DNA of 64,000 nucleotides from Patescibacteria group bacterium (GTDB taxonomy: Bacteria > Patescibacteriota > Patescibacteriia > Magasanikbacterales > GWA2-37-8): positions 3,841-67,840 of the forward strand of contig JAQTYG010000002.1 in NCBI GenBank assembly GCA_028688375.1, given 5' to 3'. Positions 1 through 64,000 of this stretch are shown one piece after another (positions within the stretch are counted from its first letter, which is position 1; each line of letters starts with the position of its first letter). Under the pieces are notes generated by a model. That model was not told where the DNA came from and made no database searches. It worked only from the letters and a program-made list of their open reading frames with translations. A program made the translations under genes and the position numbers.

Positions 1-11
1 TACCCGGCGGC

Positions 12-344
12 ATGTTGGAGACGATAAAAAAGTCTAAGGCAAAAATTATTTATGTCGCGGGCAATGCCTATCGTTTGGACGGAGAAACCGGCCCGGAAAG
101 ATTGAGCGATTTTGTCTGGCAATTGGAGCAATATTTACCGCGTCAGGTTGCTTGCTTAATACACAATAATCATAAGCCCAAAGGGGCGGAAAAGAAATTT
201 TACAAAAAACGAAAATGGGGAATTTTTGACTTTGACCGTAAGTATTTAAAAAACCACAAAATAATAAGCACTGATTTGGAAAGAGCTGGCGGGGGATTGT
301 GTGATATAAAATTAGGAAAAGTTTTTAAAAAAATATTACTTTAA
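12..344 (+). CDS. hypothetical protein (ORF may continue upstream of window start)
   Basis: 110-aa ORF at window edge, no recognisable motif; next gene starts 5 nt after its stop (operon-like). Confidence 0.3.
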   Translation: MLETIKKSKAKIIYVAGNAYRLDGETGPERLSDFVWQLEQYLPRQVACLIHNNHKPKGAEKKFYKKRKWGIFDFDRKYLKNHKIISTDLERAGGGLCDIKLGKVFKKILL

Positions 345-349
345 AAAAT

Positions 350-1240
350 ATGCTTTGTCAGCGCATCAAAATGAAAAATCCCAATATTCTTGCCGTATGC
401 CCGGACGCTGAGTACGCGCTTCTGGATTCAGGCGACGGCGAAAAATTGGAACAGTACGGCGAATTTGTCTTATCTCGGCCTGACCCACAGGCGCTTTGGA
501 AAAAGAAACTATCGGAAAAAGAATGGGCCAAAGCCGATGCGGTATTTTTGCGCGATGGCAAATCCACAGAATGGAAAATAAAACCTGGTGTGCCAAAAAA
601 GTGGTCGGTAGAATTGCAGGGACTGAAATTTTGGGTTAAACCGACTTCTTTCAAACACACAGGTTTATTTCCCGAACAATCCAGCAACTGGTATTGGCTG
701 TCAGGCATCATTCAGGCCTCCAAGAGGCCGCTGGAAGTGCTTAATCTCTTTGGTTACACCGGAGGCGCAACGCTCGCCTGTGCTGCCACAGGGGCGAAGG
801 TTTGCCATGTTGACGGTTCCAAAGTTGCAGTTACATGGGCGCGGGAAAACGCGGAATTGAATAATTTGCAGGACAAGCCGATACGCTGGATAATTGATGA
901 CGTTGTCAAATTCATAAAACGGGAAATAAAACGCGGACATAAATACGATGGTATCATTATGGACCCGCCGGCTTTTGGCCATGGACCGACCGGAGAAATG
1001 TGGAAGATTGAAGAAAATTTTCTTGCTTTGCTGGATGATTGTAAAAAAATATTGTCCGACCAGCCGGTCTTCTTTTTGGTAAACGGCTATTCCTCCGGTT
1101 ATTCGGCCATTGCCTACGAAAATGCCTTGCGCGATTTGTTGGGGGAACACGGTGAGATGGAAAAAGGCGCTCTAACTATCCGCGAACGCGATACCGAGCG
1201 ACTTTTGCCCTGCGGGATTTTCGCGCGGTGGAAAGCATAA
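350..1240 (+). CDS. class I SAM-dependent rRNA methyltransferase (RlmI/RlmK-like)
   Basis: SAM-binding motif LNLFGYTGGATLACA and catalytic DPPAFG motif typical of RlmI-type methyltransferases; true start may be internal Met at nt 371 (MKNPNIL). Confidence 0.6.
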   Translation: MLCQRIKMKNPNILAVCPDAEYALLDSGDGEKLEQYGEFVLSRPDPQALWKKKLSEKEWAKADAVFLRDGKSTEWKIKPGVPKKWSVELQGLKFWVKPTSFKHTGLFPEQSSNWYWLSGIIQASKRPLEVLNLFGYTGGATLACAATGAKVCHVDGSKVAVTWARENAELNNLQDKPIRWIIDDVVKFIKREIKRGHKYDGIIMDPPAFGHGPTGEMWKIEENFLALLDDCKKILSDQPVFFLVNGYSSGYSAIAYENALRDLLGEHGEMEKGALTIRERDTERLLPCGIFARWKA

Positions 1241-1244
1241 TATT

Positions 1245-1715
1245 ATGAAAAAATTAATAATAATACGCGGTCCGCTTGGCGTTGGCAAATCAACTGTTTC
1301 AAAAATATTGTCTAAAAAAATACAGGCTGAATATATATCGCTGGATAAAGTTTTAGAAGATAATGATTTGGATAGCAAAGGCGGCATCCCTTTGGAAAAT
1401 TTCTTAAAGGCGAACGAAATTATTAGAGATTTAGGTGCTAAAAGTACGAAAACCGTCGTCCTTGATGGTTGTTTTTATTATCAGGAACAAATTGATGATT
1501 TGATGGCAAAATTTGATGGTGACGCGGCAATTTTTACGCTGATGAGCGGTGTTGAAACATGTATCCAGAGGGATTTAAAGAGAGAAAAAGTTTATGGAGA
1601 AGATGCGACAAGATTTGTATATGCGATTACTGCAAGGATTAGCTCTGGATATCAAATTGATAATAGTAATTTATCTGCTGAAAAAACGGTCGAAAAAATA
1701 ATGGAGAAATTGTGA
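1245..1715 (+). CDS. P-loop NTPase / kinase-like ATP-binding protein
   Basis: Walker A GPLGVGKST at N-terminus; 156 aa; family not resolvable by eye. Confidence 0.5.
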   Translation: MKKLIIIRGPLGVGKSTVSKILSKKIQAEYISLDKVLEDNDLDSKGGIPLENFLKANEIIRDLGAKSTKTVVLDGCFYYQEQIDDLMAKFDGDAAIFTLMSGVETCIQRDLKREKVYGEDATRFVYAITARISSGYQIDNSNLSAEKTVEKIMEKL

Positions 1716-1718
1716 TTT

Positions 1719-2366
1719 ATGCCTTTTAAAGTTCTCTACGAGGATAATCATCTAATTGCCGTCTTCAAGCCGGCCGGTGTTTTGGTACAAGGCGATAAAA
1801 CCGAAGACCCGTGTTTAATGGACGACGTAAAAAAATATCTTAAAGAAAAATATAAAAAATCCGGTAATGTATTTTTGGGGTTGTTGCACCGGCTGGACCG
1901 TCCGGTTTCAGGGATTGTGCTGTTTGCAAAAACCAGTAAAGGCGCGTCAAGATTGTCCGAACAAATTAGAAATCATGAATTTAAAAAAGAATATCAGGCG
2001 CTGGTTGAGGGCGCGCTAAAAGAAAAAAAAGCGGTTCTGAAGAATTATCTTTTGCACGACGAAAAAACCAACAAGGCAAAAATTCTTGATAAAAAAATCG
2101 GCGAAGCGCAACTGGCGGAATTGTCCTATGAAGTAATGGAAACTCGCGGCAAAAATTTTTTGCTCAAAATTGATCTGAAAACCGGACGGCACCATCAGAT
2201 TCGCGCCCAGCTGGCCCATCTCGGCCATCCGATCGTCGGCGATATTAAATACGGCGCCCTGGCGCCGTATAAAGAAGGACAAATCGCCCTCTGTGCCAGC
2301 CGGGTTACTTTCCAAACCGCTACCGGAAAAGAAATGAAGAAAATAGAAGTCGAACCTACTTTTTAA
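1719..2366 (+). CDS. RluA-family pseudouridine synthase
   Basis: HRLDRPVSG catalytic-Asp motif (HRLDxxTSG-like) and overall RluA/RsuA layout. Confidence 0.8.
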   Translation: MPFKVLYEDNHLIAVFKPAGVLVQGDKTEDPCLMDDVKKYLKEKYKKSGNVFLGLLHRLDRPVSGIVLFAKTSKGASRLSEQIRNHEFKKEYQALVEGALKEKKAVLKNYLLHDEKTNKAKILDKKIGEAQLAELSYEVMETRGKNFLLKIDLKTGRHHQIRAQLAHLGHPIVGDIKYGALAPYKEGQIALCASRVTFQTATGKEMKKIEVEPTF

Positions 2367-3057
2367 GGTATCGTTGGCGTTTATTTTCCGGAAATTTTTC
2401 AATCGCGTACCGAAGCATGGTGCGCGGCATTTTTTTATAGCGCGGTTTTAGGTATTTTATCAAAACAGACACATTTTTTTTACCCACCTCGCGCAGCATC
2501 CAGCCGACGGCCTTGTGTATCAAATCGTGCGTATCCGTCAGTAATATGTCGGCGATCTTTAGGGTGTCATCAAATTTTTCGGCGCGGATGAAGGCCGCCG
2601 TCGCTATCATGGCAATCCGGCGCTCCCAAAGATTTTTGGAGCGCGCCAGTTTATATAGTATCTTCCGGTCGCGATTCAAAAGCCAAGCGCCGACGATGTT
2701 TGGCGCGGATAAATCAACTAAATCCCAGTTATTTATTTTTTTGGTATTTTTCAGATAAAATTTATGAATCGCGTTCCGCTGCTCCTGGCTGCCTTTGGTA
2801 TATTGCAAATTAAGTATTATTAGGCCGAGCAGGCGTAATTCATGATGGGGGTTGTTTATCAGTTTTTGGACATCGTTTAACGACAGAGACCGGTAATATT
2901 TTTTTGCCACCGATCTAGTCTGCGGCACCATTACACCTAAAAAAATATCACCCTCGCCGTATTGTCCTCGGCCGGTCTTAAAAAATCCCGCTAAAAGTTT
3001 GGCCTTTTTGGCGTTGGCGAGTTGTTTCATTTCTTTTTGGATTGCCATCATCGGCAT
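2356..3057 (-). CDS. DNA alkylation repair protein (AlkD/AlkC-like HEAT-repeat)
   Basis: 233 aa helical repeat protein with N-terminal AKKAKLLAGFFKTG...WDLVD pattern resembling DNA alkylation repair enzyme family. Confidence 0.5.
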   Translation of the reverse strand: MPMMAIQKEMKQLANAKKAKLLAGFFKTGRGQYGEGDIFLGVMVPQTRSVAKKYYRSLSLNDVQKLINNPHHELRLLGLIILNLQYTKGSQEQRNAIHKFYLKNTKKINNWDLVDLSAPNIVGAWLLNRDRKILYKLARSKNLWERRIAMIATAAFIRAEKFDDTLKIADILLTDTHDLIHKAVGWMLREVGKKNVSVLIKYLKPRYKKMPRTMLRYAIEKFPENKRQRYLKK

Positions 3058-3127
3058 ATTGATTTTTCTTTATATCCAGCGTAAAATTCTAAATTAGTAT
3101 AACCCCTATTCAAGTCTCCCGCAAGCT

Positions 3128-4399
3128 ATGATCCAAAAAATTGTTGACCTCCATATTCATTCCCGATATTCGCGGGCCTGCTCGCCCAATTTGGAATTAT
3201 CCCAAATCGCCTTGGCCTGTGAGAAAAAGGGGATAGACATTTGCGCCACCGGTGATTTTACGCATCCGATGTGGTTTGACCATATTAAAAACACGCTGGC
3301 TGAAGATACTGTCGGTCTGTATAAATTAAAAGATGCCAGCTCCAAGACCCGTTTTATCCTCTCCACTGAAATTTCCTGCATTTACAAGCACAAAGACGCC
3401 ACTCGCCGGCTCCATTTGGTGATTTTAGCCCCGAATATTGATGCTGTGGATAAGTTAATTCGAGCTTTAGAGGCTAAAGGCGCCAATTTGCGTTCCGACG
3501 GCCGGCCGATACTGGGCTTGTCAGGCAAGGCCGTTTTGCAGATGCTTTTAGACATAGACAAACGATTTACGCTTATCCCGGCTCATGCCTGGACCCCGTG
3601 GTTTTCGGTGTTTGGCTCGAAATCCGGCTACAATTCTCTGGAAGAATGTTTTGAAGAATTAACTCCGCATGTGCGGGCGATTGAAACCGGTCTGTCCAGC
3701 GACCCAACAATGAATCATCGTTTGAGTGCCTTGGATAATATTACTCTGGTTTCTAATTCCGACGCCCATGGCTTGGAAAATTTAGGACGTGAAGCCAATG
3801 TTCTGGCTTTTGATAACGCCAAAGAAATAACTTACGCGGAAATAAAAAGGATTATTGAATCGGGCGACCGAAAAAAGTTTTTATATACCATAGAATTTTA
3901 TCCGGAAGAGGGGAAATATCATTTTGACGGCCATTTACCCTGCGCAGTCTGTCTGGCGCCGGCCGAAACAAAAAAAGAAAAATATCTTTGTCCGAAGTGC
4001 AAGAAAAAAGTGACGGTCGGTGTTTTACACCGAGTGGACGATCTGGCTGACCGCGCAGAAAAAAATATTCCGGCGGAAAAATTCATCCCGCATCGCTACA
4101 TCATCCCGCTGAAAGAAATTATCGGCAAAGTGATGGGTGTGGGCGCCAAAAGTAAAAAAGTCGAAGCCATCTATTCTGATTTGATAAAAAATTTAGGCAG
4201 TGAATTTGAAATATTATTACATGCCGACATAAAAAAAATTGAAAAACTTGTTGACGACAAAGACATTGCTTTGGCTATCGGGAATATGCGAACGGGGAAA
4301 GTGCTGTTGAAGCCCGGCTATGACGGCCAATACGGCCAAGTGGAGGTTTTGCCCGAAGGTAAGCATAAAAAAGGCCAAAGCCGGCTGTTGCTGGAGTAA
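3128..4399 (+). CDS. endonuclease Q-like PHP-domain nuclease with C-terminal zinc ribbon
   Basis: N-terminal PHP motif DLHIHSRYSRACSP, C-terminal CxxC...CPKC zinc finger, 423 aa matching archaeal EndoQ size and architecture. Confidence 0.55.
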   Translation: MIQKIVDLHIHSRYSRACSPNLELSQIALACEKKGIDICATGDFTHPMWFDHIKNTLAEDTVGLYKLKDASSKTRFILSTEISCIYKHKDATRRLHLVILAPNIDAVDKLIRALEAKGANLRSDGRPILGLSGKAVLQMLLDIDKRFTLIPAHAWTPWFSVFGSKSGYNSLEECFEELTPHVRAIETGLSSDPTMNHRLSALDNITLVSNSDAHGLENLGREANVLAFDNAKEITYAEIKRIIESGDRKKFLYTIEFYPEEGKYHFDGHLPCAVCLAPAETKKEKYLCPKCKKKVTVGVLHRVDDLADRAEKNIPAEKFIPHRYIIPLKEIIGKVMGVGAKSKKVEAIYSDLIKNLGSEFEILLHADIKKIEKLVDDKDIALAIGNMRTGKVLLKPGYDGQYGQVEVLPEGKHKKGQSRLLLE

Positions 4400-4417
4400 A
4401 AAATATCACGAAAACAA

Positions 4418-4452
4418 AAATCCGCTCGCCAGTCGGCGAACGGATTTTTTAA
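4418..4452. terminator. bidirectional intrinsic terminator
   Basis: hairpin aaaaatccgctcgcc-agtc-ggcgaacggattttt with A-tract and T-tract flanks between convergent genes. Confidence 0.7.
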
Positions 4453-4460
4453 AACACAAA

Positions 4461-4532
4461 CTATCTGCGTTTCTTTGCTTTCTTGGCTTTCTTCTTCTTG
4501 GCGACTTTCTTCTTGGCTTTCTTTTTGGCCAT
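4461..4532 (-). CDS. 23-aa poly-Lys/Ala micro-protein (MAKKKAKKKVAKKKKAKKAKKRR)
   Basis: ATG preceded by strong SD (aaggagg, 7-nt spacing) on minus strand, TAG stop, immediately followed by terminator; not in ORF track because under 60 aa. Confidence 0.35.
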   Translation of the reverse strand: MAKKKAKKKVAKKKKAKKAKKRR

Positions 4533-4822
4533 ATTGGGCACCTCCTTTCAACCACGCTGAGAAGCGTGGCCTAAAGATGATTTTTTCTTACTCGCGATCG
4601 CGAGAAAAAATTTTTTTAAAGAGTTTATGCCAACAAGCATTGAGCACAAACTGCTTTCGACCTACCTATATTATAAAATGTTTCTTCGGAAAATGGAATA
4701 GCTAAGGGCAAAGTTATGCACAGTTATGCACAGGTGGTCAAAATATATAAATTTTACCATTTAAGTTGACGAACGCCGATTAATTTGTTTAAATACACGC
4801 ATATTAATGGTAATTTTAATAT

Positions 4823-5665
4823 ATGATTAATGAGAACCACGAGTCAGATGTCAGAAGAAACAAAGAGGTGGTGTTCGCTACCGAAGACGCCGATATCAAA
4901 GAGCTGTTGTCGCTCGGCGCGGCCGAGTATTTTAAGCGAGAATTTCCGGACCTTAAGCATGCTTTTTCCGAACAGCAAGCATGCGTTTGTTGCATGGATG
5001 AGGGTACGGCGCACAAAGACATAAACGGCGAATGGAAGTTGGCTTTGGCCGGTTCCGGCATTTTATACCCGGCGGCCAATGAGGCGGAGCGCCTGGAGAA
5101 GGTGGCAAAGATATTAATTGAACGCGGGGTGACGGACATCACCAGCCATAGCGGTTGCGGAGCGGCCGGTTTGGCCTATCGTCGTGATTTTCCTGACGCC
5201 GATACCCATGAGAATTTGGCGGAAAAAATTGAAGCGTACACCCGGGCGTGGGCGGATAAATTAGCGGAGAAGATTCATGATCTCGGACACGCGGCTGAAC
5301 GCACGCATATTATCGCCGAGGACATGGAACGACCGGTAGAGTTTCATAACGCGCGAGTGGTGTATTTTGACGGCGTCGGCGGATTTAATCCGAACAAAGA
5401 GATCGGCTTGCCGATGGGGTTTGTGATTGAACGCGCCTATCTGCCGGCGGAGTATACGGCCGAGGAATTAAAAGTGGCGGTGGACATCGCTTTCGGCCAT
5501 CACGGTTTTGGAAAATTATTTTATGCGGAATCGCCGTTTGTAATAATTGCGTTGGCGAAGAACGACGAACAGCTGAATAATTTAAAAGATGAAATTTCTT
5601 CCGCCTTAGCCGATAACGAAAATTTTGTTGGCGGGAAAATAAAAATTGATGGATTGATAGTGTAA
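4823..5665 (+). CDS. hypothetical protein
   Basis: 280-aa ORF with promoter-like TTGACG-17-TTAAAT upstream and hairpin terminator downstream; no recognisable family. Confidence 0.5.
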   Translation: MINENHESDVRRNKEVVFATEDADIKELLSLGAAEYFKREFPDLKHAFSEQQACVCCMDEGTAHKDINGEWKLALAGSGILYPAANEAERLEKVAKILIERGVTDITSHSGCGAAGLAYRRDFPDADTHENLAEKIEAYTRAWADKLAEKIHDLGHAAERTHIIAEDMERPVEFHNARVVYFDGVGGFNPNKEIGLPMGFVIERAYLPAEYTAEELKVAVDIAFGHHGFGKLFYAESPFVIIALAKNDEQLNNLKDEISSALADNENFVGGKIKIDGLIV

Positions 5666-5677
5666 AATTTTTGATTT

Positions 5678-5710
5678 AAATATAAAAATGACCGCGCGAG
5701 GCGGTCATTT
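5678..5710 (+). terminator. intrinsic terminator
   Basis: hairpin atgaccgcgcgaggcggtcat followed by ttttatatt. Confidence 0.6.
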
Positions 5711-5718
5711 TTATATTG

Positions 5719-5790
5719 TGCCCCCAGAGAGGATCGAACTCCCATCTTCAGGTTCGAAGCCTGATATTCTATCCATTGAACTATAGGGGC
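5719..5790 (-). tRNA. tRNA-Arg (anticodon TCG)
   Basis: reverse complement folds as cloverleaf: acceptor GCCCCTA/TGGGGGC, anticodon stem TCAGG/CCTGA, loop CTTCGAA, T-arm GGGAG-TTCGATC-CTCTC. Confidence 0.7.
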
Positions 5791-5836
5791 ATATAGCACA
5801 AAACAGTATAGCATAAAATGAAAGAAAAATCAAGAT

Positions 5837-6006
5837 GGGGTCGCCAGGGATTCTGCCTCGACTCGCTCGGTCTTCCGACCTCGCAGTCTGGCCACCGCCG
5901 TCGTCGCAGGGATTCGGAGTCGTCGCCTTCGGCTCCTCCCACGGGAACCTTCGGGTTTCCGTGTACCCTCCTCGGCAATGCGGGGAAATTTTTTCCCCGC
6001 CACCCC
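5837..6006 (-). ncRNA. GC-rich structured RNA, possibly SRP RNA (ffs); strand uncertain
   Basis: 170-nt 65% GC element between two tRNA genes with no ORF; minus-strand reading contains GUC-GGAA-GAC tetraloop hairpin flanked by GCGAG / CGAGCGAG...GAGGCAGAAU resembling SRP helix 8 (E. coli GGUCCGGAAGGAAGCAGCCAAGGCAGAUG); begins GGGG and ends CCCC. Confidence 0.35.
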
Positions 6007-6040
6007 TTTGTCCGAATCTCTGGCCAATCCAAAATAATAT

Positions 6041-6076
6041 AAAAAATGTCCCAGCTTCGCGGGACATTTTTTATAT
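6041..6076. terminator. bidirectional intrinsic terminator hairpin
   Basis: aaaaaatgtccc-agcttcgc-gggacatttttt, T-runs on both sides. Confidence 0.6.
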
Positions 6077-6079
6077 ATG

Positions 6080-6152
6080 TGGGCTGCCAGGGATTCGGAC
6101 CCTGGACCTTGTCCTTAAGAGGGACCTGCTCTACCAGCTGAGCTAGCAGCCC
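6080..6152 (-). tRNA. tRNA-Lys (anticodon CTT)
   Basis: reverse complement GGGCTGC...GCAGCCCA, D-arm GCTCAGCTGGTAGAGC, anticodon loop CTCTTAA, T-arm CAGGG-TCCGAAT-CCCTG. Confidence 0.75.
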
Positions 6153-6170
6153 GTGGTTGGTTGCGCATGA

Positions 6171-6288
6171 GTGAATCAAATGCCTGTTGAAGACAACCGC
6201 GGAGCGACGGCGACATAGCCGGAGTGAGCGTTAGGGCGACGAGCCCTCAGGCGAGGAGACCCGTGTCTGAAACGGGCATTTGATTCAC
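6171..6288. repeat. 118-nt element closed by an 18-bp inverted repeat (long hairpin) immediately 3' of rnc
   Basis: gtgaatcaaatgcctgtt (6171-6188) pairs with aacgggcatttgattcac (6271-6288), one G-U; GC-rich interior without ORF. Confidence 0.5.
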
Positions 6289-6298
6289 GAATAGTTGG

Positions 6299-7063
6299 TT
6301 ACAACGGATCGCCAGGATTTCTTTTTATAATATTAATCGTCGGTCCTTTCCAGCCTTTAGCTTGCACCCCCATTTCCGCCGCCTCGGTCTGCGCCTCCTG
6401 TTTGCTCATACCTTCGCCGGTGGCTACCAGTTCTTTGCCGATATACACGCCGACTTTAAATGTTTTGGCGTGGTCCGGGCCTTCTTCGCTCATCACTTTG
6501 TAAGTCGGAGTCACCCCGAGCAATTCCTGCGCCGATTCTTGAAATCGGCTCTTGGCATCCAAATATAATCCATTTTCTAAAATATACGGCAATTTCGGCA
6601 ACACCCATTCGGCAATAAATTTCTTCGCCGCCTCATAACCGCCGTCCAAATAAATCGCTCCGGTGACGGATTCCATGGTGTTGGCCATGATATAATCGCG
6701 GGCTTTGGTGCCGGCGTCTTTGGCTTCGCCGTGGCTCAAAAACAAATACGGTTCCATGCCGATTTCATAGGCGATGCTGGCTAGGGTTTTAGCATTCACC
6801 AGCGCCGCGCGCCAGTTGGTCAATTCGCCTTCGGGGTTGCCGTATTCATTAAAAAGAAATTCAGTCACTACCAATTCCACTACCGCGTCGCCCAAAAATT
6901 CCAGACGTTCGTTATGTCCCAGCGGAAAATCATGATGTTCATTTAAATAGGAGCGATGAACAAACGCTTGAATCAACAATTCCGGATTATTAAAAGTAAT
7001 GCCGATTTTTTTCTGCAAGGCATCAAAATCTTTTTCAATAACTTCCGGTCTGTCTGTGATCAT
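6299..7063 (-). CDS. rnc: ribonuclease III
   Basis: RNase III signature [11 protein letters not shown]-terminal dsRBD-like region. Confidence 0.9.
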
Positions 7064-7524
7064 ACATGTTTAGTTTCTTCCGGCTTTTTTTCCGGAGTAG
7101 CCGGCGCTTCCGGCGCCATGTTTTTATAAATCGCGCCTAACACGCCATTCACAAATTTACCGGATGAATGCCCGCCATAACTTTTGGCCAATTCAATCGC
7201 CTCGTTAATAGCAACTTTGGGCGGCACATCTTTGCTGAAAGCTAACTCAAAAATGCCCAGCCGCAGGATATTTCTATCCACCACGGTAATTTGGTCAATC
7301 GGCCAATCCGAAGCGTATTCAGTGATAATCTTGTCAATTTTTTTCAAATTGGCAACCACCCCGTTGATTAAACTGACCGCGAAATCTTTTTCCTGCAATC
7401 CGTCGCCGAATTCTTTGAGCGTATGCTCTAAAATTTCCGGCAAACGATTGGTGTCTTTTTCGCGGAAATCCCATTCAAACAAAGTTTGCATGGCGATGCT
7501 TCTCGCCAAATGGCGATTGGACAT
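7060..7524 (-). CDS. nusB: transcription antitermination factor NusB
   Basis: NusB-like helical protein ([14 protein letters not shown]...), 4-nt overlap with rnc start. Confidence 0.8.
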
Positions 7525-7571
7525 AGGCTAAAGATCAAGATTTAAACGAAAATTTACTGGGGAGAGGGGCC

Positions 7572-7784
7572 TTACTTTTTGCCTCTTTTAGCGGTGCGGG
7601 CCGTTTTACGGCTGACGCTCAGAACCTCACGTCCTTTATAGGTACCGCAAAATCCGCAAGCGCGATGCGGCCTGATCGGTTTTTCGCACTTGGGGCAAGA
7701 ATTAATGGTCGTAGCGGAGAGCGCGAAGTGCGCTGCACGGCGGCGTTTGTGTGACGAAGTCCGTCGATGGCCTGGTAAACCCAT
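7572..7784 (-). CDS. rpmF: 50S ribosomal protein L32
   Basis: zinc-ribbon CPKC...CGFCGTYKGREV and basic N-terminus typical of bL32. Confidence 0.75.
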   Translation of the reverse strand: MGLPGHRRTSSHKRRRAAHFALSATTINSCPKCEKPIRPHRACGFCGTYKGREVLSVSRKTARTAKRGKK

Positions 7785-7895
7785 ATATTTATTTTAATGA
7801 TTGATAAGTAAAATCGGCTGTAATTATACTATAAAATTAGCCTTTTGGCAAGAGAGGTTTTTTTGGCTAAAAATGGCGGCCGGGCAGAGGGGGGG

Positions 7896-7924
7896 TTGAC
7901 AAAAAGGTAAAAGTGTGCTATTAT
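7896..7924 (+). promoter_or_regulatory. sigma70-type promoter (TTGACA-17-TATTAT, extended -10 TG)
   Basis: ttgacaaaaaggtaaaagtgtgctattat; near-identical copy at 17287-17315. Confidence 0.6.
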
Positions 7925-8170
7925 ATTCAGTTAACAATTCAGACCGCCTGTTTCTGGAGAGAGTCGGGCGGACAAAAATGGCTTTAATTAGCCAAAGTTA
8001 TTGAAAAACTTCTCGTTTTACGGGGGTTTTCGCACCTTAAAATGGTTTTAGCGCTAAATAAAGGGTTGTCGTGTAGAGATAGTATCTGATTGATCTGTCT
8101 ATAGAAAAATAAATTAACACCAACCTTTTATTGAGCGCTAAACCCCCAACCAACCACCAAGGAGGAATCC

Positions 8171-8602
8171 ATGGCAAACGAGGATACCAACAAGTTCGCG
8201 TGCGTGGCTTGCGGTCGCCCCATCAACTCCGACGCGGCGAAGATCGCGGCGCGAATCCCGGCGCGCGACGTCATCGTCGCGAAGCTGGGGAGGGCCGACC
8301 TCACGGTCGCGGACCTCGGCAAGTTCGTCGTGTGCGGGGGCTGCGGCGTCATCGCCGACCGCAAGGGGGCCAAGACGGCCGCCTTCACGGCCGCGCTCGC
8401 CGCCGTCCGCATGGACGAGGAGGAGCGACGAGCCCTCGCGGCGGCGAGGCAGGAGGCGCAGGAGGCGGTGAAGTCGAGGATCGGCGACCTCTTCGGAGTC
8501 TCTATCGAGGAGACCGAGGAGGCCACGGTCACGACGATCACGCCGACGGCCGCGAGAAAGGTCAAGGAAGGGGGGCGGAAGAGGGTCCGCAAGGCCTCGT
8601 AG
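8171..8602 (+). CDS. GC-rich (about 68%) ORFan, putative zinc-ribbon protein
   Basis: strong SD ccaaggaggaatccATG; two CxxC pairs (CVAC, CGGC); Ala/Arg/Glu-rich; GC content far above flanking genes. Confidence 0.5.
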   Translation: MANEDTNKFACVACGRPINSDAAKIAARIPARDVIVAKLGRADLTVADLGKFVVCGGCGVIADRKGAKTAAFTAALAAVRMDEEERRALAAARQEAQEAVKSRIGDLFGVSIEETEEATVTTITPTAARKVKEGGRKRVRKAS

Positions 8603-9307
8603 GCCACCGCCGCAACTGTGTGAGTCGTTCTTTTTCTAGAAAGAGAGGTCTGAATGCACTGGCCCGCGCTGTAGGTAACAGATAAGCGAGTGCCGGCATG
8701 GCCCCAACGGATCCGTCATCCGTCCGGTAAAATGACGAAGGCGACGCCGAGCGCATCAGTAACTCGGCACCCCAATTGCGTTTCTGAAGCGAATCGTTTC
8801 GGAGACACAACAGCGGTTCACAGCGCGAACAAAGGAGGTTCAATTTGAGCTGATGAGAAAGCGACGCGCAGCAAAAAAAGCGCGATGGCAACAATCCAAA
8901 TTCTCACCTATCAGGTGAACCAAGGAGGGGAAACCTCCCCGGAAGCCGAACCTAAGCAAATTCGGCAGTTCGTTTTCGTCGCCCATCATCCGCGGCGCTA
9001 GTGAGGGGGTCCTGTGCGACCTCCATGCCTCGCCGAAGCTACGGCTTGCGGCTGAACAGGCAGTGCGCGGCGCGCGGATCTGGGGTGCGCCGACGGCGGG
9101 TGGACATCGGTTGTTCTCCCGCCCTCAACAATCACGGAAGTGAAGAAAGGAGAGGTGGACCGGATGAATGCATTCGGGTTTACCTAGAGTGGCATGGGCC
9201 ACGCCACCGGCCAAAAACCGGGATGCGCTGCGAGGTCGTCTCGTCTGACCCGCCCGGCGCGCGGCGAACTAACTAAATGCTCTTTCGAGGTAGTCGTTCG
9301 AGTTCGA

Positions 9308-9350
9308 GGCCGGTCACAACTGCGTGACCGGCCGCTTTTATTTATTTGGC
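9308..9350 (+). terminator. intrinsic terminator closing GC-rich island
   Basis: perfect hairpin ggccggtcac-aactgc-gtgaccggcc followed by gcttttatttattt. Confidence 0.75.
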
Positions 9351-9361
9351 AAAGATACACC

Positions 9362-9390
9362 TTGACATTTTTTAAAATTGTATATATAAT
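9362..9390 (+). promoter_or_regulatory. consensus sigma70 promoter (TTGACA-17-TATAAT)
   Basis: ttgacattttttaaaattgtatatataat, followed by SD agaggaggagggag and ATG at 9443. Confidence 0.65.
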
Positions 9391-9442
9391 GGTGTTTAAA
9401 AATTAAACCCGCTACGAGCGGAAAAAAGAGGAGGAGGGAGAA

Positions 9443-9715
9443 ATGCGTTCTTTGAAAAGGCTGGGTCGTTTCATCTTGGTTTGGGAATCGGCTTTAGCCG
9501 GCGTGGTCTTCCTGGCCATCGCCGTTACCGCGTTATTCGATCCTTCGCTCGTGAAAACGGTGGAATCGCTCGATTGCTTCATCAAGGCGAAAATCATCGC
9601 CGCCTATTGGTTGCCGTCCTGGAAAACGGATGAAATAATCGTTGCGGCGTCGTTTATTTCTGGCGCGTTCAACATGGCGATCGTCCTGGCCTCAGCTATT
9701 CGGACGCGCCGATGA
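9443..9715 (+). CDS. small membrane protein
   Basis: 90 aa, two predicted TM helices, strong SD; stop overlaps next start (ATGA). Confidence 0.5.
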   Translation: MRSLKRLGRFILVWESALAGVVFLAIAVTALFDPSLVKTVESLDCFIKAKIIAAYWLPSWKTDEIIVAASFISGAFNMAIVLASAIRTRR

Positions 9716-9990
9716 AAGGAGCCATCATGGCAGGCAAACTCAAAAGGATGTTCCTGATCACCCTTTCAGCTTTGGTCGCTGTTGGTGTCGCCACGACCCA
9801 ATCGGTGGTAGAGATCTTCTTGTTCCTCGTCGGCATCGGGTTGTGTATCGAGGCATTCAGCCAGCCCCCGTGGTTCTCTTGTTTTTACGTTTTCGTTGGC
9901 ATGTTGTCGCTGTATCTGTGCGGAAAGGTTTCCGGCGCCGATTTGTCCGGAACTTGGTGGCAGCGTTTCGTCCTCCCTCATCTGGAGTGA
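9712..9990 (+). CDS. small membrane protein
   Basis: 92 aa, hydrophobic segments, translationally coupled to upstream ORF. Confidence 0.5.
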   Translation: MKGAIMAGKLKRMFLITLSALVAVGVATTQSVVEIFLFLVGIGLCIEAFSQPPWFSCFYVFVGMLSLYLCGKVSGADLSGTWWQRFVLPHLE

Positions 9991-10084
9991 CGGGCGATGC
10001 CCCGTCTCGCGTTGCGCGCTCCTCTCCGGGGCGCGCCTTTGTTTTATTGCTAAAATTCATCAAATCGGCTAAGATTAAAGCAAT

Positions 10085-11101
10085 ATGTTGAAGATTGAAA
10101 CAAAATTTGAAATGAGCAACAGCTGGTTGAAGGAAAATGTCAGCCGGCCGCCTTTTTGCCAGTCGTTTGAATGGGAAGAAATATTGTCGCGTGAAGGCAA
10201 AGATGTTGAACGCTTGGCCGTATTTGATGACGAAAAACCCGTGGCTATGGCACTGGTGGAATATCATAAATTGCCGTTCGGCTGGCGGTATGCTTTTTGT
10301 CCGAAAGGACCAATTACAGCTCGCAGTTCACAGCCCACAGTTCACAAAATTTACGAAGTTCTGGCCGGTTATTTTAAGAATAAAAAATGTATATTCTTTC
10401 GTTTCGAACCGATGGCGAACTGGGAACTGGGAACTGAGAACTGTGAACTTCGCAAAACCGTCGACATTAATCCGCGGGCGACGATGATTTTAGATTTGCG
10501 GCGTACGCCGGATGAACTACTCGCCGGTATGCATCAAAAGACACGATACAACATTAACTTGGCGCAGAAAAAAGATTTACGGGTAAGCGATATTAAAGAT
10601 GCCGACCTGTTCATGACTTTAATGAAAGCCACCGGTCAGCGCGATAAATTTCGTCTGCACCAGGTTAAACATTATCATGAAATAATTTTTTCTCCGTTGG
10701 CGCACCAGTTAACTGTTTTTTACGGACCACGCCCGATTGCCACAGCGATCTTTGCCGGCTTTGGCGATACTTTCACTTACGTTTTTGGCGCGTCCGATTA
10801 TGACCACCGCTCGCTAATGGCGCCGTATTTAATTCAATGGGAGGGGATTAAAATGGGGCAAAGATACGGCTATAGATATTATGATTTTTTTGGCATAGCG
10901 CCACAAAAAGGAATAAAGAGTAAGGAACAAGGAATAAATGATTATGAATATGACGTAAAACACCAATATGCCGGGGTGACAAGGTTTAAGCAGGGGTTTG
11001 GCGGCGCGTACCATGAAGACCCGGGAACATTTGATTTGATTATTTCACCGTGGAAGTATAGAGTATATAATTGGTTGCGGAGGATAAGAAGAATGATTTA
11101 G
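10085..11101 (+). CDS. FemAB-family peptidoglycan interpeptide-bridge aminoacyltransferase
   Basis: 338 aa, FemAB-like C-terminal region (YGYRYYDFFGIAP), acyltransferase fold pattern; contains in-frame oligonucleotide repeats. Confidence 0.6.
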   Translation: MLKIETKFEMSNSWLKENVSRPPFCQSFEWEEILSREGKDVERLAVFDDEKPVAMALVEYHKLPFGWRYAFCPKGPITARSSQPTVHKIYEVLAGYFKNKKCIFFRFEPMANWELGTENCELRKTVDINPRATMILDLRRTPDELLAGMHQKTRYNINLAQKKDLRVSDIKDADLFMTLMKATGQRDKFRLHQVKHYHEIIFSPLAHQLTVFYGPRPIATAIFAGFGDTFTYVFGASDYDHRSLMAPYLIQWEGIKMGQRYGYRYYDFFGIAPQKGIKSKEQGINDYEYDVKHQYAGVTRFKQGFGGAYHEDPGTFDLIISPWKYRVYNWLRRIRRMI

Positions 11102-11172
11102 TCCTTGTAGTTTAATGGATAAAATACCTCCCTCCGAAGGAGGTGATGCGCGTTCGATTCGCGCCGAGGGCA
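11101..11172 (+). tRNA. tRNA-Arg (anticodon CCG)
   Basis: acceptor GTCCTTG/CGAGGGC (two G-U), anticodon stem CCTCC/GGAGG, loop CTCCGAA, T-arm GCGCG-TTCGATT-CGCGC; weak D-stem. Confidence 0.55.
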
Positions 11173-11186
11173 CATTTAATTTTTTT

Positions 11187-12236
11187 ATGGATAACATAGA
11201 TTTAAAGAAAATTTCCGAGTTGCTTGCTAACCAGACAGGCCACTCGGTTCAAATTGAAAAAATAGAAAAAGTCGGGAGTGGGTATCACTCCGACGGTTTT
11301 AAGTTGGTCGCTGCCGATGGGCGGTGTTATTTTTTGAAAAAAGTTAAATCGCATGACTTGGGTTTTGAATTACCCGAAAGAAAAATCATGTCGCTTTTAG
11401 TAAGCAACGGCATGTGTAATCGGGCGAACATCGGTTCTAAATGTTTGGGTGTAGTGCTGGGCAACGGCGATGAAGTAAAAATGCTCCCCGAAGTAAATGA
11501 GGCCACGGAAATTTATCACCTTCAAGAATACGAGCCGGAAGGGACAAGTTATTGGTCGTTACTGCAGGCCAGAAAAAACCGGGCCGCGATTGAGCCGGAA
11601 GATTTATCGGAATTGGAAAAAATTACCGACTACATCAGCGCGGTTCATCGCGTAAAACATCCGTCGTCAGACGCCGGTCAACTCAAGGCGGTTTACAACG
11701 ACAGTCTGCGCGCTGTGCTGACCAACCCGGAATTAGCCATTATGCTTTTGTCCGATTATACCGACAGCCATCCGCTCCTTCCGGCCGGCGAGCATGGCGC
11801 GTATGTGGGTCTGATGCTCAATTTAATGTACCAGTGGAAAGATCGGTCCGATCGTCTGACCGCTTTGCACGGCGATTTTTGGGGCGCCAATTTATTTGTC
11901 AGAAAAGACGGCAGTGTGTGGATGATCGATTACTCAAGAATTCCCTGGGGCGATCCGGGGATAGACATCGGCTGGTGGCTGGCGCAGTATATTTGGTTTT
12001 ATCATGCCACCGGCAATCAGTATTTCAAAACAATGGGTGATAAGTTTTTAGAACTTTATATCGCCAAAACGAACGACCAAGAAATCAAACAAACCGTCGC
12101 CTTGTCGCTTGGTTTGTTGAACATTATATTTTTGTCACCCAGGTTTTATCCCGATCTTGATTTGTCGGTCGGAAAAAGCTTTTTCGATAATATCGTGGCG
12201 ATACTTAAAAAAGGAACTTTTATATGGACAAAATAG
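11187..12236 (+). CDS. phosphotransferase-family kinase (APH/choline-kinase fold)
   Basis: catalytic HGDFWGANLFV and IDYSRIPWGDPGIDIG (Brenner and DxG motifs); start moved to MDNIDL because track ORF start overlaps the tRNA. Confidence 0.6.
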   Translation: MDNIDLKKISELLANQTGHSVQIEKIEKVGSGYHSDGFKLVAADGRCYFLKKVKSHDLGFELPERKIMSLLVSNGMCNRANIGSKCLGVVLGNGDEVKMLPEVNEATEIYHLQEYEPEGTSYWSLLQARKNRAAIEPEDLSELEKITDYISAVHRVKHPSSDAGQLKAVYNDSLRAVLTNPELAIMLLSDYTDSHPLLPAGEHGAYVGLMLNLMYQWKDRSDRLTALHGDFWGANLFVRKDGSVWMIDYSRIPWGDPGIDIGWWLAQYIWFYHATGNQYFKTMGDKFLELYIAKTNDQEIKQTVALSLGLLNIIFLSPRFYPDLDLSVGKSFFDNIVAILKKGTFIWTK

Positions 12237-13042
12237 CAAGACAGCCCAATCAAGATCCGTCGCTTCACGTCGATTTGTTTCGGCATGGGTCGGCGAAGTA
12301 TGAACAAGGAAAAACTACAGTAGAAGAGGCGGCCGATTTGACCGAAGCGGGCATCGCCGAAGTTAAAACCAGCGCGGAAGCTCTGGCGGAGCTTATATCG
12401 CCCGACGAAGAAGTGCAGATTTGGTCCTCGCCGATGGGACGAACCTTGCAGACGGCGAAAATAATTTCGGAGACGCTGGCGGCTAAAGGTGTTAATTTAC
12501 GCGGTGAGCGCCAAGCCGAGGGTGCCGGGATAAAAGTATTTGATCAGTTATCGGAAGTAAAGAATTTTTCTTGGTCGCTTTTTAGTCCGTTGGTTTATGG
12601 CGGAGAAGTGGAGTACGCCGGCCGGAAATTTGTGATTGACGCGGCGAAAACCAACCCGCAGAATTTGGGTCCGGCGCAGTATTACGCGAGCGACAACATC
12701 CATAATATTAGCGCGGAAGCAAAGGCGGGCTGGCCGGCGGAGTACGTGAAAGCCGTGGAAGATTTTGAGGATTTTATGTCTGTGACTAAACGGATTATGA
12801 AACCGTTGGTTCGATTGAAGGGCTTGAGCGACAAGCCCTATCGCGTGATTATCGTGACGCACGACGCTTTGCTCGGTTTTGTCGCTAATATTTTTTCCGG
12901 CGGGGAATCCGCCGGCGTTAATCCGGCGGAATTTATTAATTTGGAACGGAAAGACGGCCAACTGGTGGCCACCAAAGTCGGTCAGTTGGATCGGCCGGAG
13001 AGTAAAGACGTAATTGACGAGTTTAACCAACAACACCAATAA
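12224..13042 (+). CDS. histidine-phosphatase superfamily protein (phosphoglycerate-mutase-like)
   Basis: N-terminal LFRHGSAKYE (RHG catalytic motif) and C-terminal VTHDALL histidine motif. Confidence 0.6.
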   Translation: MDKIARQPNQDPSLHVDLFRHGSAKYEQGKTTVEEAADLTEAGIAEVKTSAEALAELISPDEEVQIWSSPMGRTLQTAKIISETLAAKGVNLRGERQAEGAGIKVFDQLSEVKNFSWSLFSPLVYGGEVEYAGRKFVIDAAKTNPQNLGPAQYYASDNIHNISAEAKAGWPAEYVKAVEDFEDFMSVTKRIMKPLVRLKGLSDKPYRVIIVTHDALLGFVANIFSGGESAGVNPAEFINLERKDGQLVATKVGQLDRPESKDVIDEFNQQHQ

Positions 13043-13475
13043 TGTTATGCCGGCCAAAAGCGGGAAATCAAAAGAAGGCCATTTGATGCACTATAGTTCG
13101 TCCGCGATTATAAAGCGCGACGGCAAGATTTTGATGATCGATCGGACGATCGCTCCCCTGGGTTTTGCTTGTCCGGCCGGACATCTTGAAGAGGGGGAAA
13201 CGCCGGACGAAGCTTTATATCGGGAAGTGGAAGAGGAAACCGGTTTGAAGATTAAAAAATGTAAATTTTTAATTGAGGAAGAAGTGGACGGCAATATTTG
13301 CAGCCGGGGTGTGGCCGTACATTATTGGTATGTTTATGAATGTGAATGCGCCGGCGAACCGAAACTTTTTCCGGCCGAAGAAAAATCCATCGGCTGGTAC
13401 ACGCCGGAGCAAATTAAAACTATGACGCTGGAACCGGTCTGGGATTATTGGTTGAAAAAGTTTAAAGTAATTTAA
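13014..13475 (+). CDS. NUDIX hydrolase
   Basis: Nudix box GHLEEGETPDEALYREVEEETGL. Confidence 0.8.
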   Translation: MTSLTNNTNNVMPAKSGKSKEGHLMHYSSSAIIKRDGKILMIDRTIAPLGFACPAGHLEEGETPDEALYREVEEETGLKIKKCKFLIEEEVDGNICSRGVAVHYWYVYECECAGEPKLFPAEEKSIGWYTPEQIKTMTLEPVWDYWLKKFKVI

Positions 13476-13483
13476 CGTAATAA

Positions 13484-13520
13484 AAAACGCTCCGGCCATT
13501 GACCGGAGCGTTTTTTAATT
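13484..13520. terminator. bidirectional intrinsic terminator
   Basis: aaaaaacgctccggcc-attg-accggagcgtttttt between convergent NUDIX and gyrA. Confidence 0.75.
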
Positions 13521-13521
13521 T

Positions 13522-16014
13522 TTAAGCCATCGCCGCTTCCAGATTTTCAATCAGTGTGACGCTGGCGACTTTGTCGCCGTCTTCTTTGAAGCGCATCAAG
13601 CGGACGCCCTGAGTGGCACGGCCGGAGACAGATACAGTTTTCAACGGTAAGCGGATCACCTGCCCTTTGGCGGACATCAGTAACAAATCGTATTTATCTT
13701 CTTTGGCGCCGTCCACTAAGCGGGCGTGAATCAGGTTGCCGGTTTTTTGCGTGATTTCCGCCGTCTTAATACCACTGCCACCGCGTCCTTGCACTTTGTA
13801 TTGCGCCAGGGGCGTGCGCTTGCCCACGCCGTTCTCGCCCACAGTCAAAAGTTCTAAGCTTTTGTTATTCGGGTCGACAATATCCATGGAAATCACCTCG
13901 TCTTTATCGTGCAGGCGCATCCCGCGCACGCCGGCCGCGTTTCGGCCCATCGGGCGCACGTCGCCTTCTTCAAAACGAATCGCCTGCCCCTTTAAAGTGA
14001 TAATGCTAATCTCATCGTGCCCGGTGGACGGTTTGACCCATTCCATGGAATCTTCGCCCTTGAGTTTCAAAGCAATTAAACCGCTCCGGCGGACGTTGGT
14101 AAAATCTTCCAGCGCGGTTTTTTTGATTAAGCCTTTTTTCGTCACCATCACCAGGTATTTTATTTCCGCCAAATTGCCCATGGTGAGTAGCGCCGTCACG
14201 TTTTCATTCGGCGCCAGTTGGAGGAAGTTTACCAGGGCTTGGCCTTTGGCCGTCCGGCTGCCCTGCGGGATATCATAAGCGAACAGTTGGAAGACCCGCC
14301 CGCGATTGGTGAAAAATAGCACGTTGTCGTGAGTGTTGGTCATTTGTAATTGGTCCACCGACTCTTCTTCCTTGGTCGTCGTGCCGATCACGCCTTTGCC
14401 CCCGCGCGATTGCTGGCGGAACGTGTCCGGTGGCAAGCGCTTCACATAGCCGTCGGTGGTGGTCATAATCATTGTTGTTTCGTTGGGCACCAAATCTTCC
14501 ACCGTAAATTCTTTGATACCGTGCGCCACGATTTGCGTTCGACGGGGTTGGCCGAATTTGGTTTTAATTTCTTCGGTTTCAGTTTTTACGATATGCAAAA
14601 TTTTCGCCTCGGACGCGAGGATCGCTTCCAATTCTTTCATCAGGGCTTTCTTTTCCTTCAATTCGTCCTCGATTTTTTGCCGTTCCAGGTTGGCCAGTTG
14701 TTGTAATTTCATTTCCAAAATCGCCGTGGTCTGCCGGTCGGTGAATTTGAAATGCTTCATCAAATTGATTTTGGCCTCGTCTTTGTCTTTGGATGCGCGG
14801 ATGGTTTTAATCACTTGCTCAATTTTGTCCAAAGCCATTTTCAAGCCGTCCAAAATGTGGGCGCGGTCTTTGGCTTTGGCTAAATCAAACTCGGTGCGCC
14901 GGCGGATAATCACTTGGCGGTGTTTGATAAATTCTTCCAGGATGGTTTTTAGATTCAAAATGCGCGGTTGAATGCCGTCCACCAGCGCCAGCATGTTGGA
15001 GTGAAAGGTAGTCTGCAATTCGGTCATCTTGAACAGCTGGTTCATTATTTTTTTCGGATAAGAATCCTTTTTCAAATCAATCACCATGCGCACGCCGTCC
15101 TTGTTGGATTCGTCGCGCATATCGCGAATGCCCTCAATCTTTTTTTCCTGCACCAGTTCGGCGATTTTTTCCAAGAGCGTCGCCTTGTTCACCTGATAAG
15201 GAACTTCGGAAATAATAATTTGGAAGTGCCCGGCTTTGGCTTCAAGAATTTCCGCTTTGGCGCGGACGACGATCCCGCCCTTGCCGGTGGCATACATGGC
15301 GGCGATATCTTTTTTGTTATAGATAATTCCGCCGGTCGGGAAATCCGGGCCTTTTACAATCTCCGACAGGTCTTCCACCGTGGACTTTGGTTTTTCGATG
15401 AGTAGCGCCACCCCGTCGCAAAGTTCGGTTAGGTTGTGCGGGGGGATGGAAGTGGACATGCCGACGGCGATGCCCATAGTGCCGTTCAATAGCAAGTTCG
15501 GCACTTTGGAGGGCAGGACGGCCGGTTCCTTGTGCGACCCGTCGTAGGTCGGAATAAAATTAACGGTATCTTTTTCAATATCCACCAGCATTTCTTCAGC
15601 CAGCGCGGCTAGACGAGCTTCAGTGTAGCGCATGGCGGCGGCGCTGTCGCCATCCATACTGCCGAAGTTGCCTTGGCCGTCCACGAAGACTTGGCGCATG
15701 GAAAAATCCTGGGCCATGCGGACCATGGAATCATAAATGGCGGCATCGCCGTGCGGGTGGTATTTGGCCATCACCTCGCCGACCACGTGCGCGGATTTGC
15801 GGTATTTGGCCGTGTGTTTCAGACCGACATCCCACATGGCGTACATAATGCGCCGGTGCACCGGTTTGAAGCCGTCGCGTACATCAGGCAGGGCGCGCGA
15901 AACTATCACGCTCATGGCGTATTCCAAATATGATTGTTTTACTTCTTCGGCAATCGGCGCGGCAATCAGTTTGCCGACGTTTTCCGTTCCGGGCAATGAC
16001 ATTTTATCTTGCAT
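13522..16014 (-). CDS. gyrA: DNA gyrase subunit A
   Basis: 830 aa, GyrA N-terminal catalytic region with AAMRYTEARL and C-terminal beta-pinwheel repeats. Confidence 0.95.
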   Translation of the reverse strand: MQDKMSLPGTENVGKLIAAPIAEEVKQSYLEYAMSVIVSRALPDVRDGFKPVHRRIMYAMWDVGLKHTAKYRKSAHVVGEVMAKYHPHGDAAIYDSMVRMAQDFSMRQVFVDGQGNFGSMDGDSAAAMRYTEARLAALAEEMLVDIEKDTVNFIPTYDGSHKEPAVLPSKVPNLLLNGTMGIAVGMSTSIPPHNLTELCDGVALLIEKPKSTVEDLSEIVKGPDFPTGGIIYNKKDIAAMYATGKGGIVVRAKAEILEAKAGHFQIIISEVPYQVNKATLLEKIAELVQEKKIEGIRDMRDESNKDGVRMVIDLKKDSYPKKIMNQLFKMTELQTTFHSNMLALVDGIQPRILNLKTILEEFIKHRQVIIRRRTEFDLAKAKDRAHILDGLKMALDKIEQVIKTIRASKDKDEAKINLMKHFKFTDRQTTAILEMKLQQLANLERQKIEDELKEKKALMKELEAILASEAKILHIVKTETEEIKTKFGQPRRTQIVAHGIKEFTVEDLVPNETTMIMTTTDGYVKRLPPDTFRQQSRGGKGVIGTTTKEEESVDQLQMTNTHDNVLFFTNRGRVFQLFAYDIPQGSRTAKGQALVNFLQLAPNENVTALLTMGNLAEIKYLVMVTKKGLIKKTALEDFTNVRRSGLIALKLKGEDSMEWVKPSTGHDEISIITLKGQAIRFEEGDVRPMGRNAAGVRGMRLHDKDEVISMDIVDPNNKSLELLTVGENGVGKRTPLAQYKVQGRGGSGIKTAEITQKTGNLIHARLVDGAKEDKYDLLLMSAKGQVIRLPLKTVSVSGRATQGVRLMRFKEDGDKVASVTLIENLEAAMA

Positions 16015-16035
16015 ATCAAATTTTTTTCAAAATTG

Positions 16036-16380
16036 TTAATTGGTGGAAGTGGCGGTGGCAGCGGCAGTTTTTTCGCTACTGCTGGCGGACAGCTGTTCCG
16101 CCAGTTTGGCCATTTTATCTTTCGCTTCTTTTTCAATGGCGCTTTTTTCCAGCGCCGTGTTTTTAGTCAAGGCCGTCGCCGCCTGCCAGTCATCTTTTAA
16201 GCCATCCAGCATTTGTTTTTCCGCGCTTTGCTTAAAGCTGAATACGGCTAACTGATTTTTGAAAGAAATAATCCAAAAAGAGGCTAATAACATCGCAACG
16301 ATGCCGACGGCGATCCACAAAATACGACGTTTACGCACGACAACCTCGATGTGTTTGTTGGTTTGTTCTCCTTCAGCCAT
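16036..16380 (-). CDS. membrane-anchored hypothetical protein
   Basis: 114 aa, single TM, coiled-coil-like Ala/Lys/Glu C-terminus. Confidence 0.4.
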   Translation of the reverse strand: MAEGEQTNKHIEVVVRKRRILWIAVGIVAMLLASFWIISFKNQLAVFSFKQSAEKQMLDGLKDDWQAATALTKNTALEKSAIEKEAKDKMAKLAEQLSASSSEKTAAATATSTN

Positions 16381-16381
16381 A

Positions 16382-17005
16382 CTAATAATTTTTTTCTAAG
16401 ATCATCAATTTCGTTTCTTCTTGTGGCAAATCTTTTTTCTTGATGATAAATTTTTTGTCGGTCGCTTCCGGCTTGAGGCCGAGGGTCTTGATAAAATCGC
16501 TCACCGGGTCGGCTTTCGGGTCGGTGTCGCATTGAAAAGCGATGGGAATGACAATGCGCGGTTCCAGCGCGGTGACCGTGGCGGCCGCGTCTTCGGCGGA
16601 AAGCGTTTTATTTTTTTCTCCGCCGACCGGGATGAATAATATATCCGGACTGCCGAGTTTGGCGATGGTTTCCGTGTTCATTTTTTTATTCAAGCGTCCG
16701 AGGTGAACGATGTTCAAACTTTCCGAACCGATTTTAAAAACTACGGTGTCGTCCGGTCCGGGCATGGCGTAAATCATGGTGTCTTTCACTTCACATTCGC
16801 CGGGGGTGTCAATCACAAATGGGCCTTGGCTAAGAGTAACGGCGTTGGTATCGCCGGCGGAAAACAGGGCCACCTGCGGGCTGAAGCTGCGCGGGAAGTC
16901 GCCTTTTTCCGGGCGATAAGGGTCGATTAAAATAACCACGTCCTCGTCTTTGAGATTTTTGGTTTGCAGTTTTACGCAGGTTTGTCCGAGCCAGTTTAAA
17001 TGCAT
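16382..17005 (-). CDS. MBL-fold metallo-hydrolase
   Basis: 207 aa, beta-lactamase-fold pattern (HLNWLGQTCVKL..., DTPG, HLGRL). Confidence 0.55.
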   Translation of the reverse strand: MHLNWLGQTCVKLQTKNLKDEDVVILIDPYRPEKGDFPRSFSPQVALFSAGDTNAVTLSQGPFVIDTPGECEVKDTMIYAMPGPDDTVVFKIGSESLNIVHLGRLNKKMNTETIAKLGSPDILFIPVGGEKNKTLSAEDAAATVTALEPRIVIPIAFQCDTDPKADPVSDFIKTLGLKPEATDKKFIIKKKDLPQEETKLMILEKNY

Positions 17006-17052
17006 ACGAAGCTAGTAAGTAATAAACTAATAAGCAGTAAGTAAATGTTTTT

Positions 17053-17160
17053 TGTCATTCCGAGCGAAGTCCCGCGGAGCGGGATGAAGTCGAGGAATCC
17101 CTTCGGCACCTTGTCATTCCCGCGAAGGCGGGAACCTGCCTGCCGGTAGGCAGGTCCAGT
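17053..17160. repeat. two tandem copies of small hairpin repeat family (GTCATYCYGAGCG...GGAATCCCTTCGGC / TTGTCATTCCCGCGAAGGCGGGAA)
   Basis: related copies at 30866-30893, 31400-31455, 33894-33920, 34059-34099. Confidence 0.6.
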
Positions 17161-17286
17161 CGATTTTTTATCATAAAACAACGACTATATTTTATCACTA
17201 TTTTACAGTGTTTTCAAGTCCAAAAAGGGGATAGTTTGGGGAAAATGGGGATATTCTTTTTCGCTAATATTAGCCAAGTTAAGGTA

Positions 17287-17315
17287 TTGACAAAAAGGCA
17301 AAAATGTGCTATACT
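17287..17315 (+). promoter_or_regulatory. sigma70 promoter, near-duplicate of 7896-7924
   Basis: ttgacaaaaaggcaaaaatgtgctatact. Confidence 0.6.
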
Positions 17316-17410
17316 ATATTATTCTTTTACAAACTCCAGTCCCGCATGGTGCGGGACGGAAAACCCGGCCGCGGGGAACAGCGGCAGAAAGAAAACAGGA
17401 GGAAAGGTCC

Positions 17411-18136
17411 ATGACAAACCATGGCACGGTCCCCCAGAATCAGTTCGAAGAGTTCCTGGCCGCCCTCATCGTGGCTCTACCGCAGATGACGCCGGAGCAG
17501 ATGCAGAAGTTCATCCGGCTCTCGACCAAGACCAAGAGGAAGAAGCTCCGTGAGCTCTTCGGCACGACCGACACCGAGGTTTGGCGCGAGGAGTGGACGA
17601 AGTTCTACCTCGAGGTCTTCAACCTCGCGGTGGACCTGACGAACGTCGTCCTGCCCACCGAGGTGGAGGAGTTCGCCTGGCTGACGGTTCTGGCCAAGGA
17701 GCTCGGCGACACGCCGCTCAACACGGCCATGGTCGCTGCCAGGAAGCTCTTCAAGGGCAAGGTCTGGCAGTACTACGACGACCTGGACAAGGATGTCACC
17801 GTCAACGACCGCGACCTGAAGAACGGCTCCTACGCCATCCGCATCCGGGCCAGGGTGGAGGCCGACGAGGAGAACAAGGGCCTCTCGGCCAACCAGATCG
17901 CCGAGCGTAAGCTCGTGACGATGACGCTCCTGGAGCGCATCGTGCTGGAGCTGTTCTACTTCTGGAAGACCGGGAAGCACCTGGACATCCAGAACGTGAC
18001 GCTCTGCAGCGGCTCGCGCAGCTCGGATGGCCGCGTCCCGCGCTGCGACTTGTTTGGCGCTGGCCACTTCTTCGTCGACGACTGCCGCCCCGGCTGCGCC
18101 CGCGTCTACTTGCGGGCTCGTGTCGCAGTTTTGTAA
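17411..18136 (+). CDS. DGR target protein (GC-rich, about 64% GC), variable region at C-terminus
   Basis: SD aggaggaaagg then ATG at 17411; last about 42 codons form the VR copy of the TR/VR pair. Confidence 0.6.
   Translation: MTNHGTVPQNQFEEFLAALIVALPQMTPEQMQKFIRLSTKTKRKKLRELFGTTDTEVWREEWTKFYLEVFNLAVDLTNVVLPTEVEEFAWLTVLAKELGDTPLNTAMVAARKLFKGKVWQYYDDLDKDVTVNDRDLKNGSYAIRIRARVEADEENKGLSANQIAERKLVTMTLLERIVLELFYFWKTGKHLDIQNVTLCSGSRSSDGRVPRCDLFGAGHFFVDDCRPGCARVYLRARVAVL
18008..18131 (+). repeat. DGR variable repeat (VR)
   Basis: about 124-bp imperfect direct repeat of 18405-18528; differences concentrated where the other copy has adenine. Confidence 0.7.
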
Positions 18137-18169
18137 CTCGTTCCTTTAACTCTTATCTCACCGGTTCGT

Positions 18170-18215
18170 TCTCTCGCCCGTTTGTGTGTCTTGCACAGAC
18201 GGGCGTTTTCTTTTA
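18170..18215 (+). terminator. hairpin/terminator downstream of VR
   Basis: gcccgtttgtgtgtcttgcacagacgggc followed by gttttctttt. Confidence 0.55.
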
Positions 18216-18404
18216 AAATACTTTTGGCTAATACAACCAATCTCACGCGATGAGGTAATGGTTTGCCACAAATTGAAACTGCTTAATCGATTTTAGAGAG
18301 TATTCGTGAAATGTCGCGATGGCTCCAAACAACGCCTGCTTCGCGGGTCAACGCAGATAATTTTGTTAAAGATTATCGGTGATTTTTGATGAAATCGGTT
18401 AATA

Positions 18405-18528
18405 AGCGGCTCGCGCAACTCGGATGGCGACGTCCCGCGCTGCGACTTGGGTGGCGATGGCCACTTCCACGTCTACGGCTGCAGCCCCGACAACGCCAAC
18501 GACAACTTGCGGGCTCGTGTCGAAGTTT
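18405..18528 (+). repeat. DGR template repeat (TR)
   Basis: adenine-rich copy (AAC codons gac aac gcc aac gac aac in target frame); followed by hairpin aaaaaggagcttg-cgt-caagctcctttt. Confidence 0.7.
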
Positions 18529-18544
18529 CAAAAAGGAGCTTGCG

Positions 18545-18826
18545 TCAAGCTCCTTTTGTTTCCAAGTATCTTATCCAGCCGCTTGCCATTTTGGAAATTT
18601 CTACCAACTGGTTTTCAATATCCAGATATTTATTCGTGTTGATTATATCCAGTTCATTTTCCAGCCGAATCAGCCGCTTTAATATTTCTATTTCAATTTT
18701 TATTTTTCGCAAAATCGGAATTTTTGTCGCGCCGCCGAGCAGGGCGGCTTCAATGGAAAAGCCGAGAATGTCCAGGCCAAACTGTTCTATTTTCAAATGC
18801 AATCCGTGTCTGTCTTTTTTCGGCAC
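18545..18826 (-). CDS. Avd-like four-helix-bundle protein (accessory variability determinant / 23S rRNA IVS-protein family), opposite strand
   Basis: C-terminal RLENELDIINTNKYLDIENQLVEISKMASGWIRYL matches the NELETQL...KMLNGLIRSL signature; only 93 aa. Confidence 0.45.
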   Translation of the reverse strand: MPKKDRHGLHLKIEQFGLDILGFSIEAALLGGATKIPILRKIKIEIEILKRLIRLENELDIINTNKYLDIENQLVEISKMASGWIRYLETKGA

Positions 18827-18878
18827 GTTTTTGCCGAGGACATAAATATTCCTGTATAACTCCGTTATCTTATGAACA

Positions 18879-19898
18879 ATGGGGATAGAAATTGCGTCGG
18901 GGGGGGGGTTGCTTGATTGTATCGGCCATAATTTTTTTGATAAAATTATTTCTTTTGGTAATTTATTTCGTGCCTGGCGCGAATTTAAACGCGGGAAGAC
19001 GGGTAAAAACGACGTCAGAAAATTTTATTATTCATTGGAAGATAATTTATTTGAGTTGCGACGTGATTTATTAGAGCACCGCTACCAACCGGACAAGTAT
19101 GGCTTTTTCTATGTCCGCGACCCTAAATTGCGGCCGATTCACAAGGCCTCGGTCCGCGACCGGGTTTTGTTTCAAGCCGTGTTCCGTTTATTGTATCATA
19201 TTTTTGACCGGCATTTTATTTTTGATTCATATTCTTGCCGATTCGGCAAAGGCACGCATGCCGGCGTGTGGCGTTTGGAGCAATTCGTCCGACGGGCGAG
19301 CGCGAATTATTCAAGGCCGGTATTTGCCCTAAAGTGCGATGTGCAAAAATTCTTTTATAGCATTGACCATGATATTTTATTTGATTTGTTAAGGCGAAAG
19401 GTTGGCGACCCCAACACGCTATGGTTGATTGACAAAATAATAGACAGTTTTGAAATTGAACCGGGCAAGGGTCTGCCTCTCGGCAACGTAACCAGCCAGT
19501 TGTTTGCTAATATTTATTTGAATGAATTGGATCAATGGGTGAAACATGTTTTGCGGCGAAAATATTATTTGCGGTATTGCGATGATTTTGTGATTTTGGG
19601 GGATAGTGTCGCTGATTTACGAGCGTTGATTGAACCGGTTAATGATTTTTTAAAAGAAAAATTAAAATTGAACTTGCATCCGCGGAAAGTGGAAATCAGA
19701 AAATTATCGCAGGGGATTGATTTTCTGGGATATGTTGTTTTGTCCCGTCATATTGTACTGCGAACGAAAACAAAAAAGAGAATGTTTAGAAAGGTGGCAA
19801 ATTGTCCGTCAAGCCAGTCGTTGCAGTCGTATTTGGGAATGTTGAAACACGGCAATAATTTCAATCTGTATAATAAGATAAAGCGTTTATTTGGTTAA
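18879..19898 (+). CDS. DGR-type reverse transcriptase
   Basis: RT motif C RYCDDFVILG (YxDD) and DGR-diagnostic LGNVTSQLFANIYLNELD; 339 aa. Confidence 0.85.
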   Translation: MGIEIASGGGLLDCIGHNFFDKIISFGNLFRAWREFKRGKTGKNDVRKFYYSLEDNLFELRRDLLEHRYQPDKYGFFYVRDPKLRPIHKASVRDRVLFQAVFRLLYHIFDRHFIFDSYSCRFGKGTHAGVWRLEQFVRRASANYSRPVFALKCDVQKFFYSIDHDILFDLLRRKVGDPNTLWLIDKIIDSFEIEPGKGLPLGNVTSQLFANIYLNELDQWVKHVLRRKYYLRYCDDFVILGDSVADLRALIEPVNDFLKEKLKLNLHPRKVEIRKLSQGIDFLGYVVLSRHIVLRTKTKKRMFRKVANCPSSQSLQSYLGMLKHGNNFNLYNKIKRLFG

Positions 19899-19907
19899 AT
19901 GGGCCTA

Positions 19908-19936
19908 TTGACAATAAACTCACAATAGGTTATACT
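19908..19936 (+). promoter_or_regulatory. sigma70 promoter for rpsA (TTGACA-17-TATACT)
   Basis: ttgacaataaactcacaataggttatact; 130-nt structured leader precedes rpsA. Confidence 0.55.
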
Positions 19937-20069
19937 GTTTTCACAATCAGTTAATCAAATCCGGCCCGATTTAGTGGCTGGACCCATGAAGTGCCGCGTG
20001 CGAAGTCGCGAAAGCGACGAAGCTATACGCGGTTACCCAAATGGATAAGCGATTCTTTTTTGTTTTTAT

Positions 20070-21263
20070 ATGTCAGACAACACACAGGACTTCAAGAAGC
20101 TGCTCGAAGAGCATCTGATGAATTTTCCCAAGGTCAACGATATCGTTAAAGGCAAAGTGATTTCTGTGGACAAAGGGGAAATCCGTATTGACGTGGAAAA
20201 TTTAACCACGGCGATTGTGCGCGGGCGCGAAATGTTTTCCGAATCGCGCGAATACGCCGGCCTTAAACCGGGCGACGAAGTGGAAGGCACGGTCATTGAT
20301 TTAGAAAATGAAAACGGTGAAATGGAACTCTCGTTCCGCATTGCCGGTATGCAGAGGGTTTGGGACAATGCCAGAAAGTGGATGTCGCAAGGTTTGACCC
20401 TCAAAGCCAAAATCCTTTCCGCCAACAAAGGCGGTTTGATGATGCAGGTGGGCCCGTTGGCCGGTTTTATGCCGGTCTCGCAACTCAACCCGGATCATTA
20501 TCCGCGAGTGGCCGGTGGCGACAAGAACCGCATTTTGGAAAAATTACTAGAAATGGTCGGCCAGGAGTTTGAAGTGAAAGCGATTGACGTGGATGAGAAA
20601 GAAGAAAAATTAATCGTCTCGGAAAAAGCGGTTTGGGAAGACGCCCAAAAAGCCGTGCTTGAGGCCTACAAAGTGGGCGACATCGTGGAAGGCGAAGTTA
20701 GCGCCATTACTTCCTTCGGCGTGTTCCTGCGCTTCGGCGAGGGGCTGGAGGGCTTGGTGCATATTTCCGAAATCGCCTGGCAGAGAATTGACCACCCGAA
20801 AGATTTGCTCAAAGTGGGCGACAAAGTCCGCGCGCAAATTATTCAGCTGGATCACTCCAAAATTTATCTGTCCATCAAACGATTGGTGGATGACCCGTGG
20901 AAAAAAGTGAAAGATAAATACAAGGTGGGGGAGACGGTGAAAGGCAAAATTTTGAAAGTGGAACCGTTCGGCCTGATGGTCAGCCTGGACAAAGAAATCC
21001 ACGGCCTGGCACACATCTCCGAATTGTCCGACGAGCCGATTGCCAACATTCATGACAAATTCAAAATTGGCGACACTCTGGACTTTGCCGTGGTCTCGCT
21101 CGAGCCGGCCGAACACCGTTTGGGCCTGCGCGTGGCCGGAGTAAAAGGCAAGGCCGCGCGAAAGGCCACCGCCACCGCCACCGCAGAAGCGGGGCAGGCA
21201 GAAGCGGGGCAGGTTGAAGAGAAAAAGGAAGAAACGGTAGCGGAAGAGAAAAAAGAAGAGTAA
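20070..21263 (+). CDS. rpsA: 30S ribosomal protein S1
   Basis: four S1 domains, Lys/Glu-rich tail; tail contains ATATAEAGQAEAGQ segment shared with ORF 23675-23977. Confidence 0.85.
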   Translation: MSDNTQDFKKLLEEHLMNFPKVNDIVKGKVISVDKGEIRIDVENLTTAIVRGREMFSESREYAGLKPGDEVEGTVIDLENENGEMELSFRIAGMQRVWDNARKWMSQGLTLKAKILSANKGGLMMQVGPLAGFMPVSQLNPDHYPRVAGGDKNRILEKLLEMVGQEFEVKAIDVDEKEEKLIVSEKAVWEDAQKAVLEAYKVGDIVEGEVSAITSFGVFLRFGEGLEGLVHISEIAWQRIDHPKDLLKVGDKVRAQIIQLDHSKIYLSIKRLVDDPWKKVKDKYKVGETVKGKILKVEPFGLMVSLDKEIHGLAHISELSDEPIANIHDKFKIGDTLDFAVVSLEPAEHRLGLRVAGVKGKAARKATATATAEAGQAEAGQVEEKKEETVAEEKKEE

Positions 21264-21267
21264 TTAA

Positions 21268-21305
21268 AACAAAAATCCAGCCACCTGTGTGGCTGGATTT
21301 TTGTT
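21268..21305 (+). terminator. intrinsic terminator
   Basis: aaaaatccagccacc-tgtg-tggctggatttttgtttt. Confidence 0.75.
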
Positions 21306-21340
21306 TTGTTATCCCGCCCGGTTTTGGCGCTCAAAAACTA

Positions 21341-21369
21341 TTGACAGGCCCGCCGGAATGTGCTATAAG
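21341..21369 (+). promoter_or_regulatory. sigma70 promoter with extended -10 (TTGACA-17-TGcTATAAG)
   Basis: ttgacaggcccgccggaatgtgctataag. Confidence 0.5.
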
Positions 21370-21482
21370 TTGTGTTATAATTGAGGCGTTATTTTTTAAA
21401 TAACAAATCGTCGCTCATTTTATAACTGGGGAAAAGAAAAAGCGAAATCGCCTAAGAGGCGAATTGATAAAAAGGAGAAGAA

Positions 21483-22127
21483 ATGGTGAATAAAAGAAAA
21501 TCGAAATTTCTGGACGCCTCCATTGCTTCGGGCGAAATGTGGAAGATAATTATGGAAGCCGTCATCGCTGAGGGCGGTGGCGACGAACACATCCTGCGGA
21601 TCAAGGAGGACCCGAGCTTGGTTGAGAGATTGGCTAGGGAAATCGTTGGTGTCGACAACAACATCATCGATGCGCTCCGCGTCATGTGCGATTACCGCGT
21701 CCTGACACACGCCGAGCTCAAGTCCGCTTTTGACTTCGTCAATGATATTTATATCCAGGCCGAGTTCAAGGCGATTGACGTTTGCGCGTCTGTTAGTCGC
21801 GAGTGCGGGCTGATCGAAGTCAAATATCTGTGTCTTGGCCGTAAAGCCAGCACCGCCGATGTCCTCGACGAAATGGAGAAAAAAAATCTGCGTCCGTTGA
21901 TTTACGAGGAGGGCGTTGCTTTAGCCAAGGAATGTCCGGATGAGCAGAGAAAGTCCGAGATCGCGATTCTCGGCTCTGTTTGCAAGGACCCCAGCGGAGA
22001 AAGCAACGTAATGGTCCTGCGCGGGAACAACGATGGACGTGATCTGACCGCGCGCTGGGTCAAGAACCGTTGGCGTAGCAGCTGTCGCTTCCCCGCCACC
22101 AGCAAGACCGTGGCCAAGACCGCCTAA
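21483..22127 (+). CDS. hypothetical protein (moderately GC-rich ORFan)
   Basis: 214 aa, SD aaaggagaag, own promoter; no recognisable family. Confidence 0.45.
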   Translation: MVNKRKSKFLDASIASGEMWKIIMEAVIAEGGGDEHILRIKEDPSLVERLAREIVGVDNNIIDALRVMCDYRVLTHAELKSAFDFVNDIYIQAEFKAIDVCASVSRECGLIEVKYLCLGRKASTADVLDEMEKKNLRPLIYEEGVALAKECPDEQRKSEIAILGSVCKDPSGESNVMVLRGNNDGRDLTARWVKNRWRSSCRFPATSKTVAKTA

Positions 22128-22265
22128 GCGGCCTCGCCCCTCTGCCTGTCGGCCCCCCGGGGCTCTCGTTCGTTTCATACTACGGTGTGAACAGCGAGAG
22201 TCCTTTTTTTATCTCGGCTTTGCGCAATATGAAATAAACCTGCTACTATATCCGTATTAACATAT

Positions 22266-22823
22266 ATGGAACAAGAACGGGCACAACTTGTCTCCGATGA
22301 GGATTTGGCCATAAAATCACTGGCCAACGGCGAATTGTTCGCCGAATTGATGCGCCGGTTTGAAGGGCGCCTGCTTTTGTATATTTGTCGCATTTCCGGT
22401 TTTGTGACTGAAGACGCGGAAGACGTGTTGCAGAAAGTGTTTATTAAGGCCTACTTTAATTTGCGCGATTTTGATCGAGGACTGAAGTTTTCTTCCTGGA
22501 TTTACCGCATCGCCAGAAATGAAACCATCAGCGAATGGCGCCGGCGCAAAGCCCGGCCGAGCGTTTATTTGAATGACGAAGATTGGCAAAAAATACAAAG
22601 CGAGTCAGATTTGTTTGAAAATGTTCACCGTAATTTTGATAAAGAAAAAATTTCGGCCGCGCTGGAACAGCTGGACGAAAAATATCGCCAGGCGATTGTT
22701 CTGTATTTTTTTGAACAGAGAAGCTACGAAGAAATCGGCGACATTATTCAAAAGCCGGTTAGCACGGTCGGCACGCTAATCAGCCGGGCGAAAAAACAAC
22801 TAAAAAATATTTTAATTAAATAA
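22266..22823 (+). CDS. ECF-type RNA polymerase sigma factor
   Basis: sigma70 region 2 (FIKAYFNLRDFD...SWIYRIARN) and region 4 HTH (YRQAIVLYFFEQRSYEEIGDIIQKPVSTVGTLISRAKKQLK). Confidence 0.8.
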   Translation: MEQERAQLVSDEDLAIKSLANGELFAELMRRFEGRLLLYICRISGFVTEDAEDVLQKVFIKAYFNLRDFDRGLKFSSWIYRIARNETISEWRRRKARPSVYLNDEDWQKIQSESDLFENVHRNFDKEKISAALEQLDEKYRQAIVLYFFEQRSYEEIGDIIQKPVSTVGTLISRAKKQLKNILIK

Positions 22824-22824
22824 T

Positions 22825-23613
22825 ATGTCCCCAGAAGTCAGCCAGAAAGTTTTGGCCCAAATTCAACACGATAAAATTGAGCCGGTCGGCAAGTGGCGTT
22901 TTGTTTGGCGCCGCCTGTTGTTTTGGTTGTTGGCCGGAGTAGCCGTGGTGTTAGGCGGGTTGTCAGCCGGCACGGCTTATTTCATGCAAGCCAATCAGGA
23001 TTGGGATATCTGGCCCAGATTAACCGACAGTTTTATTACCTTTTTTCTTTTGGTTCTACCGTATTTTTGGATTATTTTATTTGGTATTTTTGTCGTGCTG
23101 GTATATTTAAATTTGCGTCACACCAAATACGGCTATCGTTGGCATTTTTGGCTGATTGCCGGCGGTTATGTTGTTATCACCGCCGTATTGGGCGCGATAT
23201 TTTACCAAGCGGGTTTAGCCGGTAAGATTGAAACTGTTTTGGGCGAGGCTTTGCCTCTTTATCATCATGTTAATTATGGCAGTGGTATTTGGGCCAAGCC
23301 GGAAAGCGGGCTGTTGTCAGGCAGGGTGGTGAGCGTATCTGGCACGGTGTTTATTTTAGAAGATTTAGACGGACAAAAGTGGACGATAGCCAGCGCCGGG
23401 GCAGTCAATATAGATTTAATCGCGCCGGAGGCGCGGCTAAAGATCGTCGGAGAAAAAGCGGAGGCCGGAATTTTTAGGGCCAATGAAATTCGCTCGTGGT
23501 GCGGTTGTGGCGGTTGTTCCGCTGGCCCGTCCGCTGGGGATAGCTGCGCGGGCGGCGCCATCTGCGAGGGCGCGAGTGGCTGTCAGCATGCCGGTTGTTC
23601 AATGATGAAATAA
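22825..23613 (+). CDS. membrane protein, putative anti-sigma factor, Cys/Gly-rich C-terminus
   Basis: start 2 nt after sigma stop; several TM helices; C-terminal CGCGGCSAGPSAGDSCAGGAICEGASGCQHAGC. Confidence 0.45.
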   Translation: MSPEVSQKVLAQIQHDKIEPVGKWRFVWRRLLFWLLAGVAVVLGGLSAGTAYFMQANQDWDIWPRLTDSFITFFLLVLPYFWIILFGIFVVLVYLNLRHTKYGYRWHFWLIAGGYVVITAVLGAIFYQAGLAGKIETVLGEALPLYHHVNYGSGIWAKPESGLLSGRVVSVSGTVFILEDLDGQKWTIASAGAVNIDLIAPEARLKIVGEKAEAGIFRANEIRSWCGCGGCSAGPSAGDSCAGGAICEGASGCQHAGCSMMK

Positions 23614-23674
23614 TTTTTATCGAGCTTGCGTATTAGATTATGAGAGCGCTCGATTAATTCTTTAACCATAAACT

Positions 23675-23977
23675 ATGAAACCATTTTGGTTTATAGGCGG
23701 GATGGCGGTAGCGGCCATTTTGCTCGTCGGTGTCGGCATTGCCGTCGCCGCTACGGGCAATCCGGCGCGCCCACTGGCCATCGCGCCGGTGACGACGGAA
23801 GTAAAAACAGCCTCCGGTTGCGGCTGTAGCATGGGAGCTGCCGGCGCCACTGCCACCGCAGAAGCGGGGCAAGCAAATGCGGGGCAAGGCGGTTGCGGCG
23901 CGGCCGGATGCACCGCCGGGTGCAGCGAATGCCAAGGCAAGTGCGGTGGCGGTTGCAGCGGTGGTTGCGGCAAGTAA
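23675..23977 (+). CDS. small membrane-anchored Cys/Gly-rich protein
   Basis: 100 aa, N-terminal TM, C-terminal GCGCS...GGCGAAGCTAGCSECQGKCGGGCSGGCGK; shares 43-nt segment with rpsA tail. Confidence 0.5.
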   Translation: MKPFWFIGGMAVAAILLVGVGIAVAATGNPARPLAIAPVTTEVKTASGCGCSMGAAGATATAEAGQANAGQGGCGAAGCTAGCSECQGKCGGGCSGGCGK

Positions 23978-23979
23978 GT

Positions 23980-24022
23980 AATTAAAAATCCCTCCGATTT
24001 TTTACATCGGAGGGATTTTTTT
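23980..24022. terminator. bidirectional intrinsic terminator
   Basis: aaaaatccctccgat-tttttac-atcggagggattttttt. Confidence 0.75.
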
Positions 24023-24240
24023 ATATTTGCCATTTTCTTACGGCGCTGGAAGTATCGCTGTCGCTCTCGGGTGTTTGGTTTTTCTCCGGCGGCCCATATG
24101 GGTCATCATAGGTTGGTATGGTCGCGCGCTCGCCTTCTTGATTTTGTTTTTTTCTTTCCTTCTCCATTTTTTCTCTGATTACAAGGTCTATCGGTACGTC
24201 TCGGTGATCAAAATCTTTTTTTGGAGCCATATAATTTAAA

Positions 24241-24711
24241 TTATTTTATTTCCGTAATCGCCATCAGCCAGCGCCAGACGATTTTTTCATTTTTCTTGCC
24301 GACAAAATGAAACCAGACTTCGTTGAAAAACTCCTTTTTTAATTTATGAATCGCTCGGTTTTCTTCCGGGTTACATAAATAGATGTGCGTTTTATCCAGG
24401 CCGACGACAACCGAATAATGGTCGGAATATTCGCTGAACCAACCGATAATGACCGGCAAATGTTTTTTATTAACCCAGTAATCCAAATCTTTGTCAGTGG
24501 CGGCGGTTTTTACGGATACCTTTGCTCCCAACTGTTTAGCCGTCTTAACCAAATCTTCGTGCTCGGCGCCGTATTTTGCCGAGGCTTTACAGTGGCGAAT
24601 TAATTTGTTTATTTTTTCGTCTTTGCCGAAAAAGGATAACAAAATTTTGAGCGAGTACGGACCGCACATGCCCGGCGTTTGTCTAAAATGTTTTACTTTG
24701 AGCAATTTCAT
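24241..24711 (-). CDS. standalone C39-like cysteine peptidase domain protein
   Basis: N-terminal Q...CGPYSLKILLSFFG (C39 Gln/Cys motif), mid-region LGAKVSV, later HYSVVVGLDKTHIYLCNP (His region). Confidence 0.55.
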   Translation of the reverse strand: MKLLKVKHFRQTPGMCGPYSLKILLSFFGKDEKINKLIRHCKASAKYGAEHEDLVKTAKQLGAKVSVKTAATDKDLDYWVNKKHLPVIIGWFSEYSDHYSVVVGLDKTHIYLCNPEENRAIHKLKKEFFNEVWFHFVGKKNEKIVWRWLMAITEIK

Positions 24712-24721
24712 ACCTTATATT

Positions 24722-25288
24722 TTAGTCCTTTAAATATTCGGCCACGCCGTCCTTGCGTCTGGCTTGTTTTTCTCTGGCGCTGGCAAAATCATGCGCGTCG
24801 TTATAACTCAGGCCTTTTTTCATTAAATTTAACTCATAAAGTTCGTGAATTAAAACATATTTTCGTTCCTTTGTCAACATGGCGTCATCCAACCAAATTT
24901 CGTTTTTCGGGACATATTTATATACCAGCCAATGCCCGCCAAAGACAAAATTAAAATCCAGATGTTGGCGCACCAAACGACCGGAGACCAAGTAAATTTT
25001 TACGGCGCCGCGCTGGGATAATAATTTTAGGCGGATTTTTTTCAGATCAATTTTTTTCATTCCACTCAGAAGAATTTTTTTAGCTCGGGCATAGCCGTAT
25101 TTTTTCATTAGCTTTCGTTTTTTTAAAAAAACGGCCGACATTATTTTTTTTTCTTTCAAAAAACCACGGTCAAACCAAATTTCGCCTTTGGGGATGAAGG
25201 GCATGGACAGGCGGTCTTCTATATTGCAAAAATCAATATCAACGGTGTTGCGGATTTTCCAGCCGTCGACGATTTTGAGTTTAGGCAT
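24722..25288 (-). CDS. hypothetical protein with internal duplication
   Basis: repeated P-K-(G/N)-EIW-(F/L)-D motif; possible HELYE metal site; unknown family. Confidence 0.4.
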   Translation of the reverse strand: MPKLKIVDGWKIRNTVDIDFCNIEDRLSMPFIPKGEIWFDRGFLKEKKIMSAVFLKKRKLMKKYGYARAKKILLSGMKKIDLKKIRLKLLSQRGAVKIYLVSGRLVRQHLDFNFVFGGHWLVYKYVPKNEIWLDDAMLTKERKYVLIHELYELNLMKKGLSYNDAHDFASAREKQARRKDGVAEYLKD

Positions 25289-25390
25289 AAATAATATGGA
25301 TAAGCCGCTAAAATGGGCTTCGGTCTTGATATTTTTCGTATTTTAGCATAGAATATTGATAATTACCACTATTTAAATGATAACTATTAT

Positions 25391-27214
25391 ATGAAGGACT
25401 TTTTGAAGAATTTTCTCATCGTGTTCTGCGCCCTGCTGATTATCGCCGGTGTCTTGAGTTTTTTTAAGAGCGATCCAGCCAAAGAGCCGGAAATTATCGG
25501 CGTGGCTAAAATGGCGGAAGAGATCAACGCCGGCGCGGTAAAGAAGATTACCGTGGAAGGTGATCTGTTGAAAGTGGACCTCAAAGATGCCGCCGCCAAA
25601 GCGCAGGAAGTAAAAAAAGAACCGACGGAATCATTCGGTGATATTATGAAAAATTACGGCGTAACCGATGAGGCGAGAAAAGCGTTGGAAGTGGAAGTAA
25701 AAAATGAAAGTTCGTGGAAGTTTTGGGCGGCCAATATTATTCCGGCGCTTTTGCCGTTAATTATCATTATCGTTTTCTTTTATTTCATGAGTCGGGGGGT
25801 GCAGGGGATGAACAATAAGGCGATGGGCTTCGGGCAAAGCAACCCGCGCCAGGCCGGCCCGAATGAAAAAGACCAAAAAACATTCGCCAACGTCGCCGGC
25901 GCGACCGAGGCCAAGGTGGAGCTGGAAGAAGTGGTGGAATTTTTGAAAACGCCGAAAAAATTTGCCGATATGGGGGCGAAAATTCCCAAAGGCGTACTGC
26001 TGATGGGCGCGCCGGGCACAGGCAAGACCCTGTTAGCCAAGGCCGTGGCCGGTGAAGCCGGTGTGCCGTTTTTCCACATGTCCGGTTCGGAATTTGTGGA
26101 AATGTTTGTCGGTGTCGGCGCTTCGCGCGTGCGCGATTTGTTCGGTAAAGCGAAAAAGGCCGCCCCGGCCATAGTCTTCATTGATGAGATTGACGCGGTG
26201 GGACGCCGGCGCGGCGCCGGTTTGGGCGGTGGACATGACGAACGCGAGCAAACCCTTAACCAGATCCTGGTGGAAATGGATGGCTTTGAACCGAATATTG
26301 GCGTGATTGTCATTGCCGCCACTAATCGGCCAGACGTGTTAGATCCAGCCCTGCTTCGCCCGGGGCGTTTTGATCGCCGGGTGGTGTTGGATTTGCCGGA
26401 TATTAAAGATAGAGAAGAAATTTTGGCCATCCACGCCGCTGGGAAACCGCTGGCCGAAGAAGTGTCTATCAGGAAAATCGCCGAACGCACTCCGGGTTTT
26501 TCCGGAGCTGATTTGGAAAATCTTTTGAATGAGGCGGCGATTCTTACCGTACGCCGCGGTATGAAAAAAGTCGGCGAAGAAGAAATTTTGGAAAGCATTG
26601 AAAAAGTTTTGCTCGGTCCGGAACGCAAGAGCCGGGTGATTACGGAGAAAGAAAAGAAAATGACGGCTTATCATGAGGCCGGGCATGCCATTGTCGGACA
26701 TTTGTTGCCGAATTGTGATCCGGTGCGTAAGGTTTCCATCATCTCGCGCGGTCAGGCCGGCGGTTATACTTTGAAAATGCCGACCGAGGACAAACACTAT
26801 CACACCCTGGCGGATTTCAAAGATGAACTGGCCATGGCCCTCGGCGGATACGCCGCCGAGATAATGATTTTCGGCGCCGAAGCGATTTCCACCGGCCCAT
26901 CCAATGATTTATTGAACGCCACCAAAATGGCGCGCGATATGGTAACACGTTATGGTATGAGCAAGCTTGGCCCGCGCACTTTTGGCGCGCATGAAGAACT
27001 GATTTTCCTCGGCCGGGAAATACATGAACAGCAGGATTACAGCGACAACACCGCTGAGGCGATTGATAAGGAAGTCAGCGCGATTATCGGCGGGGCTTTG
27101 AAAAAAGCCGAGGACACGCTGAAAGACAACCAGGACAAATTGGAAAAGATGGTGGCGCGTTTGATGGAAAAAGAAACCATCGAGCAGGATGAGATACGAG
27201 AAATTATGTCATAA
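25391..27214 (+). CDS. ftsH: ATP-dependent zinc metalloprotease FtsH
   Basis: AAA Walker [19 protein letters not shown], second region of homology, [10 protein letters not shown] zinc site, N-terminal TM. Confidence 0.95.
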
Positions 27215-27332
27215 ATAAAGCCCCCGACGTCCGCCTTGCTTGCCCGCCCTGGGCGGGGGCGGAGTCGGGGTCCCGACCCCGACCTTGCGTCGGGGCGTCG
27301 GGAGGGATAATGGGATAATTTATTTATTCGTT

Positions 27333-29672
27333 TTGCATATGCGCGAAAATTTTGGCGCGATATCTAGCGGAAGAGAAATGTTTTTCGCACGAAAAGCCGA
27401 GCATGACAGCGTGAAAGAAACGGAGAGAATAAAAGAAATAGTATTGGACTATTGTTCTGACACAGGTATTTTGCGAGAAGAGAAAGGCCGGCGTATTTGG
27501 GACATCGCGGCCTTCAAGGATATTGATTTTAGGCATGCTGGTGCGAAAGAAGAAGTGCCGGTCAATAAACATGATTTCTTCCGGGCACTATGCACAGAGT
27601 CGGGCGTTTCTTTGGCGGATTATCAGTCGGCCGAAAAGAATGAGAAATTGAAAGATCGGCCGATTTTTTATTATCCCAGCAGTATCGACGATGCGATGTC
27701 GCCAAAGAAAATAGCGGCGAACGAGAGTTATATTGGTTATTGGGATTTAGGAACGGTCGTCAAGGATTGGTCCGTTCCGGTGGAACTTCCGTCAGGAGAA
27801 AATGTCGGACTAAATGAGTTGTTTATAACCAAAATGATTTTTGGCAAATTACACGGGCGCCGTGATGAAAAGGGCAATCTAATAGTAGATGACCCGGAAA
27901 CTAGCGAACCGGTGAAGTTTACTGCAAAAATATTTGACAGGAACTTTGGCGGCGTAGGGAAAAGAGGAGAAGGAGGAAATACCAGCTTTTCAACTCCAAT
28001 CGGATATTTGCAGAAAAATGCTCCACATATAATGGAAAGTGGCCTGTTGTTGTCGAGCGACTTTCGTTCATTAAGTGAGAAAAGCGGTAATATCTATCGG
28101 CATCGTTATTCGGTTGCGGCCAACGGCATCGCCTATATCGGCGGCGCAAAATATAGTCTTGGCGCAGATTTCGACAGTCGCAGACAACCTGAAAAACGAG
28201 GCGCTTATTTTGTTGTCGAGCTTGGGAAAGGTCTAGCGGGTATTATTGAAAAGAGTAGGGGAGGGTATGAATCCGTAACCCATGTATTTAAATTGAAAAA
28301 CGAAGAAGAAATCGAAAAAATTCGTGCCAACAGTGGCGAGAAGAAAAAACGTGGTGACGTGGTTTTTAAAAAAAATGACATAGAAATTTTGCCATATGGG
28401 AAGGCCGATTCGAATCGTCGTTTTAGCGGCGAATCAGGAAAGGAATATAGCAAACGCATGCGTTTGCTGGAGAACTGTGAGAGTACGGAAAAAATAGTCA
28501 ATGATATCTCTCTTAATACCGGCATCAGCGCGCATCGCGACTTGTCATGGCACGAACAAGAATGGCTGGCCGCTTCCGCCGGAAATATTGAAGGCATGAG
28601 CGGTGAAATCATAGCGCAGGCCAAGAAATTTGGCATTGATTTTCTGAGGTCTTTTTTATCGTGCGAATTTGGTATGGATTCAGGCAGAGCGATTATTGAT
28701 ATCGCCAAAAAGATTCCACCGGAAGTGTCAAAGAAATTATTTTACAAATATGGCGAATTTGTAAACGCGGCTGAAGAGGCAGCAGAAGATCTGGAAAATC
28801 AGTATGGAGTGGCGCTGACGGAAGTACAAAAAAATAGGATAATGGAAAAAATGTTGCGCCGCGGTCGTGACCTGTTGCTTAATTACGCCTCGAGAGCCGA
28901 AGCGGGAACACATGGACAAACTGCACAAGCAGAGGCGTTGCAAATGCTCAATGACCTGGAAAGAGTTCGGTCGGATATGGTATTATTCTCTGCCGTATTT
29001 AAGGAAGCCAATATTCCGTTAGAACAAATGAAAGATACGGAAGTCTCGTCTGTGAACGCGCGGTACATGAATAGGCCGGATAAAAAGCGAATGATGGAAT
29101 TAGCGGAAATGAATTATGGCAAAAGCCGAGTCGGTCAAGAAATCGTAAAGCCGTCGCTCGCCAAGGCGATGGAAGACCGAACCAATACATTCTATCTGCT
29201 TAAAAAAGACGACGAAGTAATAGGCGGATTTCGCATTCAAGACGCAAAGGATAAATATTATTTTGGTTCATTCAACATGGACCCGAATGCCAAGGCGAGC
29301 GGCCTAGGCAATGCCATGCTGGAAAAAGTTATTGCGGATTTGTCGCGAAAAAAACCGGTGGAAGCCGTCGCAGAAGCGGAAAAACCGGTCATTTCTTATT
29401 ATGTAAACAAATTGGGTTTCAGAATAGCTGAATTTTTACCGGATATGGCCGGCACAGGAGTGGACGGATTTAAAATAGTAAAGGACGGACAAAAAATTGA
29501 AGAGATTGAATCAAAAAAATATACGGATAAAAATAAGTTTATCCGCGACGTGCAGAAAAATATCGCCAACGGCGGGATTATCGTCGGTTATCGATATGAT
29601 GAGAAAGCCAAAGTATACGAAGTGAGTTATGGCAGAGTAAAAGAGCCGGTCCAAAAGCGCATGGCAGCCTAA
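27333..29672 (+). CDS. large hypothetical protein with C-terminal GNAT-like acetyltransferase domain
   Basis: track ORF 27240 start lies in GC-rich hairpins; likely start MRENFG at 27333; C-terminal FRIQDA...GLGNAMLEKVIADL...YYVNKLGFRIAEF resembles GNAT motifs A/B. Confidence 0.45.
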   Translation: MHMRENFGAISSGREMFFARKAEHDSVKETERIKEIVLDYCSDTGILREEKGRRIWDIAAFKDIDFRHAGAKEEVPVNKHDFFRALCTESGVSLADYQSAEKNEKLKDRPIFYYPSSIDDAMSPKKIAANESYIGYWDLGTVVKDWSVPVELPSGENVGLNELFITKMIFGKLHGRRDEKGNLIVDDPETSEPVKFTAKIFDRNFGGVGKRGEGGNTSFSTPIGYLQKNAPHIMESGLLLSSDFRSLSEKSGNIYRHRYSVAANGIAYIGGAKYSLGADFDSRRQPEKRGAYFVVELGKGLAGIIEKSRGGYESVTHVFKLKNEEEIEKIRANSGEKKKRGDVVFKKNDIEILPYGKADSNRRFSGESGKEYSKRMRLLENCESTEKIVNDISLNTGISAHRDLSWHEQEWLAASAGNIEGMSGEIIAQAKKFGIDFLRSFLSCEFGMDSGRAIIDIAKKIPPEVSKKLFYKYGEFVNAAEEAAEDLENQYGVALTEVQKNRIMEKMLRRGRDLLLNYASRAEAGTHGQTAQAEALQMLNDLERVRSDMVLFSAVFKEANIPLEQMKDTEVSSVNARYMNRPDKKRMMELAEMNYGKSRVGQEIVKPSLAKAMEDRTNTFYLLKKDDEVIGGFRIQDAKDKYYFGSFNMDPNAKASGLGNAMLEKVIADLSRKKPVEAVAEAEKPVISYYVNKLGFRIAEFLPDMAGTGVDGFKIVKDGQKIEEIESKKYTDKNKFIRDVQKNIANGGIIVGYRYDEKAKVYEVSYGRVKEPVQKRMAA

Positions 29673-30475
29673 GTTGTTGCGCTCATATCATACATACTTT
29701 TCGGTTTCAGTTCGTTCGGAAATTTCGTTGTTGCCCACAAATACTCAAATAAACTGCGAAACATTTCATAAATAATTTTATCTTCGATTATCACCCCGAT
29801 GAGGGATTTACTGGATAGAGTGGTAAAAGAAATTTTGCCGGCGTATATTTGCAGAAGAGTGGAAGAAAAACTTATCGGGGCGGCGGTCAAAAATTTAAAC
29901 TTGGTCAGCTCGGAATCATAGTCGGTAGTCATGTTGCGGTTAAAAGCGGAATCATTTGAAATGATCCGCTTTATTATTTTTTTTGCTTTTCTTTCTTTCA
30001 AATACAGATCGTTTAATTTGCTGAATTCATGAATAGTAAACTCAACGTCGCCCATGGTCAGAACCTCGCCTGTCTGCGCCAGAGTATCCCACCATACTTT
30101 TTTGATACCGTCTTCGCCTTCAAAAAACCGCACACCCGGCCGGCCGGCGGCGAGGTTGAAAGAGGAAAGGAGGTTGGGCAAAACGCCGTCAATGGCGTTT
30201 TTAGCCGAAAGAGCCGCCTGTTCGCGCTCTTCCACAAAGTCGCGCAGTTTATTGGGGTGGCTGGCAATAAAGCCGGCCACTTTGCCCTCTGGTTCGTTCT
30301 TTTGGACCAGCCCCTTGGCCTCCAAGTCGGCCAATACCTTGTATGCCAAACTACGCTTTAGGCCTGATTCAGCCGCTATTTGAGTGGCTTTTTGCTCGCC
30401 TTTTTGCAATAAAAGCTCATAGATTAGCGCTTCTTTGGCCGAAAGGCCGGTTTGAGTGAGAATGTTTTCGTACAT
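29669..30475 (-). CDS. TrmB-family transcriptional regulator
   Basis: N-terminal winged HTH LSAKEALIYELLLQKGEQKATQIAAESGLKRSLAYKVLADLEAKGLV; 268 aa. Confidence 0.6.
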   Translation of the reverse strand: MYENILTQTGLSAKEALIYELLLQKGEQKATQIAAESGLKRSLAYKVLADLEAKGLVQKNEPEGKVAGFIASHPNKLRDFVEEREQAALSAKNAIDGVLPNLLSSFNLAAGRPGVRFFEGEDGIKKVWWDTLAQTGEVLTMGDVEFTIHEFSKLNDLYLKERKAKKIIKRIISNDSAFNRNMTTDYDSELTKFKFLTAAPISFSSTLLQIYAGKISFTTLSSKSLIGVIIEDKIIYEMFRSLFEYLWATTKFPNELKPKSMYDMSATT

Positions 30476-30639
30476 AAGATAGTTAATTGGTTGATTAGTT
30501 TATCGGTTTATTAATTATATAATAACACACTTTAGCTATTTTGTCAAGAGCGATTGACAAAAATATACAGAAAGTTAGCTAAAATTTTGCTTTAATTAAC
30601 CTAAAATTCATAAAAAATGAGCATATTTGTTCTATAATC

Positions 30640-30668
30640 TTGACATTTCTATCTAGATATGGTATACT
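30640..30668 (+). promoter_or_regulatory. consensus-like sigma70 promoter (TTGACA-17-TATACT)
   Basis: ttgacatttctatctagatatggtatact. Confidence 0.55.
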
Positions 30669-30674
30669 GTATTC

Positions 30675-30990
30675 ATCAAGATCGAAAAAGGACTTGATGC
30701 AATCGCACCTTACAGAAGACGGCTGATGACAGAACTCGCTTCAGGAGAGAAGAAGCGGGCGGACACAAAGCCGGATTCACTAAACGGGACGGCGACGGTT
30801 TGCCTCTGGATAGCGGAGAGATATAGATAGAGGCGAAACGTTGCTCCCTGTGGAGTGAAAAAAGTTGTCATTCTGAGCGAAGCGAAGAATCTTTACAATA
30901 TATACGATTACCGTTGGAGAGAGCGGTGGCCAATTTACAAGAATAACAAGAGTTCTCTCCATTTAAAGAGAACTCTTTTTGTTTCGGTAA
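30675..30990 (+). ncRNA. candidate about 310-nt non-coding transcript (promoter to intrinsic terminator), function unknown
   Basis: no credible ORF; ends at hairpin aagagttctct-ccattta-aagagaactctt followed by tttgttt (30945-30990); contains one copy of the hairpin repeat family. Confidence 0.25.
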
Positions 30991-31554
30991 AGGAGAGACG
31001 GGAAAACGGCCTATCAATAACAAATAGTAATTGTGGCCAAACATTTACCCTCTCCTTTACCGGAGTAAAATCCGGTTCGTTCATTGGTTCTTTATAACAT
31101 GATTTCATATTGCCAGTTGAGACAGGAGAGAAATCTCCATCGGCGACATGAAATATGTCTGACTTACTTTTTACCTATTATATAGGTGGAAAGATCGGAT
31201 GCGGTTGATGGGCAGATTTGCGGGAACGCGAACTGTTCCACCGGCATCCGACTACTCGCTTGTCAGAGCGCGTAGTACCGAGTGCAACCCGTCCTAATAC
31301 TTCGCAAGAAGAATTGGGACAGGGACAATCGGCGCTACAGAGAGAGTGGCGACGAAGTACTTTGACAATTTACTTTCAGAAGACAGCAACAGGCCGCTGT
31401 GTCATCCTGAGCGGATCCGCCGACAAGCGGAGAAGTCGAAGGATCCCTTCGGCGCAATCGTTGTTGGTGTTTTTTGAAGGCGCCATCACAAGGTGTGATG
31501 GCGCAAAAACAACAAACCCCGGCGCCGTGGGTGAAACGGGCGAGTGAGGGAAAA

Positions 31555-32742
31555 ATGAAAGTTGTCGTGTGCGGACCGCCGCACAGCGGCAAGTCCGTGT
31601 TTCTCACGGGTCTCGTCGGTCAGTTGGACCGACGGGACTACTACCTTTTTCGGGCCTGCCCGGATGGCGAAGGGAGCTGGACGTATGCCCATGAGGGCAA
31701 CGCGGCTCTCCGCCGCAAGGGCGGGTTCACCACGGAATTCGTGGAGTGGTGCGTCCGCACTCTCCACAACAACAACATGGCTCCCTGTGTCCTGGTGGAT
31801 GTGGGGGGACGAATGACGGCCGAGAACCGGCGGATCATGGCGGAGTGCGACTTCGCTATCATCCTCGCCGGCGATCCGGCCGCCATCGGCGAGTGGCGGA
31901 ACTTCTGCTCCGAGTGTGGCTTGGCAGTAATCGCCGAGCTGCATTCGGACTACCGCGGCCGAAAGGACGTGGTCGAATGTGAGAGTCCGGTGGTGCGCGG
32001 CAGCGTGCATCACCTCGAACGGGGGGAAGACGTCACGAGTCGGCCCGCGATAGAAGCGGTGGGTCGCCTCATTAACCGGCTGCTCGACGAGCAGCGCAGG
32101 GAGAGGGAGAAAAAAATGGACAATATCGTGAACGCCATCACCGTCCTGATCGCCGAGCTGGCCGTGGCCCTCGGCAAGCAGAAGGTCAAGAAGACCTTGC
32201 CGAACGGCAAGGTCATCGAGACCATCGAATGGCTGGGCGAGGACCTCCGGTCCTTGTCCCGGCTCCTGCACTCCAAGTCGGCGGAGTACGCCGGCAAGGA
32301 CGTGAGGATCGACGGGGGAGCTCCGGGCTTCCTCGTTGCCGCCCTGGTGCACGAGTTGCACCCGGCGGACGTGTCGGTGAACTCACCGGATGGGTTCATT
32401 CCCATCCGGTGCCAGTCGCCCGAAGGCGACGGGCGCGGGGATAACCTGCGGTTCCGCGTCGAGGACCGGGGCGATTTCACCCTGGTTACCGCGGAGCAGC
32501 AGGATCCGTCCCGCCCCCTCGACCCGGCCAAGCTGGGCGAGATTGCCCCACCCGACGTGCCGATGGGGACCATCGTGGTCCTCAACGGCAGGATGCCCCA
32601 CTGGCTTTTGGCCAGTCTGGGCATGAGCTACCACGGCCGGACCAAGGCCGTGGCGGCCAACCAGCCGGGGCTGGGGGCGACGGTGTTCATGACCCACTCG
32701 GCTTCGGTCGAGTTGGGCTCGATGATCACGGTTGCGCTCTAG
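31555..32742 (+). CDS. GC-rich (about 66%) P-loop NTPase-domain protein, unknown family
   Basis: ATG after SD gagggaaaaATG; Walker A VVCGPPHSGKSV at residues 4-15; about 395 aa; preceded by about 350-nt structured leader. Confidence 0.5.
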   Translation: MKVVVCGPPHSGKSVFLTGLVGQLDRRDYYLFRACPDGEGSWTYAHEGNAALRRKGGFTTEFVEWCVRTLHNNNMAPCVLVDVGGRMTAENRRIMAECDFAIILAGDPAAIGEWRNFCSECGLAVIAELHSDYRGRKDVVECESPVVRGSVHHLERGEDVTSRPAIEAVGRLINRLLDEQRREREKKMDNIVNAITVLIAELAVALGKQKVKKTLPNGKVIETIEWLGEDLRSLSRLLHSKSAEYAGKDVRIDGGAPGFLVAALVHELHPADVSVNSPDGFIPIRCQSPEGDGRGDNLRFRVEDRGDFTLVTAEQQDPSRPLDPAKLGEIAPPDVPMGTIVVLNGRMPHWLLASLGMSYHGRTKAVAANQPGLGATVFMTHSASVELGSMITVAL

Positions 32743-32966
32743 GCGATACGAAAAAAATCTCACACCCGTGAGTTGCGGCAAATCCTAACCGCGTAAAACG
32801 ACAGGTCGACTCGCATCCGTAACTGCGCGCCAGTCCGAGTAAGGCGTGAATCTCGGAAACACTCGGAGGCCGACATCGCACATGTCGGCCCTCCAATTAC
32901 CGCACCAAATGCTTTGGCGCGGTTGAGGAGAAAACAAACGGGTCAAAGTGACCCAAAGGAGAGGCA

Positions 32967-33773
32967 ATGGAAAACAATATCAACAGCGACACTACCACCA
33001 ACTCCGACAACGACCGCGACATCGTCGCGGAAGCCGCCGAGCGGTACGCCGAAGGGCGCCAGCAAGCCATCGAGGTCTGCCGCGTCGTGGCGGAGGCGGC
33101 GAGGGTCCGGCGCGTTAAGGATGACGTGCCGGAATGCGTCGCGGGCGCTGCCCGCGACTTCCTGGCGAAGGCGACGGCGCCGGCCCGACACGAGTCCCGT
33201 GTCGCGGCCACCGTCGCGTGCGCGCGCGCATGGATTCGCGCCTTCGGGCGCGAGTCCATTGAGGAGTACGAGGACATCTGCGTCCTCATTCTCCTCATCG
33301 CCGACCTGTTCGGGGTCGGCGGTCCGAACGGGTTGGGTGGCGCCACCAGGCGCCACCCGGCTTTCACCGCCCTTGGAAAGGGGCGGTGGCAGGCCAGTGA
33401 CGGCAGCGCCTACCGCGCCGCCGTCGTCGGCGCCGCGGCCGAGCTTTTCAACAAGCTCGGCTCCGTCGTCGTCGACGCCGAGGGGTCCATCAGGACCCAC
33501 TCGGCGGTGATCGACAGCGACTGGGCGGTGGAGGCCATCGGCGAGCCCGAGTTCGCCGAGGCGTTCTTGCGCCACCTCCTGCTCGTCCTCGCCGGTCCAG
33601 AGAAAATCTGGAGCGTGTTCGACACGGGCAACTGGTGGGGGATTGAGCTCCCCCAGGGCGAGGACCGGCGCACGGCCATCGCGGCCGTTTCCGCCTCATT
33701 CAACGACGCGCATCGCATGATGTGCGTCGGAAAGGAGGATGTTACCGTGCCGGCCGACGAGACCGGCTGGTAG
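32967..33773 (+). CDS. GC-rich (about 67%) hypothetical protein
   Basis: 268 aa, SD aaaggagaggcaATG, Ala/Arg/Glu-rich, no recognisable motif. Confidence 0.45.
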   Translation: MENNINSDTTTNSDNDRDIVAEAAERYAEGRQQAIEVCRVVAEAARVRRVKDDVPECVAGAARDFLAKATAPARHESRVAATVACARAWIRAFGRESIEEYEDICVLILLIADLFGVGGPNGLGGATRRHPAFTALGKGRWQASDGSAYRAAVVGAAAELFNKLGSVVVDAEGSIRTHSAVIDSDWAVEAIGEPEFAEAFLRHLLLVLAGPEKIWSVFDTGNWWGIELPQGEDRRTAIAAVSASFNDAHRMMCVGKEDVTVPADETGW

Positions 33774-33893
33774 ACAACACACGCGCACCGTAACTGTGCT
33801 AAACACAACCCGAGTTGAACGTTACGGGTTCAGCTTTATCACTCGGACGGGCGAATTGCACATTCGCCCCTCCAATTACCATAATATTATTCT

Positions 33894-34099
33894 GGATTCC
33901 CGCCTACGCGGGAATGACAAAATAAAACTATGGTTGAGGAGGAAAACCCGGAAGATTTCCATTCAAAGGAATCTCTCCTCCCGCGAAACGGGAATCGAAA
34001 GGGTTTAATCTGAAATTAAAAAACCCCGGCGTAAAGCCGAGGTTTTTTAATTTATTATTGCCGAAGGGATCCTTCCCCGCCCAAGGCGGGTCAGGATGA
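33894..34099. repeat. cluster of hairpin-repeat-family copies downstream of GC island
   Basis: ggattcccgcctacgcgggaatgacaa (33894-33920) and gccgaagggatccttccccgcccaaggcgggtcaggatgac (34059-34099), inverse orientation relative to 17053-17160 copies. Confidence 0.55.
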
Positions 34100-34197
34100 C
34101 CCCCCACCACTTTTAATTTCTAACACGCTAATAAATAAAGCCCTGTTATCTAACAGGGCTTTTTGTGAACTGAGCTTGTTGCAAAAGTGGTGGGGGG

Positions 34198-35346
34198 TCA
34201 CTTTTCGCTTCTCACTATTATTTTCAGTTTATCCGGCACGCCCGGCGCTTTGCTCACCCAGCTTGGGGTGAATTTGATATTCATGCCGGTGACATGGGGG
34301 AGAGAAACAATATATCGTTCGATTTCACCTTTTTCTTTGTTTAAAAAGTTTTCTTTGTTTAATAATGGCGCATCCGGCGCTAAAGTGACGAAGGCCTCGG
34401 CCGCCACCGCCAACTGGGCGCTCTGATTGGTAAAATCAGTGGCCGCCAAAGTGATTTTCGGGTTATCGCCCACCGAAAGAATTTTTTCCGACGCCGCGTC
34501 AACGCTACCGGCGATTTCTTTGTTTATAATATCGGCCAAATCTTTTTTATTATATCTGATCAAAGTCAGGGTGCTGGTGCCGGACAGGGAAAATTCCGCC
34601 ACTTCGTCGCCGACTTCGTGCGAAGGCGCGATGCCGGTGTCTCCGACCCCGATAATCACCTGGTCATATTGGCTACCGGCGACCGGGAAGGCGCTCAAGT
34701 AGGCCTGTTTTATTTTTTCGGAAAAATCAGTTTGGGCGGATTTAATGTCGTTTTCGGTTACGGCCCCGACTTTACCCGAACCGCCGGACATTGGTTTGGT
34801 ACTTTCGGCGTAGATTACTTTTTGTTTTTCCGTGTTCAAACCGGGGATGGTAAATTTGCTCGGGCCGATGTCGCCGCCCAATCCGGATTGATCGGCGTAA
34901 ACCGCTGCCGTGATTTGTCCATTGGCTGGAATGATAACGCGGTCGGATAGCCGGAACAAAACCCCTTCTGGTGTAAGAAAGCGGGTGGTTTTAACCAAGG
35001 TTTGGCTTTCGTTGGTGGTGTTATAGATAACCAACTCGCCTTTGGCCACGCCCTCAACCAGTTTAGTGCCGGTGGGGAAGTATTTTTCCGTCCAATAAAA
35101 TTTAGTGGTGGTGACTAGCGCCGGCAAAGATTTTTCGCCATTTTTTCGCGCCTCAGCGGTGATAATGATATTAACCGTTTCCGCGTCTTCCTTGGCGATA
35201 ATGGTAATCTCCGTTTTCTTGAACATGGTGAAAATTACCACGCCGAGCAGGACTACGGTAATAAACAAAAACGAGAGCGCGATCGTGCGATAAACGCGCA
35301 CCGAGGGTTCCGCCGGCAGGCGAGTTTGTAAACGATGAGCGATCAT
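34198..35346 (-). CDS. membrane-anchored hypothetical protein (downstream of pilB)
   Basis: 382 aa, N-terminal TM helix, beta-rich extracytoplasmic region. Confidence 0.45.
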   Translation of the reverse strand: MIAHRLQTRLPAEPSVRVYRTIALSFLFITVVLLGVVIFTMFKKTEITIIAKEDAETVNIIITAEARKNGEKSLPALVTTTKFYWTEKYFPTGTKLVEGVAKGELVIYNTTNESQTLVKTTRFLTPEGVLFRLSDRVIIPANGQITAAVYADQSGLGGDIGPSKFTIPGLNTEKQKVIYAESTKPMSGGSGKVGAVTENDIKSAQTDFSEKIKQAYLSAFPVAGSQYDQVIIGVGDTGIAPSHEVGDEVAEFSLSGTSTLTLIRYNKKDLADIINKEIAGSVDAASEKILSVGDNPKITLAATDFTNQSAQLAVAAEAFVTLAPDAPLLNKENFLNKEKGEIERYIVSLPHVTGMNIKFTPSWVSKAPGVPDKLKIIVRSEK

Positions 35347-35449
35347 AAATAGAAAACAGTAAATAGTAAATAGAAAACAGAAAATTGCGAATTATACGGT
35401 GCCTGTTTTCTGCTTTCCGTTTTCTGTTTACTTATATTATTATATCACA

Positions 35450-37165
35450 TTATTCCGCTACCTCGAACACCTCATCAACACTGGTTAATTTATCCAGCGC
35501 CTTGAGCATGCCGTCCTGTACCATGGTGACCATGCCATTTTTTACGGCGATTTCCTGGATAGTATATTCGGAGACTTGTCCGCTCAAAATATTCGTTTCA
35601 ATTTCTTTGTTCATGGTGAAAATTTCGTAAATACCGACGCGTCCCTTATAGCCCAAACCACTGCATTTCGGGCAGCCTTTGCCGGCGTAAAAATGCAGAT
35701 CGTTGAAATTAACATTCTTTTTTTCCGCCTCCGGCAAATCATTTAAAATTTTCATCACTCGTTCCATTTTTTCCGCGTCCAATTTAACCTCTTCTTTACA
35801 AGATTCGCAGATGCGGCGAACGAGACGCTGGCCGATAATGGCGTTCAGCGCCGGCGCCAGCAAGAACGGCTTTACTCCCATGGAAAGAAAACGAGGCAGG
35901 GCGCCGGAAGCCGAGTTGGTATGGATGGTAGATAACATCAGGTGGCCGGTGAGAGCCGCTTGAATGGCGATTTCCGCTGTTTCCAGGTCGCGGATTTCGC
36001 CGACCATACAAATATCCGGGTCTTGGCGCAGAATTGAACGCAAGCCCTTGGCGAACGTATAGTCTCGGCTGGCGTCAACCTGGCTTTGGTTGATGCCTTC
36101 CATTTTAATTTCCACCGGATCTTCCAAAGTAATAATTTTTACGCCCGGTTTATTCAAGGTGCGCAAAATCGCATACATGGTGGTGGTTTTACCGGAACCG
36201 GTCGGACCGGTGGTGATAATCATGCCGTTGGGGCGCTCCACTTCATGGCGCAGGCGCTCGTAGGCTTCGCCACGCAGGCCCAAATCGTCGTAAGTCACGC
36301 CTTTGGAGCCACTGTGCAAGATGCGCATCACCACGCTCTCGCCATAGGTGGTCGGCATGGTGGAAACGCGGACATCGATGGAGCTGGAAGCCAGTTTCAG
36401 AGTGACACGGCCATCCTGGGGCTTGTCGGTCACGTTAATCTTTAAACCGGCCAGCAGTTTAATGCGCGAAATAAATCTTTTCCAATCTTCTTTGGGCAGG
36501 TCGGCCACATCGTGTAGCACGCCGTCAATGCGATAGCGAACGGCGATGCCTTTTTCTTCGGCCTCCACGTGGATATCGGAAGAGTTTGTTTTCAAGGCCG
36601 CCGCGATCATCAGCGTTAAGATATCGGTGATGGACACGTTTTTGAATTGTTCGGCCAGGGTTTGTAAATTGGCGATGCTTTCCTGAAATTTGTTTAATTC
36701 CTCGTCAGTGATGTTGATGTCTTTGGAAATCGGTTTAATGATCGGCAGAGTGGCGTAAAGTTTAAAAACCGTTTCTAAACTGTTGGCCGAGATGATATAT
36801 AATTGTGGTTTGACGTGGTGACGTTCGCCGAGTTGATAAGCATACTCATTGACTGCTTCATCCACCTCTAAAACCGCCAGTCGCATATCATCCGGAGTGA
36901 AATAGAAACACACGATTTTTTTCTCGCGCGCTTCGGCTTCCGGGATGATTTTGAGCGATTCGGCCGAGACCGGAAATCCGACCATGTTGATGTAGGGCAA
37001 ATTTAGTCCGGCCGCTTTGGCGGCGGTTTCTTCTTCTTTGGCTTTCAAATCAAGATCGTGCATTTTTTGGTCGAACTTTTCCTGTGTCGTCGGCGCGTTG
37101 GAAGTTTTTTTAACCGCCCCGCCTGGTTTTTTGACTAAGTCACTGATTGTGGGGAAGTCGGACAT
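35450..37165 (-). CDS. pilB: type IV pilus / type II secretion assembly ATPase (PilB/GspE family)
   Basis: Walker A TGPTGSGKTTT, Asp box, His box, C-terminal CxxC tetracysteine (CPKCSGLGYKGR). Confidence 0.9.
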   Translation of the reverse strand: MSDFPTISDLVKKPGGAVKKTSNAPTTQEKFDQKMHDLDLKAKEEETAAKAAGLNLPYINMVGFPVSAESLKIIPEAEAREKKIVCFYFTPDDMRLAVLEVDEAVNEYAYQLGERHHVKPQLYIISANSLETVFKLYATLPIIKPISKDINITDEELNKFQESIANLQTLAEQFKNVSITDILTLMIAAALKTNSSDIHVEAEEKGIAVRYRIDGVLHDVADLPKEDWKRFISRIKLLAGLKINVTDKPQDGRVTLKLASSSIDVRVSTMPTTYGESVVMRILHSGSKGVTYDDLGLRGEAYERLRHEVERPNGMIITTGPTGSGKTTTMYAILRTLNKPGVKIITLEDPVEIKMEGINQSQVDASRDYTFAKGLRSILRQDPDICMVGEIRDLETAEIAIQAALTGHLMLSTIHTNSASGALPRFLSMGVKPFLLAPALNAIIGQRLVRRICESCKEEVKLDAEKMERVMKILNDLPEAEKKNVNFNDLHFYAGKGCPKCSGLGYKGRVGIYEIFTMNKEIETNILSGQVSEYTIQEIAVKNGMVTMVQDGMLKALDKLTSVDEVFEVAE

Positions 37166-37169
37166 AGAT

Positions 37170-38153
37170 TTATCTATTAAAAAATTTTCCGACGTGATGG
37201 ATAATACGGCTGACGATACCCTCGTGGTGCATCTTCATGAATAAATACATCCAGACGCTGGTATAGAAAGTATTATAGAGCGCGCCGAACAAGGCGATGA
37301 TGAACAGCAGAACAACCATGCCAAAAATCGCGCCGAATAGGGCCAAGGCGGCGTTGCCGACCGCGCCGGCAAACATCCAGATAAACAGCGCCGGTAAAAA
37401 CGCGAAGGAGAAAATCACGGCAAAGAACATGATTAACAACATGTCCAAAAGGGTCAACACCAAACTGATTTCCAAGGAAACCAATAAATGTTCATGGAAG
37501 AGCTCCCAGCCTTTTTTATAGGCGGAAGTGAGCGATTTTCCGTCGATAACCGTGTAGCCGGAGGCGAAAATAGAAACCGCCGAAATAACCCAGCCCAAGA
37601 ACACGGCAAAAATCAGCATGATGGTGTCCAAGATAAAACTCCATTGGCTGATATCTGACGGCAAGACATACCAGATAATACCGAAGACCAAACCAATCAG
37701 TCCCAAGGCGATTTTCCGTAAAACTTCTATGGTTAATATTTTCCAAAAATATTTTAATCCCGAGTTCCAGATTTTTCCCAGCTTGGGGATGGCTTTATTT
37801 TTGTAATAATCGGCGGTGGCGATTAACAGGGCGGCTTTAGCGGTGACAGAAATAAAGATAACCGCGACTGCCACAATTAACATGATGCCGACAAGCCAGA
37901 TCAACCCGATAATCACGGATACGTCGGGATGGGGGATGGTAGGCAAGTATAATCGCGCGAACCAGGCGCCGCGGGCGTTCGTGCTCATCGTCACCATTAA
38001 TTGGGCGAGAAAGTTACCCATGCCGAAAGAACCGGCGAACAAAACCGACAACAGCCCCAGTAGCCAAAGTGAAGTATTCTTAAAAACCAATTGCCAGGCC
38101 TCTTTTAACGCTTGGCGATAGGTGGGTTCGTGCATAAAATTAACGGTTAACAA
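37170..38153 (-). CDS. polytopic membrane protein, unknown function
   Basis: 327 aa, about 7 hydrophobic helices. Confidence 0.45.
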   Translation of the reverse strand: MLTVNFMHEPTYRQALKEAWQLVFKNTSLWLLGLLSVLFAGSFGMGNFLAQLMVTMSTNARGAWFARLYLPTIPHPDVSVIIGLIWLVGIMLIVAVAVIFISVTAKAALLIATADYYKNKAIPKLGKIWNSGLKYFWKILTIEVLRKIALGLIGLVFGIIWYVLPSDISQWSFILDTIMLIFAVFLGWVISAVSIFASGYTVIDGKSLTSAYKKGWELFHEHLLVSLEISLVLTLLDMLLIMFFAVIFSFAFLPALFIWMFAGAVGNAALALFGAIFGMVVLLFIIALFGALYNTFYTSVWMYLFMKMHHEGIVSRIIHHVGKFFNR

Positions 38154-38274
38154 TGATAAATGCTACCGCTATTATTATACCACAAAATCGCGGTTTTTTG
38201 CACCAACCCCTTGCCCGCATTATTCCTCTGTGATATATTTCCCTTACTAAAAACTATCTTTTGTCACTTATCCT

Positions 38275-40056
38275 ATGATTAATCTTGAAACCATGCGCCA
38301 TTCCTGCGCCCATTTGGTGGCCGCGGCGGCGCAAGAGTTATACCCCGAAGCCAAATTTGGTGTCGGGCCCACGGTGGAAAACGGCTTTTATTATGATATT
38401 GATTTCGGCGAGCCGATTACCGAAGAAGACCTGGGCCGGATCGAGGCCAGAGCCAAAGGCCTGATCAAGAAAGGGGTTGATTTTACCAAAGAAGAAATGG
38501 ATATAGACGAGGCGATAAAAATGTTCAAAAAAATGGGACAGGTATATAAGGCGGAACTGTTGAACGATTTGAAAACCAAAGGCACGACTAAAGTGGGCGA
38601 GGACGCCGAAGCGGAATTATCCGGTGACACTGTAACGATTTATCGCACCGGTGAATTCGTGGATTTATGCCGGGGTCCGCACTTAAAATCCACCAAAGAT
38701 ATCGGTGTTTTCAAATTAACCAAATTAGCCGGCGCTTACTGGCGGGGGAAAAGCGAAAATCCGCAGCTGCAACGCATTTATGGCGTCTGTTTTGCCAAAC
38801 AAAAAGAGTTGGATGAATATTTGGCCATGCTGGCCGAAGCGGAAAAACGCGACCACCGAAAAATCGGCGCGGAGCAGGATTTATTTTTCATTGACGACCT
38901 GGTCGGCAAAGGTTTGGTGATGTGGCAACCAAATGGCACGATAATTAGAAACGAAGTGGAAAAATTGGTGGTGGAAAAAGAAAGAGCCGCCGGCTACGTT
39001 CGGGTGGCCACGCCACACATGGCTAAAGAAGAGTTATTTTTGACTTCCGGCCACCTGCCTTACTATAAAGATAGCATGTATCCGCCGATGGTGATGGACG
39101 ACGGCACTTATTATATGAAAGCGATGAATTGCCCGCATCACCATTTGATTTATCGCCACAATTTGCGCAGCTATCGCGAATTGCCGTTGCGCTTGGCCGA
39201 ATATGGCACTTGTTATCGCAACGAATTATCCGGTACGTTAGCCGGGCTGTTGCGTGTGCGCGGCTTGACCATGAACGACGCGCATATTTATTGCCGCAAA
39301 GACCAGATCAAACAGGAATTTAAAGGCGTGCTGGATTTAACCGTCGGATATTATAAAATTTTCGGATTTCAAGATTATTGGTTCCGTTTGTCCAAGTGGA
39401 GCCCGAAGCATTTGGATAAATATGTTAATGAGCCGGCTAATTGGGAATACGCGGAAAGTGTTATCCGCGAAGTGCTGAAAGAAGCGGGAGTAAAGTTTGT
39501 GGAAGTGGATGACGAGGCCTCGTTTTACGGCCCGAAGGTGGATATCCAGTTTAAATCCGTGATCGGCCGTGAAGAATCGCTATCCACTATTCAATTGGAT
39601 TTCGTCGCCAAGAAAAGATTTGATCTGAACTATACCGATGATACCGGTAAAGAAAACAATGAGATTTTTGTTATTCATCGCGCGCCGCTTTCCACGCATG
39701 AAAGATTTTTGGCGTTTTTGATTGAGCACTACGCCGGCATCTGGCCGGTGTGGCTGGCGCCGGTCCAGGTGCGCTTTGTGTCCGTTTCTGAAAACCACGC
39801 GGAGGGAGCGCGAAAATTGCGTGATGAATTTTTTAACGCCGGCATTCGCGCCGACATTGATACGGCTGACGAAACCTTAGGCAATCGCGTGCGTAAAGCG
39901 GTTGGCGCTAAAATTCCGTATATCGTGGTCGTGGGCGATAAAGAATTGTCGGGCGAGGATTGGATGATTCGCGTGCGCGGACAAGAGAAGCAGGAGAAAA
40001 TGAGCCAAGCGGAATTTATGGCGCGGTTGGACAAAGAGATCGCAGAAAGAATATAA
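38275..40056 (+). CDS. thrS: threonine--tRNA ligase
   Basis: class II aaRS motifs, ThrRS zinc site CPHHHLIYRH, HRAPLSTHERF, C-terminal anticodon-binding domain. Confidence 0.9.
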   Translation: MINLETMRHSCAHLVAAAAQELYPEAKFGVGPTVENGFYYDIDFGEPITEEDLGRIEARAKGLIKKGVDFTKEEMDIDEAIKMFKKMGQVYKAELLNDLKTKGTTKVGEDAEAELSGDTVTIYRTGEFVDLCRGPHLKSTKDIGVFKLTKLAGAYWRGKSENPQLQRIYGVCFAKQKELDEYLAMLAEAEKRDHRKIGAEQDLFFIDDLVGKGLVMWQPNGTIIRNEVEKLVVEKERAAGYVRVATPHMAKEELFLTSGHLPYYKDSMYPPMVMDDGTYYMKAMNCPHHHLIYRHNLRSYRELPLRLAEYGTCYRNELSGTLAGLLRVRGLTMNDAHIYCRKDQIKQEFKGVLDLTVGYYKIFGFQDYWFRLSKWSPKHLDKYVNEPANWEYAESVIREVLKEAGVKFVEVDDEASFYGPKVDIQFKSVIGREESLSTIQLDFVAKKRFDLNYTDDTGKENNEIFVIHRAPLSTHERFLAFLIEHYAGIWPVWLAPVQVRFVSVSENHAEGARKLRDEFFNAGIRADIDTADETLGNRVRKAVGAKIPYIVVVGDKELSGEDWMIRVRGQEKQEKMSQAEFMARLDKEIAERI

Positions 40057-40059
40057 AAA

Positions 40060-40100
40060 TTCCCCAAAACAAAATCTCCCCATAATGGGGAGATTTTTAT
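40060..40100. terminator. bidirectional intrinsic terminator
   Basis: aaaatctcccc-ataat-ggggagatttttattt. Confidence 0.7.
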
Positions 40101-40108
40101 TTGGAAAT

Positions 40109-40366
40109 TTAGGCGGCTCTTTTTTTGAGAAGTGTTTCGATGGCGGCGGCCTCTTTGGGGTTTTTCCCACGCCAGATATTCAATTCAGCTTCTCTGGCTT
40201 CTTCCGGAAGCTGAAGAAGGAAATTCATCGCTTTTTCGATATCTTCGTCAGAGACCCAAGAGTCCTTTTCTAACGGGTCATCAACCATTCTTGTCGCTTC
40301 CGCTTTTTGGGCGGCGGCTCTATTTTCCACATAGGGATTAACCGGTATTTTTTCTCCGTTGGTCAT
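40109..40366 (-). CDS. small hypothetical protein
   Basis: 85 aa acidic ORF. Confidence 0.35.
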   Translation of the reverse strand: MTNGEKIPVNPYVENRAAAQKAEATRMVDDPLEKDSWVSDEDIEKAMNFLLQLPEEAREAELNIWRGKNPKEAAAIETLLKKRAA

Positions 40367-40453
40367 ATGTTTGGTATTTAAGACTAATTTTTAGCTTAAT
40401 TTAGCCAAATTACCCTTATAGTATAGCACAATTTGAGGGTTTTGTCAAGACTA

Positions 40454-40482
40454 TTGACATTTTTCGCTTTTTCTGCTATTGT
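40454..40482 (+). promoter_or_regulatory. sigma70-like promoter (TTGACA-17-TATTGT)
   Basis: ttgacatttttcgctttttctgctattgt upstream of SD gggaggaaaacATG. Confidence 0.4.
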
Positions 40483-40519
40483 ATATAGTTCGCAGTTCAT
40501 TTTGTGAAGGGAGGAAAAC

Positions 40520-40993
40520 ATGTCTAGCCAAAATTTCTCGGCTGCGCGACAGCCGTTAAAAGCTGACGGCGATTCCGAAATCGATGACGGCAAATTGGTT
40601 CTGCTCGGCACGCGCCAAGAGGCCATCAGAACCATCAAACTGCTACACCCAGTTTACTGGTCGTGGCAGGAAAGGGAACTGACCATTGAATTCGAGATCC
40701 CGCCGGTTTGCCAGCCGTTCTCCGCTCCGGAGAGGCGTGGCCAGAAGCTGTTTCGGTGGGTCAACAACATCGTGGCTGGCGCCCACTTTTGGACCATTGT
40801 GGACGTCAAGGAGGCGTGGAGTTCGAGAGGAATGCTCATGGTTGTTTTCGAGGTTTGCGAATGGCCGGAGCATTTCACCGAAGAGTACTACCGCTCCGCT
40901 CGGCGCGACACCATCCCGCCCCCCGCTCCGCCGCCCGAGATGGACGCTCCACCCGCCACGGGATCGCCTCTGGAATACTTTTTCAAGAGGTGA
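40520..40993 (+). CDS. hypothetical protein (GC-elevated ORFan, Pro-rich C-terminus)
   Basis: 157 aa, own promoter/SD/terminator. Confidence 0.45.
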   Translation: MSSQNFSAARQPLKADGDSEIDDGKLVLLGTRQEAIRTIKLLHPVYWSWQERELTIEFEIPPVCQPFSAPERRGQKLFRWVNNIVAGAHFWTIVDVKEAWSSRGMLMVVFEVCEWPEHFTEEYYRSARRDTIPPPAPPPEMDAPPATGSPLEYFFKR

Positions 40994-41011
40994 GGCAAGA
41001 CATGGCTACGC

Positions 41012-41050
41012 GACGCCGGCCCAAAGTTTGGGCCGGCGTTTTCTTTTTCG
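41012..41050 (+). terminator. intrinsic terminator
   Basis: cgccggcccaaa-gttt-gggccggcgttttctttttc. Confidence 0.7.
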
Positions 41051-41110
41051 TGGGCATCTTGCCAAGCGTTGAAAATGGAGATAGAATATGTTTTCGCGGT
41101 AGATTAAATA

Positions 41111-42429
41111 TGAGTAAGAAATTTTTTATTTTAACCCTCGGCTGTCAGATGAATAAAAACGATTCCGAACGGATCGCCGGTCTTTTGTCGTCTTTGGGTT
41201 TTACCGCGGTTGATAAACCGGAAGCGGGGGACGTACTGATCTTAAACACTTGTAGCGTCCGCCAAGCGGCCGAAGACAGGGTTTGCGGCTTAGTGTTGAA
41301 TTGGCAAGAGTTGCGTCGAACTAATCCCGATTTAATTATTGCCGTGACCGGCTGTCTGCCCGGCCGGGATAAAGACGGCCGTTTGCGCCGTAAGATTCCC
41401 GGGGTTGATTTGTGGTTCGGCATTGATGAATTACCGCGTTTGCCGGTTTGGTTGAAAGAATTAAATTCGGCTCCGGCGGAAAAAGATTATTTGGCCATCG
41501 CGCCATTGCGCCAGTCGCCGGCGCAGGCCTTTGTCACTATTCAAACCGGTTGTAATAATTTCTGCACTTATTGCGTGGTGCCGTCTGCTCGCGGGCGTGA
41601 ACGCAATCGGCCGGTGAAAGATATTTTAGCCGAGACGCGCGCTTTCGCGGTTGGGGGTGGATTGGAGATTACTTTGCTCGGGCAAACCGTGAATCATTAT
41701 CTCGCGCCGGATCCGGAAAGTTTTTGTAAAAATAATCCGTTTAAAGAGCGCGATGATTTTTCCGCTTTGCTCTGGGAATTAAATCAAATCGCCGGAATCA
41801 GACGTATTCATTTTACCGCGCCGGATCCGCAGTATATTAACGACGCGCAAATTGAAGCGTTGAAATTGTCTAAACAAATGAATTATATTCATTTGCCGGC
41901 GCAGAGCGGGGATAATGAAATTTTGCGAAAAATGAATCGGAAATATACGCGCGAGCAATACGTTGAAGCGATTAAGAAAATTCGCGCCGCCCGGCCGGAC
42001 ATCGCCATCGGCGCCGATTTGATCGTCGGTTTTTGCGGCGAGACGGCCGAACAATTTAAAAACACGCTGGATTTATACCAAGAATGCGATTTGGATATTT
42101 CCTATAACGCGATGTACTCGGAGCGTTCCGGTACGCCGGCAGCCCGGGCGTTTAAAGATGACGTGCCACGCGCGATAAAAAAACAGCGCTGGGACGAACT
42201 GCAAGAGCTGATGGAAAAACAAGCGCTGAGAAAAAATCAAAAGTATGTGGGGCAAACGGTGGAAGTGCTGGTGGAGAATTGTGAAGCCGGTTTGTGTTCG
42301 GGCAATTCTCGCGAGATGAAATTCACGCAATTTTTGGGTACGCCTGATTTGGTCGACCAGATTATTAATGTTAAAATATTTGAAGCCAAGGAGTGGGTGT
42401 TGAAGGGTGAAAATCCCAAATTTCAATGA
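41111..42429 (+). CDS. miaB: tRNA-i6A37 methylthiotransferase MiaB
   Basis: N-terminal MTTase cysteine motif LGCQMNKNDSE, radical-SAM CNNFCTYC, TRAM domain; start at MSKKFF not track ORF 40708. Confidence 0.9.
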
Positions 42430-42560
42430 CCAAATAAGATATAGCCAAAATTCCAAACCCCAAAATCAAACAATTAAATCGGGTTATAATTTGGGATTTA
42501 GAATTTATTTGGGTTTTGGGAATTGGGAATTGAGATTTTGTAAAGTTGATTGGAAATTTG
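42410..42560. repeat. intergenic repeat family 2 (CCAAA/TTTGGG-rich, tcaatgaccaaataa core)
   Basis: second copy at 57790-57990 shares caatgaccaaataa, ttccaaaccccaa, tttgggatttgg. Confidence 0.5.
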
Positions 42561-42586
42561 TTTTTTTATTTATACTTTGATTTTTA

Positions 42587-43525
42587 TTGAGTATGTCTAA
42601 TTTGCCGAAGATTATTGGCATAGTTGGTCCGACCGCGTCCGGTAAAACGGCGTTGAGTTTGGCTTTGGCAAAGACATATAACGGCGAAATTGTGAACGCT
42701 GATTCACGGCAGGTATATAAAGGAATGGATATCGGAACGGCGAAAGTGATGGATGACGGAAAGCAGAAAACAGAAAACAGAAAACAGAGCGAGTACATTG
42801 TTGGGGGCATCGCGCACCACCTGATTGACATTGTAAATCCGGACGAGGAATTTACTTTGGCGCATTACAAGAAGTTGGCTTTCGAGGCGATTGATGATAT
42901 TTTAAAACGCGGTAAATTGCCGATTATTGTCGGCGGTACCGGTTTATACGTTTGGGCGATTGTTGATAACCTGGATATTCCGGCGGTGGCGCCGAATTTG
43001 GAATTGCGGGCGGAACTGGAGAAAAAAAGTTTGCCGGAATTGGCGCTGATGTTGAAAAAGGCGGACTCATCATCAGCAGAAAAAATTGATTTGAAAAATC
43101 CGCGCCGGGTATTGCGCGCTTTGGAAATAGCGCTATCCTCCGAAGGATTATCCGCCGGAAAACAAAAGAAATTTGCGCCGAAGTACGATGCTTTGCAAAT
43201 CGGCTTAAGTGTGGAACGCGAGGAGCTAATTCGCCGGATAAATAATCGCGTGGACGATCAAATTAAGGACGGGCTACTGGAGGAAGTGGCGGTTTTGGCG
43301 AAAAAATATCCCTGGACGTTGCCGGCCATGAGCGGTATTGGCTATCGGCAGGTCGGGTATTATCTGCGCGGTGAAATATCGCTCGGTGAAGCCGGGGAAG
43401 AAATAAAAAAGGCCACACGCCAATATGCCAAGCGTCAGATGACGTGGTTCAAGCGCGATAAAAGAATTAAGTGGGTGGAGGAAACACCAGCAGCCGAAGA
43501 ATTAGTAAAAGAATTTATCAAATAA
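42587..43525 (+). CDS. miaA: tRNA dimethylallyltransferase MiaA
   Basis: P-loop GPTASGKT, HHLIDI motif; carries in-frame GAAAACA-repeat insertion (KQKTENRKQSEY). Confidence 0.9.
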   Translation: MSMSNLPKIIGIVGPTASGKTALSLALAKTYNGEIVNADSRQVYKGMDIGTAKVMDDGKQKTENRKQSEYIVGGIAHHLIDIVNPDEEFTLAHYKKLAFEAIDDILKRGKLPIIVGGTGLYVWAIVDNLDIPAVAPNLELRAELEKKSLPELALMLKKADSSSAEKIDLKNPRRVLRALEIALSSEGLSAGKQKKFAPKYDALQIGLSVEREELIRRINNRVDDQIKDGLLEEVAVLAKKYPWTLPAMSGIGYRQVGYYLRGEISLGEAGEEIKKATRQYAKRQMTWFKRDKRIKWVEETPAAEELVKEFIK

Positions 43526-43526
43526 A

Positions 43527-43562
43527 AAACCGTCAGCCCAAGGCCGGCGGTTTTTTATTTTA
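43527..43562. terminator. probable bidirectional terminator
   Basis: aaaaaaccgtcagcccaaggccggcggtttttt between convergent genes. Confidence 0.5.
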
Positions 43563-43565
43563 TTT

Positions 43566-45464
43566 TTATTCTGTCTTCAACGGCGTCTCATCGCCCATAA
43601 ATTCAATCGTTTGTCCGGTCACCGTGTCCTCGGCTTTAACGCGGACTTTGGAAATTAGCGCGCTTTGCGTGGGATTTTTTTTGTTTATGGTGATGGTGAA
43701 GGGCAGGGCTAAAATGTCCACGCTTTCCGGCATTTCCGCTATTGTCCAAGTAATTTTTTGGGTGTCAGCGTCGTAAACGACAGCGCCGGCCGGAGTGGGC
43801 GAGACCGAGGTAAAGCCGACATCGCCGAAAAGCGTCGCGGAAAGTTCCAGGTTTTTGAGCGGATGGAAATTATTGGTGACAATCCAATTAATTTCCCGCG
43901 TTTCCAAACCGTTTTCCATCGCCGCCGTATCGCGTGATTCAAAAGCCAGATCGGAATTAAGAGTGATGACAATCGGATTGCCGGATAGAATTCTTTGTTG
44001 GCCGGTTTTATCTTTATAGACCACCTCGGTCAAGGCTTCTATCTTGAATTCGGTAAGGCCGGACAAATCAAAAACGCGCGCGTCTTTGACCGGCAGGCGC
44101 AAATCGATGGTTATTTCATCGTTCGGTTTTATTTCCGTCAAAGCCGGCAAATGGCTGCTCGTCCAGACGATTTGTCCGCGACGCATCGTGTCGCTGATCT
44201 GTTCACCCGTAACATCGCCGTCGAGTTTATCGTCCAACTCCGCCCAATTAAGGGCGCTTTGTTTTTTTAATGCCGGAGAATTTAGCGCCAGTTTAATTGA
44301 CGCGTTTTTCATTGTGTCTCTAGAGGTGTTTTTCAGATAAAGGGTCATGTTCAAAACATCTCCGGGTTGACTGCCCAAATCGGTCATGGTGCCGTTGATG
44401 GCTAAACTGAAAGTTAAACTGTTTTTGAGCAGGTCAGTGCTTAAGCCGGCCGCGCCAATGGAGTAAAGTCGGCCGTTCGGTCCGAAAGGCAGGCGGACAT
44501 CAGCGCTAATTTGCGCCACGGCGCTGTCTTCAAAGTTGACGCCGACCTCGCTGTATTTGCCGGAAATTTTGAAAATTATTTCCGGAGTGGAAGTGGCGCG
44601 AGCAATCACCCAGGTGCTATCTTTGCCGATCGCCGGAGTGGAAGAAGAGATATAAAAATTTGTCGGGAAGGTGGGCGCGACGATTAATTTGTTTGGCTGC
44701 CAATCCCCGTCATTTTTTAGCGTAAAAATATATTCGGCGCTATCGCCGATAGCCACTTTATCCGGACCGGAAATACCGATGGAAAAAGGCGAGACGGTAA
44801 TTTTTGTTTCCAGAGTGGCATTGGCCTGCATTTCCGAATTAAAATTTTCCGGCTGGTAATTGACAAAAATTCTCCAAGAATTTTTTTGGTCCAGCGCGCC
44901 GAAATTGGTGCCGGTAATTTTGATTTCGCCGTCGGCGTTCGGCGCGATGTCGCCGATGTTCCACTGGGTGTGTCCGGCATTAGACGCCGGTTTGTCGCTG
45001 TTCAAGAAAACAAAACTTTCCGGATAATTAACCGTCAGAACGGCGTTTTTTAACGTAATTTTTTGCCGATTGGTATAAGTAATGGTGTAGGTAGTGGTGG
45101 CGGCGATGTTTAGATCGGTCGGACCGGTAATGCGCAAAGTCAGCTCTTTTCCGTTCACCCCCGTGCGATTGGGGAGATAAAAGAAACCGGCCCAAGCCGC
45201 CGCGGCCATTAAAGCCAGCACGAAGAGTCCGGTAAAAAAATTACGCGCCGCCGGATGGCGTTTTTTAATTTTGATTTCTCTCATATTTGGCATTTTTCCA
45301 TTGTCCTCATAAATCGATTCCAATTCGCGGTCAATGCGCATCTTTTTGCTTTTGCCGATTCGGTCATCCCAGTGCGATTCAATTTTTTTTCGCCGGATTA
45401 TTTTTTTGCGCTTAGGTTTTTCCTCGCCGATTTCGTGAGAGACAAATTTTGTTTCTTCCGCCAT
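43566..45464 (-). CDS. large membrane-anchored extracellular protein, unknown function
   Basis: 632 aa, basic N-terminus, single TM (FFTGLFVLALMAAAAWAGFFYL), beta-rich repeats. Confidence 0.45.
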   Translation of the reverse strand: MAEETKFVSHEIGEEKPKRKKIIRRKKIESHWDDRIGKSKKMRIDRELESIYEDNGKMPNMREIKIKKRHPAARNFFTGLFVLALMAAAAWAGFFYLPNRTGVNGKELTLRITGPTDLNIAATTTYTITYTNRQKITLKNAVLTVNYPESFVFLNSDKPASNAGHTQWNIGDIAPNADGEIKITGTNFGALDQKNSWRIFVNYQPENFNSEMQANATLETKITVSPFSIGISGPDKVAIGDSAEYIFTLKNDGDWQPNKLIVAPTFPTNFYISSSTPAIGKDSTWVIARATSTPEIIFKISGKYSEVGVNFEDSAVAQISADVRLPFGPNGRLYSIGAAGLSTDLLKNSLTFSLAINGTMTDLGSQPGDVLNMTLYLKNTSRDTMKNASIKLALNSPALKKQSALNWAELDDKLDGDVTGEQISDTMRRGQIVWTSSHLPALTEIKPNDEITIDLRLPVKDARVFDLSGLTEFKIEALTEVVYKDKTGQQRILSGNPIVITLNSDLAFESRDTAAMENGLETREINWIVTNNFHPLKNLELSATLFGDVGFTSVSPTPAGAVVYDADTQKITWTIAEMPESVDILALPFTITINKKNPTQSALISKVRVKAEDTVTGQTIEFMGDETPLKTE

Positions 45465-45519
45465 ACAATTTTTGGAAAAGAAAAAATTCAGGGGATTGAA
45501 TTTTTTGATTAAAAAGTAA

Positions 45520-47979
45520 TTAATTTTTTTCTTTTTTCATCACTAAACTCCAAACCGTATCACCGGTCAGATCATGCGCGCCGATACCGGCGCCGTTAGA
45601 AGCCAGCGTCATTTCCGCGCCTTCGTTCCAGCTGGGGTGCCACAACGCCGGGTAGATGATCTGGCTTTCGAACGATGACTCTTGCCCTGATTGGCGCTGG
45701 GCGATTAATTGAAAACGGGAAGTTTGGTAGTCCTCCTTCACCAGTTCGTTAAAAATATTTTTTTCCGTCGGCGCGGTAGGCGCGAAAACTTTGCCGGGCA
45801 GGCGGTAGGTGAATTGTATTTGGCGCGTTTCTCCCGGCTCCAGAATCAGCCAATTGCCGAAAACGGTTTTGCCGAATTCTTCGGTCAAGCGCGTGCCGGT
45901 GCGCTCGTCAAAACCGATTTCTTTTTCCATTTGATTTAGCCAAACATCTTTTGTGGTCCATGAATCCGGCGCGCGAAATTTGCGTTCATCAGGCCAAACA
46001 AAACCCCCGGCGCTAATCAGTTCGCTACCGAGAGGCGTATAAACGCGGATGTAATCAATATTGGTTTGGCCATAAAGTTTTTCTCCGGGCGTGCCGGCGT
46101 GTGAACGGGTGATTACCACTGTATCAATCACACTGCCGTCATCTTGCACGATGGCCTGATGGCTGATCGTTTGTTTTATTTCAGCGTCGGATTTTTGCCC
46201 TTGGATGTTGGCGTTCACCACCATTAAATAATCTTGGTTGGCGGTGGTCGGCAAGAGCTGTCCGCTCCAACCGAAAGATTTTACGGTTTCTTCCGAGTCG
46301 GTATCGGTGAAATAAGCTTGGATTTCTTTTTGTTCCAATGATTCCGACAGGTTAACCAACAGCGGCATGATTTGCTCCGGAGTGACTCCGTCGAGATAAC
46401 TTAAAAATTGCGGCGCCAGATCGGAGAGGATTTGTTTTGGTTTGTTCGCTTCTTTTTCCGGGCCTTCTTCCACCACTTTTTGTATGGTGGCGACGGCATT
46501 ATCGGCGGCAAGAGTCAGCCCTCTTTTTTCGTCTATAATCGGTCCGAAGACAGCCAACAAACGTTCCAGCACGCTGGCGTTGACGGCGATCACGCCATCG
46601 GCGGTGATTTGCCGAGAGTGGCGGTAGAACCAGAGCATTTTTTCGGCGCTGGCCGGGAAGTCCGGGAACCAGTTGGCGTCTTGGAATTCCCAGCGCTTAT
46701 TTGACAATAACAAGGGAGCGGGCGGTTCCACGAATTGATCCAGCTGACCCTGCAAATCATAGGCTCCGCCGGCCGGAATTTCCATGTGAACTATTTTCCC
46801 GTCTTTGATATCCAGCAGGGCGAAACTGCCGAGGAAGCCGCCGGTCGGGCGGATTTCGTGGGGGTTTTGGAAGACCACCAAATAACGACGCAGGCCCTTT
46901 CCGCCGAATATTTCTTCCACCGCGGTGCCCAGGTCGGACAGATTTTTTAGGTCGTTCAGCAAGGCGGTGAAAAGAATTTTAAAATCTTTAAACGAGGCCT
47001 GATATTCCACGGGGAGAATGCCGGCGTTTACCGCGCTCAAATCGGCCAGCGCCGCTTCATAGTTAGGTGTGGCGGCGCGAAGATGCTCGGTAATTATTTT
47101 AATTCGCGCGGTCAAGGTAGTGGACGCATTTTTTTGACTGGCGCCCAGGCCTTTGATCAGATAAGTATTGCCCAAAGCGATTTTTTGTCCGGCGGTAATT
47201 AGTTTTTGTCGGCCCTGCACTTCTTTGGAAACGATGGGGACGGTGGAAACGATTTTCTGCAACAATCGGTGATTGTTATTCATCGTGTTAACCGCGTTGT
47301 TAAATTTCCCCAGCGCGTTAACCACGGAATTTTCCGCTCCGGGGATGTCGGCTTGCATAATTGCGGCCGTTGACTCCTGCAGAGCCATAAAGCCCTCGGT
47401 GCCGTTGGCGGCGATTTGTCCGGTGGTGTTTTTTAAACTTTGGTAATAGGAGCTGGCCTTGAAAGGAATGACTAAAATCAAAACGACTAACGCCGTGCGC
47501 CAGGCGATTTGTTGCCAGAAAATCGGCTGATTTTTTATTTTTTTTTCTTTTGTTTTGGTCGCGGCCTTGGTTTCAACCTCAAGCACGCTTTCTTTTTTTA
47601 CCGGCGGGGTTTCTTTAATCAGAGTTTCCAACGCGATCGGTTCCTCCACCGCCGGCTCTTCCACAAGCGGTTCGGTCGCGGCCTCTGCCGGCGGCGCGGA
47701 TTTTTGCTGGTGGTAAGAGTGATAATAAGTAGAATTCTTGGTCGGCGCCGAAGTTTCTATTTTGTGCCAAAACTCGCCCGTCGGTTTTTTTAGATTAATC
47801 AGGTACGGCGAATGTTCCGGCGCGCTGTTTTCATGGATGATGAATTTTATCGGTTGGATAGCGGGGGAGGCGGTCTTGAGCGAACTAAAAAATTCCGGAC
47901 AACGGGATTTATTATGTCCGGGTTTTTTGCAGACAGAACAGACGCGAAGTTGAGGCTTTTTTTCGTCGCGTGGCATCAA
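45520..47979 (-). CDS. large membrane-anchored protein with N-terminal CCHC zinc-knuckle-like motif
   Basis: CSVCKKPGHNKSRCPE at residues 14-29, Pro/Glu-rich linker, TM, about 600-aa extracytoplasmic domain. Confidence 0.45.
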   Translation of the reverse strand: MMPRDEKKPQLRVCSVCKKPGHNKSRCPEFFSSLKTASPAIQPIKFIIHENSAPEHSPYLINLKKPTGEFWHKIETSAPTKNSTYYHSYHQQKSAPPAEAATEPLVEEPAVEEPIALETLIKETPPVKKESVLEVETKAATKTKEKKIKNQPIFWQQIAWRTALVVLILVIPFKASSYYQSLKNTTGQIAANGTEGFMALQESTAAIMQADIPGAENSVVNALGKFNNAVNTMNNNHRLLQKIVSTVPIVSKEVQGRQKLITAGQKIALGNTYLIKGLGASQKNASTTLTARIKIITEHLRAATPNYEAALADLSAVNAGILPVEYQASFKDFKILFTALLNDLKNLSDLGTAVEEIFGGKGLRRYLVVFQNPHEIRPTGGFLGSFALLDIKDGKIVHMEIPAGGAYDLQGQLDQFVEPPAPLLLSNKRWEFQDANWFPDFPASAEKMLWFYRHSRQITADGVIAVNASVLERLLAVFGPIIDEKRGLTLAADNAVATIQKVVEEGPEKEANKPKQILSDLAPQFLSYLDGVTPEQIMPLLVNLSESLEQKEIQAYFTDTDSEETVKSFGWSGQLLPTTANQDYLMVVNANIQGQKSDAEIKQTISHQAIVQDDGSVIDTVVITRSHAGTPGEKLYGQTNIDYIRVYTPLGSELISAGGFVWPDERKFRAPDSWTTKDVWLNQMEKEIGFDERTGTRLTEEFGKTVFGNWLILEPGETRQIQFTYRLPGKVFAPTAPTEKNIFNELVKEDYQTSRFQLIAQRQSGQESSFESQIIYPALWHPSWNEGAEMTLASNGAGIGAHDLTGDTVWSLVMKKEKN

Positions 47980-48005
47980 GGTAAATTAGAGTTTTATTTA
48001 CCTTA

Positions 48006-49184
48006 TTATATCACACTATGATAAACCTCTAAAGTCTGGCGAGCGGTAGTTATCCACGAGTAGTTGTGGATAAGTTGAACACTTTTTTGCGTCAATGATT
48101 CCCGTAGTTTTTGGTCGGTTAAACCGCGCCAAATGGCAGTGGCCATGGCGTCGGGGTTACGCGGGTCGAAATAGATGACCGCGTCTTTGAGGATCTCCGG
48201 CAGGCAGGTGGCGGTGGAAGACGCGACGGGCAGGTCGTATTGCATCGCTTCCAACGGCGGTAGGCCGAAACCCTCGTAGAGTGAAGGAAAAATATAGAGC
48301 GAGGCGTTTTGATAAAGCACCGGCAGGTTTTCATCAGGGATATAGCCGGTAAAAATAATGTTGTCATTCCCGCGGACGCTTTGTTCTAGCCGGTCGTAAA
48401 AATAATTTTTTCGTCCGGCGAGTACCAATTGGTAATTATTTCCATGTTGAGCACAAAAAATATCCCACGCCTTAATCAGCCCTTCCAGATTTTTGTGCGG
48501 ATAAGCGACACCGACGTACAAAATATACGGTTTCGTGATTCTGTATTTATCCGCAAGGTCATTTCTGATTTCTGATTTCTGATTTCTGATTTCCGTCAGT
48601 GGTGTCGCTGCCAAATAGATAACTGAAATTTTATCGGGAGATACGTTGAAATTTTTAATAATATCCTGTCGGGTGTATTCACTTGGCGTGATAATCTGTT
48701 CGGATTTTTTAATGGCATGTTTTAATACGAGGCGATAGGCGATATTTTTGAAAAAATATGCCACCGGCCCCAAAGTACTAGCGGCGCGAGTGGGGTAGTG
48801 AAGCAGAAGTAAATCATGAATTGTCACGACAAATGGTTGGTTATAAAAAATCGGAATATTCCAATGTGGGAAGTGCATTAAATCTATTTTTTCTTTTTTA
48901 ATTATTTTTGCCAGTAAAAATTGTTCGCGCCAGCCATACCAGGGGATATCGGCGAGTATTTTTTTTATTTTTGGCGTTTCTTCCACCAAATCCCAATTTT
49001 CTTTACGCAAAAAAACCACGAACCCGTCGTCGTTATTTTCATGTTTTTCCGCCGTAGGCGGATCCGCCTTTGGCGGAAAGGCTTCAATGATTTCTTGTGT
49101 ATATCGTCCGATGCCACCCTGTTTCGGGCCGAGCATACGGGCATCAATGCCGATGATCATAGGATTTTTACTAAATTTAGCCAT
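48006..49184 (-). CDS. glycosyltransferase family 4
   Basis: EGFGLPPLEAMQYDLPV (GT4 E-x7-E region). Confidence 0.8.
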   Translation of the reverse strand: MAKFSKNPMIIGIDARMLGPKQGGIGRYTQEIIEAFPPKADPPTAEKHENNDDGFVVFLRKENWDLVEETPKIKKILADIPWYGWREQFLLAKIIKKEKIDLMHFPHWNIPIFYNQPFVVTIHDLLLLHYPTRAASTLGPVAYFFKNIAYRLVLKHAIKKSEQIITPSEYTRQDIIKNFNVSPDKISVIYLAATPLTEIRNQKSEIRNDLADKYRITKPYILYVGVAYPHKNLEGLIKAWDIFCAQHGNNYQLVLAGRKNYFYDRLEQSVRGNDNIIFTGYIPDENLPVLYQNASLYIFPSLYEGFGLPPLEAMQYDLPVASSTATCLPEILKDAVIYFDPRNPDAMATAIWRGLTDQKLRESLTQKSVQLIHNYSWITTARQTLEVYHSVI

Positions 49185-50275
49185 TCTGTCGCTGCTTTTT
49201 CCCAGGTGAATTTGGCCGCCTGTTCACGGCCTTTTTGGGCATGCCAATCGCGTAGAGCCGGCCTAGTTAATAGTTCGTTTATGGCTAAAGCCAGTTGGTC
49301 GGGCCGGGTCGGATCAATCAAATAGGCCGCGGAATCGGCGATTTCCGGTAGAGAAGAGCGGTTGGAGGTGATAACCGGCGTACCGGCCGACATGGCCTCT
49401 AAAACCGGGAAACCGAAACCTTCATACAAGCTGGGATAAATAAATATTTCAGCCGTGCTATAAAGTGTCGGTTTGTCTTCGGGCGCAACAAAGCCGATAA
49501 ATTTAATCTGGTCGGCCAATTTTGAATTTTTTGCTCGGCTAAAAATTTCCGCGTTCTTCCAGCCCGACGCGCCGGCGATGACGAGCGGAATTTTTCCTTC
49601 TGTTTTTTCAAATGCCTCAATCAAGCCGATAATATTTTTTCGCGGCTCAATCGTCCCCAAAAATAAAATAAACTTTTCCGGCAGATTATATTTTTTCTGG
49701 AGGTCGGTATCTGCGAACTGAGAACTGTGAACTGAGAACTGTCGCACCCCCGGATAAATCACTTTAATTTTTTCCGGCGCGAGGTGGTAATAATCGATCA
49801 GGTCTCGCCGAGTGTTGGCCGAGGGCGTGATAATTACGTCAGCGCGTCGGCACTGCGCTTCGGGCGCGACAATTTTATGCCACCAAAATTGTTTTGGCGT
49901 GGAAAATTCCGGGAAAAATTTGTACGATAGGTCGTGCACGGTGAGAATATTTTTTACTTTTTTTGTCAGCGCGGTAAAATTTAAATTTGGCGAAAACCAC
50001 ACCTCGCAGGGGCAAACTTTATCCAGTCGCGGCCGGCCGAACAGGCGCATGGCGCCATTGTATATTTTATTCGGATAGCGCTGAGCGATTATTTTTACAT
50101 GGGGGAAATTCCACGATGGAATATTTTGCGCCACCTCGGTCCAAGAATTGTAAAATAAAAAATATTGATTGGTGGTATCAATATTAAAAATGGCGTTGAG
50201 CAGTTCAAAAGTGTATTCACCCACGCCGGTGCGCGGCGCGGTCATGAGCGGGCGAATATCAATGCCGATACGCAT
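49157..50275 (-). CDS. glycosyltransferase family 4
   Basis: EGFGFPVLEAMSAGTPVI. Confidence 0.8.
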   Translation of the reverse strand: MRIGIDIRPLMTAPRTGVGEYTFELLNAIFNIDTTNQYFLFYNSWTEVAQNIPSWNFPHVKIIAQRYPNKIYNGAMRLFGRPRLDKVCPCEVWFSPNLNFTALTKKVKNILTVHDLSYKFFPEFSTPKQFWWHKIVAPEAQCRRADVIITPSANTRRDLIDYYHLAPEKIKVIYPGVRQFSVHSSQFADTDLQKKYNLPEKFILFLGTIEPRKNIIGLIEAFEKTEGKIPLVIAGASGWKNAEIFSRAKNSKLADQIKFIGFVAPEDKPTLYSTAEIFIYPSLYEGFGFPVLEAMSAGTPVITSNRSSLPEIADSAAYLIDPTRPDQLALAINELLTRPALRDWHAQKGREQAAKFTWEKAATEWLNLVKIL

Positions 50276-50281
50276 AAAATT

Positions 50282-51403
50282 TTAGTTTATCAGCGCCGGC
50301 TGGGTCATTTTTTTTCTAAAATCTTCCCAATGATCGCCGACGACTCGTTTAATTTTTTCTTGGAAAATTACGGTATCAAATTGCCGCGCGTGTTCGCGAA
50401 TGCGGGCGCTGTCCCAATGGGAAAAATTAAAATTGAGTAAAGTGTCCAATAGTGCTTCCCAGGTTTGTTGGTAAAAAAATACGCCGGTCACGCCCGGGAC
50501 AATCGTTTCCGTGGCCCCGCCATCGGCAAAAGCCATCACCGGCCGGCCGCTGGCCATTGATTCCACGGCGGTCAGGCCGAAATCCTCGGTTTGCGGGTTG
50601 ATAAAAGCCCGCGCCCGGCTCATTAATTCTTTTTTCTCTTCTTCGGAAATTTGGCCGAGAAACCGGATGTTATTTTTGGCGTGTTTTTTCAGGCGCGGCA
50701 GCTCCGGCCCGTCGCCGAATATTTTTAGCGGCCAGCCCAGGCGGTTAAAAGCCGACACCACGATGTCCAGGCGTTTGTAAGGCACCAATCTGCCTCCGGC
50801 CAAATAGTAATCGCCCACATCGGCGCTGATTTTAAATTGGTCCGCTTCTATCGGCGGATTGATCACTTCGCTCGGCCGGCGATAATATTTTTCTATCCGT
50901 CGGGATACGGTGCGGGAATTGGCGATGAAATGATCCACGCGGTCGGCGCTCATTTTGTCCCACAGGCGCAAGCGGTGGAGCAGATTGGACAAAAATATTT
51001 TTACCAATCGTCCGCTGTTTAAGTCGGAAACATAATCCAGTGAATCGGCCCAGAGGTAGCGAGGCGGAGTATGACAGTAGGAAATATGCAGAGTGCCGGG
51101 CGAGGTAATCACGCCTTTGGCAAAGGCGCTGGTGGAAGAAAGCACCACGTCAAAATCGCGCAAATCATGGCGTTCGGTGGCCGCCGGCATCCAGGGCAAG
51201 TACCACTGAAAGGCCGAACGGACAAACGGCATTTTAGCCAGAAAAGATTCTTTAATTTTTTCCCGGTCAAAATAATTTATTTTTTTTCGGTCGTGAAATA
51301 AAACAAAAATTGGCGCCTCCGGCCAAATTTCGTGGAGGGCTTTTAACACTCGCTCCGCCCCTCCGTCTTGCGAGAGATAATCGTGGACTAAGGCGATGCG
51401 CAT
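50282..51403 (-). CDS. glycosyltransferase family 4
   Basis: EDFGLTAVESMASGRPVM. Confidence 0.8.
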   Translation of the reverse strand: MRIALVHDYLSQDGGAERVLKALHEIWPEAPIFVLFHDRKKINYFDREKIKESFLAKMPFVRSAFQWYLPWMPAATERHDLRDFDVVLSSTSAFAKGVITSPGTLHISYCHTPPRYLWADSLDYVSDLNSGRLVKIFLSNLLHRLRLWDKMSADRVDHFIANSRTVSRRIEKYYRRPSEVINPPIEADQFKISADVGDYYLAGGRLVPYKRLDIVVSAFNRLGWPLKIFGDGPELPRLKKHAKNNIRFLGQISEEEKKELMSRARAFINPQTEDFGLTAVESMASGRPVMAFADGGATETIVPGVTGVFFYQQTWEALLDTLLNFNFSHWDSARIREHARQFDTVIFQEKIKRVVGDHWEDFRKKMTQPALIN

Positions 51404-51405
51404 AT

Positions 51406-52824
51406 TTACCAGGCCCCTTTGCGTCTTAAAACAACAAAAGGCGTCTTTATCAGTATGATAAGGTCAATCAACAGGCTCCAATTTTCAATGTAGAAAGCGT
51501 CCAGTTTTACTTCATCGTCAAAACTTAAATCGCTTCGTCCGGAGATTTGCGCCAAACCGGTGACACCCGGTTTGATCGCTAGAACAATTTTGTGGCGCTG
51601 TTCGTATTTATCCACTTCGCGCGGTTGGTGCGGACGCGGTCCGACCAAACTCATTTGGCCGATAAAGACATTCCAAAATTGCGGCAGTTCGTCCACGCTC
51701 CAGCGCCGGATGAACCGGCCGAACGGCGTGACGCGCGGGTCGTTGGCAATTTTATAAACCGGCCCTTCTTTGACGCTCTTCTCGGCGATTAATTGCGCTT
51801 CTTTTTTCAGAGCGGCTTGACCGGAGGCGCCGAATTGCGGGCCGGTGCAATCTTTTTGCCACATGGAACGGAATTTCAAGGCGAAGAATTTTTTTCCATC
51901 GGCGCCGACGCGTTCATTTTTATAGAATACCGGCCGGCCGGTTTCAATCAAAATAATTATGGCGGTGATTAAATAAACGGGCGAGAAAATTATTAGCAAA
52001 ATTAAACTGCCGATAAAATCAAACAAACGTTTGAAAATTCTGCCCCAGCCGGTCAGGCGAGTGCGGCGCAGTTCAATAATCGGCACGCCGGCGACCGTAT
52101 CAATGGTGATATTGGTGGAGATGGTGGCAAATAAGTCGGCCGAGTATTTGAAAGCGATATTATTGTCGTTGGCAAAATCAATCGCCGACAACGCTTCTTC
52201 CTCGTTAGCTTTCGGGTCGGTAAAAATTATTTCATCCGGTTTTATTTTTAAAATTTGCGCGGCGGTATTGGCGTCAAAATGGGCGAAGTTGCCGGCCAGT
52301 TTAAAACCGAGGTGCGGGCGATTGGTGAGAGTTTGTTTAATTGATTCGGCGATGGCTTGCGTGCCGATGATTACGGTGCGGCGCAGGCCGACATTAAAAC
52401 GATAGAGCAGGCGTTTTAAGCCGAGGACTAAAAGCCGGCCGAGTAAAACATAGAGAATGGCAAAAATCCAGCCGGCCAGCACGAGAAAACGCGAATCAAA
52501 TTTTTGCAAGGTGAAAAAAACATAGATGGTAATGCCGGCAAACCCGGTGGAGCAGGCCAGGATAACACGCGAAAAATCGCGCGCCATTTTTCGCGGCGGA
52601 TAGATGCTGTATAAGCCGGCCAAAGCAAAAATAATAATCCAGGCCGCGGCGACCAGAAAAACTACCGGCCAATATTTTTCCCAAGGAATGTTAAATAAAA
52701 CAGGCCGAATTGATTTAACATATTCGGTAAAGCGCAGGGCGTAGGCGGTAAAGCCGGCCAGCATAATGGCGCAGAAATCAATCGGCACCTGCACCACGGC
52801 GAAAGTGAGTTCAAATTTTTTCAT
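51406..52824 (-). CDS. polyprenyl-phosphate hexose-1-phosphate transferase (bacterial sugar transferase, WbaP/EpsE-like)
   Basis: N-terminal TM bundle; C-terminal RPVFYKNERVG...KFRSM...GPRP catalytic region. Confidence 0.8.
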   Translation of the reverse strand: MKKFELTFAVVQVPIDFCAIMLAGFTAYALRFTEYVKSIRPVLFNIPWEKYWPVVFLVAAAWIIIFALAGLYSIYPPRKMARDFSRVILACSTGFAGITIYVFFTLQKFDSRFLVLAGWIFAILYVLLGRLLVLGLKRLLYRFNVGLRRTVIIGTQAIAESIKQTLTNRPHLGFKLAGNFAHFDANTAAQILKIKPDEIIFTDPKANEEEALSAIDFANDNNIAFKYSADLFATISTNITIDTVAGVPIIELRRTRLTGWGRIFKRLFDFIGSLILLIIFSPVYLITAIIILIETGRPVFYKNERVGADGKKFFALKFRSMWQKDCTGPQFGASGQAALKKEAQLIAEKSVKEGPVYKIANDPRVTPFGRFIRRWSVDELPQFWNVFIGQMSLVGPRPHQPREVDKYEQRHKIVLAIKPGVTGLAQISGRSDLSFDDEVKLDAFYIENWSLLIDLIILIKTPFVVLRRKGAW

Positions 52825-52931
52825 ACACAGCTGAAGAATTGGTTAGGTAATACCGATATTTTACGCCTTTTTTTTGACCGAGTCAAACCGTATAGGCCTT
52901 GCCCGGCAGAGGCCGAAGGCATTCTGCCGGG

Positions 52932-52960
52932 TTGACAAAACGCTCAAGATATGCTATATT
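52932..52960 (+). promoter_or_regulatory. sigma70 promoter for RNase P RNA (TTGACA-17-TATATT)
   Basis: ttgacaaaacgctcaagatatgctatatt. Confidence 0.6.
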
Positions 52961-52967
52961 AATACGG

Positions 52968-53368
52968 TTCATTAAAAGCAATCGCCGTGTATTTATACAT
53001 GGAGGAAAGTCCGAACACGCCCTTAGCGCAAGCTGAGGAGCAGGGTAGCGGGTAACGCCCGTCGTCCGCCTTCGGGTGGGCAGAGGTGCGAGCAGAGACG
53101 TTTTTGGCTGAAAAGCCAAAGAGAGCAAACCCCAAGTTTGTGTTAAATCATAAATGAGCTTAGCTTCAATCAAGGGGATAAAAGATTGAAGGTGAAACGG
53201 CAAAATCCTTACCTGCGTGCAAGAGCAGAGTCCGTCCCGCAAAATGCGGGGCGAGATAAAAAGTTCGCTCGCTTGATCGCGTAGAGTAATTTACGCGACA
53301 GAGAAATGATTGCTCTCCGTCCGCCAGCTGGCGGACTGGAGTACAAAATTCGGCTTATTATAATGAAC
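52968..53368 (+). ncRNA. rnpB: RNase P RNA (bacterial type A)
   Basis: GGAGGAAAGUCCGAACAC (P4 5' strand), GGUGAAACGG, ACAAAAUUCGGCUUA (P4 3' strand), P1 pairing gttcatt/aatgaac. Confidence 0.8.
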
Positions 53369-53371
53369 AAA

Positions 53372-53402
53372 AAACTCGCCCCGTAAGGGGCGAGTTTTTA
53401 AT
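53372..53402 (+). terminator. intrinsic terminator
   Basis: aaaactcgcccc-gtaa-ggggcgagttttt. Confidence 0.75.
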
Positions 53403-53412
53403 ATAGAAATGT

Positions 53413-55203
53413 TTATACTTCTATAACAACCGGCAACACCATCGGTCGTTTCTCTGTTTTTGTGAACAAAAATTGTCCGACATAATCCCGAATCTTGTTT
53501 TTGATGTTGTTGGTGTCGGCCCAGGAGAGCGGGTCGGAATCCTGCACCAGTTTTTTCACCCGATGGCGCAAGTCCTCAATCAGCTCTTTATTTTCTTTCA
53601 AGAAAACAAAGCCGCGGGAAATAATATCCGGGTTTTGCACCAGCTGTCCGGTTTTGGCGTTGACCGTGGCAATCACCACAATCATGCCATCCTCGGCCAA
53701 CAGTTGGCGATCGCGCAAGACCACATTGGTTTCGTCGGAGACACCCAGGCCGTCGACAAAGACATAGTCGGACGGAATCTTATTTGGCGTCAGCACGCCT
53801 TTGCCGTGCGAAAATTCCATCACCTGGCCGTTGTCGGCGATGAAAATATTTTCTTTGGGGAAGCCGAGCGATTCCACTGTCTTGGCGTTGTAATGCAAAA
53901 GATAATGGTTGCCTTCAATCGGAATAAAATATTTCGGATTGAGCAGGCGCACCATCAGCTTCACATCATCGGCCTTGGCGTGACCGCCGGCGTGCACGTC
54001 CATCATTTGTGAATGAATCACTTCGGCGTCTTTGCGGAAGAGCGTATCTTTCAGACGTTGCACCGTGCGTTCGTTGCCCGGAACAACGGAAGAAGAAAAC
54101 ACCACCGTGTCGCCTTTGGTCAGACGAATGGTGCGGTGTTCACCGTTGGCGATGCGCATCAACGAAGCATTTTTTTCGCCCTGCGCGCCGGTACAGACAA
54201 TCACCACTTTGTTATCCGGATAATCGTGAATGCGTTTCAAATCAATCAAAGTCTTCGGACTGAATTTCATGTAACCCAGTTCTTTGGCAATTTCCACGTT
54301 GCTTTTCATGGAGAACCCGTCGAGGGCGACAATCTTACCCTGCTTTTCCGAGATTTCAATGATCTGTTTAATACGCGAGAGTAGGGAAGCGAAAGTGCCG
54401 ATGATAATCCGGCCCGGCGCTTTGGCGATTATTTCTTCAATGGTGACGCCGATTTCCGATTCGGACATCTGGTGGCCTGGCTGTGAGGCGTTGGTGGAGT
54501 CGGAGAGCAGAGCCAGCACCCCTTGGGAGCCGATTTGGGCGATGCGCTGCAGGTCGGCAGGCGCTTCGCCGGCCGGCTGATAATCAAATTTCCAGTCGCC
54601 GGTATGGATGACGACTCCTTCCGGAGTACGAATTACCACCCCCATGGAATCGGGGATGTTATGATTGAGGTGGAAAAATTCCAGCTCAAAATGTCCGAGT
54701 CGCAGTTTCTCATTCAGATTGATGTTGACTGTGTTGACCGGACGCTTGAAATCTTCCTGGCGTTTTTTGATGATGGCGTTGGTCAACGGCAGGCCGTAAA
54801 TCGGAGGAAAGCCCAATTCGGGAATGAGGTGGGGGATACCGCCAATATGGTCGTAGTGCGCGTGAGTGATAATCACCCCGCGAATGTTTTTTTCTTTGCC
54901 CTTGAGATAGGACATGTTCGGGATGATGTAATCAATACCCGGCATGTCTTCTTCGGGAAACTGCAGACCCATGTCAATCAAAATGATGTCGCCATCATAT
55001 TCAAGCAGAGTGCAGTTACGGCCGACCTCTTCCAAACCGCCGATGACGGCGATTTTCAGTTTGAGGTCTTCTCCGCGAAAACGCGAAAAAGACGGGCGCG
55101 CTGTCGGCACGCTGGTGTGAGTATCTCGCCGGCGCGTTTCATACGCCCGGCGATGCCGGCCTCCGCCGGATTTGTTATTTGGTCGTGAGATCATAGATAA
55201 CAA
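53413..55203 (-). CDS. rnj: ribonuclease J
   Basis: MBL motif ITHAHYDHIGG, beta-CASP domain, 596 aa with Arg-rich N-terminal extension. Confidence 0.9.
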   Translation of the reverse strand: MLSMISRPNNKSGGGRHRRAYETRRRDTHTSVPTARPSFSRFRGEDLKLKIAVIGGLEEVGRNCTLLEYDGDIILIDMGLQFPEEDMPGIDYIIPNMSYLKGKEKNIRGVIITHAHYDHIGGIPHLIPELGFPPIYGLPLTNAIIKKRQEDFKRPVNTVNINLNEKLRLGHFELEFFHLNHNIPDSMGVVIRTPEGVVIHTGDWKFDYQPAGEAPADLQRIAQIGSQGVLALLSDSTNASQPGHQMSESEIGVTIEEIIAKAPGRIIIGTFASLLSRIKQIIEISEKQGKIVALDGFSMKSNVEIAKELGYMKFSPKTLIDLKRIHDYPDNKVVIVCTGAQGEKNASLMRIANGEHRTIRLTKGDTVVFSSSVVPGNERTVQRLKDTLFRKDAEVIHSQMMDVHAGGHAKADDVKLMVRLLNPKYFIPIEGNHYLLHYNAKTVESLGFPKENIFIADNGQVMEFSHGKGVLTPNKIPSDYVFVDGLGVSDETNVVLRDRQLLAEDGMIVVIATVNAKTGQLVQNPDIISRGFVFLKENKELIEDLRHRVKKLVQDSDPLSWADTNNIKNKIRDYVGQFLFTKTEKRPMVLPVVIEV

Positions 55204-55323
55204 TTAACAATAAGCAATTAACAATAAGCAAATTGTTTAAAATAAATTTAGATGAATTAAAGAGAAGTAAAATTCCGTTTCGACAAACAGAATTAAGAAG
55301 TTGCGCTAGCGCGCAATAATTTT

Positions 55324-55407
55324 GGTGCGGACGGAGGGACTCGAACCCTCAAGGCCGAAGCCATACGCTTCTGAGACGTACGCGTATACCAGTTCCGCCA
55401 CGTCCGC
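55324..55407 (-). tRNA. tRNA-Leu (anticodon CAG), CCA encoded
   Basis: acceptor GCGGACG/CGTCCGC, anticodon loop CTCAGAA, long variable arm TGGCTTCGGCC, T-arm GAGGG-TTCGAGT-CCCTC, 3' ACCA. Confidence 0.7.
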
Positions 55408-55560
55408 ATGATAGATACGAAATACGAAAGATACGAAAGTACGAAAACAATTTACGTACGAAAGTACGAATTGTACGAAAGTACGAAAACGATTTTTTGG
55501 TTCGTATTTTCGTACCTTTCGTAGTTCGTACGTTCTGTAGTTCGTACGTTTTTTAGTTCG
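55405..55560. repeat. intergenic array of direct and inverted GTACGAAAGTACGAA repeats
   Basis: cgaaagtacgaa units 55420-55500 and reverse complements ttcgtacctttcgtagttcgtacg 55500-55560. Confidence 0.6.
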
Positions 55561-55571
55561 TTACGTTCTTA

Positions 55572-57509
55572 TTACCTCCACCCCCATTTTGTTTTTATAT
55601 ACCACTGATCCAGCCCGTTGAAGCGGTCGGGTGGAGAAAAAATTCTGTTTACTTCCACGCCTTTTACGTCCCGGTCAATCAGATAGTTGTAAGTCGGGCT
55701 GTATAAGAATATCGCCGGTATTTCTTTGATTAAAGTATCTTGAAATTCATGGTAAATTTTTTCTCGGCTTTTCACGTCATTGGTCACCCGCGCTTCTTCC
55801 AACATTTTGTCGGCATTGCGGTTGGAAAACATGGCCAGGTTCAGTCCCGGGTAATCGGTTTGCGAGGAATGCCAAAACGGATAGGGATCCGGGTCGTCGC
55901 CTAAAATTTCGCCGTACAAAAGGATTTCGTAATTCCTGTCTTTGAGCGCTTCCCGGCTAACTTGTTTGCCGGCGATGGCCTGAATGCTGGTGGGGATGCC
56001 GATCGCGCGCCATAATCGAGCGATGGTCTCGGCCGCTTGGCGGTATTCCGGCGTGTCCGCCGTGGTAATAGTCAAAGTCAGCAAGTTGCCTTTTTTATCC
56101 TGGCGATAAAATGTTTGGTCCGGGCGCATATCGTTGCGAATTGAGCCTTCCACTTCGGCGGTCAACTCAGCCAGCAGGGTGGTAGAATTCGTCTCGTATT
56201 CCGGCAGGTTTTTTATTTCCTCAGTTCGCGCCTTTAACGTAGCGGCGCGTTGCGCGTTAAAATATTCTTCCGGAGTGACGCGCGTCCAATTTTTATCCAA
56301 AAGTTTGTTGGCTTCGTCCGGATTGAATTCATTTTTTTTGATATCCGGATAATAACCGGTGAACCCGGCTAAGATCGGCGCTTCGATTACTTCACCGCGT
56401 CCGCCCAGCGCTTCATCCACCACGGTTTTTTTGTTGATCGCCTGGCTCAAAGCCAAACGCACGTCGCTATCTTTAAGGGCGGCTTGTTCGCCTTGATTAA
56501 AAAACAAAGCGGTATATTGCGGGATGTGAAGAGTGTAGTTGACTAAATTTTTGCCGGCGTATTTTTCTTCCAAGTCGCGCGGAAGAAAGCCAATCGCCAT
56601 TACTTCCTTGGCGTGCAAATCCTCGGCCGCTTGGGCGTAGTCCTGGTAAAATTTAAAAGTGATATTTTTAATGTACGGTATTTGGCCGAAATATTTTTCG
56701 TTTTTGGTTAAAATATATGTTTGGATGGCGGCGTCGTTTTTAATTAACTTGGAAAACGTCCAGGCGCCGGAAGTAATTTGTGGTTGTAAATTTTCTTTGG
56801 CTAAGCGTAAATTGTTGTTGGGAATTTCCACGAAAATATGTTCGGGGATAATGCCAACAGTCAATGAACTTAAAAATGGCGCGTAGGGTTCTTTGAGAGT
56901 GAAGCTCACTTCAAAGTCGCCGACCCGGGTCAAAGTGACACCCTGGAAAGACGGGTAAAGCGGGCTGTTAGTTTCCGGATTTTGGATAGTTTCAAAAGTA
57001 AAGACCACATCGTCGGCGTCGATTTTTTCTCCATCGGTCCAAACGGCGTCTTCACGGAGTTTAATGGTATAAACTTTGCGGTCGTCGCTGATGGTATAGG
57101 CAGCGGCCAATTCCGGCACCAACTTTTGCGACGGGCTATAGCCGAATAAACCGGCGTAAAGCAAGGGAGAAATGTCAGCGTCCACGTCATTAGCCGGCGC
57201 GAAGATCGGGTTGATTAGTTTCGGCTGGCCGACCAGCGCCTCAATAAATTCACCACCCGGTTTGGGCAAAGTGGTGTGGTGTTTGGAAAAAACCACGCCG
57301 CCCCAGGAAATTAAGGTGATAATAATGACCGCAATGGCGCCGTTGATGGCGATTTTTTCTTTTTTGTCCAAAAAACGACCGAGGTAGCGCAATTGCGCGA
57401 AGCTCGGCCAGAGCCGGCGGTGAAGATTGAACATCATTTTTTTGTCCGAATCATGAACCAACGGCTTCGGCTCATTTTTTAATGGCCTAAATAATCTATG
57501 CCAATTCAT
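55572..57509 (-). CDS. ABC transporter substrate-binding protein, family 5 (peptide/nickel)
   Basis: SBP_bac_5 architecture; start set to MNWHRL to avoid overlap with secG; N-terminal TM anchor. Confidence 0.75.
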   Translation of the reverse strand: MNWHRLFRPLKNEPKPLVHDSDKKMMFNLHRRLWPSFAQLRYLGRFLDKKEKIAINGAIAVIIITLISWGGVVFSKHHTTLPKPGGEFIEALVGQPKLINPIFAPANDVDADISPLLYAGLFGYSPSQKLVPELAAAYTISDDRKVYTIKLREDAVWTDGEKIDADDVVFTFETIQNPETNSPLYPSFQGVTLTRVGDFEVSFTLKEPYAPFLSSLTVGIIPEHIFVEIPNNNLRLAKENLQPQITSGAWTFSKLIKNDAAIQTYILTKNEKYFGQIPYIKNITFKFYQDYAQAAEDLHAKEVMAIGFLPRDLEEKYAGKNLVNYTLHIPQYTALFFNQGEQAALKDSDVRLALSQAINKKTVVDEALGGRGEVIEAPILAGFTGYYPDIKKNEFNPDEANKLLDKNWTRVTPEEYFNAQRAATLKARTEEIKNLPEYETNSTTLLAELTAEVEGSIRNDMRPDQTFYRQDKKGNLLTLTITTADTPEYRQAAETIARLWRAIGIPTSIQAIAGKQVSREALKDRNYEILLYGEILGDDPDPYPFWHSSQTDYPGLNLAMFSNRNADKMLEEARVTNDVKSREKIYHEFQDTLIKEIPAIFLYSPTYNYLIDRDVKGVEVNRIFSPPDRFNGLDQWYIKTKWGWR

Positions 57510-57537
57510 GGTGTGTTTTTTACCGAGAAGACCGTCT

Positions 57538-57756
57538 TTAGAGGAAAAGACGGAGCAAAGAGAGTCCGAAGAAAATAATGGCGACCACAATGGTCACGTA
57601 AAAAAGTATTTTATCAACGCCTCTCTTGGTGCTGTAGACATTAGAAGAACCGCCGAAAGCAGCGCCCAGACCCGAGCCCTTCTGTTGCAATAAAATCGCT
57701 AAAACCAGCACAATAGAGACGATAAATTGGATAATATTTAGGATGAAATCTTGCAT
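57538..57756 (-). CDS. secG: preprotein translocase subunit SecG
   Basis: 72 aa, two TM segments with LLQQKGSGLGAAFGGSS motif. Confidence 0.75.
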   Translation of the reverse strand: MQDFILNIIQFIVSIVLVLAILLQQKGSGLGAAFGGSSNVYSTKRGVDKILFYVTIVVAIIFFGLSLLRLFL

Positions 57757-58043
57757 ACCGAAAAATTAAAATCAAGTAGAAACATTATACCATATTAGGT
57801 GATAAATGTCAAATATCCAATATCCAATTTCCAATAAATTCCCAAGCCAGTCGAAAACCCCAAACTCCAATGTTCAATGACCAAATAAATTCCAAACCCC
57901 AATTTAATGATTGCCACCGGATTGGGCGTTAGAACTTGGGGTTTATTTGGGATTTGGCGATTGGTCATTGGGATTTCGCAAATTGTCCGTCTTGTTTTCT
58001 TGTGCTATACTTAACAAGAAGAAGTTTTTGATATTTTTTTATT

Positions 58044-58793
58044 ATGGCGCCAGCTTACGTCAAAATTCATTGGTTTAAAACCTGGTGGGGGATTACCATC
58101 ATTGCTTTTTTATGTTTTTTAATCGCCGCGGCCTTGGCTTTTACGGCGCTTATTTTTAATTATTGGAAAACGATTAAATCCGGGCAGGGCGCGCTTTTGC
58201 AACAAAAATTCGGCGCGCAGTACGGCCAGGCCCAAACCGAGGATCCGGCGGTGGTGCTGGCGCGTAAAGAATTGGAGACTGCCGATGACCCTTATTTAGG
58301 CAACGCGACCGCCGATACGGTTATCGTGGAATTCAGTGACTTTAAATGTCCGATTTGCAAGGCGGAAGCGCCGGTTTTACAGCAACTGGCCGGCAAGTAT
58401 GGTTATAAAATAAAAATAATTGTTCGTGATTTCGCCATGGAGTCGGTGCATACCGGCGCGTCGCGCTTGGCCGAGGTGGCTTCTTGCGCCAACGAGCAAG
58501 GCGGTTATTGGCTGTTCTCTGATTATTTTTTCGCCAATCAGGATAGTTTGGGCGCGGATTTTAACAGCGCGGCGGTGGATCGGCTGGTGGATGAATACGG
58601 TTTGGACAAAAGCAAAATGCGGAATTGTTTGGAGACCGGCCGGGGCCGGATTGAAGCGAGCAAGGACTATACCGACGGTTATAAAAACGGTGTCAGCCGA
58701 GGCACGCCGACTTTTTTCGTGAACGGACACAAGCTGGAAGGTTTTGTTTCGTTGGAAACTTGGGAAAAAGTATTTAAAGAGGCGGGGATTTAA
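58044..58793 (+). CDS. DsbA-family thiol:disulfide oxidoreductase (membrane-anchored)
   Basis: thioredoxin active site FKCPICKAEAP, N-terminal TM. Confidence 0.75.
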   Translation: MAPAYVKIHWFKTWWGITIIAFLCFLIAAALAFTALIFNYWKTIKSGQGALLQQKFGAQYGQAQTEDPAVVLARKELETADDPYLGNATADTVIVEFSDFKCPICKAEAPVLQQLAGKYGYKIKIIVRDFAMESVHTGASRLAEVASCANEQGGYWLFSDYFFANQDSLGADFNSAAVDRLVDEYGLDKSKMRNCLETGRGRIEASKDYTDGYKNGVSRGTPTFFVNGHKLEGFVSLETWEKVFKEAGI

Positions 58794-58810
58794 AAATAAT
58801 TGAGGCGGTT

Positions 58811-60244
58811 ATGTCTAAAAAAATAATTATCATTTTTTTTCTGGCCATATCGGTTTTTTGGCCGACCATTGTTTTTGGCCAAGCCCAGACCTCCGCTACG
58901 AATCCGCTCTGTTGGACCAAAGAGCTTTGCAAGCAAGAGCGAGACAAGTATGGCGTCTCCGGCGCAGACAGTGGCTGGGTCCAAGAAGAACCATGCCTCG
59001 GTGATTGGGGGAAGTGTTTGCCGGGCGCCGTGACAAAAGCGGAGGTTTCTTTCGGTGGTAGCAGCCAGTTTACCGATATCGGTCAATATATTAAGACCAT
59101 CTATAATTATTCCTTGGTGATTATCGGTATATTAGCCACAGTGATAATTATTATTTCCGGCGCTCAATGGATAACTTCGGCCGGCAACACCGAAACTATC
59201 AGCAGCGCAAAAAAGAAAATTACCGGAGCGGTGATCGGTTTGGTTATTGCTTATATGTCTTATAATATTTTGAACAGTATCAATCCGGCTACGGTAAATT
59301 TGCGCTTGCCGCAGGTTTGGCTATTACGCAGTGTTCCTTTGCCACCCAAGTGGTGCCAGGAAGTGCAGCTACAAGTCGCAGGAGCGTCCTTGCCGGATGC
59401 TTTTAAAGTAACTAAAGAATATGTAAAGTTTGCCAAAGACCAATATAACACCAATCTTTCTCCTGATGTACCATTTAAGCAGAGCGAAACACTGTGTGGA
59501 GTGCAGTTTGAGTCGCCGGCCGGCGGTTACTGTTTTGGCAGTGTTTGCGACGGCCTGTCGCCGAGCAGCAATGATGCGGATATCAAAAATAAAATTTGCG
59601 GCAAGGATTTTCCCTGCGCCTGTTATCCAAAAAAATCCAGCAGTGATATGTCCATCAATGTCTGTCAGCCGTCAAGTTTGGGTGGAACAATAAATATGAA
59701 TGGGAAAAATAAAATTGAGGATTGGTATGTTGACTATATAACATTGTACGCTCTGTGCCATGTCGGCGAACAATATTCTGTGCGGAGAGTCGATTATTCT
59801 GACCCGGATGAGGACAATGCGGATTATGGATTAACTGCTCACACTGATAATAATGCTGATTGCGCTTTTGCTCCTGGCTCCGGCGGCAGCCAAGGTGGCA
59901 CGCCTTTATTATCCGGATATTTTTTGGCGGTTGAAGTAAACGACGCCGGCTCTGTCATATCCCAAGATGATACCTGGGTTTTGGGGAAAAAATCATGCGG
60001 CAATGGCGGCAAACCAATAGTCGGGGCGAACATGGCGAGCTTCGCGCCCCTGGCAGACCCGTCTAATGCGAAAGAATATACGCTTACACTTGGCGTTATG
60101 GCGGAAATGATGGCCGGAGGCGATTTGTGGGGCGCTTCGGATTTAGCGAAAGGAGTTACCTGCGACATCGTTACGAACGTTCCCCCATACAATATCGGTC
60201 TAGAAAACTCAGACCTTAAAGACGGTGTTTTTTATCGCCCTTAG
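58811..60244 (+). CDS. secreted Cys-rich protein with TrbC/VirB2-pilin-like double-TM segment
   Basis: signal peptide; paired hydrophobic helices separated by a short polar loop (residues about 100-160); about 25 Cys in C-terminal 300 aa. Confidence 0.4.
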   Translation: MSKKIIIIFFLAISVFWPTIVFGQAQTSATNPLCWTKELCKQERDKYGVSGADSGWVQEEPCLGDWGKCLPGAVTKAEVSFGGSSQFTDIGQYIKTIYNYSLVIIGILATVIIIISGAQWITSAGNTETISSAKKKITGAVIGLVIAYMSYNILNSINPATVNLRLPQVWLLRSVPLPPKWCQEVQLQVAGASLPDAFKVTKEYVKFAKDQYNTNLSPDVPFKQSETLCGVQFESPAGGYCFGSVCDGLSPSSNDADIKNKICGKDFPCACYPKKSSSDMSINVCQPSSLGGTINMNGKNKIEDWYVDYITLYALCHVGEQYSVRRVDYSDPDEDNADYGLTAHTDNNADCAFAPGSGGSQGGTPLLSGYFLAVEVNDAGSVISQDDTWVLGKKSCGNGGKPIVGANMASFAPLADPSNAKEYTLTLGVMAEMMAGGDLWGASDLAKGVTCDIVTNVPPYNIGLENSDLKDGVFYRP

Positions 60245-60358
60245 AGCGTCGGCTCACCCGCGCTCTTGACGTATTGCCAGAATAGTGGTAGTATGAGTTG
60301 CCAAATATTTTTATTTTGATTTGGCCCGCTGTTTCAGCGGCAATACGGGTCATAATAT

Positions 60359-63160
60359 ATGCCGGAAAAAATCGTCATCAAGGGCGCTCGCGTGCACAAT
60401 TTAAAAAATGTTGATATTGATATCCCGAAGAATAAGTTTGTGGTGATTACCGGTTTGTCCGGTTCGGGAAAATCGTCTTTGGCGTTTGATACTATTTACG
60501 CCGAGGGCCAGCGCCGTTATGCCGAATCGCTGTCTTCCTATGCCCGCCAGTTTATGGAGGTGCGAGACAAGCCGGATATTGATTCCGTGGTGGGTTTGTC
60601 GCCGACCATCGCCATTGACCAGCGCGCTTCCACGCAAAATCCCCGTTCCACCGTCGGTACGGTGACGGAAGTTTACGATTATCTGCGTTTGCTTTTCGCC
60701 CGCGCCGGCGAACAATTTTGTCCGGATTGCGGCGTTAAGGTTAATGTTTTTACCGCCGGAGAAATCACGGAAAAAGTGCGACAACTCGCCAGAAAAAATG
60801 GCGAGCTTTTAATTTTATCGCCTTTGGTGCGCGACCAGAAAGTTGAAGCGAAAGCGTTGATTGAAGAAGTGGAACAATCCGGTTTGGATACGGTTTGGCT
60901 GGACGGCGACTTGATAAAAATAAACGAATTGGCGGATTTTGTTTTTGACCCGAAAAAAAGTTATCGCGTCGGTTTGTTAGTCGGAAAAATTGATGACGTC
61001 AAAAAACAAGACCCGAACAAAATGGTGGAGACGGCGATTGACTTGAGCAACGGCCTGGTGGATTTGGTGATTAAAAATAAATTGGAAACTTATTCCACTT
61101 TCGGCCTGTGTCCGAAATGCGGGGCGACCATGCCGGCGCCGGATATCCGTAATTTTTCTTTCAACAGTCCGCTGGGCGCCTGCCCGCGTTGTACCGGTCT
61201 CGGCATTACTATGGAAGTGGATACGGATTTGGTGATTCCCAATCGCCGTTTGACTTTGGCCGAAGGCGCCATTCAGCCCTGGACGCGCATCACCGGCAAT
61301 CAGACTTGGTATCAGAAAATTTTGTCCGCCCTCGCCAAACGGCATGGTTTTTCTATGGATACGCCGGCTGGTGATTTGTCCAAAAGCGCTTTAGAGATAA
61401 TTTTGCACGGCACCGGCCAGGAGCCTTATGATGTGGAGGGAAAGAAAGTTGTTTTTAACGGCGTGGTGGAAGACCTGCGGGCGCGCCACTTGGCCACCGA
61501 TTCCGATTATGTGCGCAAAGAAATTGAACAATACATGCGCGAGCAAGTTTGTTCGCTGTGTTTGGGTAAGCGGTTGAAAAAAGAATCTTTGGCGGTAAAA
61601 GTGAAAGAAAAAAATATTGCTGAAGTGTCGGCGATGAATATTGAAGAGAGCGTCGGATTTTTTAAAGATTTGAATGGCGCGAAAAATAAAGAAACCAGAA
61701 ACAGTTTGGTCATCGCGCCGATTGTAAAAGAAATCAATAGTCGTTTGAGCAATCTCACTTCGGTCGGGCTGGATTATCTAAGTTTGGATCGGTCGATGAA
61801 CACTTTATCCGGCGGCGAGGTGACCCGGGTGCGATTGTCCACTCAGTTGTCGTCCGGTTTGACCGGCGTGGTCTATATTTTGGACGAACCGTCGGTTGGT
61901 TTGCATCCGCGTGATATAAAAAAATTAATTGATACTTTGAAATATTTGCGCGACCTGGGCAATTCGGTGATTGTGGTGGAGCACGATGCCGCCGTGATGA
62001 ACGCCGCCGATTATATCATTGATGTCGGCCCGGGCGCCGGCGTTTATGGCGGTGAAATCGTGGCCAAGGGCACGCTGGCGGAGATTAAAAAATCAAAAAA
62101 TTCTTTGACCGGCGATTATTTGTCCGGCCGGACGAAAGTAAAACGCATCACGCCGAAAAAAATAAAAGAAACCGGCAAAAAAATCCGCATTGTCGGCGCC
62201 AGCGCGTTCAATCTGAAAAATATCACCGTTAATATTCCGCTCAGCAAATTGGTGTGCGTGACCGGCGTGTCCGGTTCGGGCAAGTCCACTTTGATCGTGG
62301 AAATTTTGAGCAAAGCCCTGTCTAAACATTTTTATCGCGCCAAGGAAGAACCGGGCGCTCACAAAAGCATTGAGGGTATCAACAATATTGATAAAGTAAT
62401 CGCCATTGACCAGTCGCCGATCGGACGCACCCCACGCTCCAATCCCGCCACTTATACCGGCGTGTTCACTTTGATTCGCGACCTGTTTTCTTCTCTGCCG
62501 GAAGCCAAAATGCGCCGCTACGACGCGGGTAAATTCAGCTTTAACGTCAAAGGCGGCGGCCGTTGCGAGGCCTGCGCCGGCGAGGGCTACGTTCGCATCC
62601 CGATGCAATTTTTGGCCGATGTGTTTGTTACCTGCAACGAGTGCGGCGGTTCGCGCTACAATCAGGAAGCGCTGGAGATCCATTATCAAGGGAAAAATAT
62701 TTCCGATATTTTGAACATGACAGTGGAAGAGGCCTATAAATTTTTTAGTTCCGACCGGCAGATCGCCCAAAAATTAAATGTTTTGCGCGATGTCGGTTTA
62801 AGTTATTTACAGCTCGGCCAGCCGGCCACCACTTTGTCCGGCGGTGAAGCTCAACGCATCAAATTGGCGACGGAGTTGTCGCGCGCTTCCACCGGCAAGA
62901 CGCTGTATATTTTAGACGAGCCGACCACGGGTTTGCATTTTGAAGATATTTCCCGTTTGCTCCAGGTGCTGGAGCAACTAGTGGAGAAGGGGAATACGGT
63001 GTTGATTATTGAACACAACATTGACGTGATAAAAAATTGCGATTGGGTAATTGAGCTTGGTCCGGATGGCGGTAAGCACGGGGGTGAATTAGTGGCCGAA
63101 GGGCCGGCCGACAAATTGATAAAGAATAAAAAATCTTGGACAGGAAAGTATTTGAAATAA
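60359..63160 (+). CDS. uvrA: excinuclease ABC subunit A
   Basis: two ABC ATPase modules ([24 protein letters not shown]), zinc fingers CPxCxG, 933 aa. Confidence 0.95.
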
Positions 63161-63164
63161 TTTA

Positions 63165-63208
63165 ATAATTAAAAAATCCGCCCCGCAAAATGTGGGACGG
63201 ATTTTTTA
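63165..63208. terminator. bidirectional intrinsic terminator
   Basis: aaaaaatccgccccgc-aaaatg-tgggacggattttttaattt. Confidence 0.7.
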
Positions 63209-63214
63209 ATTTGT

Positions 63215-63589
63215 TTATTTAGTTTCTTCCATTCTCCGTTTGAATTTCGGATCACGCAGGAAGTGCAATTTGGCGCGTCGAACGGCCAATTGTTTCACCA
63301 CTTCTATTTTGGCCACCACCGGAGATTGGAGCGGAAATATTTTTTCCACGCCGATCCCGTCGGAGATTTTTCTTACCGTGATGGTCGCGCCCGATTCTTT
63401 GCCGTGTTTGGCGGCGATAATCGTGCCTTCATAAATCTGAATACGCTCTTTTTCTTCACCCTTGGTATTCATTTCTTTGATTTTTTGATGGACTTTTACG
63501 ACCATGCCCGGCTTGTAGACAATGGATTGTGTTTCAGTCATATTTAAAAAGGAATAAGGAATAAAGAATAAGGAATAATTGAGTGTCAA
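63215..63589 (-). CDS. rplS: 50S ribosomal protein L19
   Basis: bL19-like (VHQKIKE...[14 protein letters not shown]...[21 protein letters not shown]). Confidence 0.8.
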
Positions 63590-63598
63590 TATATTAGC

Positions 63599-64000
63599 TT
63601 AATTTGGCTTTTGTGTCAAGGGTTTCCCCGCGGGTGCTTTTATAAATTTCTTTAGGATTTTAAGCGTTTTGTTCACCGCCAGCCCCATCCGGCCATCGGG
63701 GTTTACCACCGTATAATCATAATATTTTTGTTCTTTCATCTCCCGGCGGGCGTTTTTTATGCGTTTTTTTATCTCAATTTCAGTGATGGTCGGGTCGCGC
63801 CGGATGAAGCGTTTTTTAAGCACTCGGAGGCTGTCCGGCTTAATAAATATGCCCAACACTTGATGGGGCGGAAAAGCCCGGCGGTAAGAAAGGAGGCCGC
63901 GTTTTTCCAGATTGCCAATCAGATTTATGCCTTGAGCCAATTTTTTTTCAATTTGTTTTTTTATCGTGCCGTAATAAACATTGCGGTTGGGGATTCCAAT
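63599..64000 (-). CDS. gmk: guanylate kinase, C-terminal part (gene continues past window end)
   Basis: C-terminal gmk pattern EIKKRIKNARREMKEQKYYDYTVVN; reading frame stays open to nt 64000 (VYYGTIKKQIEKKLAQGINL), so MAQG is internal. Confidence 0.65.
   Translation of the reverse strand: MGIPNRNVYYGTIKKQIEKKLAQGINLIGNLEKRGLLSYRRAFPPHQVLGIFIKPDSLRVLKKRFIRRDPTITEIEIKKRIKNARREMKEQKYYDYTVVNPDGRMGLAVNKTLKILKKFIKAPAGKPLTQKPN

Follow-up and report, generated by a model that had tools for sequence, protein, structure and literature searches.

The zinc-ribbon gene PHD72_01480 belongs to a resident, lineage-specific transcription unit of Magasanikbacteria (Patescibacteria), in which a reading frame of extreme GC content is embedded in a genome of much lower GC. 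The unit occupies positions 7896-9343 on the + strand of the window (the whole 64,000-nt stretch of DNA analysed here), and comprises a promoter, an AT-rich leader, a Shine-Dalgarno (SD) sequence, a 143-aa ORF, a non-coding tail, and a terminator. The explanation that best accounts for these features, to which we assign a probability of roughly 0.55, is a resident unit whose GC content is held by a force acting at present, with control exerted at the level of the leader and mRNA, and with the gene belonging to a class set apart by its codons. The features of the unit are as follows:

7896-7924, + strand: sigma-70-type promoter, TTGACA and TATTAT separated by 17 nt (11/12 consensus), with an extended -10 TG
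7944-7971, + strand: leader element 1, a CCGCC…GGGCGG hairpin whose loop motif, GGAGAGAG, lies at 7956-7963
8031-8157, + strand: leader element 2, a long hairpin with arms at 8044-8068 and 8121-8145
8159-8165, + strand: Shine-Dalgarno sequence AAGGAGG, 5 nt before the ATG at 8171
8171-8602, + strand: zinc-ribbon gene PHD72_01480, 143 aa, with GC 69.4%, GC3 0.92, and a period-3 GC signal
8603-9307, + strand: non-coding tail, 58% GC, with no period-3 signal
8643-8674, + strand: SD-like GAGAGG and the mini-ORF ATG CAC TGG CCC GCG CTG TAG (MHWPAL and stop)
8742-8787, + strand: conserved 3' element, the hairpin GCCGAG-loop-CUCGGC (8746-8768) followed by CCCAAUUGCGUUUCUGA
8832-8839, + strand: strong SD-like site AAGGAGGT within the tail
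9147-9187, + strand: second SD-like site AAGGAGAGG with a 7-codon mini-ORF (MNAFGFT and stop)
9308-9343, + strand: intrinsic terminator, a 10-bp stem (9308-9333; 8 of its pairs G-C) closed by a 6-nt loop, then a T-run
9362-9390: next promoter, driving the downstream genes

This architecture agrees with an earlier sequence-only reading of the same DNA, which had described a near-consensus promoter, a 240-nt AT-rich leader (about 240 nt, at 38.5% GC), a strong SD, a 143-aa ORF with two CxxC pairs (C11xxC14 and C55xxC58), a tail of about 700 nt lacking a convincing ORF (there is no period-3 GC signal anywhere in 8603-9343), and a terminator hairpin. The view of the unit as self-contained and monocistronic likewise stands. 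Transcription is predicted to start at ∼7931. The promoter sequence is identical and equivalently positioned in L003, L004, L005, L006, L009, L011, and L012, and in L004, L005, and L012 the unit ends in an equivalent terminator; since similar consensus promoters occur elsewhere in the window, the promoter is generic for this genome. Neighboring genes are rnc, nusB, rpmF, small membrane-protein genes, and femAB. No direct repeats bounding the unit and no mobility genes nearby were found, the 6 kb to each side, in the window as in L004 and L005, contain no recombinase, and the nearest tRNA genes lie at least 1.7 kb from the unit, away from its borders.

The compositional contrast is sharp and largely a property of the coding sequence. 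The sequence-only reading had placed 8131-9300 at about 68% GC; the jump is real and far beyond the noise of 400-nt windows (mean 48.1% GC, sd 6.1%; the region peaks at 71%), but that figure is too high, and the interval has 62.3% GC in a window of 48%. By part, the leader has 38.5%, the ORF 69.4%, and the tail 58.3% (53.9% over 8603-8990 and 64% over 8990-9300). Along the unit, GC3 is 0.75-0.90 in codons 1-20 and 0.88-1.00 in later codons, and falls to 0.45-0.75 just past the stop. Across the units, GC is 0.32-0.45 in the leader and 0.52-0.60 in the tail, with the intergenic DNA of the window at 0.38. High GC is thus confined mainly to the reading frame. The GC3 of the ORF (0.92) compares with a window median of 0.53, and just four of the 57 ORFs in the window exceed 0.8 (8171-8602, 17411-18136, 31555-32742, and 32967-33773). 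Codon usage is inverted relative to core genes: AAG 94% vs. 19%, GAG 90% vs. 23%, CTC 63% vs. 10%, and ATC 97% vs. 36%. At third positions G and C are equally favored (0.47 and 0.45), and GC1, GC2, and the amino acid composition are also shifted (Ala 16% vs. 8% in core genes). A particular mRNA structure is not supported as the reason for the GC content of the ORF, which folds no better than its synonymous-codon shuffles (z from -2.5 to +0.5; -3.2 for the control gene NusB).

In the predicted protein, a CxxC…CxxC zinc ribbon at the N terminus is followed by a long helix spanning residues 56-108 and by a C-terminal tail that is basic and disordered, although the AF2 model is weak (pLDDT 60). 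It is the product of a real, fast-evolving coding gene, as evidenced by the GC3 and period-3 signals, by four cysteines conserved across the family (alignment of 8 rows, representing 7 proteins), and by substitutions in a close pair, where 7 synonymous and 4 non-synonymous codon differences denote purifying selection. Among relatives, amino acid identity is about 28-40%, over partial length. Judging from its zinc ribbon and basic tail, the protein probably binds nucleic acids. When 1.84 billion representative proteins were scanned in full with HMMER, the ORF gave 3 matches, with no homologue outside its own locus, and a profile search of 5.8 billion clusters returned 5 matches to the family; all matches with assembled upstream DNA sit behind the conserved leader. 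The description of the gene as an ORFan was nearly right: about eight family members are known, all of them at this locus. Family and domain collections gave no assignment: the best match in Pfam scored 14.4 bits against a cut-off of 27, and that in NCBIfam 16 against 55; E-values were 0.07 or worse in PHROGs and 0.17 or worse in a PDB sequence search; PADLOC gave no match to the window protein, and two relatives matched only at E ≥ 0.012; and Foldseek of the AF2 model against the PDB gave a best match of E = 3. Kinship with an 87-aa zinc-ribbon ORF located beside an AAA-Csx3 gene in L016 was rejected (hhalign probability 1.3%).

Using the leader-hairpin pattern, we identified seven related Magasanikbacteria contigs; matches in L007, L008, and L010 were discarded as chance metagenome matches inside unrelated coding DNA. 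All seven carry the unit, and rpmF adjoins it wherever that flank was assembled. Six retain rpmF or nusB upstream; every contig that reaches upstream has rpmF, and most also have nusB and rnc, at 77-86% amino acid identity. In the two contigs that reach far enough downstream (L004 and L005), two small membrane-protein genes and femAB follow at 69-70% identity. Overall, flanking proteins are 69-86% identical between relatives and the leader DNA is 79-91% identical; the four-fold degenerate sites of the flanking genes, at 31-53% identity, are saturated. Even so, the GC3 of the ORF is 0.88-0.96 in every sampled lineage, in hosts with a GC3 of 0.33-0.54. Because GC3 stays high in every lineage despite this saturation, the contrast is actively maintained, and these sequence comparisons indicate that the high GC is no relic of import and that some force is now acting on the zinc-ribbon gene. 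The recent foreign origin proposed earlier is consequently not upheld, as the unit is present in 7/7 relatives with undecayed composition, lacks repeats, mobility genes, and off-locus homologues, and is shown by its homologues to be a conserved resident gene of the lineage. The other earlier suggestion, a selective reason for high GC such as a structured RNA, fares better: a maintained contrast is broadly supported, while structured RNA is not supported for the ORF (by the shuffle z-scores) and only partly so for the tail, where one short proximal block is conserved.

The leader contains two distinct RNA elements, and the measures of covariation given for both derive from only 6-8 related sequences. 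In five relatives, the element-1 hairpin bears the loop UGAGAGAG, and downstream of it lies an intrinsic terminator with a 5' arm (CUCUCUC) complementary to that loop; the terminator is clear in L004, L005, L011, L012, and L013 (e.g., CUCUCU-CAAAU-AGAGAG-UUUUUU). Compensatory changes occur in 6/11 pairs of element 1, and 86% of cells are paired, compared with 29-52% in slid controls. The invariant GAGAGAG loop, whose stem covaries, could pair with the 5' arm of the terminator in a mutually exclusive alternative structure, and the element in these relatives is a candidate terminator/antiterminator attenuator. The window copy has a degenerate terminator half, of which only a weak AAAAC/GUUUU stem is left, and in the L003 and L006 lineages element 1 is missing altogether. 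Since neither the window, which has no convincing terminator, nor these two lineages retain the full arrangement, attenuation is not essential to the unit.

Element 2 is a hairpin of ∼110 nt that stops 14 nt short of the ribosome-binding site. It has 36 pairs, 13 of them with compensatory changes, and 95.8% of cells are paired, compared with 31-46% in slid controls; none of 500 shuffles reaches the observed values, and one G·U pair is invariant. A covariance model of this element (R1) scores 134 bits on the + strand and 38 bits on the - strand, and detects one copy per locus. The G·U pairs, together with the strand-specific model score, indicate that element 2 is an RNA feature. Within the whole window only tRNAs pass the gathering thresholds of Rfam 15; between 7780 and 9450 the best match falls short, with 22.8 bits where 67.5 are required, and nothing in Rfam matches the unit in L002, L004, L005, or L012. 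Viral contigs scanned with the leader and 3' motifs gave 0 matches. The ∼110-nt covarying hairpin, the GAGAGAG-loop attenuator (found also at AAA-Csx3 loci of at least two Patescibacteria), and the 3' hairpin element described below are three candidate RNA motifs absent from Rfam, and they come from a phylum in which almost nothing is known of gene regulation.

The tail differs from the leader in being mostly particular to each genome. Its length among the units ranges from 249 to 946 nt, and in the window only 8742-8787 (46 nt) is common to the tail of any relative, with the remaining ∼500 nt unique to this genome. The possibility that it represents a decayed GC3-rich pseudogene was rejected, as no period-3 signal occurs in any of five tails. 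It is predicted to be highly structured, with nearly equal values for the two strands (folding z of -4.3 for the sense and -3.6 for the antisense). Compensatory changes are present in the tail helices H2-H4 among L002, L004, L005, and L012; the 3' helices were compared by eye, and the 3' elements of L002, the window, and island 3 are too divergent for a correct MAFFT alignment. A 22-mer related to the 3' element, CCGAGTAACGCGTGAATCTCGG (L004, L005, and L012), is also found at 32835-32856 of the window with 1 mismatch, where 0 occurrences are expected by chance. The sense strands of five tails contain 20 SD-like hexamers in all and the antisense strands 2, compared with 2.9 ± 2.0 in shuffles. 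At the position equivalent to 8643-8674, relatives have GGAGG followed by ATG CCC TTT xxx stop, and they also have a strong SD-like site 231-352 nt past the stop codon, a distance comparable to that of 8832-8839. These sites precede only ORFs of 2-26 codons, whose peptides are not conserved.

Two further loci in the window also have GC-rich genes. The first, the AAA-Csx3 island (30640-34060), consists of GC-rich ORFs (GC3 0.83-0.88) behind an AT-rich promoter. Like the zinc-ribbon unit, it has a leader with GGAGAGA-loop hairpins, one of them with a terminator, as well as the 3' hairpin CCGAGTAAGGCGTGAATCTCGG and a hairpin-CCAATT motif; unlike the unit, it encodes unrelated proteins and lacks the long leader hairpin of model R1. 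The element-1 attenuator design recurs at position 30916 of the window and at position 4300 of L016, and island 3 looks like a tandem of two units, each an ORF with a 3' element. AAA-Csx3 occurs widely and is in part mobile, and in three other Patescibacteria contigs its genes are GC-rich relative to AT-rich flanks. The closest homologue (L018) is found in a context of uniformly about 50% GC with another gene order, and this difference in genomic context marks the gene as mobile. No CRISPR array was found near the Csx3 gene. The second locus is a diversity-generating retroelement (DGR) at 17.3-19.9 kb, with its template repeat at 18405-18533 and its variable repeat at 18008-18136. The zinc-ribbon ORF was rejected as a DGR target, as 7780-9460 has no similarity to the template repeat; the ORF also shows no adenine depletion, since A exceeds T on its sense strand.

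These loci raise the broader idea that Patescibacteria keep a few accessory genes (the zinc-ribbon gene, the AAA-Csx3 ring nuclease, and perhaps the DGR target) in a separate regime of composition and codon usage, with the composition itself being functional. We consider this general form unlikely. The genes concerned have a GC3 of 0.8-0.96 inside genomes with a GC3 of 0.2-0.55, and the zinc-ribbon and AAA-Csx3 loci are tied by a 5' RNA element, the GAGAGAG-loop terminator/antiterminator, and a 3' one, the CCGAG-hairpin/CCAAUU element. Literature searches turned up no account of GC-rich gene classes in Patescibacteria. If such a regime exists, these mRNAs could stay translatable and nuclease-resistant while A/U-rich core transcripts or A/U-decoding tRNAs are attacked, and the zinc-ribbon protein could be an RNA-binding regulator of the class.

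Several other explanations for the GC contrast were weighed against a resident unit with presently maintained GC. An artefact, whether chimeric assembly or bin contamination joining AT-rich to GC-rich DNA, is conceivable in principle for a metagenome-assembled genome, yet its likelihood is negligible: the independent Logan contig L001 is identical over 7888-8970, spanning the leader/ORF junction, and the same junction between AT-rich leader and GC-rich ORF appears in seven other assemblies from different samples. Recent horizontal acquisition, by which a foreign high-GC gene landed behind a host promoter and has yet to ameliorate, would fit the GC3 of 0.92 against a window median of 0.53, codon usage like that of high-GC organisms, and a protein almost without relatives. 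It is nonetheless highly improbable given the presence of the unit in 7/7 related contigs (beside rpmF where assembled), the 79-91% DNA identity of the leader among them, a GC3 of at least 0.88 in every lineage despite saturated flanking synonymous sites, the lack of off-locus homologues among 1.84 billion representatives, and the failure to find flanking repeats or mobility genes. A further, integron-like explanation, in which the segment from the leader hairpin to the terminator is swapped repeatedly, by site-specific or homologous recombination, from a GC-rich Patescibacteria pool, with the hairpin or the 3' element as the recombination site, draws on the sharp fall in conservation past the hairpin (leader 79-91%, ORFs ∼30-40%, tails mostly unrelated), on the matching 3' hairpin that trails the unrelated GC-rich gene AAA-Csx3, on the tandem appearance of island 3, and on the mobility of AAA-Csx3, whose nearest homologue is in another genomic context. 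Every cassette at the site, however, encodes a single protein family known nowhere else, no integrase or flanking repeats accompany it, the G·U pairs and strand-specific score indicate that the hairpin is an RNA feature, and viral contigs gave no matches. Reading the sequence by eye, we saw no attC-type core sites (RYYYAAC … GTTRRRY), although the conserved 3' hairpin is present. Such cassette exchange is quite unlikely.

GC-biased gene conversion carries more weight, though we still regard it as an unlikely source of the contrast. Here, alleles under diversifying selection would be exchanged via conserved flanks, and GC-biased repair of heteroduplexes would raise GC without selection on GC itself. 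A regional bias at the nucleotide level would fit the shift of GC1, GC2, amino acids, and the tail (0.52-0.60 vs. 0.38 in intergenic DNA) toward GC, and further points in its favor are the very fast divergence of the protein between conserved flanks, the equal use of G and C at third positions (0.47 and 0.45), and the fast-evolving nature of the other GC-rich genes in the window (the DGR target and the defence-associated ring nuclease). Against it, the edges of high GC3 match the start and stop codons with no decay with distance, the neutral-looking tail reaches only 0.52-0.60 and not 0.9, and the close pair shows purifying rather than diversifying selection. The magnitude reported for biased conversion in bacteria is also modest relative to a shift from 0.5 to 0.92. 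An alternative of another kind is that the ∼700-nt tail is the functional product, a large structured non-coding RNA, with the ORF secondary. The tail does fold better than shuffles (z = -4.3), has no coding signal, contains strand-specific SD-like motifs, and includes a conserved proximal block with compensatory changes in H2-H4 (L002, L004, L005, and L012), but it shares only 46 nt with any relative, ranges in length from 249 to 946 nt, folds almost equally well in antisense (z = -3.6), and has no Rfam match, and the ORF is clearly under protein-level constraint. This alternative is accordingly improbable.

Under the favored explanation, a resident unit with presently maintained GC, the zinc-ribbon gene would be strongly transcribed, with control exerted after the start of transcription. 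In most relatives, the GAGAGAG loop would pair with the 5' arm of the downstream terminator as a terminator/antiterminator switch whose terminator half has degenerated in the window copy. Next to the ribosome-binding site, the long hairpin may act as a binding or processing site, and could bind the basic zinc-ribbon protein itself, leading to autoregulation. The G/C-ending codons, the GC-rich tail, and the SD-like sites would together yield a stable, ribosome-decorated mRNA, read by the set of tRNAs for G/C-ending codons. The gene may in this way join a small class with the AAA-Csx3 island, through common 5' and 3' RNA elements, and with the DGR target, through GC-rich codons only; the class would be expressed under rules unlike those of the core genome.

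Recent transfer is the routine reading of a compositional island; here, an extreme contrast in GC3 and codon usage is a stable, inherited trait of one resident gene. The locus therefore offers a clean natural test case for what keeps local GC content in bacteria, with the holding force being either selection on codons or mRNA or a strongly biased conversion. In practice, such native genes would be lost by mistake if Patescibacteria genome bins were screened for islands or contamination on the basis of GC.

In its sharp deviation from the host in GC and codon usage, and in a protein almost without relatives, the unit resembles a horizontally acquired genomic island; it differs in being present in 7/7 relatives without mobility genes, flanking repeats, or donor homologues, and in a composition that has not decayed despite saturation. 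Element 1 is reminiscent of terminator/antiterminator attenuators to which RNA-binding proteins attach, such as the PyrR type with its binding loop UCCAGAGAGG: in both, a first hairpin displays a purine-rich, invariant loop whose complement lies in the 5' arm of an intrinsic terminator further downstream. However, neither the Rfam PyrR model nor any other Rfam model matches, the downstream genes are unrelated to pyrimidine synthesis, and the terminator of the window copy is degenerate. At the level of codons, a parallel may be drawn with the bldA/TTA codon system of Streptomyces, a codon-defined regulon: in both cases, a few genes use codons rare in their genome, which could tie their translation to particular tRNAs, although the bldA regulon depends on a single codon and the zinc-ribbon gene has its whole codon table inverted.

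The remaining similarities concern untranslated regions of single mRNAs. The icaR mRNA of Staphylococcus aureus has a long functional 3' UTR, in which an anti-SD motif pairs with its own SD (PMC3868564). As in the unit, this is a 3' UTR of several hundred nucleotides with short conserved motifs that belongs to a single gene, but no conserved 5'-3' pairing emerged here, where duplex prediction was uninformative. The STAB-SD mRNA stabilisers of Bacillus thuringiensis cry genes (PMC4113751) are likewise strong SD-like sequences that serve no real gene, as are those enriched in strand-specific fashion in the untranslated part of the transcript here; STAB-SD lies in the 5' UTR, while the SD-like sites of the unit, putative stabilisers, lie in the 3' tail, some of them before mini-ORFs of 2-7 codons. 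In layout, the unit also resembles the hbs mRNA of B. subtilis, whose product is a small basic DNA-binding protein; its 5' UTR is structured, its strong SD blocks RNase J1, and its 5' and 3' UTRs interact (PMC5737220). In both cases, a small basic protein is encoded monocistronically behind a consensus promoter and a long, structured leader that ends next to a very strong SD, and the 3' region is structured. The two have no sequence or protein homology, the tail of the unit is far longer (250-950 nt), and hbs has no compositional contrast; by analogy with hbs, an mRNA-stabilising role is plausible.

The transcription unit at 7896-9350 contains every feature that the sequence-only reading had listed for it: promoter, leader, Shine-Dalgarno (SD) sequence, a 143-aa ORF with two CxxC pairs, tail, and terminator.

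Elements of the unit, read from the sequence except for the leader hairpin, which was modelled from related loci
7896-7924, + strand: promoter, TTGACA-17-TATTAT, with a TG extension
8031-8157, + strand: leader element 2, a ∼110-nt hairpin (stems within 8044-8145), conserved in 8 sequences
5 nt upstream of the ATG at 8171, + strand: ribosome-binding site, AAGGAGG
8171-8602, + strand: zinc-ribbon ORF, 143 aa, with C11xxC14 and C55xxC58
9308-9333 (stem), + strand: terminator, with a T-run

The mean GC content of the window is 48.1% (sd 6.1%, 400-nt windows) and rises to 71% in this region, such that the GC jump is real, although the earlier figure of about 68% was too high for 8131-9300, where 62.3% was measured. 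By part, GC is 69.4% in the ORF, 58.3% in the tail, and 38.5% in the leader. At ORF codon positions 1, 2, and 3 it is 0.64, 0.52, and 0.92, respectively, and in the frame plot the third-position value is 0.9-1.0 exactly from start to stop codon and absent beyond. Because this signal is bounded by the start and stop codons, the ORF is truly coding and the tail is non-coding, as the description of a tail without a convincing ORF had anticipated. An independent Logan contig is identical to the window across 7888-8970, which rules out an assembly artefact at the junctions.

In the databases, the only annotation of the zinc-ribbon protein is "hypothetical protein", from a Patescibacteria MAG, and a word-indexed search of 5.8 billion clusters returned no further match. 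A full HMMER scan (1.84 billion representatives) located two remote relatives, whose contigs (L002 and L003) carry the same leader hairpin ahead of a GC-rich ORF; L003, which reaches further upstream, also has the same promoter. Scanning DNA for a pattern built from the arms of the hairpin, we recovered L004-L006, which are Magasanikbacteria MAG contigs, and three true members from metagenomes (L009, L011, and L012). Three other metagenome matches were chance matches, and the viral contigs scanned with this pattern gave none. With one more member obtained by profile search, the family comprises ∼8 sequences, and those with assembled upstream DNA all sit behind the same leader; the ORFan label is nearly right.

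Gene order around the unit is shared among these loci: rpmF is present on every contig that extends upstream, nusB and rnc on most, and downstream L004 and L005 have, as in the window, femAB and a pair of genes for small membrane proteins. Compared with their window counterparts, L32, NusB, and RNase III are 77-86% identical and FemAB is 69-70% identical; the zinc-ribbon ORF reaches only 28-40%, over partial length, and was not detected in L004 by tblastn. The close pair L002/L006 differs by seven synonymous and four non-synonymous codons over 101 codons, a sign that purifying selection acts on a genuine protein. The transcription unit is resident and conserved, and its protein gene is real and fast-evolving.

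In the AlphaFold2 model of this protein (five-member alignment), which is of low confidence (pLDDT 60), a helix is inserted in the zinc ribbon, residues 56-108 form a long helix, and the basic tail is disordered. Searches by family, defence system, PDB sequence, and fold returned no match for it; the zinc ribbon and basic tail suggest that it may bind nucleic acid. In the 240-aa relative P0003 (L003, 246-968) the CxxC…CxxC zinc-ribbon module occurs twice in tandem, pointing to an internal duplication.

Covariation among the related sequences shows that the leader holds conserved RNA structures, which have no match to an Rfam family. For element 2, RNAalifold on 8 sequences predicts 36 pairs, of which 13 show compensatory double changes and one is an invariant G·U pair; 95.8% of cells are paired, versus 31-46% with partners slid, and none of 500 shuffles matches the observed paired cells, double-change pairs or cells, or covariation score. 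Its covariance model finds one copy per locus at 129-136 bits in the sense orientation versus 30-38 bits antisense, a difference that identifies the element as an RNA feature. In five relatives, element 2 is preceded by a hairpin (element 1) with an invariant loop, UGAGAGAG, and compensatory changes at 6 of 11 pairs; after this hairpin comes an intrinsic terminator with a 5' arm (CUCUCUC) complementary to the loop. The window keeps the hairpin (7944-7971, loop GGAGAGAG), but its terminator is reduced to a weak remnant, and element 1 is absent from the L003 and L006 leaders. The same design recurs at 30916, in the 880-nt leader of a second GC-rich island (AAA-Csx3), and also precedes AAA-Csx3 in L016, an unrelated contig from Patescibacteria (GGAGAGAG-loop hairpin and terminator, ∼4300). 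The GAGAGAG attenuator and the RBS-adjacent hairpin could together exert control after initiation, and such control may be autoregulatory.

A recent foreign origin had been proposed for the compositional discontinuity. Comparison of the window with L004 or L005 gives 31-53% identity at four-fold degenerate sites in the flanking genes, i.e., essential saturation, and host GC3 ranges from 0.33 to 0.54; the zinc-ribbon ORF nevertheless keeps its GC3 at 0.88-0.96 in all lineages where the ORF is complete. Import before the lineages split should have been followed by drift to host composition, so the contrast is no relic, and repeated import would require a donor pool, of which none is visible in the HMMER scan or profile search. 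Recent transfer is therefore rejected, and exchange of cassettes at this site is less likely, given that the family exists nowhere outside this locus. The GC and codon contrast is actively maintained.

ORF GC3 is 0.75-0.90 in codons 1-20 and 0.88-1.00 thereafter, and same-phase GC just past the stop codon is 0.45-0.75. Codon choice is inverted relative to core genes (AAG 94% vs 19%; GAG 90% vs 23%; CTC 63% vs 10%; ATC 97% vs 36%), with G as frequent as C at third positions. A serious rival is biased gene conversion at a locus prone to recombination, which would fit both the shifted amino-acid composition (Ala 16% vs 8% in core genes) and the GC enrichment of the tails (0.52-0.60, with leaders at 0.32-0.45 and ordinary intergenic DNA at 0.38). 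That the elevation of GC3 stops at the limits of the reading frame favours selection at the level of codons or mRNA.

Within 2.5 kb of the unit there are three tRNA genes: tRNA-Arg(TCG) at 5718-5790, tRNA-Lys(CTT) at 6079-6152, and tRNA-Arg(CCG) at 11101-11173. CTT reads AAG (rare in core genes, but used for 94% of lysines in the GC-rich ORF family) and CCG reads CGG, both G-ending; TCG reads CGA and CGG. Elsewhere, tandem TACGAAAG-like repeats (55413-55567, periods 16-42 nt) adjoin tRNA-Leu(CAG) at 55323-55407.

The tail is non-coding, with no period-3 GC signal in any of five examples (L004, 249 nt; window, 741 nt; L005, 748 nt; L012, 946 nt; L002, at least 748 nt). A proximal block of ∼150-190 nt is common to L004, L005, and L012; it opens with GGAGG, then ATG CCC TTT xxx stop, and closes with a GCCGAG-loop-CUCGGC hairpin followed by YYAAUU. 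Compared by eye, its helices have compensatory changes in H2 (GCCCG/CGGGC to GCACG/CGUGC), H3 (CAGGG/CCCUG to UGAGG/CCUCA and GGGGG/CCCCC), and H4 (UCCAC/GUGGA to GAAGC/GCUUC). The window keeps only the closing hairpin part (8742-8787), and its other ∼500 nt match nothing; the 22-mer form that the hairpin takes in L004, L005, and L012 recurs with one mismatch at 32835-32856, directly after the AAA-Csx3 ORF (0 expected by chance). A 125-nt block common to L002 (837-961) and L003 (987-1101) at 86% identity (…GAGCGGGGTTCCATCGGGCCCATATGCGGGCCGGGAGA…), absent from the window, L004, L005, and L012 tails, is a predicted second, lineage-restricted 3' element. Strong SD-like hexamers number 20 sense versus 2 antisense in the tails (shuffles, 2.9 ± 2.0), and only tiny, non-conserved ORFs come after them. 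The suggestion that a structured RNA underlies the high GC was sustained only in part: relative to shuffles, window tail folding has z = -4.3 sense and -3.6 antisense, and ORF folding is not above that of its synonymous shuffles. The GC-rich codon set and SD-decorated tail may stabilise the mRNA or channel translation.

Among 57 window ORFs (median GC3 0.53), four exceed 0.8: the zinc-ribbon ORF, 17411-18136, 31555-32742, and 32967-33773. The last three belong to the following loci.

Features of the other GC-rich loci
17287-19898: complete diversity-generating retroelement (DGR)
17287-17315: DGR consensus promoter
17411-18136: DGR target gene, GC-rich, GC3 0.86
18008-18136: DGR variable repeat
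18405-18533: DGR template repeat
18879-19898: DGR reverse transcriptase, AT-rich (RVT_1, E = 2e-21)
30640-34060: AAA-Csx3 island, GC-rich, divergent from a trmB-like gene (29669-30475)
30744, 30916, 31339: GGAGAGA-loop hairpins in the AAA-Csx3 leader
31555-32742: AAA-Csx3 ring-nuclease-type protein (PADLOC AAA-Csx3, E = 3e-56)
32967-33773: 268-aa ORF of the AAA-Csx3 island, GC3 0.88

Mismatches between the DGR repeats fall at template adenines in 15 of 22 cases, and no obvious Avd gene was seen there. The 30916 hairpin is paired with a matching terminator, a hairpin-CTCCAATTACC element follows each of the two island ORFs, and the window has no CRISPR array. The REP-like repeat GTCATYCYGAGCGRA is found once shortly before the DGR (17054-17068) and twice within the AAA-Csx3 leader (30867-30881 and 31401-31415), three copies where 0.06 are expected, with a related inverted copy, noted by eye, near 34060-34100.

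In other Patescibacteria contigs, AAA-Csx3 genes (L014, 6001-7221; L015, 935-2113; L016, 6001-7200) have a GC3 of 0.66-0.77 beside AT-rich core genes at 0.20-0.45; in L014 and L016 they lie downstream of a trmB-like gene (gap ∼2 kb), as in the window. The closest homologue (72% identity) is on a contig that is uniformly 50% GC and whose genes are arranged differently. GC enrichment that is maintained locally in particular accessory genes thus seems to be a recurring property of Patescibacteria, and we found no paper describing it.

Searches of Rfam, Pfam, NCBIfam, PHROGs, and PADLOC place the unit in none of their families, and of the four features that define an island acquired by horizontal transfer it lacks three. 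Among known systems it is similar to strongly expressed mRNAs of small proteins in which structured UTRs go together with stabilisation by ribosomes, such as B. subtilis hbs (PMC5737220) and STAB-SD elements (PMC4113751). It is also similar to functional 3' UTRs of great length (PMC3868564) and to terminator/antiterminator leaders that depend on a protein; these are resemblances, and membership cannot be claimed. Retaining the earlier term monocistronic, we regard the unit as an mRNA of that kind, probably regulated, whose RNA motifs are new and whose compositional regime is unusual.

Follow-up and report, generated by a model that had tools for sequence, protein, structure and literature searches.

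An adenine-depleted template repeat in a diversity-generating retroelement of a Patescibacteria bacterium

Can the two repeats of a diversity-generating retroelement (DGR) differ at non-adenine positions when its mutagenesis is adenine-specific? The question is raised by a locus within the Patescibacteria DNA analysed here (64,000 nucleotides, hereafter the window). The original prediction had recognised a DGR there and had suggested, from mismatches at non-adenine positions when the template repeat (TR) is set against the variable repeat (VR), that the system was decaying or atypically error-prone. We find that the anomaly lies in the template, and is explained by comparison with a sister strain.

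Genes and layout of the cassette

The window locus is a genuine DGR, of a kind already known from Candidate Phyla Radiation (CPR) bacteria. The nearest relative of its reverse transcriptase (RT), the adenine bias on exact alignment and the C-type-lectin target all agree with the DGR call originally made. The order is target (+), TR (+), avd (−) and RT (+), with the TR at 18405-18528, avd at 18880-18545 and the RT starting from 18879 or 18909, and about 40 of 80 related loci share both order and orientation. A TR-(avd)-RT arrangement with avd on the reverse strand is architecture "B3", typical of CPR DGRs (Wu et al. 2018, Figure 5 legend, PMC5758913) and well documented among them (PMC5758913, PMC8144416). 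A local rearrangement as the cause of the inverted avd is ruled out, as the inversion is kept in ~40 loci and published as B3 (PMC5758913). The TR does lie upstream of the RT, as had been predicted, but the interval between them is not empty: the reverse-strand avd that occupies it had been missed. For locus retrieval, alignment A1 was too divergent and a 14-sequence subset was used in its place. A metagenome scan returned a single locus (L081), whose contig stops before any TR, and exact-protein look-ups with the RT read from either start codon gave no further independent contigs of the element.

The RT (18879..19898, + strand; RVT_1, E = 2e-21) contains both predicted motifs, RYCDDFVILG and LGNVTSQLFANIYLNELD; it thus has YCDD and, in motif 4, SQ in place of the QG of other RTs. 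Its best PDB match was 8ub7_A (2.3e-45, residues 17-320), identified by sequence as Brt of Bordetella phage BPP-1, with group II RTs at 1e-17 to 1e-18. By PDB sequence matches the nearest relative is therefore Brt, and not a retron or group II RT. Of the 112 columns conserved to at least 90% among 31 relatives, the window RT departs at only 2, and two of its substitutions, F220W and P289S, are unusual. The head-to-head junction of avd and RT holds a run of ten G (18899..18908), conserved clade-wide and giving 'PPP' in the minus frame, which is probably non-coding for both genes. One extra G is present in this run in the sister-strain contig L090, and would shift an RT frame begun at ATG 18879; the true RT start is probably TTG 18909.

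The avd gene (accessory variability determinant, 18545..18880, − strand) encodes 111 aa from an apparent ATT start. Read from ATT 18880, the product matches PF22296 (bAvd-like) with 51.8 bits, above the cut-off of 40, and the match spans positions 3-106 of the 107 in the profile; the NCBIfam model NF033474 (DivGenRetAVD) matches with E = 1.8e-11, under its curated cut-off of 80 bits, and no match to Avd was found among PDB sequences. A truncated pseudogene is ruled out: the frame stays open upstream of GTG 18826, an ATT or TTG start is the clade norm (ATT at the aligned position in 12 loci, TTG in 10), and the 111-aa form passes the Pfam threshold.

The target, or variable protein, gene (17411..18136, + strand) encodes 241 aa, with a helical N-terminus followed by a C-type-lectin/FGE-fold domain like those of TvpA and Mtd. 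The VR forms the C-terminal part of this domain; of the two C-terminal folds that the original prediction had proposed to look for, C-type lectin or Ig-like, the first was thus found. A promoter-like site precedes the gene (17287..17315, +; TTGACA-17-TATACT); it is a consensus match only, at 11 of 12 positions, with TG before the −10 box. The protein matched neither FGE-sulfatase nor DUF1566 in Pfam, and no signal peptide was evident by sequence inspection. Compared with the formylglycine-generating-enzyme subtype of C-type lectins, represented by Treponema denticola TvpA and Thermus TaqVP, identity was only 7-14%, and the target is much smaller than TvpA/TaqVP/FGE-type proteins.

The closest known systems are the CPR DGRs of B3 architecture (Wu et al. 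2018, PMC5758913), or DGR clade 2 (Roux et al. 2021, PMC8144416), with which the window shares its host group, its order and orientation with a reverse-strand avd between TR and RT, and a target in which, in line with what has been published on CPR targets, neither a Pfam nor a transmembrane domain could be recognised. As a DGR it is an unremarkable representative of this well-surveyed clade. It differs from the clade in its TR, an adenine-depleted allele with 68% of mismatches at A, below 75%, and in a covarying 5′ leader RNA of which PMC5758913 makes no mention. The BPP-1 DGR is phage-borne and ordered mtd-avd-TR-brt, whereas the window element is chromosomal and its avd is inverted, head-to-head with the RT.

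The template repeat and its adenine-depleted patch

VR (18008..18131, +) and TR (18405..18528, +, non-coding) align without gaps, 397 nt apart, and the VR forms the last 42 codons of the target, as originally described. Exact alignment gave 19 mismatches in 124 nt, where 22 had been counted by hand; the TR has A at 13 of them (15 had been claimed) and another base at six (seven claimed), and the VR has A at only one, as claimed. The codon strings given for the two copies were also right (gac aac gcc aac gac aac in the TR, ggc tgc gcc cgc gtc tac in the VR). The adenine bias survived the exact alignment: 13 of 21 TR adenines were substituted, against 6 of 103 other positions (Fisher p = 2.6e-8). 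All 19 mismatches fall at codon positions 1 or 2 of the target reading frame and none at position 3; TRs of the family are AAC-rich in that frame.

The proportion of mismatches at A in the window's own TR is nevertheless only 13/19 (68%), whereas relatives with near-identical RT motifs have a median of 91%, many of them 100%. Nearly all genuine DGRs reach 75%, with a few clusters below (Roux et al., PMC8144416).

The discrepancy was accounted for by comparison with L090, a contig of a sister strain, and with L082, the closest relative, both of which carry a canonical A-rich TR. The window and L090 TRs differ at 14 positions, all between 18429 and 18484 (+ strand): 13 are changes from A to another base, at positions where L082 also has A, and the fourteenth is a T>G at 18477. 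Outside the repeat, 7 SNPs were found in 904 non-repeat nt (flanks 99.2% identical), so that drift at the flank rate predicts 0.96 TR differences where 14 were seen (P = 2.7e-12), 13 of the 14 at A (P = 5e-7). The losses are clustered, with 13 of 20 adenines lost within the patch and 0 of 14 outside it. Their result is a TR with 20 A per 120 nt, the fewest of 32 TRs compared (27-38 in the 31 relatives, median 35).

Against the canonical L090 TR, the window VR shows 26 mismatches, 25 of them at A. All 19 mismatches between the window's own repeats sit on canonical adenine sites (P = 2e-11), the six non-adenine ones included, which are A in both L090 and L082, and at the 88 ancestrally non-A positions the two repeats do not differ at all. 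The non-adenine mismatches are thus due to loss of adenines from the TR, and not to mutagenesis of other bases. We conclude that a 56-nt patch of the TR carries 13 A-to-non-A changes, and that the present VR was written earlier, from a canonical template. About 40% of the template adenines are gone, which would narrow future diversification.

Origin of the patch

The 14 clustered TR changes, together with the 25/26 bias of the VR against the canonical template, argue that the TR itself was adenine-mutagenised or converted from a VR-like copy. We favour a single, recent event, in which the patch would have been supplied by a cDNA that had undergone mutagenesis, or else by a VR allele through conversion. 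The donor was not the present window VR: this is ruled out by differences at 10 patch positions, six of them non-A, so that simple conversion of the TR by the VR of its own chromosome does not fit. Over the 13 sites where A was lost, the patch agrees with the window VR at 7 and with the L090 VR at 5, the two VRs agreeing with each other at 7, so that the patch behaves as a third independent allele. Relative to L082, eleven of the TR substitutions are also present in the window VR. At the T/G polymorphism (18477) each of the two VRs has the allele of its own TR, a further sign of recent activity. A paralog in the same MAG (P0040, loci L087/L088), considered as a remote target of the window TR, is ruled out, its VR being only 47% identical.

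Mutagenesis of a template is not without precedent, as Guo et al. in 2008 (Mol Cell) reportedly observed self-mutagenesis of the BPP-1 TR once IMH* was replaced by IMH. The window template likewise has adenine-specific substitutions. However, the sequence downstream of the window TR is still unlike that of the VR (9 of 21 positions identical, by eye), and the changes are limited to an internal patch. The 3′ third was spared, with none of its adenines changed, whereas a raw cDNA over the whole TR should be mutated there too. Given the differing flank and the internal-only patch, standard IMH-directed homing into the TR does not fit.

Alternatively, the patch could be an assembly chimera, in which the MAG assembler threaded reads of a population VR allele into the TR while the real genome is canonical as in L090. 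In its favour, the two repeats are nearly identical and the VR varies within the population; the patch resembles a typical VR allele, having family-typical VR residues such as Gly (codon 15) and Cys (codon 24); and the corrupted TR was seen in one assembled contig only. However, a chimera needs two switches between TR and VR alleles, the left one within at most 23 nt of shared sequence (18406-18428) and, except for a VR allele whose 3′ adenines were all unmutated, the right one within only 5 nt (18485-18489). Furthermore, indirect support for the lesion comes from an independent, k-mer-based Logan contig, L089: it breaks off precisely where the patch has its right edge (18485), as polymorphism at 18484 would cause if the SRR22315506 reads hold two TR alleles there. 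We therefore regard a chimera as unlikely, and the lesion as probably real.

A dead element, in which TR adenines were lost by neutral point mutation and the non-A mismatches reflect drift, might be suspected from the lowest adenine count in the family, the unusual F220W and P289S of the RT, and an RT frameshift in a related strain. This is very improbable given the 56-nt clustering and the excess over drift reported above; RT, avd and all 33 base pairs of the leader RNA (see below) are intact; and the VRs of the window and L090 differ at 22 sites, 20 of them at TR adenines, so that homing was recent. The word "decaying" holds in part, since the template has been damaged and the RT of a related strain is frameshifted.

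The suggestion of an atypically error-prone RT, which would mutate non-adenine template positions too, proved wrong, and we give it hardly any credence. It drew on the 6 of 19 mismatches with a non-A base in the window TR, and a few genuine DGR clusters do fall below 75% (Roux et al., PMC8144416). It is contradicted by the A found at all six sites in the canonical TRs of L090 and L082, by the 0/88 differences at ancestrally non-A positions, and by the strong adenine bias of relatives with near-identical RT motifs. Finally, that the locus is no DGR, but an RT of group II intron, retron or defence type beside an unrelated repeat, can practically be dismissed: the best NCBIfam match is indeed a group II RT/maturase model (TIGR04416), yet with 141.7 bits, far under the cut-off of 300 (retron model, 52 against 235), neither group II nor retron RNA turned up in the Rfam scans, the match to BPP-1 Brt (2e-45) is far stronger than those to group II and retron-type RTs (~1e-18), and the SQ motif, Avd, adenine-biased TR/VR and lectin-fold target are conserved as a cassette in ~40 loci.

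Template RNA, homing site and model

Directly 5′ of the TR lies a conserved structured RNA leader (18224..18404, +). It is preceded by a −10-like box of the putative leader-TR transcript (TAAAAT, 18213..18218, +), also found by a promoter scan; of 18 loci, 14 have a TAnn[AT]T box at most 16 nt upstream of a conserved GGCTAAT block. Three helices were delineated on the + strand: H1 (18235-18244/18252-18263), H2 (18283-18294/18391-18402), which closes the domain at 3 nt from the TR, and H3 (18356-18364/18369-18377). An alignment of 30 loci predicted 33 consensus pairs, 27 of them with compensatory changes, and the window copy forms all 33. Paired cells reached 91%, against 35-55% when the pairing was slid, and double-change cells 185 against 30-46; none of 500 shuffles attained the observed values. 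No match to the leader was found in Rfam 15.

Immediately after the TR comes an A-tract, an 8-bp GC-rich stem (12 bp with its A/T extension) and a T-tract (18530..18557), which resembles a bidirectional terminator that would also serve the convergent avd; a role of the stem-loop in Avd binding or priming is possible. In all 29 related cassettes the 55 nt past the TR are much more stably folded than their shuffled versions (median z −4.5); the fold is mostly a hairpin of 10-15 bp, with stem sequences unrelated between loci. A conceivable long-range helix, in which the 3′ end of the TR (GAAGTTTC) would pair with GAAATTTC, antisense to avd, was compatible with 16 of 23 loci, with 4 of 6 non-T cases compensated, and is not part of the scheme below.

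Other DGR TRs are flanked by structured non-coding RNA as well, namely the RT-10 motif (Weinberg et al. 2017, PMC5737381) and the BPP-1 Sp RNA (Handa et al.), and the helix abutting the TR 5′ end recalls the BPP-1 cPRT-stop duplex. However, BPP-1 has its 140-nt Sp region 3′ of the TR, where the window has only a hairpin, its structured RNA of ~180 nt being 5′ of the TR (10.1101/2023.10.23.563531). Unlike RT-10 and Sp, the window element lies 5′ and matches no Rfam family, and the strand that pairs with its TR-proximal segment is upstream, and not downstream.

At the VR 3′ end, an IMH-like GC-rich block (18109..18125, +) is identical in the TR (18506-18522). The window has exactly two copies of this block, CTTGCGGGCTCGTGTCG (starting at 18109 and 18506), and both are followed by hairpins, 18175-18205 (44 nt past the VR) and 18535-18553 (6 nt past the TR), as had been noted. 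The two flanks diverge 5 nt beyond the 17-nt block. Just 3′ of the VR, the element TGTAACTCGTTCCTTTAACTCTT (18132..18160, +) is conserved in the window, L090, L082 and L083 (clade consensus TaacccTt..cTtt...CTtt.acCCTT), and is a candidate for the VR-specific part of the homing site. The hairpin that follows, with its T-run (18175..18205, +), shows compensatory changes: its pairing is kept relative to L090 by 18178 C>T with 18202 G>A, and through multiple changes relative to L082/L083. It is the probable target-gene terminator, and a role as homing-site hairpin is possible; the median distance in relatives is also 44 nt, whereas in BPP-1 a required hairpin lies within 24 bp of the VR (PMC3240598).

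From this conservation and the BPP-1 model, which are the basis for transcript ends, priming and homing, the following scheme can be proposed. A dedicated transcript would begin at the −10 box near 18213, cross the ~180-nt leader and the 124-nt TR, and end at the hairpin 18535-18553. The RT-Avd complex would reverse-transcribe the TR with misincorporation opposite adenines, and the cDNA would then take the place of the VR in the 3′-terminal part of the gene for the lectin-fold target, the direction of transfer presumably being set by the identical GC-rich block and the VR-specific downstream sequence. Taken together, a chromosomal Patescibacteria (CPR) DGR of B3 layout, with a leader-TR transcript, RT-Avd homing and a patch placed in the TR by a single event, is the explanation that we consider likely. 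More tentatively, B3 template RNA might be organised unlike that of BPP-1, as a small transcript from its own promoter with a ~180-nt 5′ scaffold whose closing helix may stop reverse transcription, and a 3′ terminator hairpin that could bind Avd or give a snap-back primer, the locus capturing a natural failure mode in which an adenine-mutagenised product overwrote part of its template. In the literature searched, neither a 5′-scaffold template RNA nor template self-overwriting was found described.

The sister-strain comparison fully explains the non-adenine anomaly. A TR/VR pair under the usual 75%-at-A cut-off can therefore be a genuine adenine-specific DGR with a damaged template, and the adenine-bias filters of pipelines would drop or misread such elements. 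Every cassette examined has the covarying leader 5′ of the TR and the hairpin 3′ of it, and from these one can derive testable predictions for RNA recognition and priming by RT-Avd in the CPR clade, the largest uncultured DGR clade, where nothing obviously corresponds to the BPP-1 Sp region. The lesion, if real, is a natural case of template corruption, and bears on how a TR is protected from its own product and on how DGRs decay.

The repeat pair, its enzymes and its relatives

A repeat scan of the region returned a direct repeat of 124 nt, present at 18008-18131, the 3′ end of the target gene 17411-18136 (variable repeat, VR), and at 18405-18528 (template repeat, TR). Aligned without gaps, the two copies differ at 19 positions, at which the downstream copy has A 13 times and G, C or T 6 times, and the upstream copy A only once. 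Substitutions in VR thus concern 13 of 21 TR adenines, versus 6 of 103 other TR bases (Fisher p = 2.6e-8). The adenine bias described in the original prediction is confirmed, but its hand count of 22 mismatches (15 at A, 7 elsewhere) was slightly high. All 19 mismatches fall at codon positions 1 or 2 of ORF 17411-18136, and the GC-rich block CTTGCGGGCTCGTGTCG is found, within the 64-kb window, only at the ends of the VR and TR copies. Of 112 highly conserved columns, the RVT_1 protein encoded by ORF 18879-19898 departs from the consensus at only 2. Among solved structures it is closest to 8ub7_A (2.3e-45), whose sequence is 100% identical to brt, the reverse transcriptase (RT) gene of Bordetella phage BPP-1; group II intron and retron-type RTs follow at about 1e-18. 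The identification as a diversity-generating retroelement (DGR) was correct, and every test proposed with it gave a positive answer.

The interval between TR and RT had been taken without its gene: the reverse strand there encodes the accessory protein Avd (18545-18880). As listed, the ORF is 93 aa long and has matches to the bAvd-like and DivGenRetAVD models, lacking the first 20 profile positions; its frame remains open upstream. Read from ATT 18880, avd is 111 aa long and covers the full Pfam profile (51.8 bits, cut-off 40). As the aligned start is ATT in 12 loci of the clade and TTG in 10, this start is normal. A run of ten G (18899-18908), conserved in the clade and read as 'PPP' in the minus frame, lies at the head-to-head avd/RT junction, and its length differs in L090, a contig from a near-identical strain. 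Being conserved and yet variable in length, the run implies that the start codon of RT would be TTG 18909, which would place these ten G in the 5′ untranslated regions of avd and RT alike; a Shine-Dalgarno-like role for RT is possible.

The target-family alignment retrieved 80 related loci, all from CPR-type MAGs. About 40 of them share the window's cassette, gene order and orientation included; avd and RT stand head-to-head, separated by only a few bases. The layout of the window cassette is architecture B3, TR-(avd)-RT, found in 90% of the CPR set of Wu et al. (PMC5758913), and CPR DGRs form their own clade in Roux et al. (PMC8144416). Given the shared cassette, the B3 layout, the normal avd start and the conserved RT, the element is a member of a known, well-surveyed kind of DGR. 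About half of the 80 loci (L001, L004 and some 35 others) lack RT, avd and TR alike within 6 kb, and could be orphan or remote DGR targets; on one Magasanikbacteria contig, two target paralogs lie about 77 kb apart. The GC content of the target gene exceeds that of its own RT gene by at least 8 points in 31 of 33 loci (medians 0.52 and 0.36; 0.63 and 0.41 in the window).

A template whose centre was probably replaced

Across 31 related TR/VR pairs, the adenine count of TR per 120 nt ranges from 27 to 38, with a median of 35, and the share of mismatches at A has a median of 91%. With 20 adenines, the window TR is the lowest of all TRs compared. In the reading frame of the target, the translation of related TRs is SRNSDGNVPNVNWNDDKFNVNWYNPDNANDNLRARAEVS and that of the window TR is SRNSDGDVPRCDLGGDGHFHVYGCSPDNANDNLRARVEVS, with a canonical 3′ end and a VR-like middle. 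The nearest relative is L082 (target 75% identical), whose canonical TR aligns in register with that of the window; L082 was used as a proxy for the ancestor. The window TR and VR do not differ at any of the 88 non-A positions of the L082 TR, 11 substitutions of the window TR relative to L082 are faithfully repeated in the window VR, and L082 has A at 6 of the 6 non-A mismatches.

An exact-protein look-up with avd gave two independent Logan contigs of near-identical strains, L089 and L090. The latter (SRR22315509) covers the target 3′ end, TR, avd and the RT start, with 7 SNPs over 904 nt outside the repeats. Its TR differs from that of the window at 14 positions, every one within 18429-18484 (the patch): at 13 of them L090 has A and the window another base, and the last is a T>G change at 18477. 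Drift at the flank rate would yield 0.96 differences instead of 14 (P = 2.7e-12), and hitting adenines in 13 cases out of 14 has a probability of 5e-7. Inside the patch 13 of 20 adenines (65%) are changed, the fraction for a single mutagenesis round in relatives, compared to 0 of 14 elsewhere in TR. When the window VR is compared with the canonical L090 template, 25 of 26 mismatches are at A, the sole exception being 18477, where VR has the window TR's own G. From the comparisons with L082 and L090, we conclude that a canonical template wrote VR, and that the centre of this template was replaced afterwards. The odd mismatches are due to a damaged template; an unusual enzyme is not their cause. 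In three other loci too (L011, L012 and L079), fewer than 75% of TR/VR mismatches are at A; L011 shows signs of decay (an avd remnant only, no RT), as does L079 (a split RT). These cases may be further template erosion, or errors of gapless alignment.

As for its origin, the patch has residues typically acquired by VRs of the family (Gly at codon 15 or Cys at codon 24, for example). A selected VR allele, coming from a sister chromosome or another cell, may therefore have been the donor, although the preference for A-to-G changes (34% observed) could yield similar coincidences. The main rival, that the patch is an artefact due to an assembly chimera, is improbable: the template switches would have had to occur in shared stretches of 23 nt and 5 nt, and the end of L089 (SRR22315506) falls exactly at 18485, where a break is expected if the reads of this run hold two TR alleles at 18484. 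A full-length mutagenised cDNA could also be proposed, but the 3′ adenines of TR would then be expected to be altered too. Sequence comparison ruled out that the patch is a copy of the present VR, so that simple VR-to-TR conversion on one chromosome fails.

RNA elements around the template

The spacer of about 270 nt from the target stop codon to TR is more conserved than the proteins, with invariant blocks in 31 loci. Covariation in alignment A4 (30 loci) delimits a leader RNA domain of about 180 nt (18224-18404), directly 5′ of TR. Its three main helices contain 33 consensus pairs, of which 27 show compensatory changes, and it also has invariant single-stranded blocks (GGCTAATACAA, TTTGCC, GAAACTGCTT, AAC.CAG and CGGTGA). 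Paired cells amount to 91% (35-55% with partners slid) and double-change cells to 185 (versus 30-46), values reached by none of 500 shuffles. The window copy is predicted to form all 33 pairs; helix H2 (18283-18294 with 18391-18402) ends 3 nt before TR. As a candidate promoter, 14 of 18 loci have a -10-like box ahead of a conserved GGCTAAT block. The leader matched no family in Rfam 15.

On the other side, the 55 nt 3′ of TR fold far better than shuffles in 29 of 29 related cassettes (median z -4.5), mostly as a hairpin of 10-15 bp starting about 8 nt past TR, whose stem sequences are unrelated from one locus to another. An A-tract and a T-tract border the hairpin, and the stop codon of the convergent avd lies inside it. 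By virtue of these tracts, it resembles a bidirectional terminator shared with avd. The TR 3′ end GAAGTTTC (18522-18529) can pair with GAAATTTC (18587-18594), about 65 nt downstream and antisense to the avd E-I-S codons; this pairing shows compensatory changes in some loci (L021, L022, L038, L060) and mismatches in others.

Leader, TR and hairpin would together make a DGR RNA that is self-contained. The RNA required in BPP-1 consists of 20 nt upstream and 140 nt downstream of TR; by analogy, H2 may correspond to its cPRT-stop duplex, and the 3′ hairpin to an Avd-binding or priming element. The survey of Handa et al. covered only 40 nt upstream, in non-CPR phyla, and Wu et al. (PMC5758913) make no mention of RNA structure. 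Only the leader RNA and the template lesion go further than the descriptions found, in a literature comparison that covered Wu et al., Roux et al. and the survey of Handa et al.

Further upstream, 17040-17160 lies between the target promoter and a gene for a metallo-beta-lactamase fold (16382-17005, minus strand). It contains TTGTCATTCC(C/G) twice, with a short GC-rich palindrome after each copy, which resembles a dispersed repeat of intergenic DNA. Past RT, 19908-20069 contains a strong promoter-like site (TTGACA-17-TATACT) and a GC-rich leader of about 130 nt before the gene for ribosomal protein S1 (20070-21263); Rfam gave no match there at the gathering threshold.

States of the element in close strains

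Between the window and L090, VR has 22 differences, 20 of them at TR adenines, while the flanks are 99.2% identical, which indicates very recent homing in at least one lineage. In L089, the G5 run at 19593-19597 is one base longer (G6), which truncates RT directly past the YCDDFVILG catalytic motif; the gene is called as 242 aa. Close strains thus appear to differ in the state of the element, which is canonical and intact, corrupted in its template, or broken in its RT.

Follow-up and report, generated by a model that had tools for sequence, protein, structure and literature searches.

The window, the whole 64-kb stretch of DNA that was analysed, comes from a member of the Patescibacteria, also called the Candidate Phyla Radiation (CPR), whose members have small genomes and are mostly uncultured. 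An ORF check recovered all five ORFs that a previous sequence-only reading had named, each at its coordinates. The convergent arrangement described in that reading was likewise seen, with the sigma-side genes on the forward strand and the C39-side genes on the reverse strand around a hairpin that divides the two units. The features of the region are as follows:

22230-23977, forward strand: module 1, with an ECF sigma factor, a 3-TM membrane protein and a small exported Cys-rich protein
22230-22259, forward strand: P1, TGAAAT-N17-CGTATTA, a candidate ECF-type promoter upstream of the sigma gene, from motif conservation
22266-22823, forward strand: ECF (group 4) sigma-70 factor, 185 aa (Pfam Sigma70_r2 and r4_2; TIGR02937)
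22825-23613, forward strand: putative anti-sigma/sensor, 262 aa, with N-helix, 3 TM helices, OB-fold and Cys-rich tail (AF2 and neighbourhood)
23311-23496, forward strand: OB-fold beta domain, residues 163-224 (AF2 strands E163-224, pLDDT 85-89)
23500-23610, forward strand: Cys-rich tail, 7 Cys in 37 residues, predicted outside the cell (homologue alignment)
23606-23635, forward strand: P2, ECF-type promoter candidate TGAAAT-N17-CGTATTA, overlapping the stop codon of the putative anti-sigma gene and upstream of the small gene
23644-23651, forward strand: GC-rich palindrome GAGCGCTC, just downstream of the P2 -10 element
23675-23977, forward strand: small exported Cys-rich protein, 100 aa, 9 Cys, with orthologues in the cassette loci
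23984-24023, no strand assigned: bidirectional intrinsic terminator hairpin ATCCCTCCGA...TCGGAGGGAT between A and T runs, read from the sequence
24021-25288, reverse strand: module 2, with a small acidic ORF, a standalone C39 and a duplicated zincin-like HExxE protein
24021-24230, reverse strand: 69-aa acidic/basic small ORF, downstream of C39 in the same unit, with an orthologue in locus L001
24241-24711, reverse strand: standalone cytoplasmic C39-like cysteine peptidase, 156 aa (PF03412, 8.6e-14; PF13529, 4.3e-07)
24722-25288, reverse strand: 188-aa protein (DUF188) of a CPR and DPANN family, duplicated, with a predicted minimal zincin-like fold

The identification of the first gene as an ECF sigma gene was borne out by matches of its product to Sigma70_r2 (2.9e-13), r4_2 (3.2e-15) and TIGR02937 (94 bits; cut-off 42.9). 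Group 4 ECF factors consist of regions sigma2 and sigma4 only and comprise about 180-200 aa, and the 185-aa protein belongs to this group. The best named NCBIfam model was SigW, scoring below its cut-off. The SigW equivalogs NF007223 and TIGR02948 gave 103.7 bits (cut-off 209) and 95.9 bits (cut-off 243), respectively, and the factor is SigW-like in a loose sense only. The proposed translational coupling to the following gene is compatible with the sequence, as the TAA stop codon (22821-22823) is separated by 1 nt from the ATG at 22825.

That this second gene encodes a polytopic membrane protein was confirmed. Its anti-sigma role is suggested by adjacency, and the anti-sigma HMMs matched nothing: no zf-HC2, RskA or other anti-sigma Pfam domain was found in 20 family members at E<=1, and the 262-aa protein itself matched no Pfam or NCBIfam family. 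The AF2 model (pLDDT 74) contains three hydrophobic helices (H23-57, H70-98, and H108-128), and the predicted layout is a short cytoplasmic N-helix, the three TM helices, an extracytoplasmic OB-fold and the Cys tail. In Foldseek comparisons of the OB domain with the PDB, the best matches were IF1, RPA and CcmE, all through their OB folds, with E about 1e-3 and a TM-target of 0.7. Anti-sigma factors of class I have as their hallmark an N-terminal 3-4-helix domain of about 60-90 aa, to which ZAS factors add the motif HxxxCxxC. Here, a single helix (residues 3-15) precedes TM1, the cytoplasmic N-terminal segment of about 22-30 residues is far below class I size, and the N-terminus carries no Cys or His motif, which places the protein outside both classes. 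An ECF sigma gene precedes the homologue in every locus examined, with an overlap or a gap of <=56 nt in 12/12 loci. Given this adjacency and coupling, we regard the 3-TM protein as a putative anti-sigma factor. With 3,039 representatives at 50% identity, its scaffold family makes 3-TM, OB-fold proteins an unannotated and very widespread group of partners of CPR ECF sigma factors (about 3,000 clusters).

The membrane topology was predicted from the charge distribution. K+R values across 20 homologues were 6.2 for the N-terminus, 1.4 for loop 1 and 3.1 for loop 2, and the OB-fold and tail are placed outside the cell because of the positive-inside rule. In a reversed topology, the OB domain and the Cys tail would be cytoplasmic and form a ZAS-like, zinc-binding and sigma-binding module C-terminal to the TM helices. 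Anti-sigma domains in such a position have been predicted in some new ECF groups (PMC7826278), and zinc is bound by Cys clusters in ZAS factors such as RsrA (PMC3177212). We consider this orientation very improbable, as the positive-inside signal is clear (6.2 and 3.1 vs 1.4), the HxxxCxxC motif and a zf-HC2 match are both absent, and the partner small protein begins with a classical export/anchor signal, so that its Cys region would lie outside.

All seven Cys residues of the membrane protein lie within its last 37 residues and none among the first 225. The tail reads CGCGGC-x9-C-x5-C-x5-C-x4-C in this protein, the conserved pattern being summarized as W-CGCGGC-x7-C-x6-C-x5-C-x-C, and W-C-G-C-G-G-C...C...C...C is kept at nearly fixed spacing in 18/20 homologues. 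Together with the Cys-rich region retained in 8 orthologues of the small protein, this conservation argues against chance low complexity, and the Cys/Gly tails singled out in the sequence-only reading are real. The structure prediction suggested there was carried out and returned no fold for the tail, which is disordered in AF2 (pLDDT below 40). The known ZAS domain that had been considered for the tails was not matched, nor did either tail match a metallothionein or another metal-binding family. In the wider scaffold family, most tails are basic or Pro-rich and contain no Cys. The tail therefore appears to be an add-on, and the OB domain could be the primary sensor.

The 100-aa protein, described previously as membrane-anchored with a Cys-rich end, showed an N-terminal hydrophobic segment and a Cys-rich C-terminal region. 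Its layout comprises an MKxLWFxGG signal/anchor with an AxA-like end, a linker, C-G-C and a Cys/Gly-rich tail; 9/9 Cys fall within the last 53 residues, and the 8 orthologues keep C-G/A-C and 5-7 further Cys. No Pfam, NCBIfam or PDB match was obtained. The 8 orthologues gave 0 Pfam matches to metallothioneins and 0 matches in a PDB sequence search (both at E<=10), short Cys/Gly sequences being hard to score with compositional filters. The trio of sigma factor, membrane protein and small Cys protein was present in 8/8 loci with a Cys tail and in 0/3 loci with a non-Cys tail, the latter being a small control sample. Moreover, the Cys numbers were paired: small proteins with 9 Cys accompany tails with 7 Cys, and those with 7 Cys accompany tails with 5-6 Cys.

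Two other explanations of these proteins were weighed. The Cys-rich segments could be structural, as disulfide-knotted extracellular mini-domains or wall-attachment modules, with the OB domain as the sensor, as in the many non-Cys members of the family, and the small protein as an ordinary envelope protein of the regulon. Most members of the scaffold family pair with a sigma factor despite their non-Cys tails, the fixed Cys spacing is as in disulfide-rich folds, and a DsbA-like exported thioredoxin is encoded at 58044-58793, which makes extracytoplasmic disulfide formation possible. Nevertheless, a purely structural role seems unlikely: the tails are Gly/Ala/Ser-rich without a hydrophobic core or an AF2 fold, most tails (7 or 5) and every small protein (9 or 7) have an odd number of Cys, and the strict co-occurrence of tail and small protein, with their matched Cys numbers, favors a pair that works together over independent structural modules. 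The second explanation is that the small protein is cleaved at a signal peptide and secreted (as a signal, an antimicrobial or a metallophore-like peptide) and recognized by the tail and OB domain in an autocrine or quorum-type loop. In its favor, an AxA-like motif closes the hydrophobic segment in 8/8 orthologues (AVA, AFA, AAA, VAA, VNA, ASA, VSA, and AEA), the Cys numbers of tail and peptide co-vary, and a sigma-type promoter candidate of its own precedes the small gene. However, the long hydrophobic segment (about 20-23 residues) would equally anchor the protein in the membrane, and no exporter or processing gene is conserved within the cassette; we rate such a loop as distinctly improbable.

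Over the loci compared, P1 and P2 share the consensus TGAAAK-N16-17-CGTAWTA. P1 was found in 8/8 loci at the same place, just past the S1 terminator, and P2 in 8/8 loci as well. The strict motif matched the 64-kb window only twice, at P1 and P2, and 16/18 matches of a relaxed motif in 137 kb were P1 or P2. The motif resembles the SigW-type promoter consensus, TGAAAC-N16-CGTA. P1, which also overlaps a possible sigma-70-type extended -10 element (TGCTACTAT), is a candidate for sigma autoregulation. As the -35 and -10 variants of P2 co-vary with those of P1 within each genome (TGTA in L002, GCAAY in L004), the small protein looks like a direct output of the sigma factor. The palindrome downstream of P2 occupies the same position in 8/8 loci with differing sequences (GAGGCCTC, TAGGACCTA, GGGCCC) and is a candidate operator or 5' end structure. 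In L004, genes for a peroxiredoxin and SOD were found downstream, but behind a terminator and with their own promoter; this was the sole hint of a redox link.

In module 2, the C39 assignment passed the HMM test (PF03412, 52 bits; cut-off 22). The catalytic residues Cys16 and His98 are invariant in 7 homologues and Asn/Asp113 is conserved. The protein lacks a signal peptide and TM segments and is not fused to an ABC part, and its gene always adjoins DUF188. The internal duplication of the 188-aa protein, also recognized before, is evident from IPKGEIWFD...LMKKYGY and VPKNEIWLD...LMKKGLSY. Its C-terminal repeat carries an invariant HExxE...HD...E..RR. Zincins are defined by HExxH on the active-site helix, a third ligand and the zincin fold, and the motif found here, HExxE...(13)...HD, differs from HExxH. 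None of 71 homologues had a Pfam match. The AF2 model (pLDDT 95.7) matched no PDB fold (best E 0.5), and its BFVD matches were IrrE/SprT-like phage metallopeptidases (best E 2.8e-8, others about 1e-2). The L001 orthologue of the 69-aa ORF shares 34% identity and a conserved MxPK...PY.P.E...V..WQ, and in L008 a 63-aa gene sits at this position. The zincin-like HExxE protein and C39 would form a cytoplasmic pair accompanied by the small acidic ORF.

The cassette occurred without a nearby C39 in 7/8 distinct loci, and C39 with DUF188 was found without the cassette in L008/L009, L010, and L027. L008/L009 contain FtsH, DUF187, C39, the 63-aa gene and S1, with the cassette absent; in L027 the DUF188-C39 pair is placed among ATP-synthase/WecG genes, and in L001/L006/L007 Peptidase_S66 occupies the C39 slot. 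Because each module occurs without the other, they are independent. On balance, we favor the explanation that the two modules are unrelated and are neighbours through local synteny alone, module 1 being an ECF signalling cassette and module 2 a separate conserved CPR unit that provides no processing enzyme for the Cys-rich proteins. We likewise lean towards a self-contained cassette of three genes that occurs in a sub-clade of Patescibacteria. The pairing of a zincin-like HExxE protein, whose family includes DPANN archaeal members, with a standalone C39 deserves notice as a conserved CPR pair.

The same comparison bears on the modified-peptide or bacteriocin-like (RiPP) system suggested by the sequence-only reading, in which the Cys/Gly-rich proteins are precursors cleaved by C39 at a double-glycine site and possibly modified and exported. 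A genuine C39 with an intact Cys/His pair is indeed encoded on the opposite strand at a distance of 260 nt, residues 8-9 of the small protein are a conserved GG, and the Cys/Gly-rich composition of this protein is loosely like that of SCIFF/ranthipeptide cores. Across loci, however, C39 and the cassette do not co-occur, and C39 recurs with DUF188 where the cassette is missing. Furthermore, C39 is predicted to be cytoplasmic and the Cys-rich regions outside the cell, and the GG of MKxLWFxGG starts the signal/anchor helix after 7 residues instead of ending a leader of 15-30 residues. The window held no GG leader, peptidase-ABC exporter or maturase; its sole radical-SAM gene, 17 kb away and adjoining MiaA, encodes a MiaB-type tRNA enzyme (UPF0004+TRAM). 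SCIFF/ranthipeptide systems combine a TIGR03973-type peptide with an adjacent radical-SAM/SPASM maturase, and the locus does not belong to them: against NCBIfam at E<=1, the small protein matched no SCIFF, NHLP or other peptide model. Nor is it a double-glycine processing system, which consists of a C39 fused or adjacent to an ABC exporter, one or more GG-leader precursors and often maturases; TIGR01193 and TIGR03796 reached about 31 bits, with cut-offs above 500. A RiPP or bacteriocin is therefore extremely improbable, and the analysis removes a tempting but wrong annotation.

Two roles had been proposed for the Cys-Gly tails. As substrates of C39 they are largely refuted by the gene-neighbourhood comparison. 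Metal or redox sensing fits the findings, since conservation of the tails, their predicted outward orientation and their strict co-occurrence all agree with it, as does the separate sigma-type promoter candidate of the small gene. Most likely, the cassette encodes a thiol-based envelope sensor, presumably for metal or oxidant, along with a Cys-rich partner that would serve as a buffer or in feedback. The sigma factor would be tethered to the membrane by the 3-TM protein translated together with it, probably through the short basic N-terminal helix and the invariant cytoplasmic loop HTKxGYR, while the OB-fold and the C-x-C-x2-C...C tail would be exposed outside the cell according to the positive-inside rule. 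Modification of the tail thiols by thiophilic metal binding, oxidation or alkylation may relieve the inhibition. The released sigma factor would then transcribe from both cognate promoters, P1 driving its own operon and P2 the small gene, whose exported Cys-rich product, anchored or signal-cleaved, could act at the cell surface as a thiol/metal buffer or re-engage the sensor tail. Such feedback would close a negative, CpxP-like loop.

A more specific version is that tail and small protein are matched thiol partners outside the cell, joined by a shared metal-thiolate cluster or a mixed disulfide, the exported polypeptide itself being the ligand by which the state of the anti-sigma is set. We regard it as quite speculative. 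If true, it would represent an undescribed peptide- or thiol-relay control of an ECF factor and would count among the first signal-transduction circuits to be defined in CPR bacteria. The CPR accounts for a large share of bacterial diversity, and its members live host-attached in anoxic settings; to our knowledge, next to nothing has been established about their environmental sensing. Thiol chemistry at the CPR surface could report oxygen, sulfide, metal exposure or host contact. With a sensor tail, two candidate cognate promoters and a single output gene, the circuit of the Cys-tail sub-clade is compact enough to be reconstructed and tested in a heterologous host.

Among known C39 proteins, the domain shares the papain-like fold and the Gln/Cys/His/Asn-Asp constellation with exporter C39 domains and with the standalone PA2778 family. 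Unlike the former, it is a 156-aa standalone domain without a TM/ABC part and with no GG-leader substrate nearby; compared with PA2778-type proteins it lacks a TPR region (NF033920, 31 bits; cut-off 150), and its conserved partner is the zincin-like HExxE protein, not a transporter.

The proposed circuit would share thiol-based control of an ECF factor with the ZAS systems RsrA, RsiW, and ChrR (PMC3177212, PMC4960319). Unlike in these, there is no HxxxCxxC and no class I domain, and the Cys residues lie at the opposite end of the protein and on the opposite side of the membrane. The sigma factor and promoter type are closest to SigW. Cys-rich metal-sensing modules are known from CorE/CorE2 (PMC6851896) and ECF238, ECF287, and ECF288 (PMC7826278), which likewise show CxC and a variable Cys-rich segment of 20-50 residues with variable Cys number and spacing (PMC6851896, PMC7826278). 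There, a cytoplasmic Cys-rich domain is fused to the sigma factor and takes the place of the anti-sigma; in the present cassette, the Cys-rich segment belongs to the membrane partner, is predicted to lie outside the cytoplasm, and has a duplicate in a separate small protein.

The Ni/Co-sensing CnrH-CnrY-CnrX system of Cupriavidus is also a three-gene ECF module, with a small membrane-anchored extracytoplasmic protein and a minimal anti-sigma that has a short cytoplasmic sigma-binding segment, and its operon promoters are sigma-dependent (PMC6851896), as the candidates suggest here. CnrX is a His/Glu/Met four-helix-bundle sensor, however, CnrY is single-pass, and neither is Cys-rich; the gene order is different, as are the folds, and a separate promoter candidate serves the small partner described here. 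The precedent for a polytopic anti-sigma with extracytoplasmic Cys and a short N-terminal segment is NrsF (PMC3511200). In Caulobacter crescentus, conserved extracytoplasmic Cys residues of NrsF are needed to keep sigmaF inactive, and the system answers thiol-reactive metals, controls a small regulon and is autoregulated (PMC3511200). The membrane protein described here resembles NrsF in being a multi-pass protein encoded second in the sigma operon and in having just a short N-terminal segment, of about 25 aa (PMC3511200). NrsF contains six TM helices and two periplasmic Cys but lacks a soluble domain, whereas the present protein combines three TM helices with an OB-fold and a 5-7-Cys tail. 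With three TM helices, no Pfam match and no sequence or HMM similarity, it does not belong to the NrsF family (DUF1109), and the resemblance, by analogy, is functional only. The NrsF system does not include a co-regulated small protein rich in Cys. If the Cys tails do sense metals or oxidants at the surface, they would constitute an extracytoplasmic thiol switch distinct from ZAS, CorE, and NrsF.

All ORFs listed for this neighbourhood by the sequence-only reading were found in the window, which belongs to a metagenome-assembled genome of Patescibacteria (CPR), and its observation as a whole was confirmed. The genes form two modules, arranged as follows:

22230–23977, plus strand: cassette of an ECF sigma gene (22266–22823), the gene for a 262-aa membrane protein with three transmembrane (TM) helices and the gene for a 100-aa small Cys-rich protein
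22230–22259: P1, candidate ECF-type promoter, TGAAAT-N17-CGTATTA, 7 nt 5' of the sigma ATG
23606–23635: P2, candidate ECF-type promoter, TGAAAT-N17-CGTATTA, spanning the membrane-protein stop codon, 40 nt 5' of the small gene
24021–25288, minus strand: peptidase unit of a 188-aa HExxE protein (DUF188), a standalone C39 peptidase and a 69-aa small ORF

The sigma call was upheld by matches to Sigma70_r2 and r4_2 and by the general ECF model TIGR02937, passed above its cut-off; the nearest named model was SigW, with a score under the equivalog cut-offs. The sigma stop codon lies 1 nt ahead of the ATG of the 262-aa gene, in keeping with translational coupling. The C39 domain matched PF03412 (8.6e-14), with Cys16 and His98 invariant, and the internal duplication of the 188-aa protein was borne out.

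The membrane protein (identical to NCBI locus tag PHD72_01565) was assigned to no family in Pfam and NCBIfam searches, and anti-sigma, NrsF or DUF matches were not obtained. A profile search against 1.84 billion representatives returned 3,039 proteins with this scaffold, 1,410 of them at E ≤ 1e-30, which makes it a very common family that carries no annotation. Tails with at least four Cys occurred in only 26 of the best 166 profile matches, the other tails among these being basic, Gly/Arg-rich or Pro-rich. All seven Cys of the window protein lie within the last 37 residues. Among 20 relatives retrieved by a word-indexed search, 18 share the C-terminus EIRSW-C-G-C-G-G-C followed by two to four further Cys, with nearly fixed spacing (C-x-C-x2-C-x7-C-x6-C-x5-C-x-C, or a shorter five-Cys form).

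In the AF2 model of the membrane protein (pLDDT 74), a short N-terminal helix (residues 3–15) is followed by three long TM helices, then by an amphipathic helix, a beta domain of five strands (163–224) and a disordered tail. Foldseek identified the beta domain as an OB fold, with IF1, RPA and the membrane-anchored haem chaperone CcmE as top matches. Across the 20 homologues, Lys plus Arg came to 6.2 in the N-terminal segment, 3.1 in loop 2, which carries an invariant, basic HTKxGYR, and 1.4 in loop 1. As the N-terminus and loop 2 are basic and loop 1 is not, the positive-inside rule would place the N-terminus in the cytoplasm and the OB domain and Cys tail outside the cell.

An ECF sigma gene immediately precedes the membrane-family gene at every readable locus. 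Downstream DNA was available for eight distinct loci encoding a Cys-tail protein (the window and comparison loci L001, L002/L020, L004, L006, L007, L012/L016 and L018), and in 8/8 the next gene encodes a Cys-rich protein of 75–100 aa. This small gene was absent at all three loci with a Cys-less membrane protein (L022, L024 and L026); two more Cys-less members lie on contigs too short for downstream genes. The Cys counts are matched, seven-Cys tails occurring with nine-Cys small proteins and tails of five or six Cys with seven-Cys small proteins. A parity rule, by which an odd tail and an odd small protein give an even total, held at seven of the eight loci and was set aside (L018 has 6+7). Pattern scans added few loci (four from genomes, seven from metagenomes) because the back-translated patterns are very specific. 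At L004, a peroxiredoxin and an Fe-SOD are encoded 3' of the cassette; as a hint of a redox regulon they were discounted, since a terminator separates them from the cassette and their promoter is sigma-70-like.

The small proteins share the architecture M-[NK]-x-L-W-F-x-G-G, a hydrophobic segment with an AxA-like end, a linker, C-[GA]-C and a Cys/Gly-rich end; in the window, all nine Cys fall within the last 53 of the 100 residues. Metallothionein and PDB similarity searches with the Cys tails gave no matches.

Several further observations concern the small gene. A 47-nt repeat (87% identity; 21165–21211 and 23840–23886) is shared by ribosomal protein S1, where it lies in the C-terminal tail (ATATAEAGQAEAGQ), and the small protein, whose linker has a matching in-frame insertion of 14 residues (ATATAEAGQANAGQ). 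The insertion looks like a recent ectopic copy, as the L001, L006 and L007 orthologues are without it, and it suggests that the linker is unstructured and tolerant. These three relatives carry a conserved long hairpin, CGYCRCCTCCGG...CCGGGGGYGRCA, in the 5'UTR of the small gene (~100–140 nt):

L001, 6800–6916: 5'UTR with hairpin
L006, 6792–6913: 5'UTR with hairpin
L007, 6792–6941: 5'UTR with hairpin

Compensatory changes were seen in three of its 18 predicted pairs, a thin covariation drawn from three sequences. An Rfam scan of the window and the three loci returned tRNAs only, so that the structure, which may have a regulatory role as RNA, matches no known family. The window's own 5'UTR is short and the hairpin is absent there. 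At 58044–60244, the gene for a DsbA-like exported thioredoxin (Thioredoxin_4, 7e-22) is followed directly by that for a 477-aa protein containing a T4SS-pilin-like domain. The organism thus has extracytoplasmic thiol-disulfide machinery, which bears on the fate of exported Cys-rich proteins.

P1 and P2 are the sole matches to TGAAAY-N15-18-CGTA on both strands of the 64-kb window. Both occur at 8/8 cassette loci, and 16 of 18 matches to a relaxed motif in 137 kb are P1/P2 sites. The two sites also vary together from genome to genome: the -10 elements at L002 both read TGTA and the -35 elements at L004 both read GCAAY, as two targets of a single sigma would be expected to do. The motif is similar to the ECF consensus of SigW type. 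We infer from these observations that the sigma factor autoregulates, acting on its own operon, and that the small gene is a direct target. At every locus the P2 -10 element is followed by a GC-rich palindrome, whose sequence differs between loci. A distinct, sigma-70-type promoter-like repeat, TATTGACA...TGTGCTATA (-35 and extended -10), is found 5' of the target gene of a diversity-generating retroelement, the S1 gene and a 214-aa ORF:

17285–17313: sigma-70-type element
19906–19934: sigma-70-type element
21339–21367: sigma-70-type element

For the Cys-Gly tails, the sequence-only reading had offered two roles, metal or redox sensors for the sigma/anti-sigma pair or substrates of the neighbouring C39 peptidase in a modified-peptide or bacteriocin-like system. 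The second, a RiPP/bacteriocin link, was rejected on the gene neighbourhoods and for want of a maturase or exporter. L001, L006 and L007, from Magasanikbacteria-like genomes, have the window's gene order (S1, sigma, membrane protein, small protein, convergent peptidase and DUF189, the DUF188 counterpart, then FtsH) except that an S66 LD-carboxypeptidase takes the place of C39. At L002 and L004 the cassette stands in other contexts with no peptidase. Conversely, L008 and L009 read FtsH, DUF187 (again the DUF188 counterpart), C39, a 63-aa gene and S1, the cassette being absent; a DUF188-like gene accompanies C39 at L010, and DUF188 and C39 adjoin ATP synthase and WecG at L027, in an Uhrbacteria genome. 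No peptidase-ABC exporter or peptide maturase was found in the 64-kb window, the only radical-SAM protein being of MiaB type and located beside MiaA. Nor was a double-glycine leader substantiated: the sole conserved GG, at residues 8–9, lies inside the signal/anchor segment of the small protein. With cassettes lacking C39, C39 lacking cassettes and no exporter or maturase, the two modules are independent, and the adjacency therefore reflects local synteny, not function. The sensor role is plausible, if unproven. PADLOC and PHROG scans for defence-system and phage families gave no matches for C39, DUF188, the small ORFs or the cassette proteins.

For the 188-aa protein, 71 homologues were found among CPR bacteria and DPANN archaea, and Pfam matches none of them (0/71). 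Invariant residues are H148-E149-x-x-E152, H166-D167, E173 and R177-R178. Its AF2 model is very confident (pLDDT 95.7); comparison with PDB folds gave nothing significant, ZMPSTE24 and IrrE being the top matches at E 0.5. Against BFVD, the C-terminal half gave one strong viral match (E 2.8e-8, rmsd 1.3 Å, 97 columns), and the protein gave many weak matches to small phage peptidase, IrrE-like and SprT-like proteins. We take the protein to be a minimal zincin-like domain in duplicate, with a putative variant HExxE metal site retained in the second copy. A peptidase gene always follows the HExxE gene (window 24241–25288; L001/L006/L007; L008; L010; L027). In four lineages this partner is a standalone C39; in the three Magasanikbacteria-like genomes the S66 LD-carboxypeptidase occupies the same chromosomal position. 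This points to a functional pair in which the peptidase can be exchanged, or else to a gene-replacement hot spot.

Elsewhere, the window contains the diversity-generating retroelement (17306–19898):

18008–18131: variable repeat, 3' end of a 276-aa ORF upstream of the template repeat
18405–18528: template repeat, 124 nt, 85% identity to the variable repeat
18879–19898: reverse transcriptase (RVT_1, 2e-21; LGNVTSQ and YCDD motifs)

Template adenines account for 13/19 mismatches between the repeats; at L008, RT and bAvd lie beside S1. A 422-aa ORF (31474–32742) with a C-terminal Cas_csx3 domain (1.8e-15) sits at the edge of a 2-kb GC-rich island (32000–34000; 63.5% GC vs about 47% elsewhere) with many overlapping ORFs on both strands; the island may have a foreign origin, or be non-coding or repetitive. 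A tRNA (11101–11172; Rfam, 61 bits) starts at the stop codon of a FemAB-family gene (10085–11101) and overlaps the annotated start of the next ORF (11115–12236), an APH-like kinase; the real start of this ORF probably lies downstream of the annotated one. At L006 (10905–12768), the gene after FtsH encodes an 838-aa protein with precomputed Pfam MVP_shoulder and weak Vault_3 matches, major vault protein domains unusual for bacteria; the window's counterpart position holds an 810-aa GNAT-domain protein.

The 3-TM protein would be the cognate anti-sigma factor, acting through its N-terminal helix and cytoplasmic loop, with its Cys tail and the Cys region of the small protein predicted to be extracytoplasmic. 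The signal may be thiol chemistry, in the form of either metal binding or oxidation; the small protein might buffer it or feed back on the sensor. In the literature searched we found neither this CPR module nor the combination of three TM helices, OB fold and external Cys tail with a matched, sigma-driven Cys-rich protein. The cassette would be a new form of ECF sigma/anti-sigma signalling from an understudied radiation. Its nearest precedents, none of them homologous, are NrsF, which is polytopic, has a 25-residue N-terminal segment and periplasmic Cys and is induced to respond by Cr and Cd (PMC3511200); CnrYX, which pairs a minimal anti-sigma factor with a small membrane sensor (PMC6851896); and the Cys-rich domains in CorE/CorE2 and ECF238/287/288 (PMC6851896, PMC7826278).
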